Shown here: positions 1-64,000 of the stretch, piece after piece
Layout of the letters: each line of letters starts with the position of its first letter
Numbering within the stretch: the stretch's first letter is position 1
Assembly: GCA_018969615.1 (NCBI GenBank)
Contig: JAGWYA010000005.1
Span: forward strand, 1,286-65,285
Length of the DNA stretch: 64,000 nucleotides
Source of the DNA: Patescibacteria group bacterium
Lineage (GTDB): Bacteria > Patescibacteriota > Minisyncoccia > UBA6257 > 02-FULL-45-10c
Direction: 5' to 3'
The notes under the pieces: model-generated
Databases searched by the model: none
What the model was told of the DNA's origin: nothing
What the model saw: the letters and a program-made list of their open reading frames with translations, nothing else
Position numbers and translations under genes: made by a program

Positions 1-309
1 TCCGGCGCACAGCGGGCTCATTGATCGGGAGCCGAGCGAGATCACCGCTGACAGCGCTGTTTATTGTTTTGACGGCCAGGCCGGCGCCGGAGGACATGGT
101 CCCGAGGGGCATGTTGATATCAGATTGGATAGCGCGATCAAAATGGAAGTGGACTATGCGCCGGGGGTTTGCGATCCGGTTCCGGTGATCACGAATCCGA
201 TCGTTTACACGCGATAATACATTGCGGAATATTTTATGAAAGATCAGGTTCGATCTTAAGGAGCTGTTGCCCCTTTTTTTATTTTCCGATACTATAACTG
301 CAGCGGCAT

Positions 310-380
310 GGGCCTATAGCATAATGGTAGTGCACCCGGTTTGCATCCGGGGTGTGGGAGTTCGATTCTCCCTAGGTCCA
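310..380 (+). tRNA. tRNA-Ala (anticodon TGC); no encoded CCA
   Basis: Cloverleaf folded by hand. Acceptor GGGCCTA/TAGGTCC with G3:U70, the Ala identity pair. D-stem GCAT/GTGC. Anticodon stem CCCGG/CCGGG with loop TTTGCAT, anticodon TGC. T-arm GGGAG-TTCGATT-CTCCC. Discriminator A. Confidence 0.85.
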
Positions 381-388
381 CAAATTTA

Positions 389-862
389 ATGTATTTTATG
401 GAAATTCCTTTTATAACAACGATTACTTTAGTTTGGCTTATTTATACTTTTATTTTTGTTGATGCCGATAAACAGATTTTAGATCTTTTTAATAGATTAA
501 AATTTTCTCTTTCAGTTAATGAGGGTAGGATAGATAAGACTCAACTGGACGTGAAGATGCAATTAGGAATTCTCGAAATAAGTGATTTGGGTAAAACATT
601 TAATCAGAACGATCCATATAGGAAAAATATAGAAATTTTTGAAAGGAAAGTTGGGGATGTCGATCTAGTAAAGAAAATTTTAATGATTAATTTATTCCTT
701 CTTACAATCCACCCATTTTTCCGTTTTTTTGATTGTTTTCTTAATTTAGAAACACATTTAATTATATCTTTAATAGCGGTAGCTCCTTTTTACTGGTATA
801 TTCAAGGAATACAAAAAATAAGATTTTCACAAATAATTTCAAAATCCGTGGAAAATAATTAA
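389..862 (+). CDS. hypothetical small membrane protein, encoded in a very AT-rich islet just 3' of tRNA-Ala
   Basis: ORF in the six-frame track (341..862), trimmed to the first ATG after the tRNA. Hydrophobic N- and C-terminal segments. Composition is markedly more AT-rich than the flanks. No recognisable family. Confidence 0.35.
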   Translation: MYFMEIPFITTITLVWLIYTFIFVDADKQILDLFNRLKFSLSVNEGRIDKTQLDVKMQLGILEISDLGKTFNQNDPYRKNIEIFERKVGDVDLVKKILMINLFLLTIHPFFRFFDCFLNLETHLIISLIAVAPFYWYIQGIQKIRFSQIISKSVENN

Positions 863-879
863 ATTTTATTTAAATTCAT

Positions 880-1443
880 ATGTTGCATATCAATCAAACA
901 GTTCCGGAGTTCGAAGCAGAGGCATATTATCAGGACGATATCAGCAAGATAAAATTATCATCGTACAAAGGAAAGTGGGTCGTGCTGGTGTTCTATCCGG
1001 CCGATTTTACGTTCGTGTGCCCGACCGAGTTGGAAGACCTTTCGAAGATGTATGATAAGTTCGTTCAGGAGGGCGCCGAGATCATGAGCGTCAGTACGGA
1101 TACGGCGTTTGCGCACAAGGCATGGCATGATAATTCGCCGGCGATCGGAAAGGTACAGTACCCGATGCTCGCGGACCCGACCGGGAAGCTTGCGCGCATG
1201 TTCGGGGTGTATATTGAAGAAGAAGGACTCGCCTTGCGCGGGACGTTCGTGATCGATCCTGACGGTGTTCTGAAGACGATGGAAGTGCATGACAATAATA
1301 TCGGCCGGAGCGCGGCGGAAGCGCTGCGGAAGGTCCAGGCGGCAAAGTTTGTCCGTGAGCACAAGGGGAATGTGTGCCCCGCAAGCTGGGAGCCGGGCGA
1401 TGAGACGTTGAAGCCGGGGACTGATCTGGTGGGGAAGATCTAA
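880..1443 (+). CDS. 2-Cys peroxiredoxin (AhpC/TSA family thiol peroxidase)
   Basis: Peroxidatic Cys motif FTFVCPTE. Resolving Cys near the C-terminus (VCPA). Typical length of 187 aa. Confidence 0.93.
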   Translation: MLHINQTVPEFEAEAYYQDDISKIKLSSYKGKWVVLVFYPADFTFVCPTELEDLSKMYDKFVQEGAEIMSVSTDTAFAHKAWHDNSPAIGKVQYPMLADPTGKLARMFGVYIEEEGLALRGTFVIDPDGVLKTMEVHDNNIGRSAAEALRKVQAAKFVREHKGNVCPASWEPGDETLKPGTDLVGKI

Positions 1444-1472
1444 TAGAACAGTGCGTGAAAGATATCAGTAGA

Positions 1473-1529
1473 AACAAGAACCCCTTGTAGCAGTATGGAA
1501 TTTCAACACTGCTGCAAGGGGTTCTTGTT
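1473..1529. repeat. 22-bp-stem hairpin with a 13-nt loop ATGGAATTTCAAC (reverse complement GTTGAAATTCCAT). Member of hairpin family 1. Lies between convergent genes, so it is a possible bidirectional terminator.
   Basis: Left arm aacaagaaccccttgtagcagt (1473-1494) pairs with right arm actgctgcaaggggttcttgtt (1508-1529), with one G.U wobble. The loop core TTGAAATTCCA matches the loops at 13182, 13234 and 13380. Confidence 0.7.
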
Positions 1530-1576
1530 CTCGCTAAATAAAAAACCGCCCCGACAAAAGTCGGAGCGGTGGTGTT

Positions 1577-1900
1577 TTATCTCTCCCTGAGAGAAGCGGA
1601 AAGCTCGAGGACCAGGAGTATATCGGGGTCTCGCGGCCACCAATCTCCTTTGAGGATATCGATCGGCCGTTTGTTCTTCAGCTGATAGCGCTCCCGCACA
1701 AACCATCCGCGGATCCCATCGCGAGTGTAGCTTCCTTGTAGATTGTGGCAGATCGCCGAAAGAAGATTCAGGCGATCAGTGGTCTGACCGGTGAGCGTAT
1801 GCGGAGAGACAACGTGTCTACGGAGATCCTGGCGCGTGATTCCCAGCAACGAAGCAAGGAGCTCTTCGCCGAGCAGGACATGTAGCATGCTGATGTTCAT
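1577..1900 (-). CDS. hypothetical protein (107 aa). Contains an R-x5-H motif (RQDLRRH), so a weak HEPN-like possibility.
   Basis: Good RBS (AAGGGAG) 8 nt upstream of the ATG on the minus strand. Divergent promoter region at 1901-2040. Confidence 0.5.
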   Translation of the reverse strand: MNISMLHVLLGEELLASLLGITRQDLRRHVVSPHTLTGQTTDRLNLLSAICHNLQGSYTRDGIRGWFVRERYQLKNKRPIDILKGDWWPRDPDILLVLELSASLRER

Positions 1901-1975
1901 GGCATATCTCCCTTGTAAATAACTGCTTTAAAAATATCCGACCGGCGTGCTTTTGTAAAGTAAAAAACAATATTC

Positions 1976-2006
1976 TTGACAAAAAAAGGTTTGCGTATTA
2001 TATTAT
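1976..2006 (+). promoter_or_regulatory. sigma-70-type promoter (TTGACA-17-TATATT) driving the small two-ORF unit at 2062-2503
   Basis: -35 TTGACA at 1976-1981, a 17-nt spacer, then -10 TATATT at 1999-2004. A strong RBS (AAAGGAGG) lies 7 nt before the ATG at 2062. Confidence 0.6.
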
Positions 2007-2061
2007 CCAAATCCTAAAAAGATGTTCTTTACAGACTAAGGGTTCAAAAAGGAGGCAGCCC

Positions 2062-2271
2062 ATGTCGCGCGCAAGCGCAAAGGAGCGAAGTAAAGTTCGC
2101 ACCACCGGACGCGTCACGACACGCAGAACCATCGAGGGATTCGGAAGCTGGAAGCATAAGTTCTATCTTCCCCGTGATTGTCCCGCACTTATCCCGCTGA
2201 GTCGGCGATTCATCGGGAATAAGAACAGCGGGCATACGATCGAAGGAGCCGCTCTTTCATGGGTGCCTTAA
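2062..2271 (+). CDS. small basic hypothetical protein (69 aa)
   Basis: ORF from the track. Strong SD (AAAGGAGG) and a strong upstream promoter. No family recognised. Confidence 0.35.
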   Translation: MSRASAKERSKVRTTGRVTTRRTIEGFGSWKHKFYLPRDCPALIPLSRRFIGNKNSGHTIEGAALSWVP

Positions 2272-2329
2272 CATCTGGGCAAGCACAATCCCAGACAGGC
2301 CGTAAAAATACTACTGCGCAAGGAGGTGG

Positions 2330-2503
2330 GCATGACGGGACCCGACGAACAGGAAGTGAACGGCAGGAAGCACGGAAGCAAGGCGATGTCGGGGCGGGTC
2401 GATCCGCTGAATCCCTTTCCGAGTCCGAGAGAGGACATGAGCGACGAGGAGTACCTGGAGGAGATGAAGGACCAGGGCGCTCATTTCCTTTTCATCTGAA
2501 AAC
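2330..2503 (+). CDS. small hypothetical protein (57 aa: MTGPDEQEVNGRKHGSKAMSGRVDPLNPFPSPREDMSDEEYLEEMKDQGAHFLFI). It is below the ORF-track size cutoff.
   Basis: Near-perfect SD (AAGGAGGTG) 6 nt upstream of the ATG at 2330. Stop TGA at 2501-2503. A canonical terminator follows immediately. Confidence 0.35.
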
Positions 2504-2504
2504 A

Positions 2505-2541
2505 ACACCCGGGCGGGTTTAACCGCCCGGGTGTATTTTTT
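2505..2541 (+). terminator. rho-independent terminator
   Basis: Perfect 12-bp stem acacccgggcgg/ccgcccgggtgt with loop gtttaa, followed by a T-run. Confidence 0.8.
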
Positions 2542-2570
2542 ACCCGAACTATACTACGATAGAAATGCCT

Positions 2571-2642
2571 GTCCTCGTAGCTTAATGGATAAAGTATCTG
2601 GCTTCGAACCAGATGATGGGGGTTCGATTCCCTCCGAGGACA
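2571..2642 (+). tRNA. tRNA-Arg (anticodon TCG); no encoded CCA
   Basis: Acceptor GTCCTCG/CGAGGAC. D-stem GCTT/AAGT. Anticodon stem TCTGG/CCAGA with loop CTTCGAA, anticodon TCG. T-arm GGGGG-TTCGATT-CCCTC. Discriminator A. Confidence 0.85.
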
Positions 2643-2880
2643 CAAGCACAGGAGATATCACTATGCCATGGTATAGTGATATCTCCATATGTTCTCTGAG
2701 GAATCGAACCAGCCGCACCCCGTATCAGGAAGGAATGGGAAACCGAAGGTGTCCCAGACGGGGGTCGGGGTGCGGCGGAGGTTCGAGTGAGCGAGCGGGC
2801 CGTCTGGCCGCGAGTGAAACTGACATTCCCCGAGGACACAAGCAATATATATCTCACTATGCTTTGGCATAGTGAAATAT
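2626..2880 (+). repeat. tandem duplication of the tRNA-Arg 3'-end. The 15-mer CCGAGGACACAAGCA occurs at 2634-2648 and 2829-2843. Each copy is followed by a related palindrome: TCACTATGC-N-GCATAGTGA.
   Basis: Direct comparison of 2626-2690 with 2821-2880. The first palindrome, GGAGATATCACTAT..ATAGTGATATCTCC, is a perfect 14-bp stem. Confidence 0.7.
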
Positions 2881-2922
2881 ATACGTGTTCATTGAAGGGA
2901 ATCGAACCATCATAAAATATGA

Positions 2923-2967
2923 GGTCTTACAGAACAGCGCCGGGTTCTTATGCTGTTCCGTAAGACC
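2923..2967. repeat. hairpin family 2 member (a): 16-bp stem GGTCTTACAGAACAGC/GCTGTTCCGTAAGACC. Reverse-complemented loop is ATAAGAACCCGGC.
   Basis: Inverted repeat with one mismatch. The loop matches the conserved 13-nt loop GTAAGAmCCCrGy seen at 3021, 18516 (rc) and 18599. Confidence 0.65.
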
Positions 2968-3001
2968 ACCTATTTTATTTTTTACTGACGAGCCGGGAAA
3001 G

Positions 3002-3052
3002 GGCATAAACGTTTTCCGCCGTAAGACCCCGGTGGCGGAAAATGTTTATGCC
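3002..3052. repeat. hairpin family 2 member (b): 19-bp stem GGCATAAACGTTTTCCGCC/GGCGGAAAATGTTTATGCC. Loop GTAAGACCCCGGT.
   Basis: Inverted repeat with one mismatch. 13-nt conserved loop. Confidence 0.7.
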
Positions 3053-3121
3053 TTGATAGCGGCGAGTGGCGCTGTTCCCAGAGGACATCGCTGTATTATT
3101 CGGTATACTAAAAGAGAAGTT

Positions 3122-4591
3122 ATGGAAAAAATTGAAGAAAAAAAAGAGGTTCGAACTATCGCCGCGGTATTGGAACATGCGGGCTTTGAGGCGTATTTGG
3201 TCGGCGGCTGTGTCCGCGATCTTTTGCTCGGCCATACGCCGAAGGATTGGGATATCGCAACGAACGCAACGCCGGACCAGGTCCAGCAGTTGTTTCCTGA
3301 CAGCGTCTATGAGAATGCGTTCGGCACCGTCGGCGTGAAGACCGATTCTGAAGATCAGACACTGAAGATCGTGGAGGTTACGACCTATCGCATCGAAGGG
3401 AAGTATTCCGATATGCGCCATCCGGACGAGGTTCGCTTTGCGTCCACGATCGCCGAAGATCTTTCCCGCCGCGATCTTACGGTGAACGCGATGGCGATGG
3501 ATCTCCGGGCCGGCGCGGCTCATGAGATCATCGATCCGTTCCAGGGGCGGCAAGACCTTCGCGCGCGCGTGATCCGCGCGGTCGGCGATCCCGAGGCGCG
3601 GTTTCAGGAAGATGCGTTGCGTATTTTACGCGCGGTGCGGTTCGGGGCGCAGCTGGGATTTACGCTGGACCATGCGACCGAGGCGGCGATGAAAAAACAT
3701 GCGGGATTACTTGAAGCGATCTCGAAAGAGCGCATCCGGGATGAGTTCATGAAGATGATCATGACGGATCACGCGCATGAGGCGATCCGCTTGATGGAAA
3801 AGGATGGAATATTGAAATATGTGCTGCCGGAATTGGAAGAGGGTGTGGATGTCGGACAGAATAAGCATCATATCTACAGCGTGTTCGAGCATAATGTGCG
3901 GGCGCTTCAGTATGCGGTCGAACAGCATTTTGATCTGGATGTGCGCATTGCGTCGCTGTTGCATGATGTCGGAAAACCGCGGAGCAAGCGGGGGGAAGGA
4001 CCGGATTGTACGTTCTACGGTCATCAGGTCGTCGGTGAGCGGATGGCGCTTCAGATCCTTGACCGTTTGCGGTTTCCTAAGGACATGACGGAGCGGATCG
4101 CGCTTCTCATTCGCGAGCATATGTTCGTCTATGATCCCGATACGGTGACCGATGCCGGCGCGCGCCGCCTGGTGCGCCGCGTCGGAAAGGAGAATTTGGA
4201 AGCGCTTTTCCAGGTTCGTGAAGGCGACCGGATCGGTTCCGGTGTTCCCAAAGCGCAGCCGTACCGGTTGCGTCATTTGAAGTTTCGTATTGAAAAAGTG
4301 AGCAAGGATCCGGTGAGCGCAAAGATGTTGAAAGTGAACGGCGCGGACGTGATCACGGGGGCGGACATGGCTCCGGGACCGAAGGTTGGTTTTATTCTCG
4401 CGATCCTTTTAGAGGAGGTGCTTGATGACCCGTCGCTGAACACGAAGGAGATACTTATGGATAAAGTGCGCCAGCTGGCTCAGCTGGATGAGGTGAAGTT
4501 ACGGGAGATGGCGAAGTTCGCCAAGCGTTCCGCTGACGACGCGCAGACCCGCATCGAAGAGGAAATGAAAAAGAAATATTTCGTCCAGTAG
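3122..4591 (+). CDS. cca: CCA-adding enzyme: tRNA nucleotidyltransferase / poly(A) polymerase family, with an HD domain
   Basis: N-terminal nucleotidyltransferase motif GGCVRDLLLG...DWD. HD-domain motifs (HHIYSVFEHN..., LLHDVGKP). The ORF-track start at 2885 runs through non-coding hairpins, so the start is trimmed to ATG 3122 (MEKIEEKK). Confidence 0.88.
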   Translation: MEKIEEKKEVRTIAAVLEHAGFEAYLVGGCVRDLLLGHTPKDWDIATNATPDQVQQLFPDSVYENAFGTVGVKTDSEDQTLKIVEVTTYRIEGKYSDMRHPDEVRFASTIAEDLSRRDLTVNAMAMDLRAGAAHEIIDPFQGRQDLRARVIRAVGDPEARFQEDALRILRAVRFGAQLGFTLDHATEAAMKKHAGLLEAISKERIRDEFMKMIMTDHAHEAIRLMEKDGILKYVLPELEEGVDVGQNKHHIYSVFEHNVRALQYAVEQHFDLDVRIASLLHDVGKPRSKRGEGPDCTFYGHQVVGERMALQILDRLRFPKDMTERIALLIREHMFVYDPDTVTDAGARRLVRRVGKENLEALFQVREGDRIGSGVPKAQPYRLRHLKFRIEKVSKDPVSAKMLKVNGADVITGADMAPGPKVGFILAILLEEVLDDPSLNTKEILMDKVRQLAQLDEVKLREMAKFAKRSADDAQTRIEEEMKKKYFVQ

Positions 4592-4600
4592 CGCCGCTTT

Positions 4601-5365
4601 TTAGACGACGTCCAGCTTTTTCTGATAGGTATCGGAAATGTTCAGCGCGGCAAAGATGATCTCCAGGATGATCAGCGCCTGGCCGATCATGCTGAATCCG
4701 GCGTTCGGAAAGTAGAGCGACAGGAAAAGAGATCCGTAGCTGACGGTCCAGAAGAAGAATTGGAGCCGGCCGATCACTGAGGCCTGCAGATTATCGAGCG
4801 AGAACTGGTCCATAAGTTCCTGCCCTCTTTCTTCCGACTCGGAGAGCATCTCGAGATAACGGATCAGGAAATCTTTGATGGATGCATAGATAAAAAGCAG
4901 TTCAAGTGACCAGACAATAATGATGATCTCGCCGCTGAGCAGGTGATATGCGAAGATCAGATAGGACGCCCACATCATCAGCAGCGCGTCGCGGATATGG
5001 TCCATCCAGGTTCCGAGGACGGTGACGTCATCGTTGTTCCGTGCGGCGGGACCGTCGATAGCATCGGAGACCGCGATCGCGGCAAGAAGTGCGAATTGCC
5101 AGGAGAACGGATAGCCGGCGAAATACATCCAGATCGCAAAGGCGATCAGAAAGAATCCGGCGCCGGTGATATGGTTCGCGCGGATCTTAAGCTTCCACAG
5201 AACGGTCGTCAGCGGCCATAACGCCCAGTCGCGCCAGTTCTTTTCAAGCGCGGTCAGCATGTCATCTTTTCTCCGGATGACGATCTTTTTGATCTTCTGC
5301 CTGCCCTCCCGCCCTTTTTCCTTGATCGTTAGGATCGGGTGGATCCCTTTATGTTCCGGTTCCAT
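4601..5365 (-). CDS. CDP-alcohol phosphatidyltransferase (PgsA-like phosphatidylglycerophosphate synthase family)
   Basis: Signature D-G-x2-A-R-x8-G-x3-D-x3-D (DAIDGPAARNNDDVTVLGTWMDHIRD). Multiple TM helices. The track ORF extends over tRNA-Pro, so the start is trimmed to M (MEPEHKG) at 5365. Confidence 0.78.
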   Translation of the reverse strand: MEPEHKGIHPILTIKEKGREGRQKIKKIVIRRKDDMLTALEKNWRDWALWPLTTVLWKLKIRANHITGAGFFLIAFAIWMYFAGYPFSWQFALLAAIAVSDAIDGPAARNNDDVTVLGTWMDHIRDALLMMWASYLIFAYHLLSGEIIIIVWSLELLFIYASIKDFLIRYLEMLSESEERGQELMDQFSLDNLQASVIGRLQFFFWTVSYGSLFLSLYFPNAGFSMIGQALIILEIIFAALNISDTYQKKLDVV

Positions 5366-5448
5366 AATATTCAGTATAACGCATTGCGGTCTTTGAGGGG
5401 GTCTGACCCTTTGCAAAAAGATCGCAGACAGCATAGAATGGGAGTCAT

Positions 5449-5522
5449 CGGACTGTAGTATACTGGCAGTATACACGCTTCGGGTGCGTGAGGACTGGGT
5501 TCGATTCCCAGCAGTCCGACCA
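5449..5522 (+). tRNA. tRNA-Pro (anticodon CGG); CCA is encoded
   Basis: Acceptor CGGACTG/CAGTCCG. Anticodon stem CACGC/GCGTG with loop TTCGGGT, anticodon CGG. T-arm CTGGG-TTCGATT-CCCAG. Discriminator A followed by CCA. Confidence 0.8.
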
Positions 5523-5523
5523 T

Positions 5524-5559
5524 AAAACAAAGAGGCTCACTCGTGAGCCTCTTTGTTTT
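5524..5559 (+). terminator. rho-independent terminator after tRNA-Pro
   Basis: Perfect stem aaacaaagaggctcac / gtgagcctctttgttt with loop tcg. Confidence 0.75.
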
Positions 5560-5732
5560 ATGTGTTTGCGCCTCGCTGGGAATTGAACTCGGGAAGGGGG
5601 TCGGGAAAACGGAAGTTTCCCCGTAGCGGAGGTAGCCTCGCAGGGCGAGGCGTTGGAACCGAATGGTTCCAAAGAGCGCGAGCGTCCTGTCAGTGAGATC
5701 CAGCGAGCGCGAGGGTTCTAGGAGCGCAGCGA

Positions 5733-5755
5733 CGGATTCCCAGCAGTCCGACAAA
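5733..5755 (+). repeat. partial direct repeat of the tRNA-Pro 3'-end (GGATTCCCAGCAGTCCGAC), ~230 bp downstream of the tRNA
   Basis: Compare 5500-5522 (GGTTCGATTCCCAGCAGTCCGACCA) with 5733-5755. A hairpin with flanking A/T runs follows. Confidence 0.65.
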
Positions 5756-5906
5756 AATAAAAACGCCCTATCGGGCCGTTTTTATTTTTTTTCAAAACAT
5801 TCTCTAAGGATCCTGAGACTGGGGCATTTCGCCGTTGAGGGATCCTTAGAGGATGTTATAATTTGCCGTGAATCGAACCCGGGACCGCCGGGATCGAAAC
5901 TCCCGA

Positions 5907-7757
5907 TCACGCACCTTGCTTCGGGCTTTTGATGGTGACCTCGTAGATGTCCGGATTGATGTCCGGGTCTTGTTCGATGGCGAGCTGGATCCGGCGGTTG
6001 GTCTGATTATGGAGGAAGAAATGCCACCAGCGGGTCGATGCGGTCTGCGGGATGAAAACGATCATCGCATCATTCGTCCATTTTCGGTCGGTTTCTTTGA
6101 GATAGGCGAGGATCGGACCGATCAGGTCGCGATATTCAGAGTGAAGGACGTCGAGCGGCACGTCGGGAACGTAGCGTTCCCAGAGCCGCTGCACTTCCTC
6201 GCCCTCGTCTTTGTTGATCGCAACATGGACTGCGCGAATATGGGCCGGCTGGAACGATTTGGCGAGTTTGAGCGCATAGAGCGTGCCCCGATTGAAACGG
6301 GAGACAAGGAGAACCGCGGTTTTTTCAGGGACGACTTCGGGCAGCGGTTCATTGCCGAGCTTCAGAACGTTGTGGACACGGCCGTAGTGGTTCTTGATAT
6401 GGCGCATGCCGACGACCACAAAAAAGATGCCGGGAACCAGGAGCCAGGCTCCGTAAATGAACTTTGAGAAGAAGACGATCAGGAAAACGACCGCGGTCGC
6501 GGTGAACCCGATAATGTTGATGGCGACGTTCTTGATCGGAACCCGCTCTTCATTGAACCAGTGAATGATCATGCCGAACTGGGAGATCGAGAATCCCAGG
6601 AAGACGCCGACGGCATACAGCGGGATGATATTATGAACGTCGCCGCCAAAGATATAGAGAATGAAAGACGAGAAGAGCGCAAGGAAGAAGATGCCGTTCG
6701 CAAAGACGAGGCGAGAACCCAGATTCAGGAACTGGCGAGGGAAATATTCGTCTTTAGCGAGCTGCGAGGCGACGCGCGGAAAATCAGCGAACGGCGTGTT
6801 GGCGGCGAGCAGGAGGATGATCGCGGTGATGGCTTGGACGAGATAATAGAACGGCGATCCATTGAAAAGAAGATGGGCGATCTGCGAAAGGACCGTTTCA
6901 TTGGCGACCGGAACGATCTTTCCCCAAAAAGCGAGCGCGGTGATGCCAAGGAAGATCCCGCCGAGGATAAGCGCCATGCGCTGGAGCGTTTTGGCGGCAT
7001 TTTCCGCTTCGGGGCTTTTAAAGGCCTGGACGCCGTTCGAGATCGCTTCAATGCCGGTCATGGCGGTGCAGCCTGCGGCGAATGCATGGAAGATCAGAAG
7101 GATGCCCAGGGTTCCGATCTCGGGAACGGGGCCGGGAAGCGGCTGGACCGCGACGGGAAAAGTACCCGTGAGGTGGCGCCAGAGGCCGTAGAGGATCATG
7201 CCGCCGAAGGAGAGCATGAAGATATAGGTCGGAATGGAGAAGATCCGTCCGGATTCGCGCACGCCGCGGAGGTTCGCCCAAGTAAGGAGCAGAATGACGG
7301 CGATGCCGATCGCGATGCGGTGCGGGAAGAGTACGGGGAACGCTGAGGTGATCGCGGCGACGCCGGCGGCCGCGGAGACTGCGGTGGTCAGAACATAGTC
7401 GACCAGGAGCGATGCGGCGCCGATCAGGGCGGGATATTCTCCCAAGTTCTTTTTCGCGACATTATAGACGCCGCCTCCCTGCGGATAGGCGTGGATGACC
7501 TGGTGATAGGAAAGTGCGACGAGAAGGATGAGGCCGACGATCGTCAGCGCGATCGGGACGGAAATGAAGGACATGCTCGCTCCCGCGGTCGCAAGGACAA
7601 GCAGGATCTCTTCGGTCGCATAGGCCGTGGACGAGAGCGCATCAGCGCCGAAGATCGCAAGGCCCTGCATGTTGGTGAGGCGCTCATGCCGGATCGCGCT
7701 TGTCGCAAGCGGTTTCCCGAGCAGGCGTTCTTTCCAGTCTTTCCAGGAGGAGGCCAT
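5907..7757 (-). CDS. APC-superfamily amino-acid permease with a C-terminal cytoplasmic domain
   Basis: 616 aa. About 12 predicted TM segments with typical APC motifs, plus a hydrophilic C-terminal domain of about 150 aa. Confidence 0.88.
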   Translation of the reverse strand: MASSWKDWKERLLGKPLATSAIRHERLTNMQGLAIFGADALSSTAYATEEILLVLATAGASMSFISVPIALTIVGLILLVALSYHQVIHAYPQGGGVYNVAKKNLGEYPALIGAASLLVDYVLTTAVSAAAGVAAITSAFPVLFPHRIAIGIAVILLLTWANLRGVRESGRIFSIPTYIFMLSFGGMILYGLWRHLTGTFPVAVQPLPGPVPEIGTLGILLIFHAFAAGCTAMTGIEAISNGVQAFKSPEAENAAKTLQRMALILGGIFLGITALAFWGKIVPVANETVLSQIAHLLFNGSPFYYLVQAITAIILLLAANTPFADFPRVASQLAKDEYFPRQFLNLGSRLVFANGIFFLALFSSFILYIFGGDVHNIIPLYAVGVFLGFSISQFGMIIHWFNEERVPIKNVAINIIGFTATAVVFLIVFFSKFIYGAWLLVPGIFFVVVGMRHIKNHYGRVHNVLKLGNEPLPEVVPEKTAVLLVSRFNRGTLYALKLAKSFQPAHIRAVHVAINKDEGEEVQRLWERYVPDVPLDVLHSEYRDLIGPILAYLKETDRKWTNDAMIVFIPQTASTRWWHFFLHNQTNRRIQLAIEQDPDINPDIYEVTIKSPKQGA

Positions 7758-7840
7758 AAGTCTTTTTATTATACATGATGCCCGGAATATATCAGGAGGG
7801 AGCCCTGGCGCAAATCGGCCGACTTTGTTAGAACTAAGGC

Positions 7841-8557
7841 ATGAAACTCCATCGTTTTTTCATAGCCCCGGGCATGATCGAAGGTGGGATGATCCGCATT
7901 GATGATGCAGGAATACTGCATCAAATGAAGGACGTGCTCCGGTTCAAGCCGAATGATACGGTGGTTTTTTTGGACGGGACCGGTAAGGAGTATGAAGCGG
8001 TCATTGCCGAGCTTGCGCCGAAGTTCCTTCGTGCGGATATTACAGAGACTCGGGAGAATAAGAATGAGCCGGCGCTCCGGATCACGCTGTATCAGTCTTT
8101 GTGTAAAAAGGATAAGTTCGAATGGATCGTTGAAAAAGGGACTGAGGTCGGCGTGACCGCGTTCGTGCCGGTGCAGGCGTCGCGCTCGGAAAAATTAGGA
8201 TTGAACCGCGAGCGCGCGGAAAGGATCCTGCAGGAAGCGGCCGAGCAGTCGGAGCGGGGGATCGTGCCGTCATTGGGCGAGACTCTTTCGGTTGCAGAGG
8301 CGCTTGATGCCGCGCAGGGCGAAAAGATTCTCTTAGATGGTTCCGGTGAGTCTATTCATACATTCGACTTTCGACATTCGACTGATCGACTGAATCTTTT
8401 CGTCGGCCCCGAAGGAGGTTGGGCGCCTGAAGAGATCGCTTTGGCGCGTGAAAAAGGGGCGCGGATCGTCTCCATGGGCCCGCGCGTGCTCCGGACGGAG
8501 ACCGCGGGCATGGTCGCGGCGGCGGTTTTTTTAATGAAGGGTGAAGGGGTATACTAG
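7841..8557 (+). CDS. rsmE: 16S rRNA (uracil1498-N3)-methyltransferase RsmE
   Basis: N-terminal PUA-like region, a C-terminal SPOUT domain, and the conserved GPEGG...LRTETA motifs. Contains an in-frame heptamer-repeat tract at 8362-8396. Confidence 0.88.
   Translation: MKLHRFFIAPGMIEGGMIRIDDAGILHQMKDVLRFKPNDTVVFLDGTGKEYEAVIAELAPKFLRADITETRENKNEPALRITLYQSLCKKDKFEWIVEKGTEVGVTAFVPVQASRSEKLGLNRERAERILQEAAEQSERGIVPSLGETLSVAEALDAAQGEKILLDGSGESIHTFDFRHSTDRLNLFVGPEGGWAPEEIALAREKGARIVSMGPRVLRTETAGMVAAAVFLMKGEGVY
8362..8396 (+). repeat. tandem heptanucleotide tract: ATTCGAC TTTCGAC ATTCGAC TGATCGAC TGAATC. It sits inside rsmE and encodes HTFDFRHSTDRL.
   Basis: Direct reading of the sequence. The same NTTYGAC tandem motif recurs at 20401-20475, 24513-24548, 24672-24736, 24988-25045, 28314-28345 and 61326-61368. 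Confidence 0.85.
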
Positions 8558-8561
8558 GGGT

Positions 8562-9587
8562 ATGCACAAGATCACCGCATTCGTAGTGGCCGAAACGACC
8601 CGGCCGAAGAAAGGAAAGAAAGAAGCGGCTCTTGCGCCGTTGGTTAAGAGCGCCCCGCATTATTTCGAGAAGTCGGTTCCGGCCCAATTCATCGTAGGGC
8701 ATGAGACGGTGACCATCGGGGAGCATGCGATCGAACTGACCGCAAAATCATATCCGCCGGACGTTATTTTAGTGGAGGGAACGATCGATGCCGATGATAT
8801 TTTTGTGGAAGGAATGCTTGATCTGAAGGAGAAGCTGATCGAGGCGTGCTATCAGTTCGCGAAGAAAAAAGGGGCAAAGGATGAGCCGGCCGAAGAATAT
8901 ACCGTGTATCAGGTCTCGGGATATAAAGGAGATCCGGAGCTTTTCCTCAAGACGCAATCACAGCGGATCGCGGGCTTACTGAAGACCGAAAAGCTTGCGC
9001 TCGATGAAAAGGAGATCGAGCATACCCTTTCGTTCCAGTTCAAGTACGCGAAGGACGATCTCGTGATCATTGATTGGGACGGAGCGTTCATTTTCGATCC
9101 GAACGGCGAATTCGGGGAGATCGTCGAGCTTCTTGAGCTTGCGAATTATCAGTTGCTCCGATACCGCATGCTCGACATGGATCTGGATGATCGTCTGCAT
9201 AAGGCGTCGAAGCTGACCGAGACGGCAAACCGCCGCTGGTGGTTCTTCGGCACGAAAGAGATCGGCCAGGCGTACCAGGAGGTGATCAGCCTGCGTTCGC
9301 AATCCATTTCCGAGTTCGAGGCGCTTGACCGTGACATTAAATTGATCGGCGACTGGTATCTTGCGCGTTTGTATGAGCTCGCGACGAAGAAGTTCAAGCT
9401 TGATATCTGGCGCGAATCGGTCAAAGAAAAGCTTGAATCGCTTGAGGACGTGTATTCGATCATTTCAGAGAATTTCAGCATCTCCAAGGAGCAGATCGTG
9501 GATATGGTCCAGGCCGCCGGCTGGCTCATCTTGCTCATCGGCTATTTTGTGCTATTCTTTTTAGAGTCCAAAGGGATCAAGTGGTAG
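8562..9587 (+). CDS. hypothetical protein with a C-terminal TM helix
   Basis: ORF in the track. Start trimmed to MHKIT (8562), just after the rsmE stop. No confident family; DUF155/RMD1-like topology is possible. Confidence 0.55.
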   Translation: MHKITAFVVAETTRPKKGKKEAALAPLVKSAPHYFEKSVPAQFIVGHETVTIGEHAIELTAKSYPPDVILVEGTIDADDIFVEGMLDLKEKLIEACYQFAKKKGAKDEPAEEYTVYQVSGYKGDPELFLKTQSQRIAGLLKTEKLALDEKEIEHTLSFQFKYAKDDLVIIDWDGAFIFDPNGEFGEIVELLELANYQLLRYRMLDMDLDDRLHKASKLTETANRRWWFFGTKEIGQAYQEVISLRSQSISEFEALDRDIKLIGDWYLARLYELATKKFKLDIWRESVKEKLESLEDVYSIISENFSISKEQIVDMVQAAGWLILLIGYFVLFFLESKGIKW

Positions 9588-9630
9588 GTGAGTTTCGCGG
9601 CATTTTTACCCCCACACCATAGTGTTAAAT

Positions 9631-9701
9631 GGGCCTATGGTATAGTGGCAGAACGGTACATTCGCATTGTACAGACGGCGGTTCGATTCCGCCTAGGTCC
9701 A
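9631..9701 (+). tRNA. tRNA-Ala (anticodon CGC); no encoded CCA
   Basis: Acceptor GGGCCTA/TAGGTCC with G3:U70. Anticodon stem GTACA/TGTAC with loop TTCGCAT, anticodon CGC. T-arm GGCGG-TTCGATT-CCGCC. The D-arm is less regular. Confidence 0.75.
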
Positions 9702-9896
9702 CAGGGATTTTAGATCTGTATGGTGTGGGGGCAAGTTGCCGAGTCAGGAGTTCCCTGCCTGCTCGCCTCGCTGACACTCCGGCGAAGCGGGCCGGCAGGC
9801 AGGGATTCTTCTCAGGTCCACAAATTCTAAACCCGCCAAACGGCGGGTTTAGAATTTCTTGAAGAAACCCGAGAGAATCGAGCTCTTTTATTTTTT

Positions 9897-12308
9897 ATGC
9901 CGCCGGAAAAGGACTATACTGGAATTATGGAACAATTGGGACTGACACAATCGGAAGCGGACCTGCGTCTTGAAAAATACGGATCGAACGATGTTGAGGA
10001 ACAGAAAGTAAGTTTCTTCAAGACCTATATCACGCCGCTGTTCTCGCCGATCTCGCTGATGCTGCTCGGAGCGGCGGTCTTGTCGCGGATTGACGGACGT
10101 ATTTTTGATTTTTACTTCATCTTGTTCTTGTATGTCGTGAACTATTCGATCCAGAAATGGCAGGAGTTCAAGGCGGATAAGGCGATCAAAGAGCTGCGGG
10201 ATAAGCTTTCATTCGATGTCCATGTGCTGCGGGACGGGAAATGGGGGTTTGTGAACGCGAAAAAGCTCGTGCCGGGAGACCGCATTCGTCTGGGGTTGGG
10301 CAGTATCATTCCGGCTGACGGCACCGTTGTCGCCTCAAAGAACCTTTCCGTGAATGAAGCGGTGCTGACCGGCGAATCAATGCCGAAGGATAAAAAGACG
10401 GGGGACAAGATCTTCTCGGGAGCGTTCATTGCGACCGGGAGCTTGGAGGCGGATGTGACGGCGACCGGAAAGAACACCAGTTTCGGCAAGACGATCTTTT
10501 CGATCGAGAAATCGACGGAAAAAAGTATTTTGGAAAAGGATATTCTGCGTATTACACGTTTTTTAACGATCGCGGCCGTTTTCGCCGTTTTACTGCTCTC
10601 AACTGTTTTGTTGTTGAGGGGATATGCCTGGTCCGATCTTCTGACGCTTGATCTGAGCTTGGTCATCGCGGGTATTCCGGTAGCGCTGCCGGCGGTCATG
10701 GCGATCATTTTGAGCATCGGTGCGGCGGGATTGGCGAAAAAACTGGTGGTGGTCCGCCGCCTTTCCGCACTGCAGGACCTTGCGAACGTGAACATGGTGC
10801 TGAGCGATAAGACCGGCACGCTGACGAAGAATGAGATCAGCGTCATGAATGTTTTGTCATACCGCCATGCGCTGCAAGGCGAGGACGTGTTGCGATTGGC
10901 GAAATACGCAACGGCGGCTGAAACACCCGATGCGATCGACACCGCGATCATCAAGAAGCTCGAGGAAATGCACGCTCCGGCGGATGAGGGAAGAGTGACG
11001 GATTTCATTCCGTATGATTCCGACCGCAAACGGACGACGGCGATGGTGGAAGAGCAGGGGAAGCGTTTTGTGGTGAGCATGGGCGCTTCGCAGGTCATCC
11101 AGGGGCTCGGCGGTTTTGATACGCCGGAGATGGAAAAGAGCTTTGAAGAGGATATTGCGCGCGCCGCGCAGGGCGGGTTTCGGGTGCTGGCGGTTGCCGT
11201 GCGCGAAGGTGATATAAAAGAAGAGGGGATGTCGGTCATCGGCCTGATCTTTCTCGCCGATCCGCTTGATGAGACCTCAAAGGAAACGATCCAATTCATG
11301 CGCGAGAACGGCATTGGCGTGAAGATGGTGACGGGGGATAATAAAGTGATCGCCGAGCGTATCGCAAATGAGCTTGATATGCCGGGCCGGGTCCTTTCCG
11401 AGAAAGAAACGAAGGCGTTCTATCAGGATCCGAAGGCGGTCAAAGAGCAGGCGGCGGATATTGCGGTGTTCGCGGAGATCCTTCCGAAGGACAAATACGA
11501 GCTGGTGCGGGCGTTCAGGGATGACGGCTACGTGGTCGCTTCGACGGGCGACGGGATCAATGATCTTCCGGCGCTGAAGACGGCGAACGTCGGCATCGCG
11601 GTCGCCGGCGCGGTCAGCGCGCTGAAGAGCCTTGCGGATATCGTGCTGCTTGGCCGGGGCATTTCCGTCATTAAGGACGCGATCATCGAATCGCGCAAGA
11701 TCTTCGTTCGCCTCTATAACTATTCGGTCTATCGTATCTCGGAAAGTTTCCGGCTTATCGTGACGATCCTGATCCTGGGCATCGCCTACGGTTTTTATCC
11801 GCTGGAGCCGCTTCAGATCATTTTGCTCGCATTCTTGAACGACCTCCCGATCATTTCGCTCGCGTTCGACCGGGTGAAGATCTCGCCGAAGCCGTCGTCG
11901 ATCCAGCCTGCACGCCGCCTTGGTTTAAGCGTTATGTACGGCGTGGTCGGCACAATGAACAGTTTGGTGATGTTCTTTGTGATCATGAACGTTCTGCATA
12001 TGCCGCTGGGGGTTGTGCAGACGATGTTCTTTCTGAAGCTCATGGTATCGGGCCATATGCTGATCTTCGTGGCGCATACGAAAGAGCGCTGGTGGAGATT
12101 CCTGCCGAGCCATCAGGTGATCATCGCAACGTTGACGACGCAGGTCGTGGCGACGGCGCTCGCGGTGACAGGATTCATGATGCCGGCGCCGATCTCGCTG
12201 GGTGCGGCGTCGTTCGTATGGATCTGGTCGCTTGCCTGGATGCAGCTGACCGAATTCTCCAAGGACGTGCAGGAATGGTGGCTTCGCCGCCACGGTTTGC
12301 CGGTGTAA
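9897..12308 (+). CDS. P-type cation-transporting ATPase (E1-E2 ATPase; plasma-membrane H+/Mg2+/Ca2+-type)
   Basis: Phosphorylation motif DKTGTLT. Also TGDN and GDGINDLPAL, with N- and C-terminal TM bundles. 803 aa. The start could instead be the downstream Met (MEQLG, 9927). Confidence 0.9.
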   Translation: MPPEKDYTGIMEQLGLTQSEADLRLEKYGSNDVEEQKVSFFKTYITPLFSPISLMLLGAAVLSRIDGRIFDFYFILFLYVVNYSIQKWQEFKADKAIKELRDKLSFDVHVLRDGKWGFVNAKKLVPGDRIRLGLGSIIPADGTVVASKNLSVNEAVLTGESMPKDKKTGDKIFSGAFIATGSLEADVTATGKNTSFGKTIFSIEKSTEKSILEKDILRITRFLTIAAVFAVLLLSTVLLLRGYAWSDLLTLDLSLVIAGIPVALPAVMAIILSIGAAGLAKKLVVVRRLSALQDLANVNMVLSDKTGTLTKNEISVMNVLSYRHALQGEDVLRLAKYATAAETPDAIDTAIIKKLEEMHAPADEGRVTDFIPYDSDRKRTTAMVEEQGKRFVVSMGASQVIQGLGGFDTPEMEKSFEEDIARAAQGGFRVLAVAVREGDIKEEGMSVIGLIFLADPLDETSKETIQFMRENGIGVKMVTGDNKVIAERIANELDMPGRVLSEKETKAFYQDPKAVKEQAADIAVFAEILPKDKYELVRAFRDDGYVVASTGDGINDLPALKTANVGIAVAGAVSALKSLADIVLLGRGISVIKDAIIESRKIFVRLYNYSVYRISESFRLIVTILILGIAYGFYPLEPLQIILLAFLNDLPIISLAFDRVKISPKPSSIQPARRLGLSVMYGVVGTMNSLVMFFVIMNVLHMPLGVVQTMFFLKLMVSGHMLIFVAHTKERWWRFLPSHQVIIATLTTQVVATALAVTGFMMPAPISLGAASFVWIWSLAWMQLTEFSKDVQEWWLRRHGLPV

Positions 12309-12316
12309 GGGAAAAG

Positions 12317-12345
12317 AAAAAGATCCCCTAACCGGGGATCTTTTT
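12317..12345 (+). terminator. rho-independent terminator after the P-type ATPase
   Basis: Stem AAAAAGATCCCC/GGGGATCTTTTT with loop taac and a T-run. Confidence 0.8.
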
Positions 12346-12417
12346 AGAAGTGAAAAGGACCGTGTTCTGGTATACTGAAAGTACGAAAAGTCGCTTAAAA
12401 AATTTTATAATACGCAT

Positions 12418-13101
12418 ATGGTAATACAAACATGGACGGATGTGCTGATGGCTTCGTTTCAGAGCGTCTGGGCGCAGATCGCTGCCTGGCTGCCGTCGCT
12501 GATCGGAGCGTTGGCGCTGTTTATCATCGGTTTGATCATCGCGGCAGGGATCAGTTCGGTCATTGAGCGGGTTTTTCGGGCATTGCGGGTTGATGTGGCG
12601 CTTCGGAAGCTCGGGATCGAAGAGTTCCTTCGCCGCGCCGATCTGGAGCTGAATTCGGGATATTTCTTTGGTCAGTTGATGTATTGGTTCATCGTATTGG
12701 CGTTCCTGCTTGCCGCATCGGATATCCTCGGATTTTTTGCCCTTTCAAGCTTTATTCAGGATGTTCTGCTCTATTTGCCGAATGTGGCAATTGCCGTATT
12801 GATCATGATTGCCGCATTGGTCATTGCCAATTTGGCGCTTCGCCTGATACGGGCGTCGGTTTTAGGAGCAGAGATGCATTCGGCTCGGTTCCTTGCTTCA
12901 GCGGCATGGTGGGCGGTGATGATCTTTGGCATCCTTGCGGCATTGATGCAGCTGGGGATCGCCGTGGCGATGATCAATACGATCGTGACCGGCTTTGTAG
13001 CAATGATCGCGCTCGCCGGAGGGCTTGCCTTCGGCCTTGGCGGGAAGGATTTTGCGGCGCATTTCCTCCAAAAGCTCCAGGATGAAATAGAAGGGAAGTA
13101 A
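12418..13101 (+). CDS. multi-pass membrane protein with an internal repeat; possibly the conserved TM-helix-repeat / mechanosensitive-channel-associated family
   Basis: Six hydrophobic helices. Two similar halves. Acidic C-terminus. Confidence 0.55.
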   Translation: MVIQTWTDVLMASFQSVWAQIAAWLPSLIGALALFIIGLIIAAGISSVIERVFRALRVDVALRKLGIEEFLRRADLELNSGYFFGQLMYWFIVLAFLLAASDILGFFALSSFIQDVLLYLPNVAIAVLIMIAALVIANLALRLIRASVLGAEMHSARFLASAAWWAVMIFGILAALMQLGIAVAMINTIVTGFVAMIALAGGLAFGLGGKDFAAHFLQKLQDEIEGK

Positions 13102-13155
13102 CAAAAGGCCGCAATATGCGGCTTTCCGAAAGAACGTTACACGGCAATAGTATTG

Positions 13156-13418
13156 AAAGCAGGGCAGGTGTATATTTCTGTATTGAAATTCCACACAGAA
13201 ATATACACCTGCCCTGCTTTGACGAATTTCTGTATTGAAATTCCGCACAGAAATAGATATCCACCCTGTTCTTTTGGTGGTATATATGGTGTTACCGGGA
13301 AAGAAAAAGTAAGTTTTTGCTCTGTTTTTAAAGAATGTTTTTGGATGACAAAGAAAGCAAGGCAAGGACACATTTCTGTATTGAAATTCCACACAGAAAT
13401 TTGTCCTTGCCTTGCTTT
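13156..13418 (+). repeat. array of three family-1 hairpins sharing the 13-nt loop ATTGAAATTCC(A/G)C and the inner stem ATTTCTGT/ACAGAAAT. Hairpin A (13156-13220) has a perfect 26-bp stem. Hairpin B (13224-13252) has only the 8-bp inner stem. Hairpin C (13354-13418) has a 26-bp stem with one mismatch. The outer stems of A and C differ by compensatory changes.
   Basis: Left and right arms aligned by hand. A: aaagcagggcaggtgtatatttctgt / acagaaatatacacctgccctgcttt. C: aaagcaaggcaaggacacatttctgt / acagaaatttgtccttgccttgcttt. Confidence 0.85.
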
Positions 13419-13462
13419 AACTTGTTTTTTGATGTGGCATGATTTTCCATCCGCTTTTTTCA

Positions 13463-13492
13463 TTGACACCGCCGCCGTTTTTCGAGTACAAT
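13463..13492 (+). promoter_or_regulatory. sigma-70 promoter (TTGACA-18-TACAAT). The -10 ends 7 nt before the ATG at 13500, so the downstream regulator mRNA is probably leaderless.
   Basis: TTGACA at 13463-13468 and TACAAT at 13487-13492. No SD sequence. Confidence 0.6.
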
Positions 13493-13499
13493 AGAATCT

Positions 13500-14234
13500 A
13501 TGTTGTCGTCCGAGCAGATCACCGGAAAAGCGCGCGAGATCGCATACGCATTGGTGCGCGTTTCTTTTTATATCAAACGGAGCGATCTGCAGATCCGCAT
13601 CGAGCGCAGTGCGTTCGAGCTCCTGGAACAGGCGGCGCGCGTGAGCGTTGACTCGTCGGCGAAGACGGTGATGGCGGCATTGTCATCGATCGCGGTCCTG
13701 GATGCGCTGGTTCGCCTTGCGCATTCCATTTATGAGATCGAACCGGTGAACGCAACGATCCTGGTTCGCGAGCTTGATGCGTTGCATACGGCAATTCGGC
13801 AAACAGCGAACCTTGATGAGCGATTGCCGAATCTGGAAACATTTTTTTCGCAGGACAATGCATTGCCGAATGGATCGGAAGAAAAGAATGACGAGAGCGC
13901 AAGCGATGCGAATATGACAAAGACATACGGTGCCCAGGGCGATCAGAAAGAAGGGCATCAGGCAATTGCCGAAAAGTCAGAAGCAACCAGGCCGTCGGAA
14001 AAGAACCAGGCGCTCAATATCGCACTTCGCCAGTCATCTATTATAGAGACGATCCGCTCGGGTGCGGACTCGAGCCGCCGGTTAAAGGATATCCTGTCTG
14101 AGTTCAATGATGTCAGCGAGCGAACGATCCGCTATGACCTCCAAAAATTATGCGAACGGGGGGTGATTGAGCGGGTGGGGAACGGAGGCCCGGCGACCTA
14201 CTATCGGATCCCCGTGGAGGTATCGGTCCAATAG
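13500..14234 (+). CDS. two-domain regulator: an N-terminal four-helix-bundle domain (23S-rRNA-intervening-sequence-protein-like) fused to a C-terminal winged-helix HTH (DeoR/ArsR-like)
   Basis: N-terminal pattern ...AREIAYALVRVSFYIKRSDLQIRIERSAFELLEQAARVSV...LDALVRLAHSIYEIE. C-terminal ERTIRYDLQKLCERGVIERVGNGGPATYY. A low-complexity acidic linker lies between them. Confidence 0.65.
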   Translation: MLSSEQITGKAREIAYALVRVSFYIKRSDLQIRIERSAFELLEQAARVSVDSSAKTVMAALSSIAVLDALVRLAHSIYEIEPVNATILVRELDALHTAIRQTANLDERLPNLETFFSQDNALPNGSEEKNDESASDANMTKTYGAQGDQKEGHQAIAEKSEATRPSEKNQALNIALRQSSIIETIRSGADSSRRLKDILSEFNDVSERTIRYDLQKLCERGVIERVGNGGPATYYRIPVEVSVQ

Positions 14235-14264
14235 GAAGACGTGATAGGTCTCAGGGGAAAAATC

Positions 14265-14293
14265 TTGCATTTTTCCCGCGTCTGTGCTAATAT
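14265..14293 (+). promoter_or_regulatory. sigma-70 promoter (TTGCAT-17-TAATAT) at the start of a ~280-nt unit with no convincing ORF
   Basis: -35 at 14265-14270 and -10 at 14288-14293. A terminator lies downstream at 14543-14575. Confidence 0.55.
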
Positions 14294-14294
14294 A

Positions 14295-14575
14295 GGGAGG
14301 CACTGTTTACGGGGAAATGCGGCGCCTCAAAAACGCTTCGTAACACCGTAAAGAGATACTCGTTATAATAAGGGTACTGTGAGTGTGGTTATTCACAGCG
14401 CAATGGTTTCTGGAAGATCGCAGCTTAATATATACTAAAGATATAGAGGATTCAGTGTGAGGCTGGATCTAATATACGTATAAGTTGCTGGAAATGAGCA
14501 CCGTTCGACCGGTATTCATTTCCAGCCGCTTGTTCATTTATTAGAGACTCGCTTCACGGCGAGTCTTTATCTTTC
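14295..14575 (+). ncRNA. candidate small non-coding RNA or long 5' leader, bounded by the promoter at 14265 and the terminator at 14543-14575. Contains a strong internal hairpin (14487-14526).
   Basis: Only ORFs of 16 codons or fewer. Hairpin GCTGGAAATGA...TCATTTCCAGC. Terminator agagactcgc-ttcacg-gcgagtcttt plus a T-run. Identity unknown: not RNase P, tmRNA or an obvious SRP RNA. Confidence 0.35.
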
Positions 14576-14745
14576 TCTCAACGATACTTGGAAAAATTAT
14601 TCGGTTTACTAAGGTCGGCCTCGCAAAGCGGGGATGGTAAACGAGGATAATTTTATGAAACGGTTTCCTTATAAAAACGTATTAAAATTTATTAGATTCA
14701 AAAATTCTTCATAGGGTAACGGGTCGAAACGGTACTTTATGGGGA

Positions 14746-17700
14746 ATGGTCAAAAACAAAAGAATTATGAACAAACAATTAATCAGTAAAGTTTCGGTAG
14801 CGTTCGTCTCAGCGGCGACCGTTATCACGATGTCTGGTTTCGGTACGTTGGTGCCGGTTGTGGCACACGGCGTAACGATCGCAGATCTGCAGGCGCAGAT
14901 CGCGGCGTTAACAGCGCAGCTGGCGGCTTTACAGGGTTCGGCTACCACACCGGCGGCGGCAACGTCTTCGGCGGTTCCGGCTGACCTCCTTTCTTCTGGG
15001 GACCTCACCCTCGGCAGCACGGGAGCGGCAGTTATGGATCTGCAGAAGTTCTTGAACGCGAACGGTGCACAGGTTGCGGCGACTGGCGTCGGTTCTTCCG
15101 GCAATGAAACGACTTACTTCGGTTCATTGACCCAGAAGGCTCTCGCAAAGTGGCAGGCAGCTAACGGTATCGCCCCTGCATCCGGATACTTTGGTCCGAT
15201 CACTCGTTCCAAGTTATCTTCGTTGTCTGCGGCAGCTCCGGCTCCGACGACTACGACCACGACGACCACGACTACGACTACGACGACTCCGGCGGCAGCA
15301 GGTACCGGTTTGACCGTGACCTTGGCTCCGTCCCAGCCGGCGGCAAGTTTGGCTCCGAACGGAGCAACCCGCATCCCGCTCACGAAGGTGCAGTTGACTG
15401 CATCGGCTGACGGCGATGTGACGGTCAATGGTTTGACCGTGGAGCGCCAGGGTCTCGCGCAGGATGCTGCACTCAGTGCGGTTATGCTGCTCGATTCGAA
15501 CGGCGTTCAGATGGGTCTGAAGAAGACCTTGAATTCCAACCATCAGGCGGTTGTCGGTGACACCTTTACGGTGAAAGCCGGTACGACCATGACGGTGACG
15601 CTCGCGGCAAACCGCGGGACGACTTCGTCCTATGCAGGTCAGACCTTTGACTTGGCGCTTGTTGGCGTGAACACGACCGCAACGGTCAACGGCGCTCTGC
15701 CGTTGGTCGGTACGACCGATACGATCAACGAATCGTTGACGATCGGTACGGTTACGATGGCAAAGGGTCCGTTGGATCCGGGTGCGAGCCAGACCGAGAA
15801 TATCGGTACGACCGGCTACACCTTCTCCTCAGTGAAAGTCACTGCAGGTTCATCTGAAAAGGTTGACCTTCAGTCCGTCCGCTGGAACCAGACCGGTTCC
15901 GCAGGTTCGGGTGACTTGTCGAACGTAGTGACAGTTGTCGATGGTACTTCGTACCCGACAGTGGTCAGCGCCGATGGCAAGTATTACACGACGACCTTCC
16001 CGGGCACTGGTCTTTCGATCGATAAGGGTTCTTCAAGAGAGGTCTCTATTCGTGGCGATATCTCCGGCGGTTCATCCCGCACGGTTGAGTTCGACCTTGC
16101 GAAATTGACCGACCTTGGCCTTATGGGTGAGACCTTTGGCTACGGCATCACTCCTCCGCAGACCGGTTCCTCGGTTGCGGCGTATGGTGCGGACGCTTTC
16201 AGCTCGTCTGAAGATCCGTGGTTCGCTGGCGCCAAGGTGACGGTTTCTTCCGGTACTATGTCGGTCAGCACCTGGACAGGCGTGCAGGCTCAGAACGTGG
16301 CGATCAACTTGGCTAACCAGCCTTTGGGCGGATGGTCGGTTGACACTAAGGGTGAGCCGATCTCGGTTGGCAGCATGAAGTTCGTACTTCAGGTTAACCA
16401 GACGGGCGCGAACAAGGGCGGCTTGGCTGACTTGACCAACTTGCAGTTGGTTGACCAGACGGGTGCGGTCCTCGCAGGCCCGATCGATGCTACTGGCTCT
16501 GCAAACAATGGTACGATCACCTTCACGGATTCCGTGACGTTCCCGGTTGGTATCACGAACCTTACCCTTGAAGGTAAGCTCGGATCCAACTTCGTGAGCA
16601 ACGATACCGTGAGCGCATCGACGTCTCCGGCTACCGGATGGACTTCCGTCACTGGTCAGACGACCGGTAACGTGATCACTCCGACTGGATCGTCCTTGCA
16701 GTCGCAGAACATGACGGTGAAAGCCGCAGCAGTTTCTTTGAGCGTCTCCTCGGTGCCAATCGCACAGACGGTGATCGCCGGCTCCAACCAGTTCTTGTTC
16801 GCGAACTACCTCATGGACACGACCAGCTCTGGCGAAGATATGCGCTTGACCTCGCTTCCGCTTTACCTCACGGTAGGCGCTGGCGCGGCAACGGATCTCA
16901 CGAACTGCAAGCTGTACAACGGCTCGACGGTTCTGAACTCTGAGCATGTCCTCAATCCGACTGCGGCAGGTGCGAACATCGTTACCTTCGACTCCTCGTT
17001 GACCCTTCCGAAAGGAACGTCCACGACGCTGTCCTTGAAGTGTGACGTGTTGGCGTCCGCGACCGGTAACTACAACTGGGGCTTCCACTCCACGACCGCT
17101 TCCGCGACCGGCTTAACTTCCGGCCAGAGCGTGACGTTGGCAGATGCGAACAACCTCGGTCAGGTGATGACCTCGGCAACAGGCGGTGCGCTTACGGTGG
17201 CATTGGATTCGTCCTCTCCGTCGTATGCGATCGCTTCGCCTGGTCAGACGGTTGAATTGGCTCGTATCAAGTTCAGCGCAAGCAATGAAGATGTGAACCT
17301 TAAACAGGTTGCGCTTCAGTTGACTGGCTCTGCTTCGAACACGATCATCGACCTCGTCGGTCAGCAGGTGACCTTGAACACGGTCAGCGGTACGCAGGTT
17401 GGTACGGCGACGTTCACAAGCGGCGTTACTGCCACTTCGAGCGCCCTTTCCGGCTTCGTCGTTCCGAAGGATGGTTCCGCGGTGTTGGTCGTGAAGGGTA
17501 CGATCGCAGGTATCTCTGCGTCCGGTCCTTTGACCAAGTCCGGCGATCTCCTCAAGATTGACTATGACGGCAACAACACTGGCTTGACTGGTAACTATGG
17601 TACGGGCGTTTCGTCTGGTACTACGGTGACCCCGTCCGGCTCTGATACGGCGTCGAACGGCGTCCGCATCATGAAGTCGTATCCGACGCTTGCGCAGGTT

Positions 17701-18375
17701 GCGCTCACCAGCGGTGAGACGACCCTCGTCAGCGGCGATGCGAAGACCTTGTACAAGTTCCAGGTGACCGCGAATAACGGTGACGTGGCGCTCTACAAGA
17801 TGACCTTCAGCGTTTCGTCCTCGACTGCATCCGGCAGCGACGCTACGACGACCAAATTCGGTCTCTATGCGTTCACTGATTCCGGCTTCAGCACCCCGGA
17901 TGCGAACTTCTCCGGTACGAATAACCCGGGTGGTTTGGTCAACGCAGGCTTCTGCTACAGCGGCCTTGGCTCGAACAGCCATGTCGCTCCGGCAAGCTCC
18001 GCGTTGGGCGCAGGCTCTGCTCTCGTCTCGGTCTATCCGGACCAGACTGGTTGCAACCAGGGTACGACCACGTTGATCGTTCCGGCTGGTCAGTCTCGCT
18101 GGTTCAAGTTGGTAGGCTCCGTCGGTACGCTCGCTCCGTCTGGCACATCTGAAAACATTCAGGTGCAGCTCCAGGGTGATGCGGCGTTCCCGGTGAATGC
18201 TTCCACCTTGATGCAGAAGGCATCCGGCGTGAACGGCGACACCAACAACAACCTCATCTGGTCTCCGATCTCCACAACGACTTCGAACCTCTCGTCTGAT
18301 CTCGATTGGACGAACGGCTTCGGCGTAGTAGGTCTCCCGAGCACCAACATGACGGCTGTCACGTTGAGCAAGTAG
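14746..18375 (+). CDS. very large secreted or cell-surface protein, possibly S-layer-like. It has an N-terminal signal peptide, a peptidoglycan-binding domain (PG_binding_1-like), a poly-Thr linker (T x15), and a long Ser/Thr/Gly-rich beta-rich region.
   Basis: Signal peptide MNKQLISKVSVAFVSAATVITMSG. PGBD-like repeats GSTGAAVMDLQKFL...GYFGSLTQKAL...GYFGPITRSKL. TTTTTTTTTTTTTTT at residues ~165-180. 1209 aa. The real start may be ATG 14767. Confidence 0.85.
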   Translation: MVKNKRIMNKQLISKVSVAFVSAATVITMSGFGTLVPVVAHGVTIADLQAQIAALTAQLAALQGSATTPAAATSSAVPADLLSSGDLTLGSTGAAVMDLQKFLNANGAQVAATGVGSSGNETTYFGSLTQKALAKWQAANGIAPASGYFGPITRSKLSSLSAAAPAPTTTTTTTTTTTTTTPAAAGTGLTVTLAPSQPAASLAPNGATRIPLTKVQLTASADGDVTVNGLTVERQGLAQDAALSAVMLLDSNGVQMGLKKTLNSNHQAVVGDTFTVKAGTTMTVTLAANRGTTSSYAGQTFDLALVGVNTTATVNGALPLVGTTDTINESLTIGTVTMAKGPLDPGASQTENIGTTGYTFSSVKVTAGSSEKVDLQSVRWNQTGSAGSGDLSNVVTVVDGTSYPTVVSADGKYYTTTFPGTGLSIDKGSSREVSIRGDISGGSSRTVEFDLAKLTDLGLMGETFGYGITPPQTGSSVAAYGADAFSSSEDPWFAGAKVTVSSGTMSVSTWTGVQAQNVAINLANQPLGGWSVDTKGEPISVGSMKFVLQVNQTGANKGGLADLTNLQLVDQTGAVLAGPIDATGSANNGTITFTDSVTFPVGITNLTLEGKLGSNFVSNDTVSASTSPATGWTSVTGQTTGNVITPTGSSLQSQNMTVKAAAVSLSVSSVPIAQTVIAGSNQFLFANYLMDTTSSGEDMRLTSLPLYLTVGAGAATDLTNCKLYNGSTVLNSEHVLNPTAAGANIVTFDSSLTLPKGTSTTLSLKCDVLASATGNYNWGFHSTTASATGLTSGQSVTLADANNLGQVMTSATGGALTVALDSSSPSYAIASPGQTVELARIKFSASNEDVNLKQVALQLTGSASNTIIDLVGQQVTLNTVSGTQVGTATFTSGVTATSSALSGFVVPKDGSAVLVVKGTIAGISASGPLTKSGDLLKIDYDGNNTGLTGNYGTGVSSGTTVTPSGSDTASNGVRIMKSYPTLAQVALTSGETTLVSGDAKTLYKFQVTANNGDVALYKMTFSVSSSTASGSDATTTKFGLYAFTDSGFSTPDANFSGTNNPGGLVNAGFCYSGLGSNSHVAPASSALGAGSALVSVYPDQTGCNQGTTTLIVPAGQSRWFKLVGSVGTLAPSGTSENIQVQLQGDAAFPVNASTLMQKASGVNGDTNNNLIWSPISTTTSNLSSDLDWTNGFGVVGLPSTNMTAVTLSK

Positions 18376-18404
18376 TTTTCAGAGCTTGAGACTCTGAAAG
18401 CTTA

Positions 18405-18446
18405 ACCAAAACCCCTCCCTTGTGGAGGGGTTTTTGGTTTCCTTAT
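18405..18446 (+). terminator. rho-independent terminator after the surface-protein gene
   Basis: Stem aaccaaaacccctccc/gggaggggtttttggtt with loop ttgt, followed by a T-run. Confidence 0.8.
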
Positions 18447-18492
18447 TTTTTTTTACTTCTATGGAGGGCGGCCAGAAATAACTATTGCTTTT

Positions 18493-18551
18493 GATCCTGA
18501 TCCTCTCGCGGCAGCACTGGGGTCTTACGCTGCCTTAAGAGGATCAGGATC
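18493..18551. repeat. hairpin family 2 member (d): outer stem GATCCTGATCCTCT/AGAGGATCAGGATC, inner stem GGCAGC/GCTGCC. Loop ACTGGGGTCTTAC, reverse complement GTAAGACCCCAGT.
   Basis: Inverted repeats with a small internal bulge. 13-nt conserved loop in minus orientation. Confidence 0.65.
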
Positions 18552-18578
18552 CTTGCCCGGAGAACTCGTAGAGGGAGA

Positions 18579-18631
18579 AGCAGATCATTTTTTATAACGT
18601 AAGAACCCGGTGTTATAAAAAATGATCTGCT
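18579..18631. repeat. hairpin family 2 member (c): perfect 20-bp stem AGCAGATCATTTTTTATAAC/GTTATAAAAAATGATCTGCT. Loop GTAAGAACCCGGT.
   Basis: Perfect inverted repeat. 13-nt conserved loop. It is oriented opposite to member (d), which lies 28 nt upstream. The (a)/(b) pair at 2923-3052 has the same arrangement. Confidence 0.75.
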
Positions 18632-18687
18632 GCTCACCTGAGCGCTTTGTGGAATTTAAGTACCACTTTTGGTACTATGTTTTAGTT

Positions 18688-20394
18688 ATGCTGGAACGCC
18701 TCAAAACTTATCTGACTGCCCGGAACCTTTTGATCGCCGTATTGGTGTTCGGTTCGCTGATCCGATTCTGGGGCGTGGGAACCGCGGAGATCTTCAATGA
18801 CGAAGGGTTCTACGCGTTCCGTTCGATCGGCTATCTGGATTACATCCAGAACGTCAGCCAGACGACCCCGATCCAGTGGTTTCAGAATACGGTAATGCCG
18901 TGGTGGACGCATTTGTCGTTCCATGACGTCCCGCCGCTGTTCTTCATGGTGCAGCATTATTTCTTTATGCTGTTCGGCGATTCGCTGTTGGTCGCGCGGC
19001 TCCCGTCGCTTCTCGCCGGGATCGGGACGCTGCTGCTGATGTATTATATCGGGAAACGATTGTTCCAAAATGAATACGCCGGCGTGCTCGCCGCGGCGCT
19101 TCTGGCGGTGAGCAATATGCATATCTGGATCTCGCGTTCGTCGCTGATCGAAGGATTGGAGGTGTTCATCATCGCGGGTGCGATCCTGATCTTTTTGCAT
19201 TTTTTGGAGGACCGGAAAAAATGGTGGCCGTGGCTGGGAGTTGCGTTGGGCGCCGCCGCGCTGACCAAATACACCGCCGTGTTCATCGTGCCGGTGTTTT
19301 TGATCGTTCTGCTGATGCGCGACCGGAAGCTGCTTCTGGCGGGCGAGTTCTGGTATGCAGTGGTGCTTGCGGCGATCCTGTTCTCGCCGGTGATCGTCTA
19401 TAACATTGAGATGTATCATGCGGTCGGTCATTTTGATCTTCAGTTCGCGTATCTGTTTCATCAGGCGACCCCGGAGTGGCAGGCGTCGCTCGGAAAGGTC
19501 CAGGACCCGTTCGGGAATATCGGGAGCAATCTTTTGGCGATGTATTCGATCCCGTTCCTGGTGCTGGCGTTCGGCGGATTCGTACTCGGCCTCGTGGAAT
19601 GGTTTAAAAAGAAAAGCGGCGTTGCGCAGATGCTTCAGGCGGCCGAGTCGTATCTGGGCATTGGTGATCACGGAAATGAATGGGCTCCGCTTGCGGTCAG
19701 CGCGGTGATCCTGATCACGCTCATGCTGGTGGCGGTGGGGTCGGCCTACCGGTTCCTGGCGCTCTACAGCATCTTTTTTGTGATCCTGGCGGTCGCAGCG
19801 CTCTGGGAACTTCGGAAGATCGATGATATCCGGGGATGGTTCGTACTGATCGTGATCGCGCTTTTGGCATACCAATTATATTTTGCGATCGACGGCATTT
19901 TCATGACTTTCCCGGATTTCGGTATCGTGAAGCTCGATGCGTATTTTTCTCAGGGGTTTAACGGGATGCGCTCGGCCGATCCGCCGCAGTCGTCGAATCC
20001 TCATTTGGAACAGGTGATCAAGGATAATCTTTCGTTGGTACCGGCAAGTTCGACGCCGTTCATGATCGTCTATGATGAGAACGTCGCCTTGTCCGCGCGG
20101 CTGTGGCTGTTCACGCGGCGGATCTATTACCACGGCATTTCGGCGGTGACGACGGGGCAGTTCAAGTCATTGCTTCAGTCGAACCAGGCGGCGCTCAAGG
20201 GGATCACGGTCTATTTCGTGAAAGCGAGCCAATACACCTCGCTCAATCCGTATTTAAGCGTTCCCGATGCCTCTGATCTTACAGCATTCCTGACCGCTCC
20301 TTCGGCGAACGGGGGGTTGGGTCTTACGCCGGCGGCAACGATCACCGGATATGACGGATTGCCGATGTTCACGGTCTATAAGTTCACGATGTAA
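18688..20394 (+). CDS. GT-C membrane glycosyltransferase. ArnT/PMT-like, family GT39/GT83: a dolichyl/undecaprenyl-phosphate-sugar-dependent transferase.
   Basis: About 11 TM helices. Conserved first-loop acidic motif (IFNDEGFYAFRS). Large C-terminal periplasmic domain. Start trimmed to MLERLKTYL (18688), because the track ORF start overlaps hairpin (c). Confidence 0.82.
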   Translation: MLERLKTYLTARNLLIAVLVFGSLIRFWGVGTAEIFNDEGFYAFRSIGYLDYIQNVSQTTPIQWFQNTVMPWWTHLSFHDVPPLFFMVQHYFFMLFGDSLLVARLPSLLAGIGTLLLMYYIGKRLFQNEYAGVLAAALLAVSNMHIWISRSSLIEGLEVFIIAGAILIFLHFLEDRKKWWPWLGVALGAAALTKYTAVFIVPVFLIVLLMRDRKLLLAGEFWYAVVLAAILFSPVIVYNIEMYHAVGHFDLQFAYLFHQATPEWQASLGKVQDPFGNIGSNLLAMYSIPFLVLAFGGFVLGLVEWFKKKSGVAQMLQAAESYLGIGDHGNEWAPLAVSAVILITLMLVAVGSAYRFLALYSIFFVILAVAALWELRKIDDIRGWFVLIVIALLAYQLYFAIDGIFMTFPDFGIVKLDAYFSQGFNGMRSADPPQSSNPHLEQVIKDNLSLVPASSTPFMIVYDENVALSARLWLFTRRIYYHGISAVTTGQFKSLLQSNQAALKGITVYFVKASQYTSLNPYLSVPDASDLTAFLTAPSANGGLGLTPAATITGYDGLPMFTVYKFTM

Positions 20395-20400
20395 GGATTC

Positions 20401-20475
20401 CCTTTGACTCCTTTGACGGAATTTTTTGCTTTTTACGTTTGACATTCGACATTCAGACTTTTGACTATTTCGTGT
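20401..20475 (+). repeat. intergenic heptamer/octamer tract cluster: CCTTTGAC TCCTTTGAC ... ACGTTTGAC ATTCGAC ATTCAGAC TTTTGAC
   Basis: Direct reading. Same NTTYGAC family as the other six loci. Confidence 0.8.
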
Positions 20476-20489
20476 GTTATACTAACAGT

Positions 20490-21515
20490 ATGAAAAAAGC
20501 ACTTTTGTTCGCGGGAAGTCTGGGGTTGGTTTTTACGCTGGTCGGCATTGCATCGGCGGCATCGTTCGGGCGAGATCTGACGATCGGTTCGCAGGGAACT
20601 GATGTAACAGACCTTCAGAACTTTTTGACGCAGCAAGGCGTATATACAGGTCCGGTAACCGGGTATTTCGGCCCACTGACTCAGGAAGGCGTGAAGAAGT
20701 TCCAGGAAGCGCATCAGATCACACCGGTCGCCGGCTACTTCGGACCGCTGACGCGCTCGGCGGCGAATGGATTGCTCGGCGTTTCGCAGGCCGCTTCTGT
20801 TGTTTCCGCGGCTCCGGCTGCCTCGGCTGCTTCTTCGCAACTTGATACGGTTGCGGCTCTTTTAAAGCAGCTGCAGGCACTGAAGGATGAGCTTGCGGGA
20901 TTGACCGCTGCGGCTCCGGCGCCCGCTGCAACAACGACCCCCGCGGTTCCCGCGGTAACGCCGGCGACTACGACTCCTGTGACTGCGGTAGCGACCGCAA
21001 CACCGGCGGTTACGGCCTCATCTCTTCCGAATCCGTTTACGAGCCCGATGACGATCGTTTCCGATTATCCGTCCCGGACGCTCAGCTCTTATACCTCCGC
21101 CATTCTCAATGAATATGTTTTGAGCGGGGCACCCGAGAAAGTGGCGATCACAAAATTGCGCGTGACGAATGTCGGAACGTTCAGCGATATCTATATTAAC
21201 GAGTTGGCGTTGTCCAACAGTTTGACCGGGCAGGTGCTGGCGACGACCGGCGCGCCGGTGGACGGCGTAGCGGAGTTCGTGATGACGCCGGATGCGAGCA
21301 AGCCGGATAAGGGCGTGATGGTCTCGGGTGGGATCTATACGATCACGGGTGCGCTGCGGACGCCAAATATCGGGGGAACGAAGCCGTATCTCGAATTGGA
21401 TGTCGCATCATCCACTGACGTCACTGCGGTTGATTACGCGACGCTGTCGCGCACAGCCGACCTGGGGGGATCGAATGCGTTCCCGATCATCGGTCCGCGG
21501 ATCTCGGCTTTTTAG
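20490..21515 (+). CDS. secreted protein with an N-terminal signal peptide, a peptidoglycan-binding domain, an Ala/Pro/Thr-rich linker and a C-terminal domain
   Basis: MKKALLFAGSLGLVFTLVGIASA. PGBD repeats (GTDVTDLQNFL...GYFGPLTQEGVKKFQ...GYFGPLTRSAANGLL). A and PAT-rich linker. The start is trimmed to ATG 20490, since the track start translates the heptamer repeats. Confidence 0.8.
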   Translation: MKKALLFAGSLGLVFTLVGIASAASFGRDLTIGSQGTDVTDLQNFLTQQGVYTGPVTGYFGPLTQEGVKKFQEAHQITPVAGYFGPLTRSAANGLLGVSQAASVVSAAPAASAASSQLDTVAALLKQLQALKDELAGLTAAAPAPAATTTPAVPAVTPATTTPVTAVATATPAVTASSLPNPFTSPMTIVSDYPSRTLSSYTSAILNEYVLSGAPEKVAITKLRVTNVGTFSDIYINELALSNSLTGQVLATTGAPVDGVAEFVMTPDASKPDKGVMVSGGIYTITGALRTPNIGGTKPYLELDVASSTDVTAVDYATLSRTADLGGSNAFPIIGPRISAF

Positions 21516-21572
21516 CTCTGGTCAGCCTGGCTCGGATTCGGTATACTGAAAAACAAATACTATTTTATTTTT

Positions 21573-22346
21573 ATGAAAAAAGTCATCGGATTAGTGGTGG
21601 GTGTCGCAGTGCTTGCGTTGGTTATTGTGGGGGTGAGGTATGAGATGGATCGCGGAAGCCGTTGGGCGCAGCCGTCTCCGGAAGAAGCAGTGGTTGCTAC
21701 GACGACGCCGCAGACTGCGGCGACCTCAACCCCGGCAACAGGGGATGATGCCGCATTGCAGGCGGAGGCAGCCCTGCTTTTGGATCAGCCCGCGACCGTC
21801 GACCCTTCTTTAAATCTATCTGACTCGGTGCAGCAGATGGCGCTTCAGAAGATCAAGGATTCGACCGATATGCTCCGCGCGAACTATAACTATGCGAATC
21901 CGTGGTATGACCTGAGCGCGTATCGCCGGATGATCGGAGATTACAACGGCGCGATCGATGACCTCTTGTTCGTGACGAAGATCCGTCCGGATGACTTCGT
22001 TTCGCTTCATGACTTGGGTGATATCTATGCATTCCTGAAGGATTATCCGAAGGCGGAATCGTATTACCTTGCCTCGATCAGTAAGAATCCTCAGAACAGT
22101 GATGCGTATGTGGCGCTTGCGGCGATCTATCAGTACAATGACACGGCGAACGCTTCGCAGATCGTTCCGCTGCTCCAAAAAGGGATCGCGGCGGATCCGA
22201 AAGACGCACGATTACTGATCACGCTGGGAGAATATGAAAAGAGTATTGGCAACACCGCCGAGGCAAAGACTTATTTGAACAAAGCATTGGCGCTGGATCC
22301 GTCCAATACATCTCTCCAGCAGGAGGTCGCCGCGCTTGGCCAATAG
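21573..22346 (+). CDS. membrane-anchored TPR-repeat protein
   Basis: N-terminal TM (VIGLVVGVAVLALVIVGV), followed by several TPR-like repeats (…AYVALAAIYQYNDTANA…AEAKTYLNKALALDP). Confidence 0.78.
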   Translation: MKKVIGLVVGVAVLALVIVGVRYEMDRGSRWAQPSPEEAVVATTTPQTAATSTPATGDDAALQAEAALLLDQPATVDPSLNLSDSVQQMALQKIKDSTDMLRANYNYANPWYDLSAYRRMIGDYNGAIDDLLFVTKIRPDDFVSLHDLGDIYAFLKDYPKAESYYLASISKNPQNSDAYVALAAIYQYNDTANASQIVPLLQKGIAADPKDARLLITLGEYEKSIGNTAEAKTYLNKALALDPSNTSLQQEVAALGQ

Positions 22347-24036
22347 GCGACCGGCTATGCGTACGTGGTTCAGGCCGAAATATGTGCTGATCGCGATCCT
22401 CGCGGTTGCCTTTGCGTTGCGGTTATGGGGGATCGGGAATACGGATATGCTCGGCGATGAAGCGGCTGATGCGTTCCGATCCGTCGGGTATATCGATTAT
22501 CTTGGAACGAGCGCCCAAACGCAGCCGATCGATTGGTTTAAGGATTCTCCGACGCTTCCCGCCTGGACCTCGCTGTCGTTCCATGATGATCCGCCGCTGG
22601 GATTCATGGTCCAGCATTCATTCTTTGCGTTCTTCGGCGATTCATCGACAACCGCGCGTCTCCCGGCGGTTCTTTTTGGTACGCTGGCGGTTTGGCTGCT
22701 CTATGAGATCGCTAAAAAATTGCTCGTGCGCGACCATCGCGGAAGAGATGATCTGTTGTCCGGCAATGCCGTCGAAGGCATCGCGCTTCTCGCGGCGGGA
22801 CTGTATGCGATCGAACCGGCGACAGTGGGTATTTTCCGGACTGCGCTTTTGGAGCCGATCCTCATTTTTTTCGTACTACTGAACCTTTGGTGTTTTCTGA
22901 AGTTCGTTGAGGACCGCCGCTGGTGGTGGCCGTTCGGATTGACCCTGGGAGCGGTTGCGCTGACCAAATATACGGGCGTATTCCTGGTGCCGCTGTATGC
23001 GCTGTACCTTTTTCTGTATGATCGGAAGTTGTTCCGGAGCTGGCGTTTGTATGCGGCGCTTTTGCTGACGGTCATTCTGTTCTCGCCGGTGATCATCTAT
23101 AACGCCCAGCTGTTTCAGGCGCGCGGCCATTTCGATCTGCAGTTCGCCTATCTGCTGCATCAGGCAACGCCCGAATGGACCGGTCTCATCGGGAAAACAC
23201 AGGCGCCGTTCTCGGCGATCATTCCGAATCTGATCACATCCTACGGGATCCCGTTCCTTGCAATGGCGCTTGCCGGTCTTGTCATCGCAGGGATCTGGTA
23301 TCGGAAATATCGCAGACAGGGGATGCTCTTTGTGCTTGCCTATGTTTTATTCTTGGGGCTGCTGTTGGTAAAGATCGGTTCGGCATCCCGTTTTCTGGCG
23401 ATGCTGGGACCTGCGTTTGTGATCCTTGCGGCCATCGCGTTATGGTCTCTGGCCGTGTTTCCGCGCGTTTCGCGTACCGGCCGGTACGCGCTGGTGCTTG
23501 CGGCGGCGCTCTTTATGGCTTATGAGGCGGGCGTTGCGATCGACCGGAATATCGTTTCCTATCCATCGTATGGCGTTGCGGGATTGGACAACTATTTCTC
23601 GCAGCAATTCAGCGGTATTGAGTCTGCGGTCATTCCGGAGGCCGATAATGTGCATCTGACGGCGATCACTAAGGAGTTCGCGGCAAAGAAATCAGCGATC
23701 GCGCCGCGGAAATTGGTGATGATCGTGTATAACGACCAGATAGCCCTTCCGACATTGGAATGGGTGTTCTATCGCCGTTTCTTCTATCATTCGATCCCGA
23801 CGATGTATGTGCAGAACTTTGAAAGCGCTTTGAAAGCGAATCCGACGCAGTTCAATGGTTTTACCGTTTATTTCGTGCAAACGACGCCGCATACCCTTTT
23901 GGACCCGTTCCGGGCGAACGATACGGCCGGCGATGCGTTTGAGCAGCAGGTCATCGCCAACGGCGTGCAGCCGGACGCGGTCATTTACGGCACCGGCCAT
24001 CAGGAAATGTTCCGCGTATACAAGTTTACACTGTAG
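22336..24036 (+). CDS. GT-C membrane glycosyltransferase. ArnT/PMT-like GT39/GT83, a paralogue of the gene at 18688..20394.
   Basis: Same architecture and first-loop motif (MLGDEAADAFRS). Shares many conserved blocks with the 18688 protein (e.g. HFDLQFAYL.HQATPEW, VYKFT). The start may be the Met at 22357. Confidence 0.82.
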   Translation: MANRRPAMRTWFRPKYVLIAILAVAFALRLWGIGNTDMLGDEAADAFRSVGYIDYLGTSAQTQPIDWFKDSPTLPAWTSLSFHDDPPLGFMVQHSFFAFFGDSSTTARLPAVLFGTLAVWLLYEIAKKLLVRDHRGRDDLLSGNAVEGIALLAAGLYAIEPATVGIFRTALLEPILIFFVLLNLWCFLKFVEDRRWWWPFGLTLGAVALTKYTGVFLVPLYALYLFLYDRKLFRSWRLYAALLLTVILFSPVIIYNAQLFQARGHFDLQFAYLLHQATPEWTGLIGKTQAPFSAIIPNLITSYGIPFLAMALAGLVIAGIWYRKYRRQGMLFVLAYVLFLGLLLVKIGSASRFLAMLGPAFVILAAIALWSLAVFPRVSRTGRYALVLAAALFMAYEAGVAIDRNIVSYPSYGVAGLDNYFSQQFSGIESAVIPEADNVHLTAITKEFAAKKSAIAPRKLVMIVYNDQIALPTLEWVFYRRFFYHSIPTMYVQNFESALKANPTQFNGFTVYFVQTTPHTLLDPFRANDTAGDAFEQQVIANGVQPDAVIYGTGHQEMFRVYKFTL

Positions 24037-24065
24037 GCAGTGGCCCGTAGGGAGTAGGCAGTAGT

Positions 24066-24093
24066 AAAAATTCCGCTGAAGGGCGGAATTTTT
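24066..24093. terminator. bidirectional terminator between convergent genes
   Basis: Stem AAAAATTCCGC/GCGGAATTTTT. A/T runs on both sides. Confidence 0.75.
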
Positions 24094-24139
24094 ATTGGAA
24101 ATTGGATATTGGAAATTATTTCTTCCTACTGCCCACGCG

Positions 24140-25330
24140 CTACTTGCTACGTACTATTTTCTCGTACACTTCCTCCGTCTTTTTCACCATCGTGGTGAGA
24201 TTGAATGATTTGCGGACAGCGGCGTGCGCTGTTTTTTCGATCTCGCGGGCGATCGACGGATTAGCGAGGAGTCCGGTGATCGCATGAGCAAGTTGTGCCG
24301 GGTCGCGCTGAGTGATCATGATGCCGTTCTCATGGCTTTTGATGATCTCTGGGATGCCCCCGGCCTCGGTGACGATGATCGGCAGCTCGGCCGCCATGGC
24401 TTCCAGGAGAATATACGGAAGACCTTCTTTGATGGAGGACATGACGAACATATCAAAGGCCTTCAGATACCGCGCATCATCTCCGGACGGCGGAATAAAA
24501 AAGAATCTATCGCTGACGTTCGACTTTTGACTTTCGACTTTTAGTTTCGGTAATTCCGGTCCATCGCCGATGATGAAGAAAACGCCGCGGGGGACCAAAG
24601 CGGCCGCGCGGATGAGCGTTTCATAGTTCTTTTCCTTGACGATACGTCCGATCGAACCGATCCAAACCTCTCCGACATTTGACATTTGACGTTCGCCGCC
24701 TTCAGCGAGCCTCGCCCCTGGCGGGACTTTTGACTTGCTTAAAATTTCTTCCCGGGCCTTTTCTTTGCTCAGAAATTTTAAGCTTGGATCGATGCCGTTA
24801 TGGATCATGGTGATCTTGTGATCGGGTGTGATGTGAAGTTGGCGGGCAAGCGCGGCATCGTATTCAGAAACGCAGATGATCGCATCCTGGAATTTCGCTG
24901 TGAGCATATGGAGGGCGATATAGAACCAGCGGATCGGTCCTGCGATCGCATTCGTCGGATTGAAGACCCAGCCATGCGCCGTGAAGACGACTTTGATTGG
25001 ATGACTTTCGACTTTAGACTTTCGACTTTTGACTTTATATATTCTGGCCGCGATCGCGCCTAATACCCCGGCTTTTGAACTATTGAGATGAAGAACGTCC
25101 GGCTGTTCGCGTTTGAGAAGGCGGACGATCTCCGCGACCGCGAGCCAGTCATTCGCGAACAGAAACCACGGACGCGTGGCGTTGGAAAGCCAGCGAAGGT
25201 CCTTTCCGCCATAGACGATCTTTGCTTCAAAGCGGTCCCGGGGGAGGCTTTGAGCAAGATCGGTGACGTATTTTTGCGCCCCGCCGACATCGGCTTTCGT
25301 GATTAGATAGAGGACTTTTATCTTTTTCAT
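24140..25330 (-). CDS. GT4-family glycosyltransferase (group-1 glycosyltransferase). Carries three internal heptamer-repeat tracts (24513-24548, 24672-24736, 24988-25045).
   Basis: C-terminal GT4 motif EGLPYILLEAMAAELPIIVTEAGG. N-terminal GT4 domain. The repeat tracts translate as SAKVESQKSNVSD, MSNVGE and KVKSRKSKVESHP. Confidence 0.88.
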   Translation of the reverse strand: MKKIKVLYLITKADVGGAQKYVTDLAQSLPRDRFEAKIVYGGKDLRWLSNATRPWFLFANDWLAVAEIVRLLKREQPDVLHLNSSKAGVLGAIAARIYKVKSRKSKVESHPIKVVFTAHGWVFNPTNAIAGPIRWFYIALHMLTAKFQDAIICVSEYDAALARQLHITPDHKITMIHNGIDPSLKFLSKEKAREEILSKSKVPPGARLAEGGERQMSNVGEVWIGSIGRIVKEKNYETLIRAAALVPRGVFFIIGDGPELPKLKVESQKSNVSDRFFFIPPSGDDARYLKAFDMFVMSSIKEGLPYILLEAMAAELPIIVTEAGGIPEIIKSHENGIMITQRDPAQLAHAITGLLANPSIAREIEKTAHAAVRKSFNLTTMVKKTEEVYEKIVRSK

Positions 25331-25533
25331 ACACTTTTCTTTTGGGAATTAGAAATTGGTTATTAGAAATTTAATCCTACTGCCCACTGCCTACGCACTA
25401 CTTACTTTTTAGCCCCGTATCCTTATTAGCCTTTCCGGTGTTATATACGGTAAAATTACACTATATCACGCTTTTGGCTTTAGGTTATTTACTGCCCACT
25501 TCCTACTGCCTACGTGCTATTTCTATAACACGC

Positions 25534-26712
25534 ATGAAGAATGAAAAGTCTAACATAGCCGTCTTTTCCTTCGCCTACGCCCCTTTTGAAGGAGGCGCTG
25601 AAGTGGCGCTTAGGGAGATCATGCGCCGGCTCCCGGCGTTCTCCTTTACCGTGTTCACGGCTCATTTTGACGAACGAAGCTCGATCCACGAGGTTCAGGA
25701 CCATGTGGAGATCATCCGTCTCGGAAAGCCGACTCGTCGCCGGTATGGCCTGTTGGTGAAAAAGGTCCGTTATATTTTTCAGGCATGGCAGGCGGCGGAA
25801 GAGCGGCACCGCCGCGCGCGGTTCGATGCGATCTGGGTGGTGATGGCATCCTATGGCGGCATCGCCGCGTTGTTGTTCAAGATGAAGCACCCCTCGATCC
25901 CGATGCTTTTGACCGTTCAGGAAGGGGATTCGGAACGGCATTTGAAATACGGCAAATTCGGCCTGGTCGGATTCTTTGGAAAGGTTTTATTGCATTCCGC
26001 CGATGCGATCCAGGTGATCAGCGGATATTTGCGCGATTTTGCGCTCAGGAAGGGCGCGTCGGAACCGATCACGGTCGTGCCGAACGGCGTTGATGAAAAA
26101 TTGTTCGCGACTGCATACGGTCCTGATCAGCTTCGGACCTTGCGGAACTATCTTGAGATCGGCGACGACTATGTGATCGTGACGACCTCGCGGCTCGTTC
26201 CGAAGAACGGCGTTGATATTCTGATCAAGGCGGTCGCCCGGTTCAGGGAGCGCCGCCCGAACGTGAAGTGTCTGATCATCGGCGGCGGACCGGAGCGGCA
26301 ACGCCTCGAAAGGCTTTCCCGCCGTCTGGGCGTCGAGCGGAACATCGTATTTCTCGGACAAATGGCGCAGAATGATCTCCCGCTGTATTTCGCGATCGCG
26401 GACATGTTCGCCCGGCCGTCCCGTTCGGAAGGATTGGGAAATTCGTTCCTTGAGGCAATGGCGGCGGGCATCCCGGTGATCGGAACGCCGGTAGGCGGGA
26501 TCGTGGATTTTTTGAAGGACGGTGAAACGGGATTTCTTGCGCAGCCGGAGGACCCGGAAAGCGTTGCAGCGAAAATGCATGAGATACTGGATAATGAAGC
26601 GCGGACGCAGGCGATCGTTGCGCGGGCGCGCGAACTGGTGGAGCGGTCCTATACCTGGGATGTTGTGGCGCGCATGATGCGGACGATCTTCGATCAATTG
26701 ATCAATCTATGA
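25534..26712 (+). CDS. GT4-family glycosyltransferase
   Basis: EGLGNSFLEAMAAGIPVIGTPVGG motif. Start trimmed to MKNEKSNIAVF (25534). Confidence 0.88.
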   Translation: MKNEKSNIAVFSFAYAPFEGGAEVALREIMRRLPAFSFTVFTAHFDERSSIHEVQDHVEIIRLGKPTRRRYGLLVKKVRYIFQAWQAAEERHRRARFDAIWVVMASYGGIAALLFKMKHPSIPMLLTVQEGDSERHLKYGKFGLVGFFGKVLLHSADAIQVISGYLRDFALRKGASEPITVVPNGVDEKLFATAYGPDQLRTLRNYLEIGDDYVIVTTSRLVPKNGVDILIKAVARFRERRPNVKCLIIGGGPERQRLERLSRRLGVERNIVFLGQMAQNDLPLYFAIADMFARPSRSEGLGNSFLEAMAAGIPVIGTPVGGIVDFLKDGETGFLAQPEDPESVAAKMHEILDNEARTQAIVARARELVERSYTWDVVARMMRTIFDQLINL

Positions 26713-27851
26713 AGAACCTTCTTATCGCGACCGGGATCTATCCGCCGGACATCGGCGGTCCGGCGACATATACCCGCATGCTTCGTTCCGCTCTGGGGGA
26801 TGTTTTTTCTGTTCAGGTCGTTACCTACGGCGAGCACAGCGCTGAAGACGGCGTGGCGCTGACGCGCGTATCGCGTGGCATGCCCAAGGGGATCCGTCAT
26901 TGTATGTATGCGTGGGCGGTGCTGCGCCGGGGATGGCATGCGGACGCGATCTTTGCGCAGGACACGGTGAGCGCTGGTTTTCCGGCAGTATGTGCGAATA
27001 TGATCTTGCGCAAGCCGTTCGTGGTAAAGGTGGTGGGTGATCATGCATGGGAACAGGGAGTGCAGCGGTTCGGCGTTCGGGACGGGATCGATGCTTTTCA
27101 AAAAAAGCGGTACGGCGTGCGTATTGAGCTGATGAAGCGGCTCCGTTCTTTTGTCGCGCGCCGGGCGACTCGTGTGATCGTGCCAAGCGAATATTTGGGG
27201 CGGCTGGTGGAGGGATGGGGTGTTTCGCATGAGCGGATCACAGTGATCTATAATGCGGTCGCGCCGCAGCGGGACCCGGGATCCCGCGATGCTCTGCGGA
27301 AAGAGCTCGGTATGAAAGGTATTGCGATCGTGTCTGCGGGGCGGTTGGTTCCGTGGAAGGGATTTTCTGTTCTTTTGAAAGCGTTCGCCGAAGTGCGATC
27401 CGAGATCCCGGACATCCGATTATTTATCATCGGCGACGGACCTGAGCGGACGCTCCTGGAAGATCAGGTGCGTGATTTAAAAGGTGCGGTCGTATTATGC
27501 GGAAGTTTGCCGCATGCCGCGGTGCAGAAATATCTTCATGCGGCTGATATCTTTGCGTTGAACACGGGGTATGAAGGATTTTCCCATCAGCTTATCGAAG
27601 CGATGGCTGCGGGATTGCCGGTTGTTACGACCGCCGTGGGAGGGAATGGTGAGGCGGTGCGATCTGGTGAGAACGGCATTTTGGTTCCTTATAATGATGA
27701 GCAGGCATTTGCCCAGGCGCTGAAGAGGCTTGCGGTTGATCCTAAACTTCGCGAACGGTATGCCGCGGAAGGAAAGCGTGCGGCGGAACGGTTTAGCGAG
27801 CCGGTAATGATCAATGCGACAAAAAAGATACTTCTCCGCGTATGCCAATGA
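26709..27851 (+). CDS. GT4-family glycosyltransferase
   Basis: EGFSHQLIEAMAAGLPVVTTAVGG motif. 4-nt overlap with the upstream gene, which suggests an operon. Confidence 0.88.
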   Translation: MKNLLIATGIYPPDIGGPATYTRMLRSALGDVFSVQVVTYGEHSAEDGVALTRVSRGMPKGIRHCMYAWAVLRRGWHADAIFAQDTVSAGFPAVCANMILRKPFVVKVVGDHAWEQGVQRFGVRDGIDAFQKKRYGVRIELMKRLRSFVARRATRVIVPSEYLGRLVEGWGVSHERITVIYNAVAPQRDPGSRDALRKELGMKGIAIVSAGRLVPWKGFSVLLKAFAEVRSEIPDIRLFIIGDGPERTLLEDQVRDLKGAVVLCGSLPHAAVQKYLHAADIFALNTGYEGFSHQLIEAMAAGLPVVTTAVGGNGEAVRSGENGILVPYNDEQAFAQALKRLAVDPKLRERYAAEGKRAAERFSEPVMINATKKILLRVCQ

Positions 27852-29005
27852 ATGTTCTTATGTTTTCGACGGATGCGTCCGTGCTTCGACCCGGTTCGGA
27901 AACCCATAAGCGAATGAAGGAATATGGAGAGCTGTTCGACAAGCTCCGGATCGTGGTGTATGCGCCGGGAGCTTCGACGGCGCCGGTGACCGTAAGCGAT
28001 CGCGTGACCGCGTATCCCGTTGGGGTTCAAAAGCGGTGGCGGTATTTCAGCGAGGCGTATCGGACCGGGAGTATGCTTATTAAAGAAAAAGCGGTGACGG
28101 TCATAACCTGCCAGGATCCTTTCGAGACCGGTATGGTCGGATGGATGCTTCGATCCCGTTTTCATATCCCGCTCCAGCTGCAGGTTCATACGGATATCTT
28201 CAGTCCGTTTTTTGCAGCCGAGTCGTTCAAGAATCGCGTACGCGTGATGCTTGCACGATTCCTGCTCCGCCGTGCCGACGGCATCCGCGTCGTCTCCGAG
28301 CGTATTAAGCGATCGCTTTTGACTTTTGACGTTCGACTTTCGACGAAGGTCGCCGTTCTTCCCATCTTCGTAGATGTGAAAAAGATCCAGCAGGCAAAAA
28401 TAAAGGTGGATCTGCATCAAAAATATCCTGAATACGGCAAGATCGTGCTGATGGCATCACGGCTGACGAAAGAAAAGCATATCGGGCTTGCGATCGAGGC
28501 GGTGAAGATACTGAACCGATCATTGGATGGCGAGAGCAATATGCTTTTGGTGATCGTCGGGGACGGTCCTGAAAAAGAACCCCTGGGATCGATGGTTGCG
28601 GCTGCCGGCTTGGGAAAGCATGTCGTATTTGAGCCCTGGACCTTGGATATGGCATCCTATTATAGAACAGCCGATTCCTTTGTATTGACCTCTGATTATG
28701 AGGGATACGGCCGGACCGTGATCGAAGCGATGGCGGCGGGGCTCCCGGTCATTATGACCGACGTGGGGATCGCGGGAGAGCTCTTTGTGGACGGATTGGA
28801 CGGGATCGTGACGCCGGTCGGCGATGCGGGCGCGGTCGCAGAGGCGCTCTGGGTGATGCTGGGCGATGCGGGGCTTCGGGAGGGTTTTATTACGCAGTCA
28901 CTGAAGATCACCGAGTCTTTGGGGGGCAAGAAAGAATATTTGCAGGCCTATCGGGCGGCGCTGGAAGCATGTGTAACGTCGCCAAAGGCGCGTATGAAGA
29001 ACTGA
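27842..29005 (+). CDS. GT4-family glycosyltransferase, with an in-frame heptamer tract at 28314-28345 that encodes LLTFDVRLSTKV
   Basis: EGYGRTVIEAMAAGLPVIMTDVG motif. Confidence 0.88.
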   Translation: MPMNVLMFSTDASVLRPGSETHKRMKEYGELFDKLRIVVYAPGASTAPVTVSDRVTAYPVGVQKRWRYFSEAYRTGSMLIKEKAVTVITCQDPFETGMVGWMLRSRFHIPLQLQVHTDIFSPFFAAESFKNRVRVMLARFLLRRADGIRVVSERIKRSLLTFDVRLSTKVAVLPIFVDVKKIQQAKIKVDLHQKYPEYGKIVLMASRLTKEKHIGLAIEAVKILNRSLDGESNMLLVIVGDGPEKEPLGSMVAAAGLGKHVVFEPWTLDMASYYRTADSFVLTSDYEGYGRTVIEAMAAGLPVIMTDVGIAGELFVDGLDGIVTPVGDAGAVAEALWVMLGDAGLREGFITQSLKITESLGGKKEYLQAYRAALEACVTSPKARMKN

Positions 29006-29007
29006 TC

Positions 29008-29766
29008 ATGGCAAATATTATTGTGATCATACCGACCTATAATGAGCGCGCATCGATCGCGCATCTTTTGGATACGCTTGAGCTTGAGTTCCATGCGATC
29101 CGCGGCCATCAGATGGGCATTTTGATCGTTGACGGTAATTCTCCCGACGGAACGGCTGACATTGTGCGCCGGAAGATCAAAGAGCACGCGAACATCCATC
29201 TCCTGGTGGAACAGCAGAAGCGCGGTTTGGGCATGGCCTATATTGCGGGAATGAAATATGCGGTGCAGCGGCTGAATGCGGATGCCTTTATCGAGTTCGA
29301 CGGCGATTTCCAGCATGATCCGAAGGATATTGCGCGCCTGGTCGCTGCGTTCGACGGGGGATATGACTATGTGATCGGCTCACGGTATGTCGCCGGCGGA
29401 GAAGTGCCCGCGCACTGGCCATGGCACCGGAAGATGCTGAGCCGGTTCGGAAGCTTGTTTGCCAAGGTGGTGTTGCGGCTGCCGACGAACGATAACACGT
29501 CGGGATTGAAGCTGACGCGGGTCCGGGGATTTTTCACGGCGTTGCCGTTGTCCGAAGAAGCACTGCTTTCGAAGCGGTATGCCTATAAGATCCAATTTCT
29601 GCACGCCATGATCGCCGCCGGTGCGCGGGCGAAGGAGGTTCCGATCGCATTCCTGGAGCGGGAAGGCGGCGTTTCAAAGAGCTCGCTGGAGGATGTGACC
29701 GATTCGCTCCGGGTCGTTTTGACGCTGGCCTACCGAGATTTTCAAAAAAGCCCGTCAGGTTTTTAA
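29008..29766 (+). CDS. GT2-family polyprenyl-phosphate sugar synthase (dolichol-phosphate mannosyltransferase, DPM1-like)
   Basis: IIVIIPTYNE...DGNSPDGT...DGDFQHDP motifs. ~250 aa soluble GT2. Start trimmed to MANII (29008). Confidence 0.82.
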   Translation: MANIIVIIPTYNERASIAHLLDTLELEFHAIRGHQMGILIVDGNSPDGTADIVRRKIKEHANIHLLVEQQKRGLGMAYIAGMKYAVQRLNADAFIEFDGDFQHDPKDIARLVAAFDGGYDYVIGSRYVAGGEVPAHWPWHRKMLSRFGSLFAKVVLRLPTNDNTSGLKLTRVRGFFTALPLSEEALLSKRYAYKIQFLHAMIAAGARAKEVPIAFLEREGGVSKSSLEDVTDSLRVVLTLAYRDFQKSPSGF

Positions 29767-29773
29767 GAATCGT

Positions 29774-30808
29774 ATGAAATTACTGATCGTGACCCAAAAA
29801 GTAGACATGAACGATCCGGTGCTCGGATTTTTCCATGCGTGGCTTGAGGAGTTCGCGCGGCAATGCGAACGCGTGACGGTGATCTGCCTGCAGCGGGGCG
29901 AAACGCGTTTGCCGCAGAACGTAACGGTGTATTCGCTCGGCAAGGAACGCCGTCCGTCGCGCGTTGCCTATCTGTGGCGGCTGTATCGCTTTGTGCTCCG
30001 CGAACGGAAGAATTACGACGCGGTGCTGGTGCATATGAATCCGGAGTATGTGATCCTGTGCGGTCCGCTGTGGAAGATACTCGGGAAGCGGGTAGCGCTG
30101 TGGTATACGCATAAAGCCGTGAATATGAAATTACTGATCGCCGCGCGCTGGGCGGATAAGATCTTCACGGCATCCGCGGAAAGCTTCCGGTTGCCGAGCA
30201 AAAAACTTTCCGTGCTGGGGCATGGGATCGACGCTGGGCTGTTTGCGCGCCATCCGTCACATGCTCCTGTGACGCGGTTGCTGACGGTCGGCCGCGTTTC
30301 CGATGCGAAAGATGTGCGTACGCTGATCCTCGGAGTTGGGGAAGTACACGAGCAGCAGCCGGAGGCGCCGTTGGTGTTCGATGTCGTCGGCGGACCGGCG
30401 GTGCGCGCTGACGAATGCTACCTGCATGAGCTGGAGAATCTTGTTGCCTCCTGGGAGCTTGGCGGCGTCGTTCGTTTCCTCGGTGAGCGGACGCATACGG
30501 AACTTCCGGCGATCTATGCGGCGTACGGTCTTTTTCTTCATGCGAGCCGGACGGGGAGCATGGATAAGGTGGTTTTGGAGGCGCTCGCCGCGGGCCTGCC
30601 GGTGATCACCTCGAGCGAAGCATATCCCGGATTCCCGAATGTCCATCGCTTCACGCCGGGCGACCCGCACGCCCTTGCCCGTGGTATCATGAAGATGATA
30701 GCGGAGAAGCCGTCCGCCGCCGATGCCGAGCATGCGCGCTCGTTCATCCGGGAGCGCTACGGACTTGGGACGCTGATCGGCAAGATCGTTCACGCATTGG
30801 AGCACTAA
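29774..30808 (+). CDS. GT4-family glycosyltransferase
   Basis: C-terminal MDKVVLEALAAGLPVITSSEAY. N-terminal GT4-like domain. Confidence 0.82.
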   Translation: MKLLIVTQKVDMNDPVLGFFHAWLEEFARQCERVTVICLQRGETRLPQNVTVYSLGKERRPSRVAYLWRLYRFVLRERKNYDAVLVHMNPEYVILCGPLWKILGKRVALWYTHKAVNMKLLIAARWADKIFTASAESFRLPSKKLSVLGHGIDAGLFARHPSHAPVTRLLTVGRVSDAKDVRTLILGVGEVHEQQPEAPLVFDVVGGPAVRADECYLHELENLVASWELGGVVRFLGERTHTELPAIYAAYGLFLHASRTGSMDKVVLEALAAGLPVITSSEAYPGFPNVHRFTPGDPHALARGIMKMIAEKPSAADAEHARSFIRERYGLGTLIGKIVHALEH

Positions 30809-30811
30809 CGT

Positions 30812-32251
30812 ATGTCTTCCTTCGGATCGCGAAAACACATGGCCGCGTTCGCGCTTATCTTTCTGGCGCTTTTTGTGATCGGAACGTGGAAATTATCGGC
30901 GAGCCCCGCGACCTGGTTCGACGAGGGGATCAATATCGGCATTGCGCAAAGCCTGGTGCAGCACGGCGTATATAACCTGCCTGTCGGGCCGGGGCAGTAT
31001 GTCGCGATGAAGCAATTTTTGGTCACGACCAATTATCCGGTGCTCCTGCCGGTCGCGCTTTCACTGAAACTGTTCGGTACCGGCCTTGCCGCCGCGCGCG
31101 TCCCGATGGTGGTCTATCTGTTCCTGTTCGTTCTTGCGGCGTATCTTTTGGTTCGTCGGATCGCGGGAGAGACTGCTGCGTTGTGGACCGCGGCGTTGAT
31201 CGTGACGTTCGTGCCGTTCTACGGGAACGGGAAGGATGTGCTCGGTGAAGTGCCGGGACTTTTCTTTTTAGTGGCTACCTTGCTGGTTCTTCCGGATGAA
31301 TGGGATGTGATGCGGCTTTTGGGCGCAGGCCTCTTGCTGGGGCTCAGTATTGCGACCAAGCCGTTCTTTTTATTGGTGATCCCCGCGATCGCGGTCGGGG
31401 AATGGTACCGCGCCCGATGGAGCCTTCGAGCCCCGGATCTCTGGAAACGCTTGGGGATGCTTGCGCTCGGCGCGCTGGCGCCGCTTCTCGGCTGGCTGTA
31501 TACGATCCTGCCTGAGCCGTCGGTCGCAGGCGTGGTCGCGATGGTGCATTATTATTCGAACTCATACGCAAGCACGGATATCGGAGGTCTGATCGGCGCC
31601 AATATCCTCCGGTTCGTTACGGAGACGACCCCGATCCACTTCTTCTTACTTGCGATGGCAGCGCTTGCTGCGGTGATCGTGCGTTTGCGCCGCAGCGCCC
31701 GTTTGTGGGAAGCCGAAGTGGTTGCTTATGTTTTCATCGGATTGAACGTGCTGTGGTATCTGAAAACGCCGGGGTGGTACCGTTATTTTTTCCCGGCTCA
31801 TCTGCTGATCTTCTTGTTCGCGCCTGCGGCGCTTCTTGCGCTGTTCCGCAAGCGGACCGCCATGATCATACTCACGGTGCTTTTAGTGATCCAGGCTGGT
31901 TATTTGTTCACGAAGCGAAATGATCCGCTCTATAATTCCGATGAGGCGAATGTCTTTTCGAGCTATGTCCTCGCGCATACGGATCCGGCGAAGACGATCT
32001 TCGTTGCGAACGCGCCGAGCGTTGCGTTCCTTTTGAGCGCGCGCAATCCGTATCAGTATCTGCAGATCAATCCGACGCTTGCCTTCGGCAGCGGTGCCAT
32101 TGTGATGAACGGGAAGGGGGTCTATGATTATATCGTTGTCGATCGGCCGGTTGAAAATATCCTGATCCCGAACCTGACGCAGGTTCTTGCCGCGGATTAT
32201 ACCGCGACTGAAACGGTCGGTCATCTGACCTTATACACGCGAAATTCATGA
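30812..32251 (+). CDS. polytopic membrane protein, a probable GT-C-fold glycosyltransferase (ArnT/PMT-like)
   Basis: About 11 TM helices. N-terminal periplasmic-loop region. C-terminal soluble domain. Located inside the glycosylation operon. Confidence 0.55.
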   Translation: MSSFGSRKHMAAFALIFLALFVIGTWKLSASPATWFDEGINIGIAQSLVQHGVYNLPVGPGQYVAMKQFLVTTNYPVLLPVALSLKLFGTGLAAARVPMVVYLFLFVLAAYLLVRRIAGETAALWTAALIVTFVPFYGNGKDVLGEVPGLFFLVATLLVLPDEWDVMRLLGAGLLLGLSIATKPFFLLVIPAIAVGEWYRARWSLRAPDLWKRLGMLALGALAPLLGWLYTILPEPSVAGVVAMVHYYSNSYASTDIGGLIGANILRFVTETTPIHFFLLAMAALAAVIVRLRRSARLWEAEVVAYVFIGLNVLWYLKTPGWYRYFFPAHLLIFLFAPAALLALFRKRTAMIILTVLLVIQAGYLFTKRNDPLYNSDEANVFSSYVLAHTDPAKTIFVANAPSVAFLLSARNPYQYLQINPTLAFGSGAIVMNGKGVYDYIVVDRPVENILIPNLTQVLAADYTATETVGHLTLYTRNS

Positions 32252-32988
32252 GCACGACACGCCTCACCCTTATTTTCCCGGTCTATAATGCCGCGCCGTT
32301 CCTGCGCGATTCCCTTTCCGTCCTCGGGCAATGGCTGCGCATTCATCCCGAAGCGGATTGCATCTTTGTGAATGATGGAAGCACTGATGAAAGCATGGCG
32401 ATCCTTGAGGAGGCAAAGAAGGATTTTCCGCAGACGTTCCAGATCATCGACATGGGCGCGAACAAAGGGAAGGGAGCGGCGGTCCGTGCGGGGATGCGGC
32501 TGGCAACCGGCGATCTGATCGCGTTCACGGATATCGACCTGCCTTACGGACTTCCGATCTTCGATGCGATGCGGGCCGTCATGGATGAGGATCCGAACCT
32601 TTCTTTTTTATACGGATCACGAAGCCATGCGGATTCCCGTTTCAAGGGATATGGCGCGCTTCGGCATGTCGGGCGGCGATTCTTTTCACTCGCGATCCGT
32701 ACCATGGTCATCACGGACACTTCGGATACGCAATGCGGGATCAAGATGTTCCGCAAGGATTTTGCCGACGTGGTTGCGCACCGGTCCGTGATCGATCGGT
32801 TTGCGTTCGATATTGAGCTGTTTGTGATCGCAAAGGTGAACCATTTTCATGCTATGGATTTTCCGGTGCGGCTGTTGCGTCATCGCGAAAGCAGCGTACG
32901 GATCGTGAAGGATACGATCACGATGTTGAAAGATATGCGCCGTATCCGGGAGCGGATCCGGAGCGGTGCGTATTCCTCATCGGCGTAG
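32248..32988 (+). CDS. GT2-family glycosyltransferase (polyprenyl-phosphate glucosyl/mannosyltransferase, GtrB/DPM-like)
   Basis: IFPVYNAAPFL...VNDGSTDES...FTDIDL(D-x-D) and QCG motifs. Confidence 0.82.
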   Translation: MSTTRLTLIFPVYNAAPFLRDSLSVLGQWLRIHPEADCIFVNDGSTDESMAILEEAKKDFPQTFQIIDMGANKGKGAAVRAGMRLATGDLIAFTDIDLPYGLPIFDAMRAVMDEDPNLSFLYGSRSHADSRFKGYGALRHVGRRFFSLAIRTMVITDTSDTQCGIKMFRKDFADVVAHRSVIDRFAFDIELFVIAKVNHFHAMDFPVRLLRHRESSVRIVKDTITMLKDMRRIRERIRSGAYSSSA

Positions 32989-33025
32989 GGAACCGCGTAC
33001 ACGGATCATCGGTTGTACATACTAT

Positions 33026-34885
33026 ATGTGCGGGATCAACGGATTTAATTTCAAAAGTGAGGCTGCGATCCGCGCGATGAACGCGGCGAACGCTCATCGC
33101 GGCCCTGATCGGACGGCGGCCTGGTGCGAAGACGGCGTTTCGCTGGGCCATAACCGGCTTTCGATCATCGACCTTTCTCATTCCGCTGATCAGCCGATGA
33201 CGGATATCTCCGGGCGATATATGATCGTGTTCAACGGCGAGATCTATAATTTCCGCGAGTTGCGGGAAGAGCTTGCGAAGACCTATGCGTTCAGTTCCAA
33301 GAGCGACACGGAAGTGATCCTGGCAGCCTACCGGAAATACGGCGCCGACTGCGTGAACCGATTGAACGGCATTTTTGCGTTCGCGATCTGGGACAAGGAA
33401 GAACAAGAACTGTTCCTTGCACGCGATCACGCCGGCGTGAAACCGCTCTATTATTATTTTGACGGAAAGCGGTTCATTTTCTCATCGGAGATCAAATCGA
33501 TCCTCGTGCATCAGGATGTCCGGCGGGCCGTGGATCCGACGGCGTTTAATTTATATTTTCGGATGCTGTATGTCCCGGAGCCGTATACGATGTTCGCCGG
33601 GATCAAAAAGCTCCCGCCGGCGCATCATCTTACGTTAAAGGGGACGAAACTGACGATCGAAAAATATTGGGAGGTCTCCGATTTTACCGATGTGCGCTCA
33701 CATGCTGATGCCGTGAAGCACGTTAAGGAGCTTTTTGATGCGTCGGTTCGGCGCCAGCTCATTTCTGACCGTCCGGTCGGCGTGTTCTTAAGCGGCGGGA
33801 TGGATTCCACGGCGGTCTTGGGATCGGCGCTGAAGACCGCGCCGGGAAAGATGAAAACGTATGCGGTCGGATTTGAAGATTCTCTTGAGCCTGAAAAATT
33901 TAATGCTGATGTGGAATTAGCGCGTCGGACGGCGCAGTTCTACGGAACCGATCATCATGAGCTGATGATCTCGGGCGATCACGTGAAGACCTATCTTGAG
34001 TCGATCGCATGGCATATGGATGAACCGAACGCTAATCCGACCGCGGCGGCGATCTATCTCCTTGCGTATCAGGCGAAAAAGGATGTGGCGGTCGTGCTGG
34101 GCGGCGACGGCGCGGACGAGCTTTTTGGCGGATATCCTCGGTATAACGCCGCGCAGCTTGTGCGTCTTGCGCAGCGCCTCCTCGGTCCTTCTTGGGCGCG
34201 CCGCGGCGCGGCATTGGCGGCTCGGGCGGTAGGGAAGCATGCAGTGGCCAGGAAAATAACCGCGACCGATCCGACTGAGATCTTTTTATCCTATCTTGCA
34301 CAGCCAGAGGAGCTTTTGAAAGAAGCGCTCGCGGCAAAACATATCGACCCTCAGGCTGCCCGGCACCATTTTTCCCGGTATTTCAGCGCGCCATACGCTG
34401 AGGGCGAGGATCCGTTGAAGCGGTTTATGAATGTCGACCGTCAGAGCTGGCTGGTGGATGATTCGTTGCTCCGGACCGACAAGATGACCATGGCATTCGG
34501 CCTTGAAGAGCGCGTCCCGATCTTGGACAGGCAGTTGATCGAATATGCGAACAGGATCCCGGTACGGTGGAAGTTTGCGCCGCAGACAGGACAGGCGTCA
34601 TTTGCCGGAAAGGAGATCTGGAAGCAGGCGGTCGAGGAATATCTGCCGGAGCATATCGTGAACCAGAAAAAGCGCGGCTGGTTCACGCCGATGGCGAAAT
34701 GGATGCGCGGACCGTTAAAGCCGTTCGTAGAAGGAACGATCGCGCGTCTTGAACCTGAGTTCTTTGACCGGCAGGGGATGGAGCGTATGTTTGCCGATCA
34801 TCTGAGCGGGAAGCGGTACAATCTTAATATGATCTGGGCTGTGGTGATGTGGCAGCTGTGGTACGACCGGTTTATAAAAGGATAA
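33026..34885 (+). CDS. asnB: asparagine synthase (glutamine-hydrolysing) family amidotransferase, AsnB/WbpS-like
   Basis: N-terminal MCGINGF (Ntn Cys2). A GATase-II domain followed by a synthetase domain with SGGMDS. Start trimmed to MCGI (33026). Confidence 0.9.
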   Translation: MCGINGFNFKSEAAIRAMNAANAHRGPDRTAAWCEDGVSLGHNRLSIIDLSHSADQPMTDISGRYMIVFNGEIYNFRELREELAKTYAFSSKSDTEVILAAYRKYGADCVNRLNGIFAFAIWDKEEQELFLARDHAGVKPLYYYFDGKRFIFSSEIKSILVHQDVRRAVDPTAFNLYFRMLYVPEPYTMFAGIKKLPPAHHLTLKGTKLTIEKYWEVSDFTDVRSHADAVKHVKELFDASVRRQLISDRPVGVFLSGGMDSTAVLGSALKTAPGKMKTYAVGFEDSLEPEKFNADVELARRTAQFYGTDHHELMISGDHVKTYLESIAWHMDEPNANPTAAAIYLLAYQAKKDVAVVLGGDGADELFGGYPRYNAAQLVRLAQRLLGPSWARRGAALAARAVGKHAVARKITATDPTEIFLSYLAQPEELLKEALAAKHIDPQAARHHFSRYFSAPYAEGEDPLKRFMNVDRQSWLVDDSLLRTDKMTMAFGLEERVPILDRQLIEYANRIPVRWKFAPQTGQASFAGKEIWKQAVEEYLPEHIVNQKKRGWFTPMAKWMRGPLKPFVEGTIARLEPEFFDRQGMERMFADHLSGKRYNLNMIWAVVMWQLWYDRFIKG

Positions 34886-34888
34886 CGC

Positions 34889-36208
34889 TTATGAGCGTAT
34901 GGCGGCGGTGTGGAACGCGTTGCGGGCCCCTGCGGCAGCAAAAAGAAAAAGGAGCGGTGTGAAGGGGAGCATGTACCGGCTCATATCTCCGGTGCTTGGA
35001 TTGATCGCTCCGGCTGCAAATAAGTTAAGCGCGAGCAGTACGGTAAAAAGCCCCCACCAAAGACGGGTTCGCCCATCGGCGATGCTGTAAAGCGCAAAGA
35101 GATCGATCAGGAGCCAGAGAAGGTTCCCTGCGGCTATTGCGGCGAGGAGCAGAGAATAACGCAGTCCGCTTCCCCAGGCGGGAAGTTTTGCGAGAATGAC
35201 CTCGTTCACGAGATATTCATAGCCGTGGTTCCAGAACGAGGCCCAGGTTGCGGAGAGGTGGAAAATCGCGTAGTCGAGCGGATGCGCAAGTACGACACTC
35301 AGGAAAGACGTTTTATAATAAGCGGCATAACTGAAATTGAACCGCGTTACCGAAAGACCCGGTCCGATCACGGGAGCCGGGGGATAAGCGATATGTTCTG
35401 TTTTTGCGAACGATGCTCCGACGATCGTATAGAGTTCGTACGATGCCGCCGTCGAGAGGCTTGCGGTACCGAATTGTGCCTTATTGCGGATCAGCCAGGG
35501 TGCCAACATGAGCATAAAAAGGATTGCCATGATCACGATCGTTTTTCCAAGCGCGGCGTAATTGATCCGGTCGCGGTTCTCAAGGAAGGCGCGGATCGGG
35601 AGGAACAGAAGAAAAGGGATGAAGAAATAGAGCGCAAGGGGCCGGGTAAGGGTTGCAAGGCCCATGGCCAGTGCGAACGACTTGTAATTCTTTTTTATGA
35701 AAAGATAAAAACCGGCGATGCAGAAGAACGCAAAAAACGTGTCGGACATCAGGAGGTTGCCCCAGTAGAGATTCATCGGATCAAGCCCGGAAGCGAGTGC
35801 GCCGACCAGCGCGATCCGGTTGGACGAGAACAGCGTCATCCCGATGCGATAGACAAGGACAGCTGTAAGCGCGATAAGTATATTTTGCGTGATCACAATG
35901 CCAAAGAGCGGAAGTTGAACGGCAAGAAGCGCCGCAATGAACAGGGAATAAAGAGGCGTATGATAGGCGTCGGGAAAGAAGGGCGCCTGCTGCGCGATAC
36001 TGAGCGTGCCGTGATGAAGAAGATTGAGCGCACTTTGATAATAGAAATAGAATGCATCGGAATAGGAAACGAACACATGCTCTCCGAAATGAAGCTGGGA
36101 GACAACGGCGAAGAACGCATGCGCGGCAAAGACGATAAGAAAAATAGCCGTCTCGGTGCGATGGGTCTTCAAAAATGCAGCGAGGCGGTCCCTGAGAGCG
36201 GCGCGCAT
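34889..36208 (-). CDS. polytopic membrane protein, a probable GT-C-fold glycosyltransferase (mannosyltransferase/ArnT-like)
   Basis: More than 10 TM helices. Conserved short loops. Convergent with asnB. Confidence 0.55.
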   Translation of the reverse strand: MRAALRDRLAAFLKTHRTETAIFLIVFAAHAFFAVVSQLHFGEHVFVSYSDAFYFYYQSALNLLHHGTLSIAQQAPFFPDAYHTPLYSLFIAALLAVQLPLFGIVITQNILIALTAVLVYRIGMTLFSSNRIALVGALASGLDPMNLYWGNLLMSDTFFAFFCIAGFYLFIKKNYKSFALAMGLATLTRPLALYFFIPFLLFLPIRAFLENRDRINYAALGKTIVIMAILFMLMLAPWLIRNKAQFGTASLSTAASYELYTIVGASFAKTEHIAYPPAPVIGPGLSVTRFNFSYAAYYKTSFLSVVLAHPLDYAIFHLSATWASFWNHGYEYLVNEVILAKLPAWGSGLRYSLLLAAIAAGNLLWLLIDLFALYSIADGRTRLWWGLFTVLLALNLFAAGAINPSTGDMSRYMLPFTPLLFLFAAAGARNAFHTAAIRS

Positions 36209-36213
36209 AACGA

Positions 36214-37119
36214 TTAGCGGCTAAGCCAGCTGAACTTCCCGACGTATTCCGACAGGCACACTTTCCAGTCGCGGGTCAGTTTCGGATTAAGCTTTTTGAG
36301 ATTGATGTTCACGAGCGTTTCTGACCGCGGCCGCGGAGCGAAATACGTTGCGCGCAACGCGCTTGAACCGATCTTTTTCACGGTTATTTTTTTCGCAAGG
36401 CCGAGCTGTTTCACAAGCTCTTTCGCAACGTCGTAGCGGCTCCCGCTTCCGTTGCAGGCGCCGTGAAAGATGCCGGACTTTTTATGGTCAAGCAGATAGT
36501 GCATGGAACGGGCGAGATCGTAGGTATAGCAGGGCGTTCCCAGCTTGTCATCAACGACCTGAAGCGTTGTTTTGCCGGCACGGATCTGTTTGATGATCTT
36601 ATTGATGAATTTCTTGTCTTTTTTCGGCCCGCCGCCCATCATCCATCCCGCACGGATGACGACCGATCCCGGGGTTGCGCGGGCGACCGCTTCTCCGATG
36701 AATTTCGATCGGCCATACACACTGAGCGGATTCGGTTGATCGTTTTCGCGGTAGCGATCTTTCTCGCCGTCAAAGACCCCGGCGGTGCTGATATAGAGGA
36801 AGGGGATCTTGTGTTTACGTGCATAGGATGCGAGATTTTCGACGCCAATACTGTTCGTCTGATAGGCGTTATCGGCGTGCCGTTCGCAGTATTCCATGTC
36901 GGTCAGCGCGGCAAGGTGGAGAATATAGTTCGGTCGGACGCGGCGTAGATACGCGGTAACCGCTTTTGTGTCCCGCACGTCGAGATAGGAGAGCCACGGC
37001 GCATTCAGATCAATGTCGGTTGCGCGCAGTTTGCAGATGTCCTTGAATTCCGCATAGACCGCTTCGCCGAGCATGCCGCCGCAGCCGGTCACAAGCACAG
37101 TATCTTTCTTGGTGATCAT
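36214..37119 (-). CDS. NAD(P)-dependent sugar epimerase/dehydratase/reductase. Extended SDR; RmlD/GalE-like.
   Basis: Rossmann motif VLVTGCGGMLGE. ~300 aa. Tightly coupled to the upstream GT2 gene. Confidence 0.82.
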   Translation of the reverse strand: MITKKDTVLVTGCGGMLGEAVYAEFKDICKLRATDIDLNAPWLSYLDVRDTKAVTAYLRRVRPNYILHLAALTDMEYCERHADNAYQTNSIGVENLASYARKHKIPFLYISTAGVFDGEKDRYRENDQPNPLSVYGRSKFIGEAVARATPGSVVIRAGWMMGGGPKKDKKFINKIIKQIRAGKTTLQVVDDKLGTPCYTYDLARSMHYLLDHKKSGIFHGACNGSGSRYDVAKELVKQLGLAKKITVKKIGSSALRATYFAPRPRSETLVNINLKKLNPKLTRDWKVCLSEYVGKFSWLSR

Positions 37120-37131
37120 AGGAGTGAATGA

Positions 37132-37842
37132 TTAAAGGATATTCATTCTGAATTTTATCATGTCAACGAACGTATCGACAATGACGTTCCATTTCGATCC
37201 GCTGGCGACGCCGCTGGACCGGTGAAAATGCGTAACCGGAAATTGCGCGATCGAAAACCCGGCTCGGGATGCGCGGATCAGCATTTCGGCATCAATGAAT
37301 GCGCTGGCGCTCTTGATCTGCATCGGATCAATAACCTTCCGCTTGTAGATCTTCATGGAGCAGTTGACGTCCCGAAGGCGAAGGCCGAACAGTGCGCGTA
37401 TGAAAAAATTATAGATGGCCGATTGGACTTTCCGCCCGTTGGTGACCGCCTTCTCGGTCACATATCCGCTCAAGATATCGTGATCGTTGAGGAGCGGGAG
37501 AGCCGGTTTGAACTCGCGGATATCATACTGATTATCGCCGTCGGTATACATGACGTAGTCATACCGGGCCGCTTTGAATCCGTCATGGAGCGTTGCGCCG
37601 TAGCCGAGGTTCTTCGGATGATGGATCACGCGGACATGCGGGACCGTTTTTGCTAGTTCATCGGCGACCGTTCCGGTCCGGTCGGGGCTGCCGTCCTCAA
37701 CGATGATGATCTCAAAAGTATCCGTGATCTCTTTGAGGAATTCCGCGACGCGGGGAATGAGCGTAGGAAGGTTTTGCTCGTCGTGATAGGCGGGACAGAA
37801 GAATGAGACGCTTTTTAATTTTCCCGCTGTGTGAGAAGGCAT
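37132..37842 (-). CDS. GT2-family polyprenyl-phosphate sugar synthase (DPM1-like)
   Basis: SFFCPAYHDE...VEDGSPDRT...TDGDNQYD motifs. Confidence 0.82.
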   Translation of the reverse strand: MPSHTAGKLKSVSFFCPAYHDEQNLPTLIPRVAEFLKEITDTFEIIIVEDGSPDRTGTVADELAKTVPHVRVIHHPKNLGYGATLHDGFKAARYDYVMYTDGDNQYDIREFKPALPLLNDHDILSGYVTEKAVTNGRKVQSAIYNFFIRALFGLRLRDVNCSMKIYKRKVIDPMQIKSASAFIDAEMLIRASRAGFSIAQFPVTHFHRSSGVASGSKWNVIVDTFVDMIKFRMNIL

Positions 37843-37952
37843 GGGATAGGCATTTAAAATACACTTTAGTATAGCGCAGAGAAGCGGGTCGGCGAAAGAA
37901 GGCTAAAAGCATCCTCTGGAATCGAAGCGGATACGATGCTACTCTAAGGAGT

Positions 37953-38867
37953 ATGAAAAAGGATCACAAGACGAAAGCTGAAGCGACCGCGGATGTCAGA
38001 AAATGGTGGGATGAGAATCCGTTCACGCTCGGCGTGGCGACGGGCGACTATGCAAAGCACGATCTCGTGGGGCGCCAGCCTCTTGAGAAGATGACGCTGG
38101 AGTATTTCGAAGAGATCAACCGCCGGTTCCGGAAGCATATGGGTTTGAACGTGCAGAAGCCGGGGCACCCGCTCCTTTCGGGAGTCATTGATTTTGACGC
38201 TGACATCAAAGGGAAGAAAGTCCTTGATATTGCGACCGGATCGGGTTTGCATACGGTAGAGTTCGCGGCGGCAGGCGCCGACGTGACCGGGATCGACTTG
38301 ACCCCTTTTGCGGTGGTTCAGACAAAAAAGAACCTTGAGGTCCGAGGCTTTTCGGCGGAGGTTCGGGAGATGGATGCGCAGCATATGGACCTTCCCGATA
38401 ATTCGTTCGACTTTGTGAACGCATGGGGATGTCTTATGCATATGCCGGATACGGAAAAGGCGATGCGCGAGATCCATCGCGTCCTGAAGCCGGGCGGCCG
38501 CACGTTCGCCTATATGTACAATCGGAGCTCTTGGCCGTTCTGGTTCAATATCATTTTACTGCGCGGCATCTTGCTTGCCGGCCTGGTGAGATATAAAGGG
38601 AATATCACCCGGCTGACCTCCCGCTATAGCGATGGAGCGGCTACGGGCGGGAATATGCTGACGAAATTCTATACGCCGAAACAGGTGGAACGTATGTTCC
38701 GCGCCGCCGGATTTTCAAATGTAAAAGCGCTTCCGCTTGATCTCGGATACGAAGCGGACCATTGGCCGATGAACAGCTTCCCGGTATTCAAGTTCTTGCC
38801 GAAGTCGGTGAAGGCATGGATGGGCAAGCGGTGGGGGTACGGGCTTATCGTGTATGCGCAAAAATAA
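37953..38867 (+). CDS. class I SAM-dependent methyltransferase
   Basis: VLDIATGSGLHTVEFA (motif I). D-loop and LKPGGR (post-I) motifs. Strong SD (TAAGGAG). Confidence 0.85.
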   Translation: MKKDHKTKAEATADVRKWWDENPFTLGVATGDYAKHDLVGRQPLEKMTLEYFEEINRRFRKHMGLNVQKPGHPLLSGVIDFDADIKGKKVLDIATGSGLHTVEFAAAGADVTGIDLTPFAVVQTKKNLEVRGFSAEVREMDAQHMDLPDNSFDFVNAWGCLMHMPDTEKAMREIHRVLKPGGRTFAYMYNRSSWPFWFNIILLRGILLAGLVRYKGNITRLTSRYSDGAATGGNMLTKFYTPKQVERMFRAAGFSNVKALPLDLGYEADHWPMNSFPVFKFLPKSVKAWMGKRWGYGLIVYAQK

Positions 38868-39492
38868 GCGATCGATCGAAGCTCCGTGGGACCGTTTTTT
38901 CAGGGAGAAGATCATCAGGATCTTTTCTGAAAAAAAGACCGTCATTGATATCGGCGGCGGTTTGCGTGTTTCAAAAAAGAAAGGGAATCGGTACGATCCC
39001 GGACGCGAGTGGATCCTTCCGTATATCGAAAAGGTTGACTATAAGGTGATGGACCCCGTTGATACGTATCATCCCGATATCGTCGGCGATATTCAGGCGC
39101 TTCCGATGCCGGCCAATTCCGTTGACGCCATCATCTGCCTTGCGGTACTTGAGCATGTGGAAGATCCGATCACGGCGTGGAAGGAGATGTATCGCGTATT
39201 AAAGCCGGGAGGGTTTTGTCTTATCTATGTTCCGTTCCTGTATTATTACCATGCGGAAAAAGGCTACTACGGAGATTTTTGGAGGTTCACGAAGGACGGT
39301 ATTGCGCATTTGTCCAGGCAGTATACAAGCGTTGAGATCGAACCGGTCAGAGGAGCGATCGAGACCTGGATACGACTGAGCCCGCTCGGCCGCGTCAGCG
39401 TTTTTAACCGCTTTGCGCGGGTTTTGGACAGGGTATCGGGGAAGCTGAAAAGCGATCAGGTGAGCGGGTATAATGTTTTCCTGATCAAATAA
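38854..39492 (+). CDS. class I SAM-dependent methyltransferase
   Basis: VIDIGGG...ICLAVLEHV...LKPGGFCLIYVP. Confidence 0.8.
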   Translation: MRKNKRSIEAPWDRFFREKIIRIFSEKKTVIDIGGGLRVSKKKGNRYDPGREWILPYIEKVDYKVMDPVDTYHPDIVGDIQALPMPANSVDAIICLAVLEHVEDPITAWKEMYRVLKPGGFCLIYVPFLYYYHAEKGYYGDFWRFTKDGIAHLSRQYTSVEIEPVRGAIETWIRLSPLGRVSVFNRFARVLDRVSGKLKSDQVSGYNVFLIK

Positions 39493-39497
39493 TTTTT

Positions 39498-40286
39498 ATG
39501 GATAAGACTGCAAACCTAAAACATGCTTTGGCGGCCGCGTATGACGCTTTGCGCCCTTTTTCTGATAAATATGAGATCGATCTTAAGCGATACTTGTTCT
39601 CTTTGAAATTATTGAGCGGTATCGAGGGATATAAGAATAAAAAAATACTTGATATCGGAACGGGGATCGGGATCTTGCCGATAGCGCTCAGAAAACTGGG
39701 GGCCGCGCACGTGTTTGGCGCTGATCATTACGTGTTCCCGGAATCCGGCAATGAAATGTTCGGGATCCGTGAGATCGAGAAGATCAAAGCGGTATGGCAT
39801 GCGCAGGGTGTCGAGGTGTTCGATCTCGATATCATAAAAGATGATCTTCCGAAAACGCTTGAAGGGGTCGGCGTCATCGTCAGCGAGGCGACCATTGAGC
39901 ACCTGAAGGCTCCGCGCGTATTTCTTGACCGTATTTTTACCCTGTTACCCTCAGGCGGATATTTTCTTCTTACGACGCCGAATATCGCGACCGCGGTGAA
40001 GCGTTTGCGGTTCCTTTTCGGAAAAACGCCGTTATGGCCGGTCCAGGATTTTTATAAAGACGGGGAGGATTTTACCGGCCATTGGCGGGAATATACCATG
40101 GCTGAGCTTGAGTATATGTGCCGCAAGAGCGGTTTTGCGGTGGTTGATCGGCATACCGTGAACACGTTGGTGAAGCTCAGAGTAGGCACGAGCATGAAAA
40201 AGAACGCAAAAGCGCTTTTCACCATTCTGCTCTCGTTCTTGCCCGGTTCCGGGGAGATGCATTACGTATTGTGCCGTAAGCCTTAA
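39498..40286 (+). CDS. class I SAM-dependent methyltransferase
   Basis: ILDIGTGIGILPIAL...EATIEHL...LLPSGGYFLLTTPN. Confidence 0.8.
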   Translation: MDKTANLKHALAAAYDALRPFSDKYEIDLKRYLFSLKLLSGIEGYKNKKILDIGTGIGILPIALRKLGAAHVFGADHYVFPESGNEMFGIREIEKIKAVWHAQGVEVFDLDIIKDDLPKTLEGVGVIVSEATIEHLKAPRVFLDRIFTLLPSGGYFLLTTPNIATAVKRLRFLFGKTPLWPVQDFYKDGEDFTGHWREYTMAELEYMCRKSGFAVVDRHTVNTLVKLRVGTSMKKNAKALFTILLSFLPGSGEMHYVLCRKP

Positions 40287-40350
40287 ACAAAAAGGCAGGA
40301 CCGGCGTTTCCGAGACAATTTCACCGGCTTTTTGGTTTCAATTAAAGACT

Positions 40351-41400
40351 ATGACCAAGGTATATATCGGAAAACTTTTGGATGGCGTATCGTATCTTCC
40401 AGTGCTTTTTCCGAACCTCGGACCGATCCGTGATGACCGGCATCTTTTTGCTGACAAGGGGTGGCGCACATTCACGACGCCGGTTTTTGATATCGTGGAG
40501 CGTCCTGAAGAAGCCGATTTTATTTTGTTGCCCTATGACTATTTTTCTATGTTTGACCGGAACCGGTCGGTCGTGGACGACTATATCGCGCTGGCAAAAA
40601 GGTCGGGAAAGAAACTGCTTATCTTTGATCTCAGCGATTATACCGAGCGTCCGGTTGATACTGAGAACGCGGTTATTTTTCGCGTTGCCGGGTATCGCCA
40701 TCACCTGAAACGGAATGAGATCATCATGCCGTATTTTGTGGAAGATCTTTCCCGCGAAGGGGAAGTGTACTGGCGCACGAAGGGCGATAAGCCGGTTGTC
40801 GGATTTTGCGGCTGGGCCGATTTTAAGAATGGAACGCAAAAAGCGAAGGCGTATGTGAAAAAATGGTATTTCGCCGTGCTGTATGCGCTTGCGGGCGATA
40901 AAGATGTCGGGGCGCATCAGCAGGGTTTGTTGTTCCGCCGGAAGCTCATACGCGTTTTAATGGATTCGGCCGCAGTGAAGACGAATTTTATCATCCGCAA
41001 GGCTTATGGATCGCACCGGGATACGATCGAGCTTCCTCCGGATGAGGCGCGGAAGCAATATATTCAAAATATCCTTGATTCCGACCTTACGGTGTCAATT
41101 CGCGGAGATGCCAATGCTTCGCAGCGATTTTATGAAGTACTGAGCTTAGGACGGATCCCGGTTTTGTTGGATACTGATTGCGTTTTGCCGCTGGAAGACG
41201 AGATCCGCTATGACGAGTTTATGCTGCGCATTCCTCATCGGGATATTGACCGGGCAGGGGATATTATCGCTGAATTTTACGGAAAATTGCCGCCGGAGGA
41301 CTTTAAGAAGATGCAGCAGCGTGCACAGGAAGTATTCGAGAATTATCTGAGAGCCGATTCGTTCTTCGGCCATGTCCTGCCGAAACTGTCCGGTCTATAA
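40351..41400 (+). CDS. exostosin-like glycosyltransferase (GT47-family C-terminal domain)
   Basis: C-terminal RFYEVLSLGRIPVLL...LPLEDEIRYDEFMLRIP matches the exostosin-family signature. Confidence 0.7.
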   Translation: MTKVYIGKLLDGVSYLPVLFPNLGPIRDDRHLFADKGWRTFTTPVFDIVERPEEADFILLPYDYFSMFDRNRSVVDDYIALAKRSGKKLLIFDLSDYTERPVDTENAVIFRVAGYRHHLKRNEIIMPYFVEDLSREGEVYWRTKGDKPVVGFCGWADFKNGTQKAKAYVKKWYFAVLYALAGDKDVGAHQQGLLFRRKLIRVLMDSAAVKTNFIIRKAYGSHRDTIELPPDEARKQYIQNILDSDLTVSIRGDANASQRFYEVLSLGRIPVLLDTDCVLPLEDEIRYDEFMLRIPHRDIDRAGDIIAEFYGKLPPEDFKKMQQRAQEVFENYLRADSFFGHVLPKLSGL

Positions 41401-41427
41401 AGGGGTTTAATATCGTTTATTTGCATT

Positions 41428-42228
41428 TCACAGAGAAACTGCTTCAGTTACAGGATCTTTTTCTTTGCGGGTTATAACTAAGATAGAGACTCCGAAAGGA
41501 AAATTTATTTTTTTAAGGACATATCTTTCAGCATTGAATATAAAAGAAAATAATTTATTTAAAAATGGGCTATTCATATTGAAATCGGACTCCCGAGATC
41601 TTATATGGAATAACCTGCTCATTAAGCGAACGAGTGCGATCGGAGGAAAGAGGAATGTATTGAAGTAGGTTGACCGCACGCTCTGTATGGATGAAACCTG
41701 CTCTATTTTTGAGAGGAGTTGATGCCGAGTGTATCTTCGATAATGATGAGATACTTCGTCCTGAACGCCCCAAAGAAACATGAATGCCGGCACCATTATA
41801 ATAAAAAATCCTCCAGGCTTCAGGACGCGTTCGATTTCTTTGATCGCCCAGTCCTCATTTTCTAGGTGCTCTAAAACATCCAGGGCGAGTATGGCGTCGA
41901 AAGTGTTATTATCGAATTCAACTTTGTGTGAGCTTATGGTTTTAATATTTTTTATTCCGCGCGAGCGTCCAAAGGCGATAGCTTCGGAAGAAATATCGAT
42001 CCCGTAGGGATCATATCCAATGCCAGCGAGCTCTTCCACAAACAAGCCTGAGCCGCAGCCAAAGTCCAATATTTTTATATCATTTGGGTTTTTGTTTAAA
42101 TATTTTTTTAAATTATCAACAACAATAGCCCTTCTGCCCATCATGAGCCAGTGCCCTTTTTCTATTTCAAAATAATTTTTATAGAACCCTTTTTCCATAA
42201 TGTGATATATTGCTATCTTGCCATTCAC
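41428..42228 (-). CDS. class I SAM-dependent methyltransferase. Lower GC than its neighbours.
   Basis: ILDFGCGSGLFVEELA...LKPGGFFIIMVP. Confidence 0.85.
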   Translation of the reverse strand: MNGKIAIYHIMEKGFYKNYFEIEKGHWLMMGRRAIVVDNLKKYLNKNPNDIKILDFGCGSGLFVEELAGIGYDPYGIDISSEAIAFGRSRGIKNIKTISSHKVEFDNNTFDAILALDVLEHLENEDWAIKEIERVLKPGGFFIIMVPAFMFLWGVQDEVSHHYRRYTRHQLLSKIEQVSSIQSVRSTYFNTFLFPPIALVRLMSRLFHIRSRESDFNMNSPFLNKLFSFIFNAERYVLKKINFPFGVSILVITRKEKDPVTEAVSL

Positions 42229-42383
42229 ACTGCCTTGTTTATAGGTAAGATCTGATAAGATAATATCATTGTACGTGTATTATTAAAGCATATTACGCGG
42301 CTGAGTGAACAGCGGCGGCGCCCGAGCTCTCCGGCCATATCCGAGACAATTTAAGCTTCGAATCGGTTTTAACTAACGATTGT

Positions 42384-43529
42384 ATGAATAAGAATTTACT
42401 CTATATCGCCAATATCCGCCTTCCGACCGAAAAAGCGCACGGCGTGCAGATCATGAACATGTGCGCATCGTTCGTTGCGAACGGCATACAAGTTGAATTA
42501 GTCGTTCCGCGCCGGTTCAATAAGATCAAAGAGGATCCGTTCGCATACTATGGGATCCCGCGGACGTTTACGGTCCGCCGGATGCCGGTCCTTGACCTGA
42601 CGATGCTTGGCGCGATCGGCTTCTGGGTTGAGGCCGTCTCTTTTTCATTTTTTGCTTTCATGTATTCGCTGGGGAAGCGGGGATGGACGCTGTATACCCG
42701 CGATGAGGTTACCGCTTATCTATTCTCTTTGTCGGGAAGGCGCATCTTTTGGGAGACGCACACGCAGTCCCATAACCGGATGACCGGGAAAACGCTTCGC
42801 CGCGTCGCCGGTATTATTACGCTGACACAGGCGTCGAAGGATTATTATACAAAGGAATTCGGAGTAGCTGCAGAAAAGATCTTTGTTGCCGCCGACGGCG
42901 TTGATATCCGGGCATTCTCGGCGTCACAGACCAAAGAAGAGGCGAGAAAGCAGCTCGATCTTCCGCAGGATAAAAAGATCGTCGCCTATATAGGAAAATA
43001 TAGGACGATGGGAGCGGCGAAAGGAGTTGATGAGATCGTCGAGGCGGTCGCTCGCGTGCGGCGCGATATATCCGACGCGGCGGTGATGATTGTGGGATTA
43101 AATAAGGATGAGGTCGCGGAATTAGCATCGGTATGCGACGCGAAAGGAATTCCGCCGGCGGAGCGGATCCTGCATACGCATGTGCCGCTGGCGAAGATCC
43201 CGTTGTACCTTCGGGCATGCGACGTGGTGGTGATGAACTATCCGAACACGCCGCATTATGCCCGGTTTATGTCGCCGCTGAAGCTTTTTGAATATATGGC
43301 GAGCGGGGTTCCGATCGTCACGACCGATCTGCCGAGCATCCGCGAAGTGCTTGATGAGTCGACGGCCATCTTTGTAGGGCCCGATGATGCGAACGATCTT
43401 GCGCGGGGGATCTCATCCGCGCTTATGCATCCCGAGCGTGCGCATGCCCTTGCTTCTGCCGCGCAGGTGAAGGTAAAGGCGTATGATTGGAAGAACAGAG
43501 CCGCTCAGATAGCCGGTTTTGTGGCCTAA
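42384..43529 (+). CDS. GT4-family glycosyltransferase
   Basis: GT-B two-domain organisation. C-terminal ...FEYMASGVPIVTTDLPS... Confidence 0.78.
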   Translation: MNKNLLYIANIRLPTEKAHGVQIMNMCASFVANGIQVELVVPRRFNKIKEDPFAYYGIPRTFTVRRMPVLDLTMLGAIGFWVEAVSFSFFAFMYSLGKRGWTLYTRDEVTAYLFSLSGRRIFWETHTQSHNRMTGKTLRRVAGIITLTQASKDYYTKEFGVAAEKIFVAADGVDIRAFSASQTKEEARKQLDLPQDKKIVAYIGKYRTMGAAKGVDEIVEAVARVRRDISDAAVMIVGLNKDEVAELASVCDAKGIPPAERILHTHVPLAKIPLYLRACDVVVMNYPNTPHYARFMSPLKLFEYMASGVPIVTTDLPSIREVLDESTAIFVGPDDANDLARGISSALMHPERAHALASAAQVKVKAYDWKNRAAQIAGFVA

Positions 43530-43582
43530 AAAGCGAAATAGCGTTGCTTGTCGGAGGCCCCATCTTTTGATAGACTCTCCCT

Positions 43583-44530
43583 ATGAAACTCTCCTTCATT
43601 TTGCCGCTGTATAACGAGGCGGAAAATCTCCCGCATCTCTTCGATTCGATCCATGCGGTCATCAAGGAGCATGGGTATGATTATGAGCTTATTGCGGTTG
43701 ATGACGGCTCCCGGGACGCCAGTTTTTCGGTATTGAAAGAGGCTGCAAAGAAGGATCCGAAGATCAAAGTGATCCGATTTTTGGTCAATAGCGGACAGAC
43801 GGCGGCGCTGAGCGCAGGCATTGAACATGCGACCGGCGATGTTCTGATCCCGCTGGATAGCGATCTTGAGAATGATCCGAAAGATATCCCGGTGCTACTT
43901 GCAAAGCTTGATGAGGGATATGATGTGGTCTCCGGGTGGCGGAAGGATCGCTGGAAAGGGAAGTTCCTGACGCGCAAAGTACCGTCGGTTACGGCGAACT
44001 GGCTGATCTCGAAGATAACCGGGGTTCATCTCCATGATTACGGATGCACACTGAAGGCGTATCGCGCCGAGGTCATTCGGGGCGTGAAGTTGTACGGGGA
44101 GATGCATCGGTTCATTCCTGCGTATGCCTCATGGCGCGGCGCCCGCGTGACCGAGGTTCCGGTCCGGTACCACCAGCGCATTCACGGGAAGAGCAATTAC
44201 GGGATCTCCCGCACATTCAAGGTTCTCTTGGACCTTCTTTTGATAAAATTCTTGCATAAATATATGGATCGCCCGATGCACTTTTTCGGAGGGCTGGGGC
44301 TTGTTTCGCTTGCCCTGGGACTTTTAGCGGGATTAGTCGCGATCGTGCTGAAGATCTTTGCTATCCGCCAGTTGGTCTCCACTCCGTTGCCGCAGCTTTC
44401 AGCGCTTTTCATTATTGTCGGCGTTCAACTTGCCGCGATGGGCGTGATCGCGGAAATGATCATGCGGATGTACTACGAAACACAGGATAAGCGGCCGTAT
44501 TCCGTTAAGGAAACGATTAATCTTGAATAA
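43583..44530 (+). CDS. GT2-family polyprenyl-phosphate glycosyltransferase with two C-terminal TM helices (ArnC/GtrB-like)
   Basis: ILPLYNEAENL...VDDGSRD...PLDSDLEND. C-terminal hydrophobic helices, as in ArnC. Confidence 0.85.
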   Translation: MKLSFILPLYNEAENLPHLFDSIHAVIKEHGYDYELIAVDDGSRDASFSVLKEAAKKDPKIKVIRFLVNSGQTAALSAGIEHATGDVLIPLDSDLENDPKDIPVLLAKLDEGYDVVSGWRKDRWKGKFLTRKVPSVTANWLISKITGVHLHDYGCTLKAYRAEVIRGVKLYGEMHRFIPAYASWRGARVTEVPVRYHQRIHGKSNYGISRTFKVLLDLLLIKFLHKYMDRPMHFFGGLGLVSLALGLLAGLVAIVLKIFAIRQLVSTPLPQLSALFIIVGVQLAAMGVIAEMIMRMYYETQDKRPYSVKETINLE

Positions 44531-44535
44531 TCGGC

Positions 44536-46413
44536 ATGTGCGGTATCGCCGGCTTCGTCGGAAAAGGAGAACAGCACGAGCTGGAACGGATGATCGATGC
44601 CCTGAAGCATCGCGGTCCTGACGACCGGGGTGTTTTTTTAGACGGCGGCGTCGGATTGGCGCATGCGCGTTTGAGCATTATCGATATTAGTCCGAGCGGG
44701 CATCAGCCGATGTTCTCGTCCGACCGGAGCGCGGCGATCGTTTTCAACGGGGAGATCTATAATTTTCGGGAATTGAAAGAAGAACTTTCGGCTGAAGGGC
44801 GCGTGTTTACGACCGGAAGCGACACCGAGGTTATTCTTCATGCCTATGAGAGATGGGGAACTGATTGCTTTAAGCATTTGAACGGCATGTTCGCGATCGC
44901 GATCTATGACTTTCCCAAGAAAAGCCTGATCTTGGCGCGGGACCGCATGGGGAAGAAGCCGTTGTACTGGTCGCAGGCGGGAGGAACGGTTTTGTTCGGA
45001 TCCGAATTGCGGGCGCTTTCATGCCACCATCTTTTTAAGAAGAAACTTGATCTTGTATCGGTGAATAAATATTTTGCGTACGGGTATGTTCCGACTCCGC
45101 ACACGATCTTTGAAGGAGTGCGGAAGCTTGAACCAGGTACGTTCTTGGAACACCGCGAAGGCGCGATCAGGACCGGGAAGTTTTGGGCTGTGGATCAGCG
45201 TGAGGCGGATATCGATCTTGCCGAAGCGATCCGCATAGTGGATCGCGAACTGGATCGGAGCGTAAAGGCGCGGCTGATCGCCGACGTGCCGCTGGGGATC
45301 TTTTTGAGCGGAGGATTGGACAGCTCGACGATCGCATATTATGCCCAGAAACACTCAAAGCGGAAGATCAAAACATTCTCCGTCGGTTTTCATGAGAAGA
45401 GCTTTGATGAATCCGCGTATGCCCGGGAAGTGGCGGAGCATTTGGGGACCGATCATCATCACGTTATGCTGCCGCCGGATGAGGCGCTGAAGGTCATTCC
45501 CTCGCTTTTGGACCTGATCGACGAACCGATCGCCGATCCCTCGATCGTGCCGACCTATCTGCTTTCAAAGCATACGCGCCGGGAGGTGACGGTTGCGCTC
45601 GGCGGCGACGGAGGTGATGAGCTTTTTGCCGGCTATCCGACATTCCAGGCGGATGTTTTTGTGGCGATGTATCGCCGGATCCCTGCTTGGATTAGAAAAA
45701 ATATCATCGGGAAGCTTGTGAATGCGCTGGCGGTCTCGGATAAGAATTTCAGCCTCGGATTCAAGGTGCGGAAATTCGTTGAAGGCGTTGAAGGTGATCC
45801 GAAATATCTCCATCAGCGCTGGCTTTCCGTTATGGATGACAGCGCTCGGCGGGCATTGTTCAATCCCGATACATGGGAGAAGATAGGCCGGAAAAATGTA
45901 TTTGAAGATGTCGATCGCTATAGGGACGAGGTCGCGGCGATGCCTGATGAGAGAAATCGGGTGCTGTATGAGTATATGCGCACTTATATGATGGACCAGG
46001 TACTAGTGAAGGTTGACCGCGCAAGCATGCTGAACGCGCTTGAGGTCCGCGCGCCGTTCCTTGACCGTTCCATTGTTGATTTCGTGGCCCCGCTTCCGTA
46101 TGCTTTTAAGCTCAGGAATCTCCGCACAAAATATATCCTGAAGGAGCTTATGAAAGATCGCCTCCCGAAGCGCATCGTTATGAGGACGAAAAAAGGATTC
46201 GGTCTTCCGATCGCCCGGTGGCTGAAAGGGGATCTGAAGGAGTTTTGCGACGAAACGCTGTCGCGGAAGAATATTGATGGAATTGGCGTGCTGAACTATG
46301 GCTATGTTGAGGGTCTCAAGCAGGATCATTTTTCCGGTCGCGCGGACAATGCGCGGCAGTTATGGGCGTTGATGGTATTCGTGGCATGGCATAAGAGAAA
46401 TTTTGCGGTATGA
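44536..46413 (+). CDS. asnB: asparagine synthase (glutamine-hydrolysing) family amidotransferase; second paralogue
   Basis: MCGIAGF N-terminus. SGGLDSS. 625 aa. Confidence 0.9.
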   Translation: MCGIAGFVGKGEQHELERMIDALKHRGPDDRGVFLDGGVGLAHARLSIIDISPSGHQPMFSSDRSAAIVFNGEIYNFRELKEELSAEGRVFTTGSDTEVILHAYERWGTDCFKHLNGMFAIAIYDFPKKSLILARDRMGKKPLYWSQAGGTVLFGSELRALSCHHLFKKKLDLVSVNKYFAYGYVPTPHTIFEGVRKLEPGTFLEHREGAIRTGKFWAVDQREADIDLAEAIRIVDRELDRSVKARLIADVPLGIFLSGGLDSSTIAYYAQKHSKRKIKTFSVGFHEKSFDESAYAREVAEHLGTDHHHVMLPPDEALKVIPSLLDLIDEPIADPSIVPTYLLSKHTRREVTVALGGDGGDELFAGYPTFQADVFVAMYRRIPAWIRKNIIGKLVNALAVSDKNFSLGFKVRKFVEGVEGDPKYLHQRWLSVMDDSARRALFNPDTWEKIGRKNVFEDVDRYRDEVAAMPDERNRVLYEYMRTYMMDQVLVKVDRASMLNALEVRAPFLDRSIVDFVAPLPYAFKLRNLRTKYILKELMKDRLPKRIVMRTKKGFGLPIARWLKGDLKEFCDETLSRKNIDGIGVLNYGYVEGLKQDHFSGRADNARQLWALMVFVAWHKRNFAV

Positions 46414-48383
46414 TCACAGCTTTTCTTACAATTTTCTTTACGGCGGGCCTGCTGTTCTTCGGGTATGTGTTTACGGTCTTTGTTTTGGATGAGCGGAGGA
46501 TCTTCGCGGCGGTCCCGCTCTCTGCGGTCATCGGATTCGGTGCGTATGTCTTTTTCTTGAATGCGGTTTCATATTTTGTTCCGGTGGGAATAAGTTTCTT
46601 CGCTGTTTTTTATGCGTTGCTTGCGGTGGCGCTCGGCATATATTTTTTTCGGCGGAAAGACCCGGATAGATTAACGCTTGGCGGATTAACGTCGCGTCAG
46701 CTCAAAATGATCTTGATTATTGCCGCGCTGATCTCGATGGTTTCAGGAATCGTTGCGGTACGCACTCTTGAGCTGGACGATATGTCTCTGACTCATTTGT
46801 CGCTTGCATCCACGATCGCTCAGGGGAATTTCCCGGTCATGGATCCTTCGGCCCCTGACCATCCGATGGGATATCATTATGCGCCCGATCTCTTGGTTGC
46901 CGCTACCGGGCAGGTAGTCGGTCTTCCGCTCTGGTTGGGATATGACTACCAGACGTTCCTTTTCAGCGGCTTAACATTCCTGCTTGCATTTGTGCTTGCG
47001 TGGTACCTTTCCGCATCATATTTAGGTTCTTTACTTGCCGCGCTTTTCTTTACGTACGGCGGAGGGCTTCTTTGGCTTAACTTCACCGCCGGCATCAGTC
47101 CGCTGTGGCAGAAATTTGTTCTGCATCAGAATGTTTTTGCGCCATGGAAATTTTTATGGTTTATGACCTATCCGCGGCTGAATACCAGTTTTATCTATGC
47201 GATGAATAATCATAGCATCGCTTTGGGAACGCCGGTCATGCTCCTCGCGCTCTACGCTTATTTCCGGGCACTCGAATTCCGCGGTTGGAAGTCGGTGAAG
47301 TTTTTGACCCTTGCCGGGCTTTTATTCGGCTATCTGGCATTGAGCGTTGAAACGAATTTTGCAGTGCTTTTAGCGGGATTTTTCTGCGTTCTGGCGGCTG
47401 TGACAGCGGTTCATGTTTTGCAAATGCGCGGAAAATTTTCCGGCATTGAACTTCCTGGCGGTAAGAAAACACTCTTCATATTCACAGGGATCGTATCTAC
47501 GGTGGGACTCGGGATCGCATTCTATCAGGGTGGGATATTTTCAACTTTGGGTTCGGGTGGCGCACATACGTTTGGGTTAGCAACGAAGTTCTGGGAGATC
47601 GGTTTCAATGGCGGAACGACAACGATCCTAAGCTGGGAATTCTTGAAAGAGTTTGGGTTCCCGTTCATTTTGTTCTTTCCAGCGGTCCTATTCTATCGGA
47701 AGGATAAGAAGATTCTGTTTTTGGGGCTGCTCGCCGCTATTGCGTTCAGCGTTCCATTTATCGTTCATTACGTTTCACGTCCGTGGGAGATGAACAGGTT
47801 CTTTGCTATGGCGACGCCGCTTTTCGCGTTCATTGTTGGCCTGTATCTTGGCAATAAACTTGAGGCGCCCGGCCGCACGCGGCGATCGAAGGTCGTGTTA
47901 TGGAGCGTGGGGGCGCTGGTGATACTGTCCGGTGTTATGTTCCAGGCGGTGTCGGTATTAACGCCGTTCGGCAGCATCGGAAAGTTCGATCAGCCGCTTT
48001 TAGCGATGCCTCCGGCGCCGAGTTCCGCTGATCAGCCTGCGTATGCTTGGATCGAAAAGAACACGACGATCAAGGACAGGTTCTTCCCGTTCAGCGTTGA
48101 TTTTATTCGTGATACCGGACGATTCACGCCGGGTTATTTTGAGAATGGCGAGATAAACACATACCCCAATGAAATAGCAGCGTATGATGCTATCATGAAT
48201 TCATGTTCTGCGAGGGCTTTGGAGCAGTTAAATATAGACTATGTGTATATTTCATCGTTTACGCCTAATGGGAATTTGAGCGTCGATTGCTTGAATCAAT
48301 TAAAAGCGAATCTTGTCTATCAAGGAGATGGTGGTGAAGGGGAAACTAGTAAGATCTATCGTGTTAGTTATAACCGACCATAA
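46410..48383 (+). CDS. large polytopic membrane protein (657 aa). A possible glycan polymerase or GT-C-fold enzyme.
   Basis: More than 12 TM helices. Translationally coupled to asnB (ATGA overlap). No family assigned. Confidence 0.55.
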   Translation: MITAFLTIFFTAGLLFFGYVFTVFVLDERRIFAAVPLSAVIGFGAYVFFLNAVSYFVPVGISFFAVFYALLAVALGIYFFRRKDPDRLTLGGLTSRQLKMILIIAALISMVSGIVAVRTLELDDMSLTHLSLASTIAQGNFPVMDPSAPDHPMGYHYAPDLLVAATGQVVGLPLWLGYDYQTFLFSGLTFLLAFVLAWYLSASYLGSLLAALFFTYGGGLLWLNFTAGISPLWQKFVLHQNVFAPWKFLWFMTYPRLNTSFIYAMNNHSIALGTPVMLLALYAYFRALEFRGWKSVKFLTLAGLLFGYLALSVETNFAVLLAGFFCVLAAVTAVHVLQMRGKFSGIELPGGKKTLFIFTGIVSTVGLGIAFYQGGIFSTLGSGGAHTFGLATKFWEIGFNGGTTTILSWEFLKEFGFPFILFFPAVLFYRKDKKILFLGLLAAIAFSVPFIVHYVSRPWEMNRFFAMATPLFAFIVGLYLGNKLEAPGRTRRSKVVLWSVGALVILSGVMFQAVSVLTPFGSIGKFDQPLLAMPPAPSSADQPAYAWIEKNTTIKDRFFPFSVDFIRDTGRFTPGYFENGEINTYPNEIAAYDAIMNSCSARALEQLNIDYVYISSFTPNGNLSVDCLNQLKANLVYQGDGGEGETSKIYRVSYNRP

Positions 48384-48386
48384 ATT

Positions 48387-49382
48387 ATGAAAGAGAAATT
48401 GCTTTTTTTGGTTAAATTATCTATCAGCATATTTTTGCTTTATTTAATTTTTACTAAAATAAGTTTTACAGCAATTTTTGATTCATTGCGCCATGCGGAC
48501 CCCACTTATTTTTTGATCGGATTTTTGACATTATTTATCGCGCTTGTTTTGAATACTAAGAAGTGGCAGCTTTTACTCAGATCCTTAAATTTTAATGAAG
48601 ATTTGCTTTCGCTTATAAAACTTAATTTAATAGGGACTTTTTATGGGACATTTCTTCCGGGCGGACAGATGACGGGTGAGGTTGCAAAATGTTATCGCAT
48701 ATCAAAAGGCAGGGATGATAAGCATAAGATTATTTTTTCTGTAGCCATGGATAGATTAATAAGCCTGATAACTTTTGTTTTTGTAGGGGCTGCGGCTTTT
48801 ATGATTGCGAGACCCAATATCCCAATGTATAGAGAGATCTTATCGGTCTTTATTGTATTTTTGTTTGCGTCGTTTCTGACCCTTTCCCTTTTTAGTGAAA
48901 AATTATTTTTTGTGATCTCTGGTTTACATAAGTATTTGTTGGGCGGGAATGAGAGTCATATAATATACCGCATATCACATCGAGCAATTGATACATTGTT
49001 CTCTTATAGGAATTCTGGTCGCACACTTTTCTATGCCTTTGTTTGGGGATTGGGATTTCAGCTCATGAATACATTGGGTACATATTTTTTCTCGTTGGCG
49101 GTAAGTGCCAACTTGCCGTTCATAGAACTGTTGTGGGTTAATACTTTAGTAAATATTGTAGTTGTCTTGCCAGTGGCTATTATGGGGCTCGGTGTACGCG
49201 AGATCAGTTTTGCATACCTTCTTTCTCTATTTGGAATTGCAATTTCAAAAAGCGTCAGCTTATCTTTATTAATTTTTACCGTAGCGCTTTTTAGCGCGAT
49301 TGTAGGCGGGGGTATTGAGTTGCACGAAGCTTTTATTAAAAATAATAAGTTGAATTCTGTGTCGAATAATAAAATTGCATGA
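48387..49382 (+). CDS. flippase-like membrane protein (lysylphosphatidylglycerol-synthase TM-region / UPF0104 family)
   Basis: FLVKLSISIFLLYLIF...W..LLRSL...GTFYGTFLPGGQMTGEVAKCYRISK is a characteristic block. AT-rich gene. Confidence 0.7.
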   Translation: MKEKLLFLVKLSISIFLLYLIFTKISFTAIFDSLRHADPTYFLIGFLTLFIALVLNTKKWQLLLRSLNFNEDLLSLIKLNLIGTFYGTFLPGGQMTGEVAKCYRISKGRDDKHKIIFSVAMDRLISLITFVFVGAAAFMIARPNIPMYREILSVFIVFLFASFLTLSLFSEKLFFVISGLHKYLLGGNESHIIYRISHRAIDTLFSYRNSGRTLFYAFVWGLGFQLMNTLGTYFFSLAVSANLPFIELLWVNTLVNIVVVLPVAIMGLGVREISFAYLLSLFGIAISKSVSLSLLIFTVALFSAIVGGGIELHEAFIKNNKLNSVSNNKIA

Positions 49383-50530
49383 AAATATTATTGGTAAATT
49401 ATGAGTTTCCTCCCATAGGCGGCGGAGGGGGGAGGGTTTCTTATGAGCTAGTGAAGCACCTTAAAGATGGGGCGCACTTTGATGTGTTAACTTCTTCTTT
49501 TCCTAAAGAAAATATTTCCCCCGACCCCATCGCCGACGTAACGATTTATCCAGTTGCGTCTTATCGAAGGTCCATACATCAGGCGGGGGCACTTGGAATG
49601 CTAACATTTTTATTTTTTGGCTATTTTCGTTTCAAGAAATTAATAAGAAATAATGAATACGATCTAATCCACTATTTTTTTAGCGTACCCACGGGCCTCC
49701 TGTCTTTTTTTCAACCAAAGCATATCCCATATATAGTTTCATTAAATGGCGGAGACGTCCCCACGTACAATAAAGGGGAGATGGCTGTATTCCATAAACT
49801 GATCAAATTTTTAAATAAAAGAATTTTAAAAAATGCTGCAGCCGTTACGGCGGTCAGTAGGGATCTAGGCGAGGTTGCAAAACGAGAATTGGAATTAAGA
49901 AATTACTCGGTTATCCATAACGGCATTGATGTCGCTAATGTAAAAAGGCGATCCGAAGGGATTAAGAAAGGAACGGACAGATTGAAGATTGTTTGCGTTT
50001 CCCGACTCGCTCCTTGGAAGAAGATCGATCTATTGATCGAGGCTATTAAAGATATTGATGTAGATCTTGTGATTATTGGGGAAGGCGGATCAAGAGAAAG
50101 CCTTCAGAAATTGGTTGGAGATCTGAATTTAGAAAGGCGTGTTAGTTTTAAGGGGTCGGTCGGGCACGATGAGGTTAACAAATATTTGGATGAATCAGAC
50201 GCATTCGTACTTCCATCTATAGGTGATTCTTTCGGTATAGTGTTTTTAGAAGCAATGGCGCGAGGCGTGCCCGTTGTAGCGGCTCGAGCCGGCGGCGTCC
50301 CCGAAATTATACAGGATAATTATAGTGGCATACTGGTGCCTCCCAATGATATTTTGGATTTAAAGAATGCTATACTGAAACTGAAGAATGACCCTGCTTT
50401 GAGGCGTAAGTATTCTCAAAATGCCCTAAAGACAGTCGAAGAGAGATTTTCTTGGCAAAAGATTTCAGGTGAGTATTACGCTTTATATCAAAAAGTCATA
50501 GAGCATAAGAATAATCACTCTAATGAATAG
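49379..50530 (+). CDS. GT4-family glycosyltransferase
   Basis: MKILLVNYEFPPIGGGGGRV N-terminus. ...GIVFLEAMARGVPVVAARAGGVPE. Confidence 0.88.
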   Translation: MKILLVNYEFPPIGGGGGRVSYELVKHLKDGAHFDVLTSSFPKENISPDPIADVTIYPVASYRRSIHQAGALGMLTFLFFGYFRFKKLIRNNEYDLIHYFFSVPTGLLSFFQPKHIPYIVSLNGGDVPTYNKGEMAVFHKLIKFLNKRILKNAAAVTAVSRDLGEVAKRELELRNYSVIHNGIDVANVKRRSEGIKKGTDRLKIVCVSRLAPWKKIDLLIEAIKDIDVDLVIIGEGGSRESLQKLVGDLNLERRVSFKGSVGHDEVNKYLDESDAFVLPSIGDSFGIVFLEAMARGVPVVAARAGGVPEIIQDNYSGILVPPNDILDLKNAILKLKNDPALRRKYSQNALKTVEERFSWQKISGEYYALYQKVIEHKNNHSNE

Positions 50531-51275
50531 TCCTAGCTACAGAAAGATTTTATTAAAGCAGTACCTGTCTGTTTTTAAGAATCTGCACGGTGATAATAAA
50601 AAGAGGCAGCGCGCTGATTTGGAAAAAAATATAAATTTCTTTAGGCATAATTATTTAAATTTATTGCCTCTTAAAAAGGACGTTGCCATATTAGAGATCG
50701 GACCAGGCATGGGGCAGTTTCAGGTATTTTTAAAACGTGAAGGTTATGTGCATGTTCGGGGCATAGATGGATCGGAAGAAATAGCTCAATATTGCAAGGC
50801 AAATGACCTCCATGTTTCTTATGAGGAAAATTTTATCGACTTTTTTAATCAGGAGGAAAATAAGAATACTCTTGATCTGATTATTGCTAATGACATCCTA
50901 GAACATTTCACGAAGCAGGAGCTGGTTGATCTTTTAGGGGCGATGAAAGGGGCTTTGCGAGATGGCGGAGCTATTATTGCTAAGGTTCCAAACGCCTCAG
51001 CGTGTTTCGTTGCTACAAATAATAGGTATGGCGATTTTACGCACGAGCTTATGTTTACTGAGTTTAGTTTGCAGCAGCTTTGTGGAGCTTTGGGTTTCAG
51101 TCGTATAGAGTTCTTTGCCCCGAATCTTTTTTGTTTCTATTATAATCCGCTGAACTATATTGGACTTTCATTAAATTTCCTTTTGAAATTAATTCAGATT
51201 GGCATACATAGACTCAATGGAAACTTTGATGTAAATATAGTTACGAATAACATTATTTTTAAACTATATAAATAG
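50523..51275 (+). CDS. class I SAM-dependent methyltransferase
   Basis: ILEIGPGMGQF...LRDGGAIIAKVPN. Confidence 0.8.
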   Translation: MNSPSYRKILLKQYLSVFKNLHGDNKKRQRADLEKNINFFRHNYLNLLPLKKDVAILEIGPGMGQFQVFLKREGYVHVRGIDGSEEIAQYCKANDLHVSYEENFIDFFNQEENKNTLDLIIANDILEHFTKQELVDLLGAMKGALRDGGAIIAKVPNASACFVATNNRYGDFTHELMFTEFSLQQLCGALGFSRIEFFAPNLFCFYYNPLNYIGLSLNFLLKLIQIGIHRLNGNFDVNIVTNNIIFKLYK

Positions 51276-51314
51276 CTTTTTGCATTTTTCAGAATTTTTT
51301 ACTTTTGGCTTTTT

Positions 51315-53114
51315 ATGCATCATTTACGATCTAGTATGGAAGTGATCAAGAGGCATCACTTGGTATTGTCATTCGCTTTAATTGTAGGCCTTATTTATGT
51401 CGGGCCATATTTATTTTTCGCATACCATCTCGGCGCCGGTTATCAGGGGATTAATATTACCCGCGCGCCAGACGAAGAGGGGTATCTTACGATCGTCAAT
51501 TCGCTCGCCCGGCGGGGAATAGTGGGAGATCCGTATATCTTTGAATATAGGGATCTGGGGAATAACGTGAACTATTATAGTATCGAATATTTTTTGGCGG
51601 CGACCGCGAACGCTTTCCACGTCATGGTTCCTGATCTGATCCTGGGGCTTAAGTTTCTCGCCCCCGCTGTTCTTTTTGGGGTTGTGTATCTTTTTACCTT
51701 AGAGCTGATGGGGTCGTCAGGCGGGGCGCTTTTCGTTGCGTTGCTTGTTCTTTTGGGGAATGAAGTTGCGCGTACGGGACTTGCTGCGATCCCCGCCCTT
51801 TTTTCCGGAACAGTCGCCTCTACCGATTTTTTGACCTATGCGCGTCCGGTGAATCCGGCGGAAAGTTCCATTCTCTTTTTTGCAGTGCTGTGGCTCATTT
51901 TGAAGTTATACAAAGGCGAACGGAAGTTCGGATCGCTGCCTGCCGCCGCTGCGGTTGGTTTTGCGGTCGGGGCGATGTCGTACATTTATTTTTATTTTTG
52001 GGCCTTTCCTCTGATCTTATGCGGCGTAGTTTTACTGTATGATCTCTTTACGCGAAATAAGGAAGGAGCAAAGCGATTTTTTGTGGCGTTGGCCGCAAGC
52101 GCCTTCGCGGCGGTACCGTTCTTTTTTAATACAGCGGCTCTTTTCCTGGCACCTCCCGCGAACGGCGATTTCGGTGCGCCGCTCCAGAAGGCCTTTACGC
52201 GGACGCATCAGATCATTCCTGAGAAAACCATTTTGCTCCCATTGGTCGTTTTCGCGGTTTTGTATGCGCTGTGGAAATATTCCAAAGAAAAGTGGGGTGA
52301 AGAAGCCGGCCGGTTTGTGAAAAAATATGCTTTTGTCGCTTTGCTTCTTATAACGGGGATCATCGCTTCGAACGAGCAGGTGATCACGGGCATTGAGGTC
52401 CAGCAGCATCATTTCCATTTTTATACCAATATTCCGATGTTGCTGATCGCCGTGGGCATCATGGTGTATGAACTGGTCCGATTGATTCCGCACTGGTGGC
52501 GCGTCACGGCCTTAGGCGGTATTTCTCTTTTTGTGGTCACGTTTGCGATCCAGATCCAGGCTTCATCGTATGCGGCATGGAAACAGGATTTTATTTCTTA
52601 TCAGCGGTATGCCCCGGTCTTTTCGTGGCTGCGATTGAATAGCGGGACGGATACTGTGGTATATGCCGATCAAACAATGTCCGAGATGATCCCGATCTAT
52701 ACGCAGGATTATACATATGGATCGCTGCACGCGGCCGCGTATCCTGTCCCGGTCGTGCGTCTGGAGCATAATTACTTTATGACGCTTTTTTTGCGGGGGG
52801 TTACGAAAGATGATGCGCTTGTGTATCTTTCGGATCCGGAGCATCGGAACGAGATGGGGCAATATATTTTTGAAGGACAGTATTGGAAAGACATGTGCGG
52901 ATCATACGGGTGTTTTCCCGATGCGACATTCAAGAGTTTGGTAAATGATTATGTTTCATTCCTTGGCAATTCTTTTGAGACAAACTTAAAGGAGTATAAA
53001 GTTAACTATATTGTGTGGGACATGGCCAATGATCCAGAATGGAATTTGGGCGGTTACGTATTTCTTAAAGAGGTATATTCTGGAGAACAGATTAAAATAT
53101 TTAAGGTTAATTAA
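51315..53114 (+). CDS. polytopic membrane protein with a C-terminal extracytoplasmic domain (599 aa). Possibly a glycan-processing enzyme or a GT-C-fold protein.
   Basis: About 12 TM helices, then a ~170-aa soluble domain. No family assigned. Confidence 0.55.
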   Translation: MHHLRSSMEVIKRHHLVLSFALIVGLIYVGPYLFFAYHLGAGYQGINITRAPDEEGYLTIVNSLARRGIVGDPYIFEYRDLGNNVNYYSIEYFLAATANAFHVMVPDLILGLKFLAPAVLFGVVYLFTLELMGSSGGALFVALLVLLGNEVARTGLAAIPALFSGTVASTDFLTYARPVNPAESSILFFAVLWLILKLYKGERKFGSLPAAAAVGFAVGAMSYIYFYFWAFPLILCGVVLLYDLFTRNKEGAKRFFVALAASAFAAVPFFFNTAALFLAPPANGDFGAPLQKAFTRTHQIIPEKTILLPLVVFAVLYALWKYSKEKWGEEAGRFVKKYAFVALLLITGIIASNEQVITGIEVQQHHFHFYTNIPMLLIAVGIMVYELVRLIPHWWRVTALGGISLFVVTFAIQIQASSYAAWKQDFISYQRYAPVFSWLRLNSGTDTVVYADQTMSEMIPIYTQDYTYGSLHAAAYPVPVVRLEHNYFMTLFLRGVTKDDALVYLSDPEHRNEMGQYIFEGQYWKDMCGSYGCFPDATFKSLVNDYVSFLGNSFETNLKEYKVNYIVWDMANDPEWNLGGYVFLKEVYSGEQIKIFKVN

Positions 53115-53120
53115 GAAATA

Positions 53121-54179
53121 ATGGTCGTCCATTTTTTTACCAAAGGCGATAAAAACGTAGCAAGTTCGCGTTACAGGGGCTATTATTGGGCTGAAGGCTT
53201 GATTCGAGCCGGCCATCACGCCGATGTATATCCGATCAGTGCCGACTTTAAAGCGACGAATTCTTTTGGTAAAAATATCAGCCTTTTTTTCAAATATCTT
53301 CGACTCCTAACCTCTTTTCGGGGGAAAAATGAAGCGATCTTCCTCCAGCGTACCGTTTATAATAAGTATTTCTTTTTAGACATACTTTTGGTCCGTCTGT
53401 TTTTGGGAAGAAAGTATATTTTTGATATGGATGACGCGGTTTTTGAGCATTCATTTTTAAAAACATGGATATTAGTGAAACTGGCAAGCGCGGTGACATG
53501 TGGTAGCATGTTTATTTTTGAATGGGCGAAAAAGCATAATAAAAATTCATTTTATTTTCTGAACTCACTTCCACCGGATATTTATGCCTCTCGTCATGGA
53601 TCGGGCTCCGATATCCCGGTGATCGGCTGGGCAGGCGATGGTCCGGCACATTTTGAGAACTTGAAGTTGCTCCCCCCGATCTTCGAACGGCTTATTGCTG
53701 ATGGACTTCGTTTTAAGTTCACTCTTATCGGCGCATTGGGGGATGGGCGCGTGCATGACCTATTTGCCTCTGTTAAAGGATTAGATTACGCGATCATCGA
53801 TCGCTTGGACTGGTCGGATCCCCGCAATGTAGCTCGTGAGATCGCGCAGTTCGATATTGGGATCATGCCGATGATAGAGAACCGATGGAATAAGGCGAAG
53901 TATTTTAAGACTCTGGAATATATGGCATGCGGAGTTCCTGCGCTCGCGGGGGATTTTGGTGAAAATACGCATATTATTGAGAATGGCGAAAATGGATTTC
54001 TTCTGAAAGATGGCGAAGAATGGTATCAGAAATTAAAGCTTCTTATTTCGGACAAAGATCTGAGAATAAAACTTGGAAAGAGAGGACTGGAAACTATTAA
54101 AGAGCGTTTCTCGCTCGAAAAAGCGACCGCGAGATTAATAAACACGCTTATTCAGTCGCATCTGATCGAAAAGGAGTAA
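53121..54179 (+). CDS. group-1 (GT4-like) glycosyltransferase
   Basis: C-terminal LEYMACGVPALAGDFGENTHIIENGENGFL, the typical GT-B C-domain. Confidence 0.72.
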   Translation: MVVHFFTKGDKNVASSRYRGYYWAEGLIRAGHHADVYPISADFKATNSFGKNISLFFKYLRLLTSFRGKNEAIFLQRTVYNKYFFLDILLVRLFLGRKYIFDMDDAVFEHSFLKTWILVKLASAVTCGSMFIFEWAKKHNKNSFYFLNSLPPDIYASRHGSGSDIPVIGWAGDGPAHFENLKLLPPIFERLIADGLRFKFTLIGALGDGRVHDLFASVKGLDYAIIDRLDWSDPRNVAREIAQFDIGIMPMIENRWNKAKYFKTLEYMACGVPALAGDFGENTHIIENGENGFLLKDGEEWYQKLKLLISDKDLRIKLGKRGLETIKERFSLEKATARLINTLIQSHLIEKE

Positions 54180-54207
54180 GATAAGAGTAGGCTATCCATT
54201 ATTTCTT

Positions 54208-55131
54208 ATGAAAAAGATCGTATGCAATGTTTGCGGTTCGGAAAAATATAAAAACCTATTTCTTGGAAGAGATAGGCTTCTTGCCATTGACTCAAAGACC
54301 TTTCAGGTTGTGAGGTGCTCGCAGTGCGGTCTGACGTATTTAAATCCTCAGCCGACTGCCGATGAGCTCCGCATTTATTACCCGGAAACGTACGGTCCCT
54401 ATGGCAATACCGGAACGATCTTCCATTATGGAGCGATGGCTGCGGCGCTTCGAAAGATCTATCACGGCATCAGATCTCTTTTCCCTCGCGCCAAGAAGAG
54501 CGTGAAAGAGGGTGGAGCAAAAGAGGATGAGCGTATTTCGTATCTTGATTTCGGTTGTGGCGGCGGACTTCAGCTTGAAGCGGTCCGAAAAGATCATCCG
54601 AACTGGGACCTTTATGGCCTCGATAATAATCCCGTTGCCTGTGAGCGAACTGAAGCAAAAGGATTCAAGGTATTTTGCGGAGAGCTTTCTGAAGTTTCCT
54701 TACCCGAAAAATTCTTTGACAGGGTAAATATGAGCCATGTCATCGAGCACGTGAACGATCCGAAGCAGACACTGGCAGTACTCGGGCGATCGATCAAGAA
54801 AGGAGGTATCATCGTGATCGCTACGCCGAACATCAGAAGCTTCTCGGCAAAAATTTTCGGTTCATATTGGTATGCCCTCGATACGCCGCGCCATCTTTTT
54901 CTTTTCAATGCAAAGACGCTCGGGAGGATATTAAAGGATGCGGGATTTACGGTAAAAAAAGTGGATTACGATAAAGGGCCGAAAGTTTTTGTTCGAAGTC
55001 TTTTTTATGTAATGGGCCGGAAAGATATGATGATCAGTCCGCTCCTTTGGAGGTCGCTTAGTCTTTTTAGCCGTTTTGCAGCTCACTTAGGCATGACCAG
55101 TATCATGACGGTCTATGCAGAAAAGGAATAA
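54208..55131 (+). CDS. class I SAM-dependent methyltransferase with an N-terminal Cys4 zinc ribbon
   Basis: CNVCGS...CSQCG. YLDFGCGGG...KKGGIIVIATPN. Confidence 0.85.
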   Translation: MKKIVCNVCGSEKYKNLFLGRDRLLAIDSKTFQVVRCSQCGLTYLNPQPTADELRIYYPETYGPYGNTGTIFHYGAMAAALRKIYHGIRSLFPRAKKSVKEGGAKEDERISYLDFGCGGGLQLEAVRKDHPNWDLYGLDNNPVACERTEAKGFKVFCGELSEVSLPEKFFDRVNMSHVIEHVNDPKQTLAVLGRSIKKGGIIVIATPNIRSFSAKIFGSYWYALDTPRHLFLFNAKTLGRILKDAGFTVKKVDYDKGPKVFVRSLFYVMGRKDMMISPLLWRSLSLFSRFAAHLGMTSIMTVYAEKE

Positions 55132-55135
55132 GGAT

Positions 55136-56401
55136 TTAGGTATTTGAGGTGCGAGCGTAAAGGAGATACACAAGAGAAGAACCGAAAAATCGCGTGGCGA
55201 TACGCGCGATCACAAGTCCTAGTAGCCCCCATCCGATGACGCCGATGACCATAGACCCGATCTGGAAAAGGGACACAGCGATATTATTGACGTATTGTTC
55301 CCGCACTTTCTTTTTTGCAATAAGATAGGACGCTGCCGGCGTGAAGATGACCGTAAGGATCGAGATCGCATAGATCTGCGAGTAGAAAACCGCCTCCATA
55401 TATTTCGGGAAGAATATTGCAAAGAAATAAGGAGCGAGAAGGATATAGAGCGCGACGAAGAGGGTACTTGAAAGCGCAAGCCAGAAGATCTTGTTCCGCA
55501 TTCCGGTCCTGACCTCTTTATCAGTCCGATCGACGAACTTTGCCTGGGTCATTGTATTGAACATATTGAGTGGTCCTTTGGTCTGGTCGGGGATGGCGGT
55601 AGCAAAGTTATAAATGGCGAGCTGGACCGGTCCGACAAAATGAAAGAGCAGTACCTGGTCGATATTGGCGGCGATTGTGCTAAGAATACCCATAGCGGAA
55701 AGATGCTTGGCGTAGGTCATCATGCCCGGGTCAGTTTTGACGTGGTCGGGTTGGTAGATCGCAGCGATGCGGCGATAGATCCAGAGCGTGGCGAGAGTGT
55801 TGCCGAGGAAGTAGACCGTGGCAAGAGTGAGCGGGTTTGGCGCAAGGAAGATCGTAATGATCAGCGCGCCGCTGGAGAGAAGTGTTTCAATGACGCCGAT
55901 ATAAAGCGCGGTGCGGCGGAAATCCTTTTTTGCGTTCAGGAATGCAGCGATAAGATTCGCGCTGGCAAGAAGTGGTGAGAGTGTTCCGCCGATAAGCACG
56001 CCATAGGCAAGAATGTGATCGCCTTGTGTGAAATAATAAGCCGCAAGGCCGAAGGCGCCGAGGAAAACAAGCACGCTCCATTTGATGTTCTGCCAGAATC
56101 CTTCATGAAGTGATCCGTCGAATCCGCTGGCGGCTGATTGGAAGACGGCAGTGCTGAGTCCGGTGAGGGAGAACGACGAGAGGAGCGCGACAACGCCGAT
56201 GATGTATTTATATTCGCCGTAGACGTCTTTGGGCAGATAGCGCGCTACGATGATCGCGAAGATAAAGACGGTGACTGAGGAGACGACTTGTCCGATGATG
56301 GCCCAAAATTGTCCGCCGGCAAGATAGATCATGTCGGTTTTGGTATAACGCTCGCTCCAGCGGAGCGCGGCGTGGGCTTTTTCTTTTGCCTTGGCGATCA
56401 T
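55136..56401 (-). CDS. Wzx-like polysaccharide-biosynthesis flippase (MOP superfamily)
   Basis: 421 aa. About 12 TM helices. Polysacc_synt-like N-terminal block ...VFIFAIIVARYLPKDVYGEY... Confidence 0.78.
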   Translation of the reverse strand: MIAKAKEKAHAALRWSERYTKTDMIYLAGGQFWAIIGQVVSSVTVFIFAIIVARYLPKDVYGEYKYIIGVVALLSSFSLTGLSTAVFQSAASGFDGSLHEGFWQNIKWSVLVFLGAFGLAAYYFTQGDHILAYGVLIGGTLSPLLASANLIAAFLNAKKDFRRTALYIGVIETLLSSGALIITIFLAPNPLTLATVYFLGNTLATLWIYRRIAAIYQPDHVKTDPGMMTYAKHLSAMGILSTIAANIDQVLLFHFVGPVQLAIYNFATAIPDQTKGPLNMFNTMTQAKFVDRTDKEVRTGMRNKIFWLALSSTLFVALYILLAPYFFAIFFPKYMEAVFYSQIYAISILTVIFTPAASYLIAKKKVREQYVNNIAVSLFQIGSMVIGVIGWGLLGLVIARIATRFFGSSLVYLLYARTSNT

Positions 56402-56455
56402 ATTATTGGAACGTTTTTTATAGGCGGAAAGTATCGGGAGACATTGCCTTTCGCC

Positions 56456-58756
56456 ATGAGTAAAAAGGGAGTATACTTATGGGATTATCGCATGAAGGCT
56501 GCGGACTCACAACGACCGCACATGCGTGCTACACAAAGTATGAGTACTGATTCGATCAGAAAATGGCTTGAGAAAGCGATCAAGTGGTCGCTGCTCGTGG
56601 TTCCGTTCATTCCGCTGTACATCGCCCCGGCGCTTTTCTTTCCGTATATCACCGGGAAGGCGTTCGCGTTCCGTGCGATCGTAGAGATCGTGTTCTTCGC
56701 CTGGGTGTTTTTGGCGATCCTCTATAAGGAATATCGCCCGAAATGGGATGCAGTTGCGGTCGCGATCGCGGTATGGCTTGGCGTGGTAAGTCTCGCGGCC
56801 ATGTTCGGGATCAACCCGGTCCGGAGCTTCTGGTCAAACTTCGAGCGCATGGAGGGTGTGGCGACCTATATTCATCTTTTTGCCTACTTCCTGGTCATTG
56901 CCTCAGTGCTGAAGAAAAAGGATTGGACTTGGTTTTTCAATGCGTTCCTGATCGGCGGGTTCTTTGAGAACGTCTACGTACTGCTCCAGTGGGCCGGTTT
57001 GCTTTCCTCGCCGCAGGGCGGGTTTCGTGCGGACGGAACGATCGGAAATCCGGAATATGTTGCGGCTTACCTGATCTTCATCGCCGCGATCGCAGCGATC
57101 ATGTGGCTGAAGACGGATCATGCCCAGAAAACGCTCCGAGCGTTGTATCTGACGATGGGTTTGTGGACGCTCGCCTCGATCTATTTCACCGTGAGCCGCG
57201 GTCCGGTGATCGGTTTGATCGGCGGTGCATTCTGTGCCGGTGCTCTGTATCTGATCTTGAAGCGCCCGCAGACCGTCCGTGAGAAAGTGGTTTATAAAAT
57301 GACCGCCGGCATTGTCGGCCTTATGATCGTTGTGCCGATGTCGCTGTGGCTGATGCGCGGTATGCCGTTCATTAAGAACAGCCAGTCGTTGAGCCGTTTG
57401 ACCTCTTATTCGTTCACCGACGGCACGGTTGCCGCGCGTTTGACGATCTGGGGGATGAGCTTGCAGGGAGTGCGGGAACGTCCGCTGCTGGGCTGGGGTC
57501 CGGAGAACTATATCACGGTCTTTTCACGCTATTATCAGCCGAGTATGTATTCGCAGGAGCCGTGGTTCGACCGGTCGCATAATATCGTCTTTGACTGGCT
57601 GATCAACGCCGGTATTCTCGGCCTTGCGTCCTATTTGAGCCTCTTCGGCGCCGCGTTCTATCTGCTGATCCGCGCGATGCGGAAGCGTCCCGAGCTTCTC
57701 GAGGAGGGACTGCTGATCTTCGCCGTGTTCCTGGCGTACTTCTTCCAGAATTTGTTCGTGTTCGATAACCTTGCGACCTATATCTGCTTCTTCGCCTTTT
57801 TGGCATACATCGCTTCGATCGGCCGGGATGATTTTGCCAGTGAAACGGTGGTGTCCCGCACAGAACAGCCGAGCGAGGAGTTGCTGACCATTGCCGCGAT
57901 CGGTTCGGTGCTGGTGTTTCTGGGAGTGTTCTATTTTATGATCTGGAGTCCGCTGATGGCGAACTACGATCTGCTGGCGGCATTGAAGGCTCAGGCGACG
58001 CCGGGCGCGGATGCGCAGACGGTTTTGAATGATTTCACCGCGGCGCTCTCGTGGAGCCCGATGGGCAAGCAGGAGATCCGTGAGCAGTTCTCGAGCTTTG
58101 CGCAGAATATTGTGCCGGCGACCAGCGTGGCATCGTCGACGAAAGATGAGGTGGTCCGGCAGGCGCTGGCGGAAGATCAAAAGAGCGTCATGGAGAACCC
58201 GACGGATCCGCGCGTGTATCTGGTGCTGGGCAGCTTGTATGATACGGTAGGACAGTATGACCAGGCGATCGCGATCTTCCAGAAAGCGAAAGTCCTTTCG
58301 CCGGAAAAGCAGCAGATCGATTTTGAGATCGCTGACGCCTACTTTAAGATGAACGACTACACGGATGCGATCACGCTGTTGGAAAAGACATTAGCCGAGG
58401 CGCCGGACTTCAGTGAGGCGCGCATGAATCTGGTGGCGGCATACATATTGAGCGGACAGCAAAGCCAGGCGGACCAGCTTCTGATGGAGGGGTACGGGAC
58501 GGTCAATGTCTCGGATACGCTGCTCGCGCAGGTGTATTCGAAGGTGAAGGATTATAACCGTTTGGTAGGCGTGTGGCAGGCGTTCGTGAAGAATAACCCG
58601 CAGAACCTCGATTATCGCAAGAACCTTGCCGGCGCATATCTTCTGGTAGGGAATCGGCCGCAGGCGGCAGCTGTTTTGCAGCAGGCGATCGTTGATTTTC
58701 CGAGTTTCCAGGCTGAGGGCCAGGCCTACATTTCACAGATCACCGCAGGACAATAA
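56456..58756 (+). CDS. O-antigen-ligase/polymerase-like membrane protein (Wzy_C/O-antigen ligase domain) with C-terminal TPR repeats
   Basis: Polytopic N-terminal half. A conserved periplasmic loop ...ERPLLGWGPENY.... C-terminal TPR-like repeats (…AIAIFQKAKVLSPE…AITLLEKTLAEAPD…). Start chosen at ATG 56456, which overlaps the end of the minus-strand flippase gene. Alternative starts at 56492 and 56522. Confidence 0.78.
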   Translation: MSKKGVYLWDYRMKAADSQRPHMRATQSMSTDSIRKWLEKAIKWSLLVVPFIPLYIAPALFFPYITGKAFAFRAIVEIVFFAWVFLAILYKEYRPKWDAVAVAIAVWLGVVSLAAMFGINPVRSFWSNFERMEGVATYIHLFAYFLVIASVLKKKDWTWFFNAFLIGGFFENVYVLLQWAGLLSSPQGGFRADGTIGNPEYVAAYLIFIAAIAAIMWLKTDHAQKTLRALYLTMGLWTLASIYFTVSRGPVIGLIGGAFCAGALYLILKRPQTVREKVVYKMTAGIVGLMIVVPMSLWLMRGMPFIKNSQSLSRLTSYSFTDGTVAARLTIWGMSLQGVRERPLLGWGPENYITVFSRYYQPSMYSQEPWFDRSHNIVFDWLINAGILGLASYLSLFGAAFYLLIRAMRKRPELLEEGLLIFAVFLAYFFQNLFVFDNLATYICFFAFLAYIASIGRDDFASETVVSRTEQPSEELLTIAAIGSVLVFLGVFYFMIWSPLMANYDLLAALKAQATPGADAQTVLNDFTAALSWSPMGKQEIREQFSSFAQNIVPATSVASSTKDEVVRQALAEDQKSVMENPTDPRVYLVLGSLYDTVGQYDQAIAIFQKAKVLSPEKQQIDFEIADAYFKMNDYTDAITLLEKTLAEAPDFSEARMNLVAAYILSGQQSQADQLLMEGYGTVNVSDTLLAQVYSKVKDYNRLVGVWQAFVKNNPQNLDYRKNLAGAYLLVGNRPQAAAVLQQAIVDFPSFQAEGQAYISQITAGQ

Positions 58757-58862
58757 GAATATAGTGAGTAGAAAGTAGTCCGTAAGCAGTAAAGAGTAAT
58801 TCATAAAAATATACGGCAAAATTCCCCGCAAAAACGGGGAATTTTTGTAGGCCTAAAAACTA

Positions 58863-58891
58863 TTGACCTATTTAGAAATGTGTGATATATT
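58863..58891 (+). promoter_or_regulatory. sigma-70 promoter (TTGACC-17-TATATT) upstream of the sigma-r4 protein gene
   Basis: -35 at 58863-58868 and -10 at 58886-58891. A terminator (AAATTCCCCG...CGGGGAATTT) lies just upstream at ~58820-58848. Confidence 0.6.
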
Positions 58892-58907
58892 ATGCTTAAT
58901 AAAAAAT

Positions 58908-59954
58908 ATGAGTATTTCCGTAGCAAAATTGGTCTCGCGATTGCTCAATAAACTCGATGCCCGCCAGCGTGCGGTGATCGAAGGTCGCTACGGTTTGAAG
59001 GATGGTGCTCCGAAGACCCTCGCCGAGATCGGTGAAGGCATGAACGTAACCCGTGAGCGTGTCCGTCAGATCGAAGCCAGCGCATTGACCAGCCTGAAGC
59101 CGTCGCTTAAGGAAGCTGACGTGCGCGCTTTTGTGGATACCGTGAAGGCCCACCTTAAGAACGTCGGCGGGCTCCGCCGCGAGGATATGCTGCTCGTTGA
59201 CCTCAAGATGATGGTCGCGGACGGTACGATCGCGCAGTTCGGGAACAAGGTTCATTTCTTGCTCGATGTGTCCGGCGATATGAAATATCTTCCGGAGGAT
59301 TCGGTGAGCTTTGGATTTTGGTATCTCTCGGAAGAGGACCGCAAGAAAGCGAACGCGTTCATCGCGAAGCTGGTGAAAGCGATGGAAGCGAAGCGCGATA
59401 CGGTGGTATCGCATCAGAACATCGACAAGGTGTTCGGCGATGCGCTCAAGCCGCATAACCTGAAAGATCTCGTGGCGCTGAACTATATTTCGTCCTCGAA
59501 GCATTTCCATGTGAACTCGTACGGCGACTTCGGACTTGCGGCATGGCCTGAAGTGAACCCGAAGACGGTGCGCGATTGGGCGTATCTCGTCCTGAAGAAG
59601 AACGGCACCCCGTTGCACTTCGGCGACATCGCTTCGACGATCAATACGGTTCGCAAGGACACGAAGAAAGCCGCGCACATGCAGACGGTTCACAATGAGC
59701 TCATCAAGGATAACCGGTTCGTGCTCGTCGGCCGCGGCATGTATTCGCTCAAGGAGTTCGGTGTGATGCCGGGCACTGCGCGCGAAGTGATGGCGCGTCT
59801 TTTGAAGGATCACGGCCCGCTGAGCCCGGATGAACTGCTCAATTTGGTCTTGAACGAACGCTTGCTCAAGAAGAACACGGTACTCATCAATCTGCGCAAC
59901 CGGAAGTACTTCAAGCGCCTCGATGACGGCAAGTATACGGTGAACTTCGCATAG
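58908..59954 (+). CDS. protein with an N-terminal sigma-70 region-4-like HTH domain and a ~290-aa C-terminal domain of unknown function
   Basis: LDARQRAVIEGRYGLKDGAPKTLAEIGEGMNVTRERVRQIEASALTSLK is a classic sigma-70 r4 helix-turn-helix. Start trimmed to MSISVAKL (58908). Confidence 0.7.
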   Translation: MSISVAKLVSRLLNKLDARQRAVIEGRYGLKDGAPKTLAEIGEGMNVTRERVRQIEASALTSLKPSLKEADVRAFVDTVKAHLKNVGGLRREDMLLVDLKMMVADGTIAQFGNKVHFLLDVSGDMKYLPEDSVSFGFWYLSEEDRKKANAFIAKLVKAMEAKRDTVVSHQNIDKVFGDALKPHNLKDLVALNYISSSKHFHVNSYGDFGLAAWPEVNPKTVRDWAYLVLKKNGTPLHFGDIASTINTVRKDTKKAAHMQTVHNELIKDNRFVLVGRGMYSLKEFGVMPGTAREVMARLLKDHGPLSPDELLNLVLNERLLKKNTVLINLRNRKYFKRLDDGKYTVNFA

Positions 59955-59959
59955 CAGAC

Positions 59960-59981
59960 AAAAGGCGCTTCGGCGCCTTTT
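59960..59981 (+). terminator. rho-independent terminator
   Basis: AAAAGGCGC-ttcg-GCGCCTTTT. Confidence 0.75.
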
Positions 59982-60023
59982 CAGTGATTTCGTTCTTTTA
60001 TTCATTCGAATTACAATAGAGAT

Positions 60024-61325
60024 ATGGTCTTCGATTGGAACACAGTCATTCTCGGCATTCTCGGCTCCGCCTGGCGGGTCTTTCTGGTCAGCTGGTGGAT
60101 CGTCGTCCCGCTCGCCCTCTTTTTCATTTGGAGGGATTTTTGGTTGTGGGGGAAGAACCAGCTGTGGAAGCGCGGCCTTCAGTGGACGCTCTTGGAGATC
60201 AAGATCCCGCGGAACATTTTGAAAACGCCGAAGGCGATGGAGAATATTTTTTCCACACTGCATGCGCTGTATGCGACCGACCCGGGATTTGAGGACCGGT
60301 ATTTTAAAGGACAGGACCTCCAATGGTTCAGCTGTGAGATCGTCGGTATCGCCGGCGGCGTTCATTTTTTCATTCGAACCCCGAAGTCCCACCGGAACCT
60401 GGTGGAGAATTCGATCTATTCCGAATATCCTGACGCTGAGATCGCGGAAGTGGAGGACTATGTCGAGCTGATGCCGCAGATCCTTCCGAATGCGGTGTAC
60501 GATCTTTTCGGGACTGATTTTATTTTGGCGAAGCCGGACCCATATCCGATCAAGACGTACGAGTTCTTTGAAGCGAATGTGGACGAGCAGCGGTTGGACC
60601 CGATCTCGGCGGTCACCGAGGTTATGTCGCGTCTCCGCGAAGGGGAGTCGATCTGGATCCAGTATCTCGTGAAGCCGATCTCGTCGGATAAATTGAAGGC
60701 GGAAGGCGAGGCGATCCGAGACAAGGTCATGCAGCGCAAGAAACCGCCGGCGCCGAAGACCGGCCTGGACGCCCTGATCAGCGGCCTGGGCGAATTTATC
60801 TTTAACCTGTTCCATGCGCCGCGAACCTATCCGCAGTGGGGCGGTGCACCGAAGAAAGACGACGCAGTGAAGATGTCCCAGTTGTCTCCGGGCGAACGGA
60901 ACATCCTCGAAGCGGTGGAGCAGAAGATCTCAAAGCTGTGCTTTGAGACCGTGGTGCGCTTTGTATATCTGGACCGCGCCGACAGTTTTTCGCCGGCGAA
61001 CGTTGCCGCGGTGAACGGCGCGCTCAAGCAGTTCAACACGCAGGATATGAACTCATTCCGCCCGCTCGGCGATACGATGACGCTGGTGACATCCAAAAAA
61101 CTGACGACCAAGAGCTGGTTCCGCAAGAATAAGCTGTATCTGCGGAAGCGGAGGATGTATGACCGGTATCGGTTGCGCTGGTTCCCGCAAAAAGCGTCGA
61201 TCCTCAATACCGAGGAGCTCGCAACACTGTTCCACTTCCCGATCGTATCGGTCGAATCGCCGATGCTGCGCCGTCTCGAAACGCGCAAGGGTGAACCGCC
61301 GCCGAACATTCCGTTCAGCTCTTAG
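60024..61325 (+). CDS. membrane protein (two N-terminal TM helices plus a large cytoplasmic domain), genetically linked to the downstream TraD/VirD4-like ATPase
   Basis: ILGILGSAWRVFLVSWWIVVPLALFFIW TM region, then a 380-aa hydrophilic domain. The C-terminal basic stretch RKNKLYLRKRRMYDRYRLRW. Confidence 0.65.
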   Translation: MVFDWNTVILGILGSAWRVFLVSWWIVVPLALFFIWRDFWLWGKNQLWKRGLQWTLLEIKIPRNILKTPKAMENIFSTLHALYATDPGFEDRYFKGQDLQWFSCEIVGIAGGVHFFIRTPKSHRNLVENSIYSEYPDAEIAEVEDYVELMPQILPNAVYDLFGTDFILAKPDPYPIKTYEFFEANVDEQRLDPISAVTEVMSRLREGESIWIQYLVKPISSDKLKAEGEAIRDKVMQRKKPPAPKTGLDALISGLGEFIFNLFHAPRTYPQWGGAPKKDDAVKMSQLSPGERNILEAVEQKISKLCFETVVRFVYLDRADSFSPANVAAVNGALKQFNTQDMNSFRPLGDTMTLVTSKKLTTKSWFRKNKLYLRKRRMYDRYRLRWFPQKASILNTEELATLFHFPIVSVESPMLRRLETRKGEPPPNIPFSS

Positions 61326-61368
61326 CATTCACATTCGACTTTCGACATTCGACTAACGACTTTTACTC
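61326..61368 (+). repeat. intergenic heptamer tract: CATTCAC ATTCGAC TTTCGAC ATTCGAC TAACGAC TTTTAC
   Basis: Direct reading. Same family as 8362-8396. Confidence 0.8.
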
Positions 61369-61370
61369 CT

Positions 61371-63137
61371 ATGGCTCTTGAACAAAACGACATTACTCCG
61401 TTCGGCATCATAAACTTCCGCAATCAGCGGAAGGAATTCGGCATCAAGATGGATGACCGCCGCCGCCACATGTACGTGGTCGGAAAGACCGGTATGGGCA
61501 AGTCCAACCTGCTGGAGAACATGGTGATCGCCGATGTCCGGGCAGGCAAAGGCGTCGCCGTGATCGATCCGCACGGTGAGTTTGCGGAGAAGATCCTGGA
61601 TTATATCCCGGAGAACCGCATTGACGATGTGGTGTATTTCAATCCGTCGGATACGAAATATCCGGTTGCGTTCAATCCGCTGGAGCAGGTGAGCCCGGAG
61701 TTCCGCCACTTGGTGGCCTCGGGCATTATGGGTGTGTTCAAGAAGATCTGGGTGGACGCCTGGTCCGGCCGTATGGAATATATCTTGAACAACACGCTGC
61801 TCGCGCTTTTAGAATCGCCGGGCTCCACGCTCCTCGGGATCATGCGCATGCTGAATGATGCGAAATACCGCAAGGCCGTCGTCGATAACCTGAAGGACCC
61901 GGTCGTGAAGGGCTTCTGGGTGAACGAGTTCGGCAAGTGGAACGAGAAGTTCCAAACCGAAGCGACCGCCGCCATTCAGAACAAGGTCGGTCAGTTCGTG
62001 ACCAATCCGCTGATTCGCAACATTCTCGGCCAGGCGCATTCGTCGCTTGATCCGCGCAAAGTGATGGACGAGGGGAAGATACTGATCGTGAACCTTTCGA
62101 AGGGCCGCATCGGCGAGGATAACTCGGCGCTGCTCGGCGCGATGATGATCACGAAGCTTCAGCTCGCCGCGATGTCCCGCGTGGATGTGCCGGAAAAGGA
62201 CCGCCGTGATTTCTATCTCTACGTCGACGAGTTCCAGAACTTTGCGACCGATTCGTTTGCGAACATTCTGTCCGAGGCCCGCAAATACCATCTGTGCCTG
62301 ATCGTCGCGCATCAGTACATCGGCCAGCTGACCCATGATTCGAACACGCGCGTGCGCGATGCGATCTTCGGTAACGTCGGTACGATGGTGGTGTTCCGCG
62401 TCGGCGCGGAGGACGCCGAGTTCCTGGAGAAAGAGTTCCAGCCGGACTTTATGGCTGCCGATTTCGTCGGCCTTCCGAAATATAATTTCTATACCAAGCT
62501 GCTCATTGACGGCGTGTCATCGCGCCCGTTCTCCGCATCGAGCATTCCGCCGTATCAGCGCGGAGAAACGATCTATACCGACGTGATCATCGAGAACAGC
62601 CGCCGCGTGTACGGGACGACGAAAGAAATGGTGGAAGAGAAGATCGCGACCGAATGGCTTTCATCGAGCAGTGATGTCGTTGAAGGGAAGGTAGCGCGCC
62701 GCGGCGAGCGCCCGCTGTCATCCGTCTTGAAGCCGCGCACCGACGCGCCGCGGAGAGGCGATCAGTTTGAACCGCGCCGTGACCGTCCGCAGGGAAGACC
62801 TGAGGGAATGTCGCAGGCTTCGCGCGGACCATCTCGTGGTGAGCATGCCGAACCACGCCCTGATCGTATGCCGCCGAGACAAGAACAGCCGCGCCCGCAG
62901 CCGGCAGCGCCGCGTTCTGAAGAGCTCCGCCCTGAACCGCAAAAACCCGCAGCTGGCCTGCCGCTTCCGCCGCGCCCTCCGCGTCCGGAAGGTCCGCGTC
63001 CCGAAAAGAAGAAAGTGAACATCGACGATCTTCGTGCCGCGCTTGAGCGTTCATTGAACGCCGCCAGCGCCGCGAAAGAACCCGAGCCCGATGAGCTTGA
63101 TCCCTCCCAGCTCGACGAAGTCCAGGACAGCGAATAA
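61371..63137 (+). CDS. TraD/VirD4/TrwB-like type IV secretion coupling-protein ATPase (DUF87/T4SS DNA-transfer family) with a Pro/Arg/Glu-rich disordered acidic C-terminal tail
   Basis: Walker A VVGKTGMGKSNLL. Walker B FYLYVDEFQNF. LIVAHQ motif. An ~150-aa low-complexity tail ending in an acidic stretch (…EPEPDELDPSQLDEVQDSE). Confidence 0.78.
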   Translation: MALEQNDITPFGIINFRNQRKEFGIKMDDRRRHMYVVGKTGMGKSNLLENMVIADVRAGKGVAVIDPHGEFAEKILDYIPENRIDDVVYFNPSDTKYPVAFNPLEQVSPEFRHLVASGIMGVFKKIWVDAWSGRMEYILNNTLLALLESPGSTLLGIMRMLNDAKYRKAVVDNLKDPVVKGFWVNEFGKWNEKFQTEATAAIQNKVGQFVTNPLIRNILGQAHSSLDPRKVMDEGKILIVNLSKGRIGEDNSALLGAMMITKLQLAAMSRVDVPEKDRRDFYLYVDEFQNFATDSFANILSEARKYHLCLIVAHQYIGQLTHDSNTRVRDAIFGNVGTMVVFRVGAEDAEFLEKEFQPDFMAADFVGLPKYNFYTKLLIDGVSSRPFSASSIPPYQRGETIYTDVIIENSRRVYGTTKEMVEEKIATEWLSSSSDVVEGKVARRGERPLSSVLKPRTDAPRRGDQFEPRRDRPQGRPEGMSQASRGPSRGEHAEPRPDRMPPRQEQPRPQPAAPRSEELRPEPQKPAAGLPLPPRPPRPEGPRPEKKKVNIDDLRAALERSLNAASAAKEPEPDELDPSQLDEVQDSE

Positions 63138-63145
63138 GAAAAACA

Positions 63146-63170
63146 AAAACGGCCCTAGCGGGGCCGTTTT
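63146..63170. terminator. bidirectional terminator between convergent genes
   Basis: AAAACGGCCC-tagcg-GGGCCGTTTT. Confidence 0.75.
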
Positions 63171-63661
63171 GCAAGTTCGCTATTGGAAAGCGATCCGGTG
63201 ATCTCCGCCATAATGGGGAGGAACGGCGGAAGAGCGATCTTCTGGTTCTTGTTCTTCATTTCGAGCTCGAGGATCGCAAGTCCTTCGATACGGCGCGGAA
63301 GGCGGAACACGTCCAGTTCGAACTCTTGTTTTTTATACCGCACATAAAAACGGATCTTCTCGATCACATCTCGGCTCGGATCCTTCCGGGAGGCGAGTCG
63401 GGTGTATTCTTTTTTTGAGATCTCGCGCTCGCGTTCAACCCGCACCCGCGGATCCCGGGTCAGCTCCTTTTCAGTATAGAAAAAAGCGGTTTCGCCGGTT
63501 TTCCAGTCGAAGACCGACCGGATCCTCGCGTTGCCGATCCGGGGTTTCTTTTTCAGATAGGTCTGTTTTGCCGTGCAGATCTTCACGGTTGCTTTCGCGA
63601 ACGCAGGATTGTCGGCAAATCCCTGCCGGACAAGGAAGCGCCGTTCAATTTCAAATGCCAT
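63155..63661 (-). CDS. CYTH-domain protein (class IV adenylate cyclase / triphosphate tunnel metalloenzyme family)
   Basis: N-terminal EIERRFLV signature (ExExK-type). ~170 aa. Confidence 0.82.
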   Translation of the reverse strand: MAFEIERRFLVRQGFADNPAFAKATVKICTAKQTYLKKKPRIGNARIRSVFDWKTGETAFFYTEKELTRDPRVRVEREREISKKEYTRLASRKDPSRDVIEKIRFYVRYKKQEFELDVFRLPRRIEGLAILELEMKNKNQKIALPPFLPIMAEITGSLSNSELAKRPR

Positions 63662-63881
63662 AGGAGCGTGATTGTTTTTAGAATAACATCTTTGCGCCTC
63701 CGCCGAAATGCAGGGTAGAGGATGGGAAATGATAGAATGGGCGTGATTTCAGATGATCCAGCCGGGAAAATGGATGAGAAGCATCGCGCGCTTATTGGCA
63801 AAATGTATCCCCGGCACTGGTGATATCGTCAGCGTCTTTTTCCAAAAATAGCCACAAAATAGGTGATCGGCCCCTACCTCT

Positions 63882-63923
63882 TTTTTATTTTAATTCTTTT
63901 AGTTTTTTCTCCCCCTATTATCC
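63882..63923. repeat. 42-bp perfect palindrome CTCCCCCTATTATCCACGCATATGCGTGGATAATAGGGGGAG. It contains two inverted DnaA-box-like 9-mers (TTATCCACG) and is embedded in AT-rich DNA with outer inverted repeats (ATTTTAATTC/GAATTAAAAT).
   Basis: Direct reading. The consensus DnaA box is TTATCCACA. Confidence 0.8.
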
Positions 63924-64000
63924 ACGCATATGCGTGGATAATAGGGGGGAGGAGGCGGATAAGATAAAGATCGAATTAAAATAAAAAGGCATTGATAAAG

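Follow-up and report, generated by a model that had tools for sequence, protein, structure and literature searches.

Two pairs of long hairpins on a contig from a Patescibacteria (Parcubacteria-type) MAG present one common 13-nt loop on stems that are unrelated in sequence. The element is real, is selected and fits no described family. The first-pass annotation of this DNA had reported four hairpins in the window (by which we mean the whole 64 kb stretch analyzed) with a common loop and unrelated stems, and all four were confirmed at their positions:

2923-2967, minus strand: hairpin (a), 16-bp stem with one A.C on the plus strand (G.U on the minus strand)
2939-2951, minus strand: 13-nt loop of hairpin (a), reading ATAAGAACCCGGC
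3002-3052, plus strand: hairpin (b), 19-bp stem with one G.U
3021-3033, plus strand: loop of hairpin (b), reading GTAAGACCCCGGT
18493-18551, minus strand: hairpin (d), 23-nt arms interrupted by a 3-nt internal mismatch bubble (CGC/TAA on the plus strand)
18516-18528, minus strand: loop of hairpin (d), reading GTAAGACCCCAGT
18579-18631, plus strand: hairpin (c), 20 perfect bp, extendable to 24-nt arms at 18575-18635
18599-18611, plus strand: loop of hairpin (c), reading GTAAGAACCCGGT

The stems had been described as perfect, which is correct for hairpin (c) and slightly overstated for the other three, given the A.C in (a), the G.U in (b) and the bubble in (d). The stem of hairpin (a) can be extended through AUAAAAUA/UAUUUUAU out to 2912-2978, and both of its sides are flanked by A-rich and T-rich stretches. 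The possibility that the loop motif merely occurs at chance frequency outside hairpins, which the first-pass annotation had raised, is not borne out in the window: the core TAAGAMCCCRG has four exact matches, compared to 0.04 expected from dinucleotide shuffles, and 4/4 are the loop of a 16-24 bp hairpin. Matches to the core with one mismatch are found at two positions only (25061 and 36772), both in greedy-called ORFs and neither with a long hairpin. Searched over the window, a covariance model of the stem plus loop of the family (R1) scored the four copies at 49-56 bits, and the next matches, at 25 bits or less, were reverse strands of the copies or other hairpins. As an alternative to this model, the family can be described by the degenerate pattern YRTAAGAMYCCRGYR when it is flanked by inverted repeats of 10 bp or more. 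Across the copies 94.6% of stem cells pair, and all of the modeled stem pairs (14/14) have changed on both sides, leaving the loop and its closing pair as the only features in common. Within the loop, positions 1 and 13 are either G..U or A..C, which are isosteric wobbles, and U2 and G12 are invariant. We agree with the earlier view that this conserved-loop/variable-stem logic is unusual.

The arrangement of the copies is as regular as their loop. In both doublets (a/b and d/c) a minus-oriented hairpin is followed by a plus-oriented one, and 69 and 70 nt, respectively, separate the 13-nt loops; within a doublet the hairpins are 27-34 nt apart, with no ORF between them and with their loops on opposite strands. 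The inverted, minus-then-plus order and the location of both doublets just 5' of a gene start had been recognized before and are upheld here. The surroundings of the two sites comprise:

2571-2643, plus strand: tRNA-Arg(TCG), the unit upstream of doublet 1
2968-3001, no strand assigned: spacer between (a) and (b), 34 nt, with the loops 69 nt apart
3082-3109, plus strand: promoter-like AGGACA-16-TATACT, a consensus match only, 30 nt 3' of (b) and 13 nt 5' of the cca ATG
18408-18434, plus strand: ordinary intrinsic terminator belonging to the upstream 1209-aa peptidoglycan-binding gene
18552-18574, no strand assigned: spacer between (d) and the extended arm of (c), with the loops 70 nt apart

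Doublet 1 lies between tRNA-Arg and cca, with the end of (b) 70 nt 5' of the cca ATG at 3122, and in doublet 2 the end of (c) is ~55 nt 5' of the GT39/PMT ATG at 18688, which is the start of database protein P0121 (GT39/PMT). All copies are intergenic and are found between an upstream terminator or tRNA and the start region of the next gene; for doublet 2 this follows from the terminator at 18408-18434. The -35-like hexamer of the promoter-like element falls within a tRNA-Arg 3'-end-like repeat, TTCCCAGAGGACA. Downstream of tRNA-Arg are tandem modules, each terminating in a copy of the tRNA 3' end, and hairpin modules are interspersed there with direct and inverted copies of the tRNA 3' end and T-arm. 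A single large structured RNA was considered for site 1, where tRNA-Arg fragments form a stem that closes off both hairpins in the predicted fold; no such closing stem exists at site 2, and the large fold is therefore not a feature of the family. No convincing direct repeats or target duplications were found around doublet 2. A Pfam scan of essentially all ORFs in the window returned envelope glycosylation genes.

To compare the hairpins between genomes, we used a sister lineage represented by GCA_021840525.1 and several ENA/Logan assemblies, in which the cca protein is 91% and the PMT protein 86% identical. In the sister, (a), (b) and (c) occupy the same places, 92-98% identical and free of indels. 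Hairpin (a) is identical at 44/45 nt in sister L001. Hairpin (b) is identical at 47/51 nt in L001, where its loop reads GTAAGACTCCGGT, and a third strain (L004) has the same loop with a different right arm. Hairpin (c) is identical at 52/53 nt in sisters L041 and L042, the single change producing a U.G on the plus strand. Of hairpin (d), the sister assemblies show the right arm alone, where a contig ends; no sister orthologue was recovered for the 1209-aa gene on its left side. Relative to these values, the cca gene is 84% identical at the DNA level and 64% at third codon positions. The spacer between (a) and (b) is identical at 30/34 nt; that between (d) and (c) is poorly conserved, with 18 of 34 aligned columns identical; the sister contigs have a poly-G run there. 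Where ordinary terminators occupy orthologous positions, their sequences differ between the window and the sister, and most other intergenic spacers are full of indels. The contrast between 92-98% identity in the hairpins and 64% at the third codon positions of cca indicates purifying selection, and on these alignments the comparison points to hairpins that are maintained, rather than to junk. Several sister contigs (in L003, L004, L041 and L042) begin or stop inside the hairpins, so the family, and such hairpin elements in general, are probably under-represented in short-read assemblies and MAGs.

The sister lineage also has two copies that the window does not have. One (the 'third' copy) is minus-oriented and forms part of a 140-nt indel located between (b) and cca; it has the inner stem and bubble of hairpin (d) but a different outer stem. 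The other, L041 5660-5719, is plus-oriented, lies 16 nt after a stop codon between convergent genes and is flanked by an A-tract and a T-tract. Its position is occupied in the window by an ordinary bidirectional terminator (24065-24094), which makes this one case of replacement. Given these differences in presence and absence between sister genomes, a mobile or copy-generating component is possible. In more distant relatives (GCA_028865335.1, L044, L064 and L005) the model search found no copies of the family, and in GCA_028865335.1, with a cca identity of 77%, site 2 is 'empty', having a spacer of 111 nt.

The ordinary terminators of this genome have perfect stems of 16-20 bp and loops of 3-4 nt. 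In addition, the same genome has a second family (F1) of the same architecture, in which a 13-nt loop, ATTGAAATTCCAC, is carried on variable outer stems at terminator positions. Its copies are:

1473-1529: F1 copy with the ATTGAAATTCCAC loop
13156-13220: F1 copy with the ATTGAAATTCCAC loop
13227-13254: F1 copy with the ATTGAAATTCCAC loop
13354-13418: F1 copy with the ATTGAAATTCCAC loop

Orthologues of this second family have different outer stems, and 11 inner nucleotides of their loop are inverted relative to one another.

We further analyzed which form of the hairpins is likely to be under selection. On the loop-sense (RTAAGA) strand, the non-Watson-Crick positions of the stems are G.U 8 times and A.C 3 times, a small tally, and DNA hairpins also tolerate G.T pairs. 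The RNA folding energy of the loop-sense strand is the lower one in 4/4 hairpins: -31.6 kcal/mol on the minus strand versus -26.9 kcal/mol on the plus strand for (a) (z = -7.0), -30.6 (plus) versus -26.2 (minus) kcal/mol for (b) and -38.7 (minus) versus -35.5 (plus) kcal/mol for (d); hairpin (c) reaches -28.5 kcal/mol (z = -9.2). The G.U-type changes in the stems, taken together with the better folding of the loop-sense strand, suggest that selection sees a strand-specific, single-stranded form, and this form is most likely RNA. The loop-sense strand alternates within each doublet. As far as sequence comparison and predicted folding can tell, these results point to a selected RNA-like structure rather than to selfish repeats.

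The regular layout of the doublets might instead reflect an operator in double-stranded DNA, in which inverted 13-bp motifs, ~82 bp apart from center to center, would bind a regulator of the downstream promoters, with the palindromes being incidental. Both doublets lie directly 5' of gene starts with near-equal spacing (69 and 70 nt), as such a site would have it. However, single copies occur away from promoters (L041 5660, for instance, has convergent genes on either side), the motif always coincides with the tip of a long palindrome, and a double-stranded site does not explain the conservation of the stems or their wobble-type changes. We consider an operator very unlikely.

The reading that we favor, tentatively and with somewhat less than even confidence, is that the hairpins act as RNA, being read through their loop as direction-specific terminators, insulators or 3'-end modules at the borders of transcription units. 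Any long helix would then serve as the stem, and the 13-nt apical loop RUAAGAMYCCRGY would be the sequence-specific part, closed by a C-G pair and the R1.Y13 wobble and probably by U2.G12 as well. The loop would be recognized by a putative lineage-specific factor, more likely a protein than another RNA. In a doublet, the plus hairpin would handle read-through from the upstream unit, and the minus hairpin would handle antisense or divergent transcripts from the downstream promoter. What the analysis establishes is the structure, the conserved loop, purifying selection on the hairpins, their strand bias and border location, and a single terminator replacement; we infer that they are transcribed, that some factor binds the loop and that they influence termination or stability.

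Consistent with a role at transcription-unit borders, L041 5660-5719 takes the place of an ordinary terminator, hairpin (a) has A-rich and T-rich flanks, and the second family with the ATTGAAATTCCAC loop is found at terminator positions. A G+C-rich hairpin with a U-tract directly after it, as in an intrinsic terminator, is seen in L041 5660-5719 and, roughly, in (a), which has T-rich tails on both strands. Conversely, no U-tract follows (b), (c) or (d), and site 2 already has a canonical terminator 5' of its doublet. The minus-strand hairpins would need transcription antisense to all of their neighbors, and we found no convincing promoter for them, which also speaks against this model; no candidate loop-binding protein was identified, and the model does not account for one loop being on unrelated stems. 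RNA hairpins in which the loop is specific and the stem merely pairs are well represented among known elements, including the histone mRNA 3' stem-loop/SLBP, the IRE, lambda boxB, CsrA GGA loops and 'cuckoo' sRNAs, and some of these protein- or RNA-read loops are located at mRNA 3' ends, as is proposed for this family. They differ from it in having no sequence kinship with it, and the present hairpins have stems of 16-24 bp, on both strands and in inverted pairs.

The same features would also be expected if the hairpins belonged to small regulatory RNAs, whose conserved loop would be a seed for kissing or base-pairing interactions, or a repeated site for titrating a protein. In CsrB/RsmZ, GGA loops titrate a protein, and the logic would be similar. 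Families of sRNAs defined by a loop motif have a precedent (PMC4615179), and the rhizobial 'cuckoo' sRNAs have conserved loops on variable stems. This proposal fits the constant loop on variable stems, the strand-specific folding and the high degree of conservation, and also the fact that the two loops of a doublet, if placed on a single transcript, would be complementary at 12/13 positions. Yet the loop-sense strands alternate, so that a single transcript would not contain repeated identical loops, nothing complementary to the loop was found in the window apart from the loops themselves, no promoters were identified, and stems of 16-24 bp exceed the usual length of sRNA hairpins that present a seed. 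We regard small RNAs as improbable.

To place the family among described elements, we compared it with the systems that it most resembles. REP/BIME/REPIN elements are, like this family, short extragenic palindromes located after genes or between transcription units, often as inverted doublets, and their copy content also varies between close relatives; roles in termination and in protection of mRNA 3' ends have been proposed for them. The first-pass annotation had likened the doublets to REP doublets or REPINs, a likeness that does not survive closer comparison. In REP elements the stem sequence is common to the copies and the loops vary, whereas here the stems are unrelated and the loop is common. 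REP hairpins conserve a GTAG or CGTC tetranucleotide at their foot (PMC3733652); neither tag is present in the flanks of (a), (b) or (d), and only (c) has a GTAG, 9 nt upstream. In a REPIN the halves pair with each other, whereas each doublet here folds as two independent hairpins with non-complementary arms. REP elements number hundreds of copies and are associated with a RAYT gene, whereas here there are four copies in 64 kb, and neither the window nor ~45 kb of sister and relative loci showed a RAYT gene. A second likeness had been drawn to the subterminal hairpins of IS200/IS605 elements, and it was not supported either. The ends of those elements are same-strand hairpins around tnpA/tnpB, whereas the present hairpins, 27-34 nt apart, have their loops on opposite strands without a gene between them, and Pfam gave no Y1_Tnp or TnpB match among the window ORFs. 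The earlier statement that the window has no RAYT or TnpA gene is thus confirmed by Pfam scans of essentially all ORFs.

Integron attC sites are, like this family, variable in sequence among copies, and they are recognized as a folded single strand. However, attC conserves the R''/L''-L'/R' boxes (RYYYAAC/GTTRRRY) at the base of the stem, together with extrahelical bases, rather than the loop, and it follows cassette ORFs next to intI; here there are no stem-base boxes and no integrase, nor do the hairpins come after cassette-like ORFs. The combination of a conserved loop and a free stem is known from HUH Rep origins (the geminivirus/circovirus nonanucleotide loop, the pMV158/pT181 dso) and from ssoA CS-6 loops. 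The hairpin of an HUH Rep origin is read as a single strand, on one specific strand. Such origins occur once per replicon beside the rep gene, with the loop as the nick site, whereas the present family is chromosomal, has more than one copy in either orientation and comes with no Rep gene. Neither a rep gene nor a relaxase gene adjoins the hairpins, and the only conjugation-type gene in the window encodes a TrwB-like coupling protein (61371-63137). Nothing observed here places the family among HUH Rep origins or among protein-read RNA loops.

TIGR arrays are frequent in Patescibacteria and combine variable palindromic stems with conserved loop nucleotides (PMC12045711; bioRxiv 10.64898/2026.09.09.750476). 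Because of those stems they are the most inviting comparison for this family. Each tigRNA loop contains two variable spacers of 8-12 nt along with box C/D motifs, and next to the array lies tas, the gene of a Nop-domain protein (PMC12045711; bioRxiv 10.64898/2026.09.09.750476). The present hairpins could in principle be units of such an array, guiding a Tas protein; the host phylum is the same, the logic is superficially the same, and the F1 loop UGAAAUUCCA has, by chance, the initial UG and final CCA of TIGR loop repeats. However, the whole loop is 13 nt long and conserved, which is too short for two variable spacers, the hairpins are scattered and strand-alternating rather than arrayed, neither the ORFs of the window nor the called genes of the sister loci include a Nop/Tas protein, and the motif is absent from the supplementary files of the TIGR paper. 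A TIGR stem-loop array is hardly credible on this evidence, and we take it to be largely refuted.

Searches of wider collections returned no member of the family. A single-loop pattern, CGTAAGAMCCCGGTG, had 31 matches in IMG/VR, none with a flanking stem. The doublet pattern had four matches in 185,579 GTDB species genomes; two of these were alphaproteobacterial MITE-like inverted repeats that have CCGGGTTCTTAT in common with the family by coincidence, and the other two were chance matches in coding DNA. In JGI metagenomes, a CAG-closed single-hairpin pattern had 19 matches, none of them in a hairpin. The patterns used for the species genomes and JGI were strict, and diverged loops would escape them. 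Blastn with the two doublets as queries had no matches in phage and plasmid collections, Rfam at the gathering score found tRNAs only in the whole window, and Rfam at E values up to 10 around site 1 gave only generic hairpin noise of the miRNA-precursor type. The stems were also considered as spacer-like sequences (shRNA or guides) and this was rejected: IMG/VR contains no exact match to the arms of (b) and (c), which are 19-20 nt long, a 16-mer of hairpin (a) matches IMG/VR at approximately the chance rate, and within the window and relatives there are only chance-level 11-12-mers. Within the genomes and collections scanned, the family thus appears to be lineage-restricted, being seen only in two sister lineages.

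A narrow distribution despite unrelated stems, and an empty site 2 in the 77% relative with its 111-nt spacer, are also what a miniature palindromic DNA element with a REP-like lifestyle would produce. The loop would then be the site of a single-stranded DNA enzyme encoded elsewhere (an HUH/RAYT-like nuclease, a transposase or a recombinase), and new copies would arise when a loop cassette is placed in the single-stranded tip of an existing long hairpin of the terminator type. Entry of a cassette into existing hairpins would explain how one loop comes to be on unrelated stems, and the ordinary terminators, with their 16-20 bp perfect stems and 3-4 nt loops, show that suitable recipients exist. 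The proposal is further consistent with the presence/absence differences between sisters (the 'third' copy in its 140-nt indel, and L041 5660 without a counterpart in the window), with (d) and the 'third' copy having a common inner stem and bubble but different outer stems, and with the location of site 1 among tandem copies of the tRNA-Arg 3' end that resemble integration scars. In the relative L043, moreover, the F1 loop core GAAATTCCAC is the half-site of palindromes in ~110-bp inverted repeats around a serine recombinase gene, and HUH Rep origins follow the same conserved-loop/variable-stem logic. Against this, Pfam scans of essentially all window ORFs, and of the genes called in the sister loci, found no transposase, HUH nuclease or integrase. 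Between orthologues the hairpins show strong purifying selection and not decay, none of the copies resembles another closely enough to suggest recent transposition, and the loop was not found in hairpins in the other collections scanned (IMG/VR, species genomes and JGI). We know of no mobile unit as short as 13-21 nt. A DNA-level element is in our view a serious possibility, if an unlikely one, and RNA hairpins at transcription-unit borders remain our preferred reading.

Whichever form is read, the origin of the family poses a puzzle. Orthologous stems have changed by ~4% since the sisters split, and yet paralogous stems are unrelated, so that ordinary divergence of duplicates cannot explain the family; different stems must have acquired the common loop independently of one another. 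One conjecture, which we hold to be distinctly improbable, is that the 13-nt loop and its closing pairs are a portable address tag with a history separate from that of the stems, grafted by a lineage-specific machinery into the tips of unrelated terminator hairpins. Ordinary terminators would in this way become factor-addressable terminators, and the same process would have given rise to the second family with the loop ATTGAAATTCCAC. If grafting of this kind is true, it would be an undescribed way for a cis-regulatory RNA or ssDNA signal to spread without the movement of a whole element.

The Patescibacteria (CPR) have tiny genomes, and little is known of their transcription and RNA control. 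Conservation confined to the loop, together with selection, strand alternation at unit borders and a narrow lineage, suggests an undiscovered factor that reads the loop, which may be a protein of termination, insulation or RNA stability, or an ssDNA enzyme.

The window genome carries a second hairpin family, F1, whose architecture is the same as that of the studied family. Its copies in the window and in a contig of the sister genome (L001) are as follows.

F1 hairpin copies
Window 13156-13220, plus strand, F1 hairpin
Window 13227-13254, plus strand, F1 hairpin
Window 13354-13418, plus strand, F1 hairpin
Window 1473-1529, minus strand, F1 hairpin
Sister contig L001 993-1037, F1 hairpin

The F1 hairpins are placed downstream of stop codons and terminators. 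Their inner stem (TTTCTGT/ACAGAAA) is conserved and their outer stems vary. The 13-nt loop is ATTGAAATTCCAC, with A..C or G..T at positions 1 and 13; position-by-position alignment of this loop with that of the studied family gives RTWRRAMYYCSRY. Comparison of the orthologous post-AhpC hairpins showed opposite orientations of the 11 inner loop nucleotides in the window (1495-1507, TGGAATTTCAA) and L001 (1009-1021, TTGAAATTCCA); loop positions 1 and 13 are unchanged, and the outer stems have been replaced. The pattern has the look of a hairpin-mediated flip-flop.

A 10-nt match to the F1 loop core, GAAATTCCAC, was found in the more distant relative GCA_028865335.1, as the half-site of a palindrome, GTGGAATTTCC-GCAA-GGAAATTCCAC. 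The palindrome is present in each of the inverted repeats of ~110 bp that bracket a large serine recombinase gene (L043 218-1723), which adjoins a tRNA.

L043 1-110, inverted repeat at the serine recombinase gene
L043 1590-1710, inverted repeat at the serine recombinase gene

The window's only conjugation- or DNA-transfer-type gene is that of a type IV secretion coupling protein of the TrwB/TraG type (61371-63137). MITE-like alphaproteobacterial elements retrieved by the doublet-pattern scan (L037 5000-5100 and L038 630-735), with terminal inverted repeats GTCATRGCCGGGTTCTTATCCCGGC ~93 bp apart, were rejected as family members, the CCGGGTTCTTAT in common with the loop being a search-pattern coincidence.

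Tandem modules lie 3' of tRNA-Arg (window 2634-3090). They hold three direct copies of the tRNA 3' end (CCCTCCGAGGACA, TTCCCCGAGGACA and TTCCCAGAGGACA), its T-arm twice in inverted orientation (GGAATCGAACCA, positions 2700 and 2898) and a duplicated hairpin, ATATC(T)CACTATGC...GCATAGTGA (2651-2686 and 2846-2883); the sister genome is without one module of 196-198 nt. These modules look like integration or duplication scars. On the 5' side of the tRNA, a 147-aa ORF in the sister (L001 1946-2389) is apparently two ORFs in the window (2062-2271 and 2259-2522), a split that may reflect a frameshift or pseudogene; Pfam gave no match.

The long leader 5' of the 1209-aa peptidoglycan-binding gene (window 14300-14700) is still conserved in a distant relative (L064 1130-1700), in which PMT is 59% identical. 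A hairpin in it carries a compensatory change (GCTGGAAATGA/TCATTTCCAGC vs GCTGGAGAT/ATCTCCAGC), and the leader, which had no Rfam match, is a candidate structured leader RNA.

Sister contigs start or stop within the studied hairpins (L041 50-65, L042 1-22, and L003 and L004 at their starts), and in two of them a poly-G run separates hairpins (d) and (c). Both features are probably artefacts that arose at palindromes during assembly or sequencing.

One further window hairpin shares sequence with (d).

Window 5796-5857, hairpin AACATTCTCTAAGGATCC...GGATCCTTAGAGGATGTT, loop of 26 nt

Read on its minus strand, it shares with (d) both ATCCTCT(T)AAGG and a loop heptamer, CCCCAGT, and may be a relative of (d) with a different loop. 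The sister genome has a tandem pair of double-hairpin modules (L041 5740-5840) with the sequence aagccgaccc(a/t)tgtcggctccccgact(t/g)tggtcggggct; the orthologous window spacer (24036-24140) has neither copy. Turnover of intergenic hairpin modules is fast in the lineage of the window and sister genomes.

What the first reader, a model, noticed from the sequence alone, without database searches (positions are those of the whole stretch)
8362..8396. Dispersed family of tandem heptanucleotide tracts (N-T-T-Y-G-A-C)x3-5 inserted in genes and intergenic DNA
Seven loci carry 3-5 tandem, slightly degenerate 7-nt units such as ATTCGAC/TTTCGAC/TTTTGAC: 8362-8396, 20401-20475, 24513-24548, 24672-24736, 24988-25045, 28314-28345 and 61326-61368. 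At least three lie inside real coding sequences. In rsmE the tract reads ...HTFDFRHSTDRL... In the GT4 gene at 27842 it reads ...LLTFDVRLSTKV... Three tracts sit in the minus-strand GT4 gene 24140..25330. The frame is preserved in all of them. A 7-nt unit is not a multiple of 3, so any change in copy number would shift the reading frame. That is the architecture of slipped-strand phase-variation loci, and the genes affected are glycosyltransferases. Alternatively the tracts could be footprints of a short mobile or insertion-like element, or a protein-binding iteron. I know of no described element with this unit.
Basis: seen in the sequence. Interest (0 to 1): 0.8.

Follow-up and report, generated by a model that had tools for sequence, protein, structure and literature searches.

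The report
Dispersed 7-base tandem repeats in glycosyltransferases
A small uncultured (Patescibacteria) bacterium carries a real family of short 7-base tandem repeats, written in frame into flexible loops of its sugar-transferase genes and into gene spacers; it is a new variant of a known repeat type, and nothing found suggests an on/off switch.

Summary
Seven tracts of 3-5 tandem N-T-T-Y-G-A-C units are present, against 0.08 expected by chance. All lie on the G/T-rich + strand, and only period 7 is in excess. The contig comes from a Patescibacteria (CPR) genome close to Harrisonbacteria.

In coding DNA the tracts sit in loops or linkers of RsmE and two GT4 glycosyltransferases. Most are not insertions. 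Orthologues 50-85% identical carry heptamer arrays at the same slots, often with other units and sometimes inverted. Thirty-nine of 120 orthologues of the minus-strand GT4 encode a perfect heptamer-coded 7-mer at one of the same three sites (0.4 segments expected). Arrays are enriched in GT4 genes (31 of 37, 10 expected).

Copy number does not vary among close strains, and none of the GT4 genes in the six syntenic relatives' loci is frameshifted at an array. NeuO-type phase variation is therefore not supported. Instead, whole arrays are swapped as units. One array is 98% identical between genes that are 72% identical, yet differs between strains that are 99.4% identical.

Best reading: an STRR-like heptanucleotide repeat family, remodelled by slippage or template switching and tolerated only in permissive slots. 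It is a new variant of a known kind. A cis-acting function is not excluded.

The parts
8362..8396 (+). TTYGAC heptamer tract inside rsmE, sense strand. Reads ATTCGAC TTTCGAC ATTCGAC TGATCGAC and encodes TFDFRHSTDRL.
   Evidence: It lies in the loop 172-182 of the AlphaFold model, the lowest-confidence internal block (pLDDT 77). There is no indel relative to orthologues. The tract is conserved at DNA level in the 84%-identical orthologue (94% against 82% for the gene) and in the 59%-identical orthologue (80% against 59%).
20401..20475 (+). Degenerate TTYGAC tract in the spacer between a PMT_2 gene and a PG_binding_1 gene. The core is 20430-20473 (TTTTTAC GTTTGAC ATTCGAC ATTCAGAC TTTTGAC). It sits just upstream of a TGnTATACT -10-like box and the ATG at 20490.
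   Evidence: In the 85% relative L130 the -10 box and ATG are conserved, but the upstream spacer holds a different heptamer module of the GTAGGCA / ATTGGAA / TGCCTAC type.
24513..24548 (+). TTYGAC tract 3 of the minus-strand GT4 gene, antisense to the gene. The gene strand reads GTCGAAA GTCAAAA GTCGAAC and encodes KVESQKSNV after the GDGP motif.
   Evidence: It covers helix 260-269 and the following loop in the model. Orthologues encode VKCQMSNV, VKSEKLKV or VKSQNSNV, which are translations of (GTCAAAT)n or (GTNAAAA)n.
24670..24738 (+). TTYGAC tract 2 of the minus-strand GT4 gene, antisense. It is split by a 28-nt GC-rich palindromic in-frame insertion at 24698-24725, which accounts for 28 of the 30 extra bases (10 codons, PPGARLAEGG) relative to L130.
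   Evidence: It lies in the disordered inter-domain linker, pLDDT below 50 for residues 203-215. Orthologues carry (CCAAATT)n, (CAAACTA)n, (TTACGAC)n or (GTCGAAA)n at this site.
24988..25045 (+). TTYGAC tract 1 of the minus-strand GT4 gene, antisense. The core is TTTCGAC TTTAGAC TTTCGAC TTTTGAC and it encodes KVKSRKSKVES.
   Evidence: It covers the end of helix 85-104 and the following loop. The loop is indel-rich and the array is absent in P0127, P0161, P0173 and P0185. It is only 57% identical to L130, which has a 21-nt insertion relative to the window within a stretch forming two 7-bp GC hairpins.
28314..28345 (+). TTYGAC tract in the plus-strand GT4 gene, sense strand. Reads TTTTGAC TTTTGAC GTTCGAC TTTCGAC and encodes LTFDVRLSTKV, filling a 12-aa slot between VVSERIKxSL and VLPIF.
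   Evidence: The slot is 12 aa in 55 of the 85 orthologues in which it could be delimited. It is heptamer-coded (at least 8 of 12 aa fit a perfect array) in 24 of 55, against 0 of 275 shuffles. The same unit family is in inverted orientation in P0284, P0295, P0300, P0326, P0352, L128 and L132. The tract is 93% identical to L130 against 72% for the gene.
61326..61368 (+). TTYGAC tract filling the 45-nt spacer between ORF 60024-61325 and a TrwB/VirD4-like gene that starts at 61371. Its 21-nt core is identical to the rsmE tract.
   Evidence: As RNA it is unstructured (MFE -3.4 kcal/mol, z = 0.03). No Shine-Dalgarno motif precedes the gene, but that holds for 37 of 46 genes here.
24033..24159 (.). 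Other heptamer families in the convergent-gene spacer: (GTAGGCA)n, then a bidirectional terminator hairpin, then (ATTGGAA)3, then (TGCCTAC)n. The outer arrays are inverted copies of each other.
   Evidence: family D7; composite hairpin, z = -5. A similar module lies at 25340-25522 and, in L130, at a different spacer.

Best explanation
The seven tracts are one genome-specific family of short tandem heptanucleotide repeats with unit N-T-T-Y-G-A-C. They are the Patescibacterial counterpart of the dispersed heptamer simple-sequence repeats known as STRR in cyanobacteria, TAACTGA repeats in Beggiatoaceae and GGGAATC repeats in Xanthomonas.

Shown here:
- They are real and the excess is specific to period 7.
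- They are strand-uniform, T-rich on the G-rich and probably leading strand.
- They lie either in gene spacers or, in frame, in surface loops, a disordered linker or (tract 3) part of a confidently modelled helix.
- They are concentrated in GT4 glycosyltransferase genes.
- The same protein slots are heptamer-coded across a wide clade of relatives, with many related units.
- Between lineages, whole arrays are replaced or inverted without changing slot length.
- Copy number is stable among close strains.

Inferred:
- Arrays are born and kept periodic by replication slippage on a 7-nt register. This is the explanation proposed by Mrazek and co-workers in 2007, as relayed in PMC4692102 and PMC4679880.
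- Template switching or short-patch conversion between arrays, within a genome or with DNA from co-occurring relatives, homogenises the unit within a genome. The same process would produce the flips and swaps.
- Selection removes arrays everywhere except where 21-nt-compatible, sequence-indifferent segments are tolerated.

On this view the repeats are passengers. They have at most incidental effects on promoters or leaders, and they are not a switch.
For: - Seven tracts against 0.08 expected, all on one strand.
- The excess is confined to period 7.
- GC skew is positive across the whole window.
- The tracts map to a loop, a disordered linker and a helix end in confident models.
- There is no indel in RsmE or GT4(+).
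- Of 120 orthologues of the minus-strand GT4, 39 carry perfect heptamer-coded 7-mers: 49 segments against 0.4 in shuffles. About 44 of these lie at three positions (residues ~90-110, ~190-210 and ~240-260), with more than 25 different units.
- The GT4(+) slot is heptamer-coded in 24 of 55 orthologues against 0 of 275 shuffles. The units form a continuum of the NNNTCAA type.
- Syntenic loci of relatives are full of period-7 arrays, 11 in 21 kb of L129.
- 31 of 37 arrays lie in GT4 genes.
- Adjacent inverted units forming hairpins sit inside an array in L130. Inverted array pairs occur in the window's spacers.
- (TTTTGAC)3 is no more frequent than permuted-unit controls in viral contigs: 19 loci against 26 and 10. 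The unit itself is therefore not special.
- Published precedent exists for genome-specific heptamer families and for slippage (PMC4692102, PMC4679880).
Against: - Several tracts are more conserved at nucleotide level than their genes, although they encode unconstrained loops. RsmE: 80% against 59%. GT4(+): 93% against 72%.
- One array is the best-conserved 50 nt of a gene that is 72% identical overall (98%; L133 against L128). Neutral passengers should decay faster than that unless transfer or conversion is frequent.
- All tracts on one strand, 7 of 7 plus two further sites in L130, is not predicted by simple slippage.
- The GT4-specific enrichment is not explained by loop permissiveness alone. 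The large surface protein and the TPR protein in the same cluster carry none.
- No slippage event, meaning a copy-number difference, was actually observed. Only replacements were seen.
- Only 64 kb of the source genome was available.
Confidence: 0.58

Rival explanations
1. The arrays are functional cis-elements read by a trans-acting factor. Candidates are a DNA-binding protein recognising tandem TTYGAC heptads, as ToxR, ToxT or H-NS act on the TTTTGAT heptads of the ctxAB promoter, or an RNA-binding protein or ribosomal protein S1 using the unstructured U-rich repeat as a translation standby site, as proposed for TAACTGA repeats. Coding copies would be placed where the protein tolerates them.
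For: - Strand uniformity.
- Both intergenic tracts point towards and abut the downstream start codon.
- The tract is unstructured as RNA.
- The genome largely lacks Shine-Dalgarno motifs.
- Several tracts show above-average nucleotide conservation in unconstrained loops.
- The TTYGAC-type unit persists at the same slot in lineages whose GC content ranges from 38% to 54%.
- Precedents are in PMC4679880 and in the abstract of bioRxiv 10.1101/2021.05.14.444153.
Against: - Orthologous slots carry more than 25 different units, and either orientation, without any sign of loss of function.
- Three of the tracts are antisense to their gene, so an mRNA-level role cannot apply to them.
- Close relatives replace an intergenic TTYGAC tract with unrelated heptamer modules while keeping the -10 box and start codon.
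- There is no promoter-like excess.
- The absence of a Shine-Dalgarno motif is genome-wide and not specific to tract-preceded genes.
Confidence: 0.2
2. The arrays are slipped-strand contingency loci. Gain or loss of one or two 7-nt units shifts the frame and switches individual glycosyltransferases off and on, varying surface glycans, as in neuO of E. coli K1.
For: - A 7-nt unit in coding DNA is in frame only at multiples of three units.
- Arrays are enriched in glycosyltransferase genes, the classic targets of phase variation.
- neuO works exactly this way (PMC13001214).
- Some relatives have 4-5 perfect units.
Against: - The window's tracts have only 3-5 imperfect units.
- One tract is in rsmE.
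- No copy-number difference was found among contigs of the same species from different samples, nor between strains 99.4% identical. Five of six arrays are identical and the sixth is replaced rather than resized.
- The GT4 genes in the six syntenic relatives' loci are intact at their arrays, whereas 66% of neuO alleles are OFF (PMC13001214).
- The only truncated allele lies in an indel-ridden long-read contig.
- Tracts sit at three internal structural slots rather than near the 5' end.
Confidence: 0.07
3. The arrays are, or are made by, a miniature mobile or cassette-copying element. Preformed arrays are inserted or pasted into permissive sites, as with the in-frame Rickettsia palindromic elements or the 21-27-nt SDR elements of Nostoc, possibly from a master copy.
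For: - Two tracts share an identical 21-mer with similar degenerate flanks.
- Arrays are replaced precisely, with sharp borders, between 99.4%-identical strains.
- An identical 45-nt array is shared by genes that are 72% identical.
- Orientation flips occur at one slot.
- The same array types turn up in different GT4 paralogues in different genomes.
- Small GC-rich palindromes are inserted inside arrays.
Against: - There are no terminal inverted repeats, target-site duplications or fixed element length.
- The arrays are unstructured.
- Most sites show no length change relative to orthologues.
- No donor copy was found in the roughly 20-kb loci examined.
- No transposase or reverse transcriptase was linked. 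Only part of the window was annotated.
- Recombination mosaicism elsewhere in the same genes could account for the swaps.
Confidence: 0.13

Closest known systems
Cyanobacterial STRR (short tandemly repeated repetitive) heptanucleotides and the heptameric long SSRs of Mrazek et al. 2007, as described in PMC4692102 and PMC4679880
   Same: Tandem 7-nt units with a few copies per site. Many sites per genome share one or a few genome-specific units. The over-representation is specific to period 7. Arrays are also found as inverted pairs. Length and sequence vary between relatives at conserved positions.
   Different: Those repeats are reported as mainly intergenic. Here five of seven tracts, and nearly all arrays in relatives, are in frame inside conserved enzymes at fixed structural slots. 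The host is a CPR bacterium with a small genome. All copies in the window share one strand.
TAACTGA direct repeats of marine Beggiatoaceae (PMC4679880)
   Same: A single heptamer dispersed in sets of 2-6 copies. Many sets lie directly upstream of start codons without a Shine-Dalgarno motif. A minority lie inside ORFs, at protein peripheries. Horizontal spread is suspected, with no known mechanism.
   Different: TAACTGA carries stops in all frames in forward orientation, so it is mostly excluded from genes. The TTYGAC unit is readable in both orientations (TTTGAC in two of the three sense frames) and lies mostly in genes. No candidate binding protein was examined here.
neuO heptanucleotide coding VNTR of E. 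coli K1 (PMC13001214)
   Same: A 7-nt unit inside a coding sequence. Every three units encode seven amino acids. The frame is kept only at multiples of three. The gene modifies a surface polysaccharide.
   Different: neuO has 3-53 perfect units at the 5' end, its copy number differs between strains, and two thirds of alleles are OFF. Here there are 3-5 imperfect units at internal slots, stable copy number and no OFF alleles.
TTTTGAT heptad repeats of the Vibrio cholerae ctxAB promoter (abstract of bioRxiv 10.1101/2021.05.14.444153)
   Same: A nearly identical unit (TTTTGAT against TTTTGAC) in tandem upstream of a gene.
   Different: That is a single promoter locus bound by known regulators. 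Here the family is dispersed, mostly intragenic, and no regulator is known.
In-frame selfish insertions: Rickettsia palindromic elements and the Nostoc SDR elements of Elhai et al. 2008 (both from my own recollection; the SDR paper could not be opened)
   Same: Short repeated DNA tolerated in frame within conserved proteins at surface positions. Small palindromes are inserted within heptamer arrays, as at 24698-24725.
   Different: Those elements have a fixed length and a palindromic structure. The tracts here are unstructured tandem arrays of variable unit number.

Membership tests
Dispersed heptanucleotide SSR family (STRR / long SSR type) | Head-to-tail repeats of a 7-nt unit, a few copies per site | tested here: met
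   3-5 units per site with at most 1 mismatch per unit.
Dispersed heptanucleotide SSR family (STRR / long SSR type) | Excess over chance that is specific to period 7 | tested here: met
   7 arrays against 0.15 expected at period 7. Periods 5 and 8-14 are at chance.
Dispersed heptanucleotide SSR family (STRR / long SSR type) | Many sites in one genome sharing one unit | tested here: met
   Seven sites in 64 kb, and six of the seven period-7 arrays are of this unit. The close relative L130 has the same family. The rest of the source genome was not available.
Dispersed heptanucleotide SSR family (STRR / long SSR type) | Predominantly intergenic location | tested here: not met
   Five of the seven tracts are inside genes. 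In the window plus five relatives' loci, 31 of 37 arrays lie in GT4 genes. This is the main departure from described families.
Slipped-strand phase-variation locus (neuO type) | Long run of identical units | tested here: not met
   There are 3-5 units, and the units differ from one another within each tract.
Slipped-strand phase-variation locus (neuO type) | Copy number differs among close strains, including out-of-frame (OFF) alleles | tested here: not met
   Tracts are identical in three contigs of one species. Five of six arrays are identical in strains 99.4% alike, and the sixth is replaced rather than resized. Members of 90%-identity clusters show no unit-number change. The truncated P0267 is an assembly artefact.
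Slipped-strand phase-variation locus (neuO type) | Within-population heterogeneity in reads | not testable with these tools
   No read data are available.
Regulatory heptad or iteron binding site | Location in promoters or origins, with the unit conserved at orthologous sites | tested here: inconclusive
   Two of seven tracts lie upstream of genes. The orthologous spacer in L130 carries other heptamers. Some coding tracts are unusually conserved.
Regulatory heptad or iteron binding site | A cognate binding protein | not testable with these tools
   No candidate was identified.
Miniature mobile element (RPE / SDR / REPIN type) | Fixed length, terminal or internal palindrome, target-site duplication | tested here: not met
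   Length is variable, and no inverted termini or duplications are visible in the flanks. The tract does not fold.
Miniature mobile element (RPE / SDR / REPIN type) | Presence/absence or replacement polymorphism at orthologous sites | tested here: met
   Tract 1 is absent in some orthologues. Arrays are replaced or inverted as units.

The most novel reading that the evidence does not exclude
Heptamer arrays in this CPR clade are not passive microsatellites. They would be units actively copied, by template switching, short-patch conversion or an unknown enzyme, into a small set of fixed slots in GT4 glycosyltransferase genes. That would make them a previously undescribed cassette-like system that keeps these slots periodic, swaps and flips them between strains and species, and may tune or diversify surface-glycan enzymes.
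Probability: 0.12. Interest if true: 0.75.

Novelty: new variant of a known kind. Interest (0 to 1): 0.5.

Why it matters
Heptanucleotide repeats are the most over-represented long simple repeats in many bacteria, yet how they arise, spread and share one unit within a genome is unexplained.

This clade may offer a clean natural experiment. The genomes of this group are small (from general knowledge of CPR bacteria; only single contigs were examined here). The arrays sit at fixed, alignable slots inside conserved enzymes, so array birth, unit turnover, inversion and exchange can be traced against a gene tree.

If the swaps prove to be templated, that would reveal a new route of localised sequence exchange in uncultured CPR bacteria. 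If the arrays prove to be phase-variable after all, it would be, to my knowledge, the first contingency system proposed for this radiation.

Tried and rejected
1. Cyanobacterial origin. I guessed this from GCGATCGC (13 copies) and from the resemblance to STRR. It was rejected: the proteins are Patescibacterial.

2. Tracts as lineage-specific insertions. Rejected for RsmE and GT4(+), which show no indel.

3. A special, widely conserved TTYGAC element.
- The exact 21-mer occurs in 24 metagenome loci unrelated to the window.
- Permuted-unit controls are equally common in viral contigs.
I therefore dropped the idea. The control was run only on viral contigs.

4. Promoter function through TTGAC as a -35 box. 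There is no promoter-like excess in 20-29 kb, and only the 20430 tract precedes a -10-like box.

5. A truncated homologue, P0267, ending exactly in tract 2 as an OFF allele. Rejected: its contig has 11 scattered indels in 1.4 kb.

6. A split GT4 in L131 as an array frameshift. Rejected: the break is not at an array, and an integrase-family (rve) gene lies about 0.6 kb away.

7. A donor copy for the swapped array. None was found within the fetched loci.

8. The exact look-up of the window's RsmE first returned nothing. The protein was later found as P0001.

10. Elhai et al. 2008 could not be opened.
Full report

Yes.

A scan for at least three consecutive 7-nt units matching N-T-T-Y-G-A-C, with at most one mismatch per unit, returns exactly seven tracts. 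Their cores are 8362-8382, 20430-20450, 24518-24538, 24670-24697, 25006-25033, 28317-28344 and 61333-61353. All seven are on the + strand and none on the - strand. Third-order Markov shuffles give 0.08 tracts on average.

Other counts and tools agree:
- The bare hexamer TTYGAC occurs 66 times on the + strand and 20 times on the - strand.
- TRF finds the tracts independently.
- The general repeat finder lists them first, as family D1, among the direct-repeat families of the window.
- A unit-blind test counted arrays of at least 3 copies at each period. The excess is specific to period 7: 7 arrays against 0.15 expected. Periods 5 and 8-14 are at chance. Six of the seven period-7 arrays belong to this family.

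The range 24672-24736 is one tract interrupted by a 28-nt GC-rich palindrome at 24698-24725, which is absent from the closest relative.

**2. Context**

The window is from a Patescibacteria (CPR) genome.
- Its RsmE and GT4 proteins are 100% identical to NCBI proteins of a 'Patescibacteria group bacterium' on a 66-kb contig.
- The nearest named relatives are Candidatus Harrisonbacteria.

GC skew is positive over the whole window and most genes are on the + strand. The + strand is therefore the G/T-rich strand and probably the leading strand.

- 7841-8557 is RsmE.
- 24140-25330 (-) and 27842-29005 (+) are GT4 glycosyltransferases.
- These lie in a conserved cluster of GT4, GT2 and PMT_2 genes.
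- The tract at 20430 lies upstream of a PG_binding_1 gene.
- The tract at 61333 fills the 45-nt spacer before a TrwB/VirD4-like gene.

**3. The tracts lie in permissive parts of the proteins and are mostly not insertions**

In AlphaFold models built with orthologue alignments:
- The RsmE tract is the loop 172-182 (pLDDT 77).
- GT4(-) tract 1 is the end of helix 85-104 plus the following loop.
- GT4(-) tract 2 is the disordered inter-domain linker (pLDDT below 50 for residues 203-215).
- GT4(-) tract 3 is helix 260-269 plus a loop, just after the GDGP motif.

Alignments with orthologues show no length change in RsmE. They show none in the 12-aa slot of GT4(+) either, between VVSERIKxSL and VLPIF. 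Only GT4(-) tract 1 lies in an indel-rich loop that is empty in some orthologues.

**4. The same slots are heptamer-coded across the clade**

RsmE:
- The tract is present at DNA level in an orthologue 84% identical, as TTTCGAC CTTCGAC ATTCGAC.
- It is present in an orthologue 59% identical, as TTTTGAC TTTCCAC ATTCGAC tTTTCGAC.
- It is still visibly 7-periodic in a low-GC orthologue 58% identical.

GT4(-):
- Orthologues carry, at the three tract positions, peptides that are plain translations of other heptamer arrays (DNA confirmed):
  - VKCQMSNV = (GTCAAAT)n
  - PNSKFQIPNS = (CCAAATT)n
  - QTTNYKLQTNY = (CAAACTA)n
  - TTYDLRLTT = (TTACGAC)n
- Of 120 orthologues, 39 contain at least one 7-mer exactly encoded by three identical heptamers. 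That is 49 segments against 0.4 in shuffled proteins.
- About 44 of the 49 segments lie at residues ~90-110, ~190-210 and ~240-260, the window's three tract sites. More than 25 different units are involved.

GT4(+):
- The slot could be delimited in 85 of 120 orthologues and is 12 aa long in 55 of them.
- In 24 of those 55, at least 8 of the 12 residues fit a perfect heptamer array. None of 275 shuffles reached that score.
- The units form a continuum of the NNNTCAA type, which suggests descent with concerted modification.

Syntenic loci of relatives are rich in period-7 arrays, with 11 in 21 kb of a Harrisonbacteria genome. Across the window and five such loci, 31 of 37 arrays lie in GT4 genes, against 10 expected from the length of those genes. 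These loci were fetched around an array-bearing GT4 gene, which inflates the figure somewhat. Arrays in the other GT4 paralogues account for most of the signal.

**5. How the arrays change**

(a) Copy number is stable over short distances.
- Three contigs of one species from different samples have identical tracts.
- Two strains 99.4% identical over 15 kb share five of six arrays unchanged.
- Members of 90%-identity protein clusters show no change in unit number.

(b) Whole arrays are replaced.
- The largest cluster of differences between those two strains is exactly GT4 tract 2. There are 22 differences in 45 nt, (AATTCCN)5 against a degenerate (CAAANTA) array, with identical flanks.
- The (AATTCCN)5 array is 98% identical to the array in another species whose gene is only 72% identical overall. 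It is the best-conserved 50 nt of that gene.
- The other strain's array resembles that of a third lineage.

(c) Arrays flip.
- In the GT4(+) slot, the window, L130 and several orthologues about 53% identical carry TTYGAC on the sense strand (LTFDVRLSTKV).
- An orthologue 70% identical, and many others, carry the same unit family on the antisense strand (SNVKCQMSNV).
- The slot length is the same in both groups.

(d) Small GC-rich palindromes are inserted inside arrays.
- One lies in the window at 24698-24725.
- L130 tract 1 has a 21-nt insertion relative to the window. The surrounding stretch forms two 7-bp hairpins whose stems (CCCCGAC/GTCGGGG and AGCCGAC/GTCGGCT) are inverted, unit-like sequences.

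(e) Spacers are mosaics of heptamer arrays of at least three families: TTYGAC, ATTGGAA and GTAGGCA/TGCCTAC. These occupy different spacers in the window and in its 85% relative, while the promoter -10 boxes and start codons stay in place.

(f) Several tracts are more conserved at nucleotide level than their genes:
- RsmE: 94% against 82% in one comparison, and 80% against 59% in another.
- GT4(+): 93% against 72%.
- GT4(-) tract 1, by contrast, is only 57% identical.

**6. Is the unit itself special?**

Probably not.
Arrays turned up in cyanobacteria, Bacteroidota, Planctomycetota, several Patescibacteria and others, often as inverted pairs.
- The exact 21-mer shared by two of the window's tracts occurs in 24 metagenome loci. 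These have 36-69% GC and none is related to the window.
- In viral contigs, (TTTTGAC)3 gives 19 loci. Two permuted units of the same composition give 26 and 10 loci.

Heptamer microsatellites of many units are simply common. This agrees with the literature. Heptanucleotide repeats are the most abundant class of long simple repeats in many bacterial genomes, and polymerase slippage has been proposed as the cause (Mrazek et al. 2007, as summarised in PMC4692102 and PMC4679880).

**7. Mechanism**

The best-supported reading is an STRR-like, genome-specific heptanucleotide repeat family.

Shown:
- the period-7-specific excess;
- the shared unit and the shared strand;
- residence in permissive loops, linkers and spacers;
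- clade-wide persistence of periodicity at fixed slots, with unit turnover;
- replacement and inversion of arrays as units;
- stable copy number.

Inferred:
- Slippage on a 7-nt register creates the periodicity and keeps renewing it.
- Template switching or short-patch conversion between arrays homogenises the unit within a genome. The donor could be another array in the same genome or DNA taken up from co-occurring relatives. The same process would produce the flips, the swaps and the hairpin-like inverted units.
- Selection on frame and slot length confines arrays to sequence-indifferent segments.

I put this at about 0.58.

The main rival, at about 0.2, is a functional cis-element.
- For it: the strand uniformity, the position of both intergenic tracts immediately before start codons, the unstructured RNA and the unexpectedly high nucleotide conservation.
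- Against it: the diversity of units and orientations at orthologous slots, and the antisense copies.
- The lack of Shine-Dalgarno motifs is genome-wide (9 of 46 genes have one) and points to leaderless transcripts rather than to a tract-specific role.

A miniature mobile or cassette-copying element (about 0.13) would explain the swaps. The arrays, however, have no ends, no target duplication and no linked enzyme.

Classical phase variation (about 0.07) fits only the arithmetic of a 7-nt unit and the glycosyltransferase bias. The neuO paradigm has 3-53 perfect units, strain-to-strain copy-number change and 66% OFF alleles (PMC13001214). None of these is seen here. The single truncated homologue is an artefact of an error-rich long-read contig.

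**8. Comparison with what is known, and novelty**

The general class is known. It includes STRR heptamers in Calothrix and Nostoc, GGGAATC in Xanthomonas (PMC4692102) and TAACTGA in Beggiatoaceae, with some copies inside ORFs at protein peripheries (PMC4679880). It also includes the heptad promoter repeats of ctxAB and the coding heptanucleotide VNTR of neuO.

Three aspects are, to my knowledge, not described:
- the occurrence in CPR bacteria;
- the predominance of in-frame copies at fixed structural slots of conserved GT4 enzymes across a whole clade;
- the unit-wise replacement and inversion of arrays at constant slot length.

I therefore rate this a new variant of a known kind, of moderate interest.

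The limits are that only 64 kb of the source genome was available, no reads could be examined, the control for unit specialness used viral contigs only, and the relatives' loci were fetched around array-bearing GT4 genes, which biases the enrichment figure.

Noticed in passing
window 13155-13421: Three copies of a ~69-nt near-perfect hairpin. The loop region (TTTCTGTATTGAAATTCCACACAGAAA) is conserved, while the stems differ between copies yet stay complementary. MFE is -46 and -40 kcal/mol, z = -12 and -9. No Rfam family matches. It could be a structured RNA or a REP-like palindromic element.
   Followed up: partly
window 2634-2699 and 2830-2895: Two copies of a 66-nt palindromic repeat (GGAGATATCACTATGCCATGGTATAGTGATATCTCC core) just downstream of a tRNA gene at 2571-2642.
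   Followed up: no
window 24030-24165; also 25340-25522; L130 14970-15140: A composite spacer module: (GTAGGCA)n, then a bidirectional terminator hairpin, then (ATTGGAA)3, then (TGCCTAC)n. It folds into one long hairpin (z = -5). The module sits in different spacers in the window and in its 85% relative.
   Followed up: partly
window 24698-24725: A 28-nt GC-rich palindromic insertion inside heptamer tract 2 of the GT4 gene. It is in frame, accounts for 28 of the 30 extra bases (PPGARLAEGG) relative to L130, is absent from L130 and is unique in the window. Orthologues show similar P-x-G-R-containing inserts in the middle of their arrays (for example P0314, P0332, P0396, P0253). This hints at a second, tiny insertion element that targets the arrays.
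   Followed up: partly
window, all gene starts: Only 9 of 46 genes have a Shine-Dalgarno-like motif. Many have a TATAAT-like box 6-12 nt before the ATG, which suggests widespread leaderless mRNAs in this organism.
   Followed up: partly
window 46000-54000: GC content drops from about 0.54 to 0.40-0.44 over roughly 8 kb while GC skew stays positive. This may be a horizontally acquired segment.
   Followed up: no
window 15245-15292: An ACGAC-based tandem repeat with periods 6, 9, 15 and 21, inside the 1209-aa PG_binding_1 protein gene. A partial copy lies at 20958-20988.
   Followed up: no
window, whole: GATC-containing words dominate the oligomer spectrum. GCGATC is the commonest hexamer (103 copies), and the HIP1-like octamer GCGATCGC occurs 13 times against about 1 expected.
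   Followed up: no
window 25438-25560: The GTG start listed for ORF 25438-26712 lies inside a conserved promoter-like stretch, and a TGCCTAC heptamer array sits at 25481-25522. The Pfam domain begins at residue 52, so the true start is probably further downstream.
   Followed up: no
L017 2914-3202, L111 643-790, L031 6546-6566: Loci L017 (Planctomycetaceae), L031 (Thermoguttaceae) and L111 (organism not identified here) share a ~28-nt heptamer-built sequence, ATTCGACATTTGACTTTCGACATTCG[AT]C. In L017 and L111 it occurs as inverted pairs 60-260 nt apart. This looks like a separate repeat family.
   Followed up: no

Follow-up and report, generated by a model that had tools for sequence, protein, structure and literature searches.

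The DNA analysed here, a 64-kb stretch of a Patescibacteria genome referred to below as the window, carries an array of three hairpins (A, B and C) in the non-coding segment 13102–13499, which separates a mechanosensitive-channel-like gene (12418–13101) from the gene of a DeoR-type regulator. A fourth hairpin (D) is situated between the stop codon of a peroxiredoxin gene (1443) and a canonical bidirectional terminator (1545–1570). All four had been described in an earlier note made from the sequence alone, and each was found where that note had placed it. The downstream gene had been called leaderless, which is plausible since the -10 box of its predicted promoter ends 7 nt before the ATG. Its product had been called a winged-helix regulator, in agreement with the domain found at its C-terminus. 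This protein is 100% identical to an NCBI 'Patescibacteria group bacterium' protein and has homologs in Paceibacteria-like genomes, where it is widely conserved. The rest of the window contains tRNAs, housekeeping genes and a large glycosyltransferase cluster. Inside this glycosyltransferase/methyltransferase cluster, the G+C content of positions 48001–54000 is 0.385–0.45 versus about 0.54 elsewhere, and this piece may have been horizontally acquired. The coordinates of the hairpins, including three additional members of the family (E, F and G), are collected in Table 1.

Table 1. Hairpins with a 13-nt loop and the regulator gene neighbouring A–C, in window positions.
Feature	Position	Strand	Description
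Hairpin A	13156–13220		Perfect 26-bp stem; class 1 loop ATTGAAATTCCAC, i.e. A-TTGAAATTCCA-C on the + strand
Hairpin B	13226–13254		Class 1 loop ATTGAAATTCCGC; 8-bp inner stem alone
Hairpin C	13354–13418		Class 1; 26-bp stem with one C.T mismatch (25/26)
Hairpin D	1473–1529		Class 1; 22–24 bp stem unrelated to A–C
Hairpin E	18579–18631		Class 2 loop G-TAAGAACCCGG-T (GTAAGAACCCGGT); perfect 20-bp stem
Hairpin F	2923–2967		Class 2 loop G-CCGGGTTCTTA-T (GCCGGGTTCTTAT), opposite orientation; 16-bp stem
Hairpin G	3002–3052		Class 2 loop G-TAAGACCCCGG-T (GTAAGACCCCGGT); 19-bp stem, one G.T pair
DeoR-type wHTH regulator gene	13500–14234	+	C-terminal DeoR-type winged helix; neighbour of the hairpins
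Regulator promoter-like site	13463–13492	+	TTGACA-18-TACAAT (11/12); outside the repeat

Hairpins A–D share the unit GT-R-TTGAAATTCCA-Y-AC, which corrects the earlier description of the repeat. In D, whose stem contains one T.G pair and one bulged A, the loop on the + strand reads A-TGGAATTTCAA-C, and the core TTGAAATTCCA is therefore found on the minus strand. The arrangement ATTTCTGT-N13-ACAGAAAT was observed three times, compared with 0.00 expected from shuffled sequences. The predicted folding energies of A, C and D range from -39 to -49 kcal/mol as RNA (z of -9 to -13 against dinucleotide shuffles) and from -24 to -30 kcal/mol as DNA (z of -9 to -13 against shuffled sequence), whereas the 8-bp stem of B gives only a weak fold (-8.2 kcal/mol, z -2.1). 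The 26-bp complementarity claimed for A and C proved perfect in A and is interrupted by a single mismatch in C. The reported compensating changes between their outer stems were seen as well, at 6 of 26 stem positions, all of them compensated on the opposite arm.

B is a truncated duplicate and not a minimal unit. It is the second of two copies created when 'core plus right arm' was tandemly duplicated (52 nt; repeat family D1, spacing 52); its left arm is lost, and its right flank up to about position 13277 is a degenerate right arm. In a sister species, this locus holds a single hairpin (L034 822–884), which is the ortholog of C and makes A and B duplications specific to the window. Upstream of the regulator, the array thus consists of one ancestral hairpin, C, to which local duplications added A and then the truncated B. 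The earlier note had allowed for the hairpins being simply local duplications; this holds for the A-B-C array, but the same loop core is also present at the D locus.

A scan for long inverted repeats revealed seven hairpins with a 13-nt loop in the 64-kb window, all of the form R-N11-Y and all within the first 19 kb. At least two classes of apical module are present, TTGAAATTCCA and TAAGA(A/C)(C/T)CCGG, the latter being defined by E, F and G. In both classes the 11-mer is bracketed by A...C or G...T, and neither 11-mer occurs in exact form in the window outside such a 13-nt loop. The two 11-mers match in their purine/pyrimidine pattern at 10 of 11 positions, which, as a post hoc comparison (p ~0.01), is treated as a lead only. 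The stems of the family range from 16 to 28 bp. That of E can be extended to 18573–18637 with 24 of 26 positions paired, and that of F contains one A.C mismatch and is extendable via an internal loop. The hairpins occupy either a convergent gap or the space that separates a terminator from the following promoter. Hairpin E lies past the terminator of a 1209-aa gene and upstream of a PMT_2 gene, C ends 45 nt upstream of a -35 box, and the 3′ end of G is about 28 nt upstream of the -35 box of the predicted promoter (3082–3109) of the gene for the CCA-adding enzyme. The remaining long hairpins in the window have loops of 3–6 nt, with one exception of 21 nt. The canonical terminators at 5521–5562, 9817–9862, 18404–18438 and 63911–63948, as well as those on a relative's contig (L161), combine unusually long stems of 15–23 bp with loops of 3–6 nt and A-rich/T-rich flanks, and these long-stem terminators of the lineage look bidirectional.

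The surroundings of F and G show an organisation of their own (window 2571–3122; L158 2500–2960 in the sister species). The 3′ end of a tRNA-Arg gene, CCGAGGACACAAGCA, is repeated at about 2829–2845 and partly at about 3076–3088. A palindrome, CACTATGC-N4-GCATAGTG, follows both the tRNA 3′ end (2651–2686) and the copy at about 2829 (2846–2883), and none follows the partial third copy. A G+C-rich piece of 140 nt (about 2690–2825) is present in the window only, and the sister species instead possesses an extra 137-nt module with an additional class 2 hairpin, H′. These tRNA-Arg modules look like tandem remnants of integrative elements. The non-coding segment 2846–3090 with hairpins F and G shares about 95% identity with the sister species, compared with a difference of about 35% at third codon positions, and a search of this segment against Rfam returned nothing. 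The segment might serve the CCA-adding enzyme gene as a structured RNA or leader; recent exchange of an element would be another explanation. An open reading frame starting from GTG 2885 (2885–4591) overruns both hairpins; judging from the relative, the gene for the CCA-adding enzyme actually starts at ATG 3123, behind the promoter-like site 3082–3109.

Sequence collections were scanned with exact loop-plus-closing-pair patterns and gave only matches without long stems. In viral contigs, the loop pattern gave 32 matches, all with stems of at most 4 bp and attributable to chance; the patterns of hairpins F and G gave 0 each, and that of the tRNA-linked palindrome gave one chance match inside a coding region. 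Genome contigs yielded at least 100 loci, with a longest stem of 6 bp and no relative of the source organism among the matches listed, which constitutes a weak negative. The 17 matches in metagenome contigs showed a flanking complementarity of at most 10 bp with up to two mismatches, and blastn of 13140–13430 against plasmids and phages returned no match. Since the matches from the collections lacked long stems, the family was found through protein-anchored ortholog loci only. It appears to be lineage-specific, with all of its members coming from this Patescibacteria lineage. In the sister species, one contig (L033; 1–30, 5140–5169) begins inside the C ortholog and stops about 10 nt short of the expected E ortholog. 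Assemblies of the lineage break at the hairpins, and copies are therefore probably underrepresented in metagenome-assembled genomes.

The protein-anchored loci gave access to the sister species in four independent samples and to a second relative. The window and the sister species differ at 32–36% of third codon positions. Between C and its ortholog the 13-mer loop is inverted. The inner 8 bp are the same, as are 10 of the 11 outer bp (18/19 in total), while the 7-bp middle block is replaced in a fully compensated manner. In total, the stem differs at 6 of 26 positions, and its flanks can hardly be aligned. The middle block of C (13365–13371/13401–13407, AGGACA with TGTCCT) stands end-for-end in the ortholog (L034 833–839/867–873, TGTCCT with AGGACA), for which a simple inversion of the whole inner segment gives no explanation. 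At the D locus, the 11-mer of the sister-species ortholog (L158 985–1045) is likewise inverted and 6–7 of 25 stem positions are changed and compensated, and in the second relative the hairpin is absent altogether. Both class 1 ortholog pairs are therefore inverted between the two species. In contrast, F and G are kept in the sister species in the same orientation, and H′ is without a counterpart in the window. Within the window, the loop of F has the reverse orientation of those of E and G when read on one strand. Overall, seven loops point one way with respect to the + strand and five the other; all neighbouring genes have the + strand as their sense strand, and its GC skew is positive. The consensus loop orientation was identical in three to four independent samples of the sister species (L033, L034 and L164; L158–L160).

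Inversion aside, the four orthologous loops differ between the window and the sister species by one substitution in 52 nt. For the loops of C and D alone, 0 of 26 positions changed at 35% divergence, corresponding to p ~1e-5 as calculated from the divergence at codon positions. The orthologous stems diverge by 23–28%, in clustered and compensated blocks. These comparisons indicate that the apical module is under purifying selection and is kept intact in either orientation, and that the stems diverge near the neutral rate yet stay complementary. The earlier proposal that the hairpins, including D, form a family in which the loop is conserved and the stems change but stay complementary is thereby supported.

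To compare the stems, the hairpins were aligned on the loop, their left arms were compared over 22 positions, and chosen pairs were shuffle-tested (primes mark the hairpins of the sister species). The stems of A, C and C′ agree with those of G and G′ in the same register at 10–13 of 22 positions (p 0.0004–0.003 for the tested pairs), and those of D and D′ agree with that of H′ at 14–15 of 22 positions (p ~1e-4). Other stem pairs agree at 3–10 of 22 positions, and the shuffle-tested non-homologous pairs gave p-values of 0.09–0.89. The likeness within these two groups, each of which joins class 1 and class 2 hairpins, indicates that homologous stem scaffolds bear either loop class. Among 11 hairpins, 92.6% of the stem cells are paired, compared with 34–46% when the partner is slid, and 22 of 22 stem pairs vary on both sides; these pairing statistics are partly circular, as the hairpins were picked for being palindromes, and the ortholog comparisons are the informative ones.

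In the earlier note, the compensated changes were read as classic covariation that implies selection on the hairpin structure. This conclusion was overstated, since the changes between orthologs match those expected from template switching. Template switching during replication makes stems perfect, introduces compensatory changes of several bases and inverts loops completely, with no stepwise selection involved (PMC8794818, PMC8604942), and minute inversions of hairpin loops are well known in plastid spacers (PMC2903610). At both the C and D loci, loop inversion was found together with clustered, compensated stem changes, which is the signature described for template switching (PMC8794818). 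The covariation is hence no proof of a selected RNA structure, and template switching appears to be its best explanation. However, template switching cannot shield a sequence from substitution, and the near-invariance of the loop thus shows that selection acts on the loop itself.

Based on these observations, it seems reasonable to regard the hairpins as lineage-restricted, REP-like palindromic intergenic repeats whose apical loop is recognised strand-independently, probably as DNA, by a putative factor encoded outside the window; we assign this reading a probability of roughly 0.4. The elements would be able to form hairpins or cruciforms, and template switching between their arms would keep the stems perfect, remodel them and flip the loops. 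The loop would be recognised at the DNA level, either in a hairpin extruded on one or the other strand or as duplex DNA. Its conservation points to a putative reader that would act in trans, for which propagation, recombination and topological or transcriptional insulation between genes are candidate roles. The stems are mostly Watson-Crick perfect, which means that both strands are foldable. The number of stem G.T pairs on the + strand (about 6–7) compared with that of A.C pairs (about 4) shows no significant strand bias. Moreover, the class 2 loop is not palindromic, so that an RNA of one strand would display two different loops. Since the orientation of the loop is irrelevant and Watson-Crick complementarity exists on both strands, recognition that is strand-independent, and hence of DNA, is favoured with moderate confidence. 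Annotation of the 38 window proteins with Pfam detected no transposase, HUH nuclease, recombinase, reverse transcriptase, RNA-guided protein or cas gene that could serve as the partner. The low copy number, with 7 copies in 64 kb, and the conservation of the loop, unlike that of the stem in REPs, both speak against a REP-like nature.

The elements could instead act as RNA, i.e., as long hairpins in untranslated regions or read-through transcripts with a loop that is read as RNA, and serve as back-up bidirectional terminators, insulators, 3′-end stabilisers or sites for RNase III or a loop-binding protein. We consider this less likely than recognition as DNA, but its probability is substantial and several observations are in its favour. 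Hairpin D and its ortholog are located between a stop codon and a canonical terminator, from which it follows that D is transcribed as part of a 3′ UTR. In addition, D′, F, H′ and C are preceded by A-rich and followed by U-rich runs, as in the long-stem terminators of the lineage, the RNA folding energies given above are strong, and a few G.T pairs occur on the + strand. However, the loops flip both between orthologs and between neighbours on the same strand (F versus G) with their sequence intact, whereas an RNA made from one strand would show different loops. A–C, F and G are located after terminators and upstream of promoters. The terminator scan calls none of the seven hairpins, although the neighbouring canonical terminators are called by the same scan; the loops are 13 nt long, and the U-runs are incomplete, with part of them falling within the stems. 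When searched against Rfam 15 at gathering and permissive thresholds, only four tRNAs reached threshold, and the sub-threshold miRNA-precursor-like matches of the hairpins reflect their shape. Of the earlier proposal of a structured sRNA or hairpin-RNA family, the hairpin family stands, while its RNA nature is weakened by loops that remain intact whichever way they lie on one coding-sense strand. A kissing-loop interaction of loops with opposite orientation was rejected as well, as the loops of F and G are complementary at 10 of 11 positions in the window and at 9 of 11 in the relative, without a compensating change. The D and C loops are mutually opposite in both species, as would be expected half the time by chance. 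Alternatively, the hairpins might be neutral by-products, whereby template switching in a repair-poor genome would maintain functionless palindromes and the shared loops would merely reflect recent common descent. The loop inversions and the clustered compensated changes do match the signature of template switching, and the presence of the hairpins varies among close relatives. Nevertheless, such an origin is distinctly unlikely in view of loops that changed at one position in 52 compared with about 35% at neutral sites, and of the 18 of 19 inner and outer base pairs of C that are conserved between barely alignable flanks. The same loops also occur on stems without detectable similarity, which suggests old paralogs with conserved loops.

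Being remnants or sites of mobile elements is a further and quite improbable origin, in which the hairpins would be attachment, origin or packaging hairpins of small integrative elements or rolling-circle replicons, and the loop a nicking or recombination site. The tandem modules downstream of tRNA-Arg that hold F, G and H′ would fit this, since their number differs between the two species and each starts with the tRNA 3′-end repeat and the palindrome described above; a conserved loop on a variable stem is also characteristic of the origins of HUH nucleases. On the other hand, A–D and E adjoin neither tRNA genes nor such repeats, the window lacks a Rep, integrase or transposase gene, and no match was found in the phage, plasmid and viral collections. 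Finally, the hairpins had been proposed to serve the neighbouring DeoR-type regulator as a set of operators or cruciforms. Their proximity to this gene, the half-sites TTTCTGT-N13-ACAGAAA and the distance between C and the -35 box, which is fixed in the two species (45 and 47 nt), are consistent with such a role. Nonetheless, the regulator orthologs on L036, L037 and L038 (about 55% identity, same synteny) lack a hairpin with a 13-nt loop in the roughly 54 kb covered, and the operator reading was therefore rejected as highly improbable. Furthermore, conservation concerns the loop rather than the half-sites, the same loop occurs in D on a different stem at the unrelated peroxiredoxin gene, the same scaffold with a different loop is found upstream of the CCA-adding enzyme gene, and the number of hairpins upstream of the regulator varies from one in the sister species to three in the window. 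A promoter inside the hairpins was likewise excluded, as the TTGAAA of the loop lacks a -10 box at a distance of 16–18 nt and the promoter scan finds 13463–13492 only. Directly upstream of the -35 box, a block TTTTCCATCC(G/A)CTTTTTTCA at 13440–13462 (L034 905–930) is near-identical in both species and represents a better candidate than the hairpins for an autoregulatory or UP element.

Among the possible extensions of recognition as DNA, one is unlikely but would be of particular consequence: the hairpins could be the sites of a new loop-specific enzyme or system in Patescibacteria that reads extruded DNA hairpins irrespective of strand, with two interchangeable 13-nt cassettes (R-N11-Y) that can be exchanged or flipped between shared scaffolds. 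If true, this would be a new kind of DNA element, defined by its loop rather than by its stem. Small palindromic repeats are usually defined by their stem, and here the selected part appears to be the loop, which survives inversion and is carried on unrelated or shared scaffolds. Selection on the loop suggests that this uncultivated and little-known group of bacteria possesses a reader specific for it. Identification of a partner protein would provide insight into the organisation and insulation of intergenic DNA in the reduced genomes of the candidate phyla radiation, or else reveal a new mobile or recombination system. The results also carry a methodological warning. Perfect hairpin covariation is normally taken as proof of a functional RNA, but it can arise from template switching, and covariation should therefore be kept separate from the functional claim.

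A comparison with known systems shows that the resemblance to a CRISPR array, namely a partly palindromic 29-nt unit that occurs three times, is superficial, as the earlier note had already judged. The repeats start at 13174, 13226 and 13372 at irregular distances of 52 and 146 nt, complementary arms take the place of 'spacers', single copies are dispersed elsewhere, and Pfam annotation of the 38 window proteins revealed no cas genes or leader. Integron attC sites were rejected because the stem bases (AAAGCA...TGCTTT, AACAAG...CTTGTT and others) lack RYYYAAC...GTTRRRY boxes and the window encodes no integrase. The consensus sequences of dif/Xer-like, parS, CIRCE, Rex, CRP/FNR and LexA sites did not fit. 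In HUH stem-loop origins, such as those of circoviruses and geminiviruses with their nonanucleotide loops or IR-II of pT181, a sequence-specific loop is combined with a less constrained stem, and the loop is read as single-stranded DNA, for which the strand of the host chromosome is irrelevant. The present hairpins differ from these origins in that the window holds no nuclease gene, no known nick motif is recognisable and multiple chromosomal copies exist.

The hairpins maintained by template switching in rRNA and miRNA genes (PMC8794818) and in yeast (PMC8604942), together with those that show minute loop inversions in the plastid trnH-psbA spacer (PMC2903610), share the perfect stems, the compensated clusters and the loop inversion. 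In those studies, however, they are the outcome of a mutational process, whereas here a repeat family is concerned in which the flipped loop stays under purifying selection both ways. The hairpin repeats of sponge mitochondria (PMC2800124) are similarly dispersed and invade intergenic DNA, but they belong to another host and, according to the abstract of that study, no rule of a conserved loop on a variable stem is reported. Known invertons are far longer than the 13-nt loop that is inverted here. In their logic the hairpins resemble the REP/BIME elements (REPINs) of proteobacteria, which are also short palindromic intergenic repeats, occur singly or clustered and in several classes per genome, are lineage specific and show varying copy numbers and compensated stems. 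The window encodes no RAYT (Y1 HUH transposase). REPs conserve a stem palindrome with a 5′ GTAG motif and reach hundreds of copies, whereas in the family described here about seven copies in 64 kb carry a conserved 13-nt loop on differing stems of 16–28 bp.
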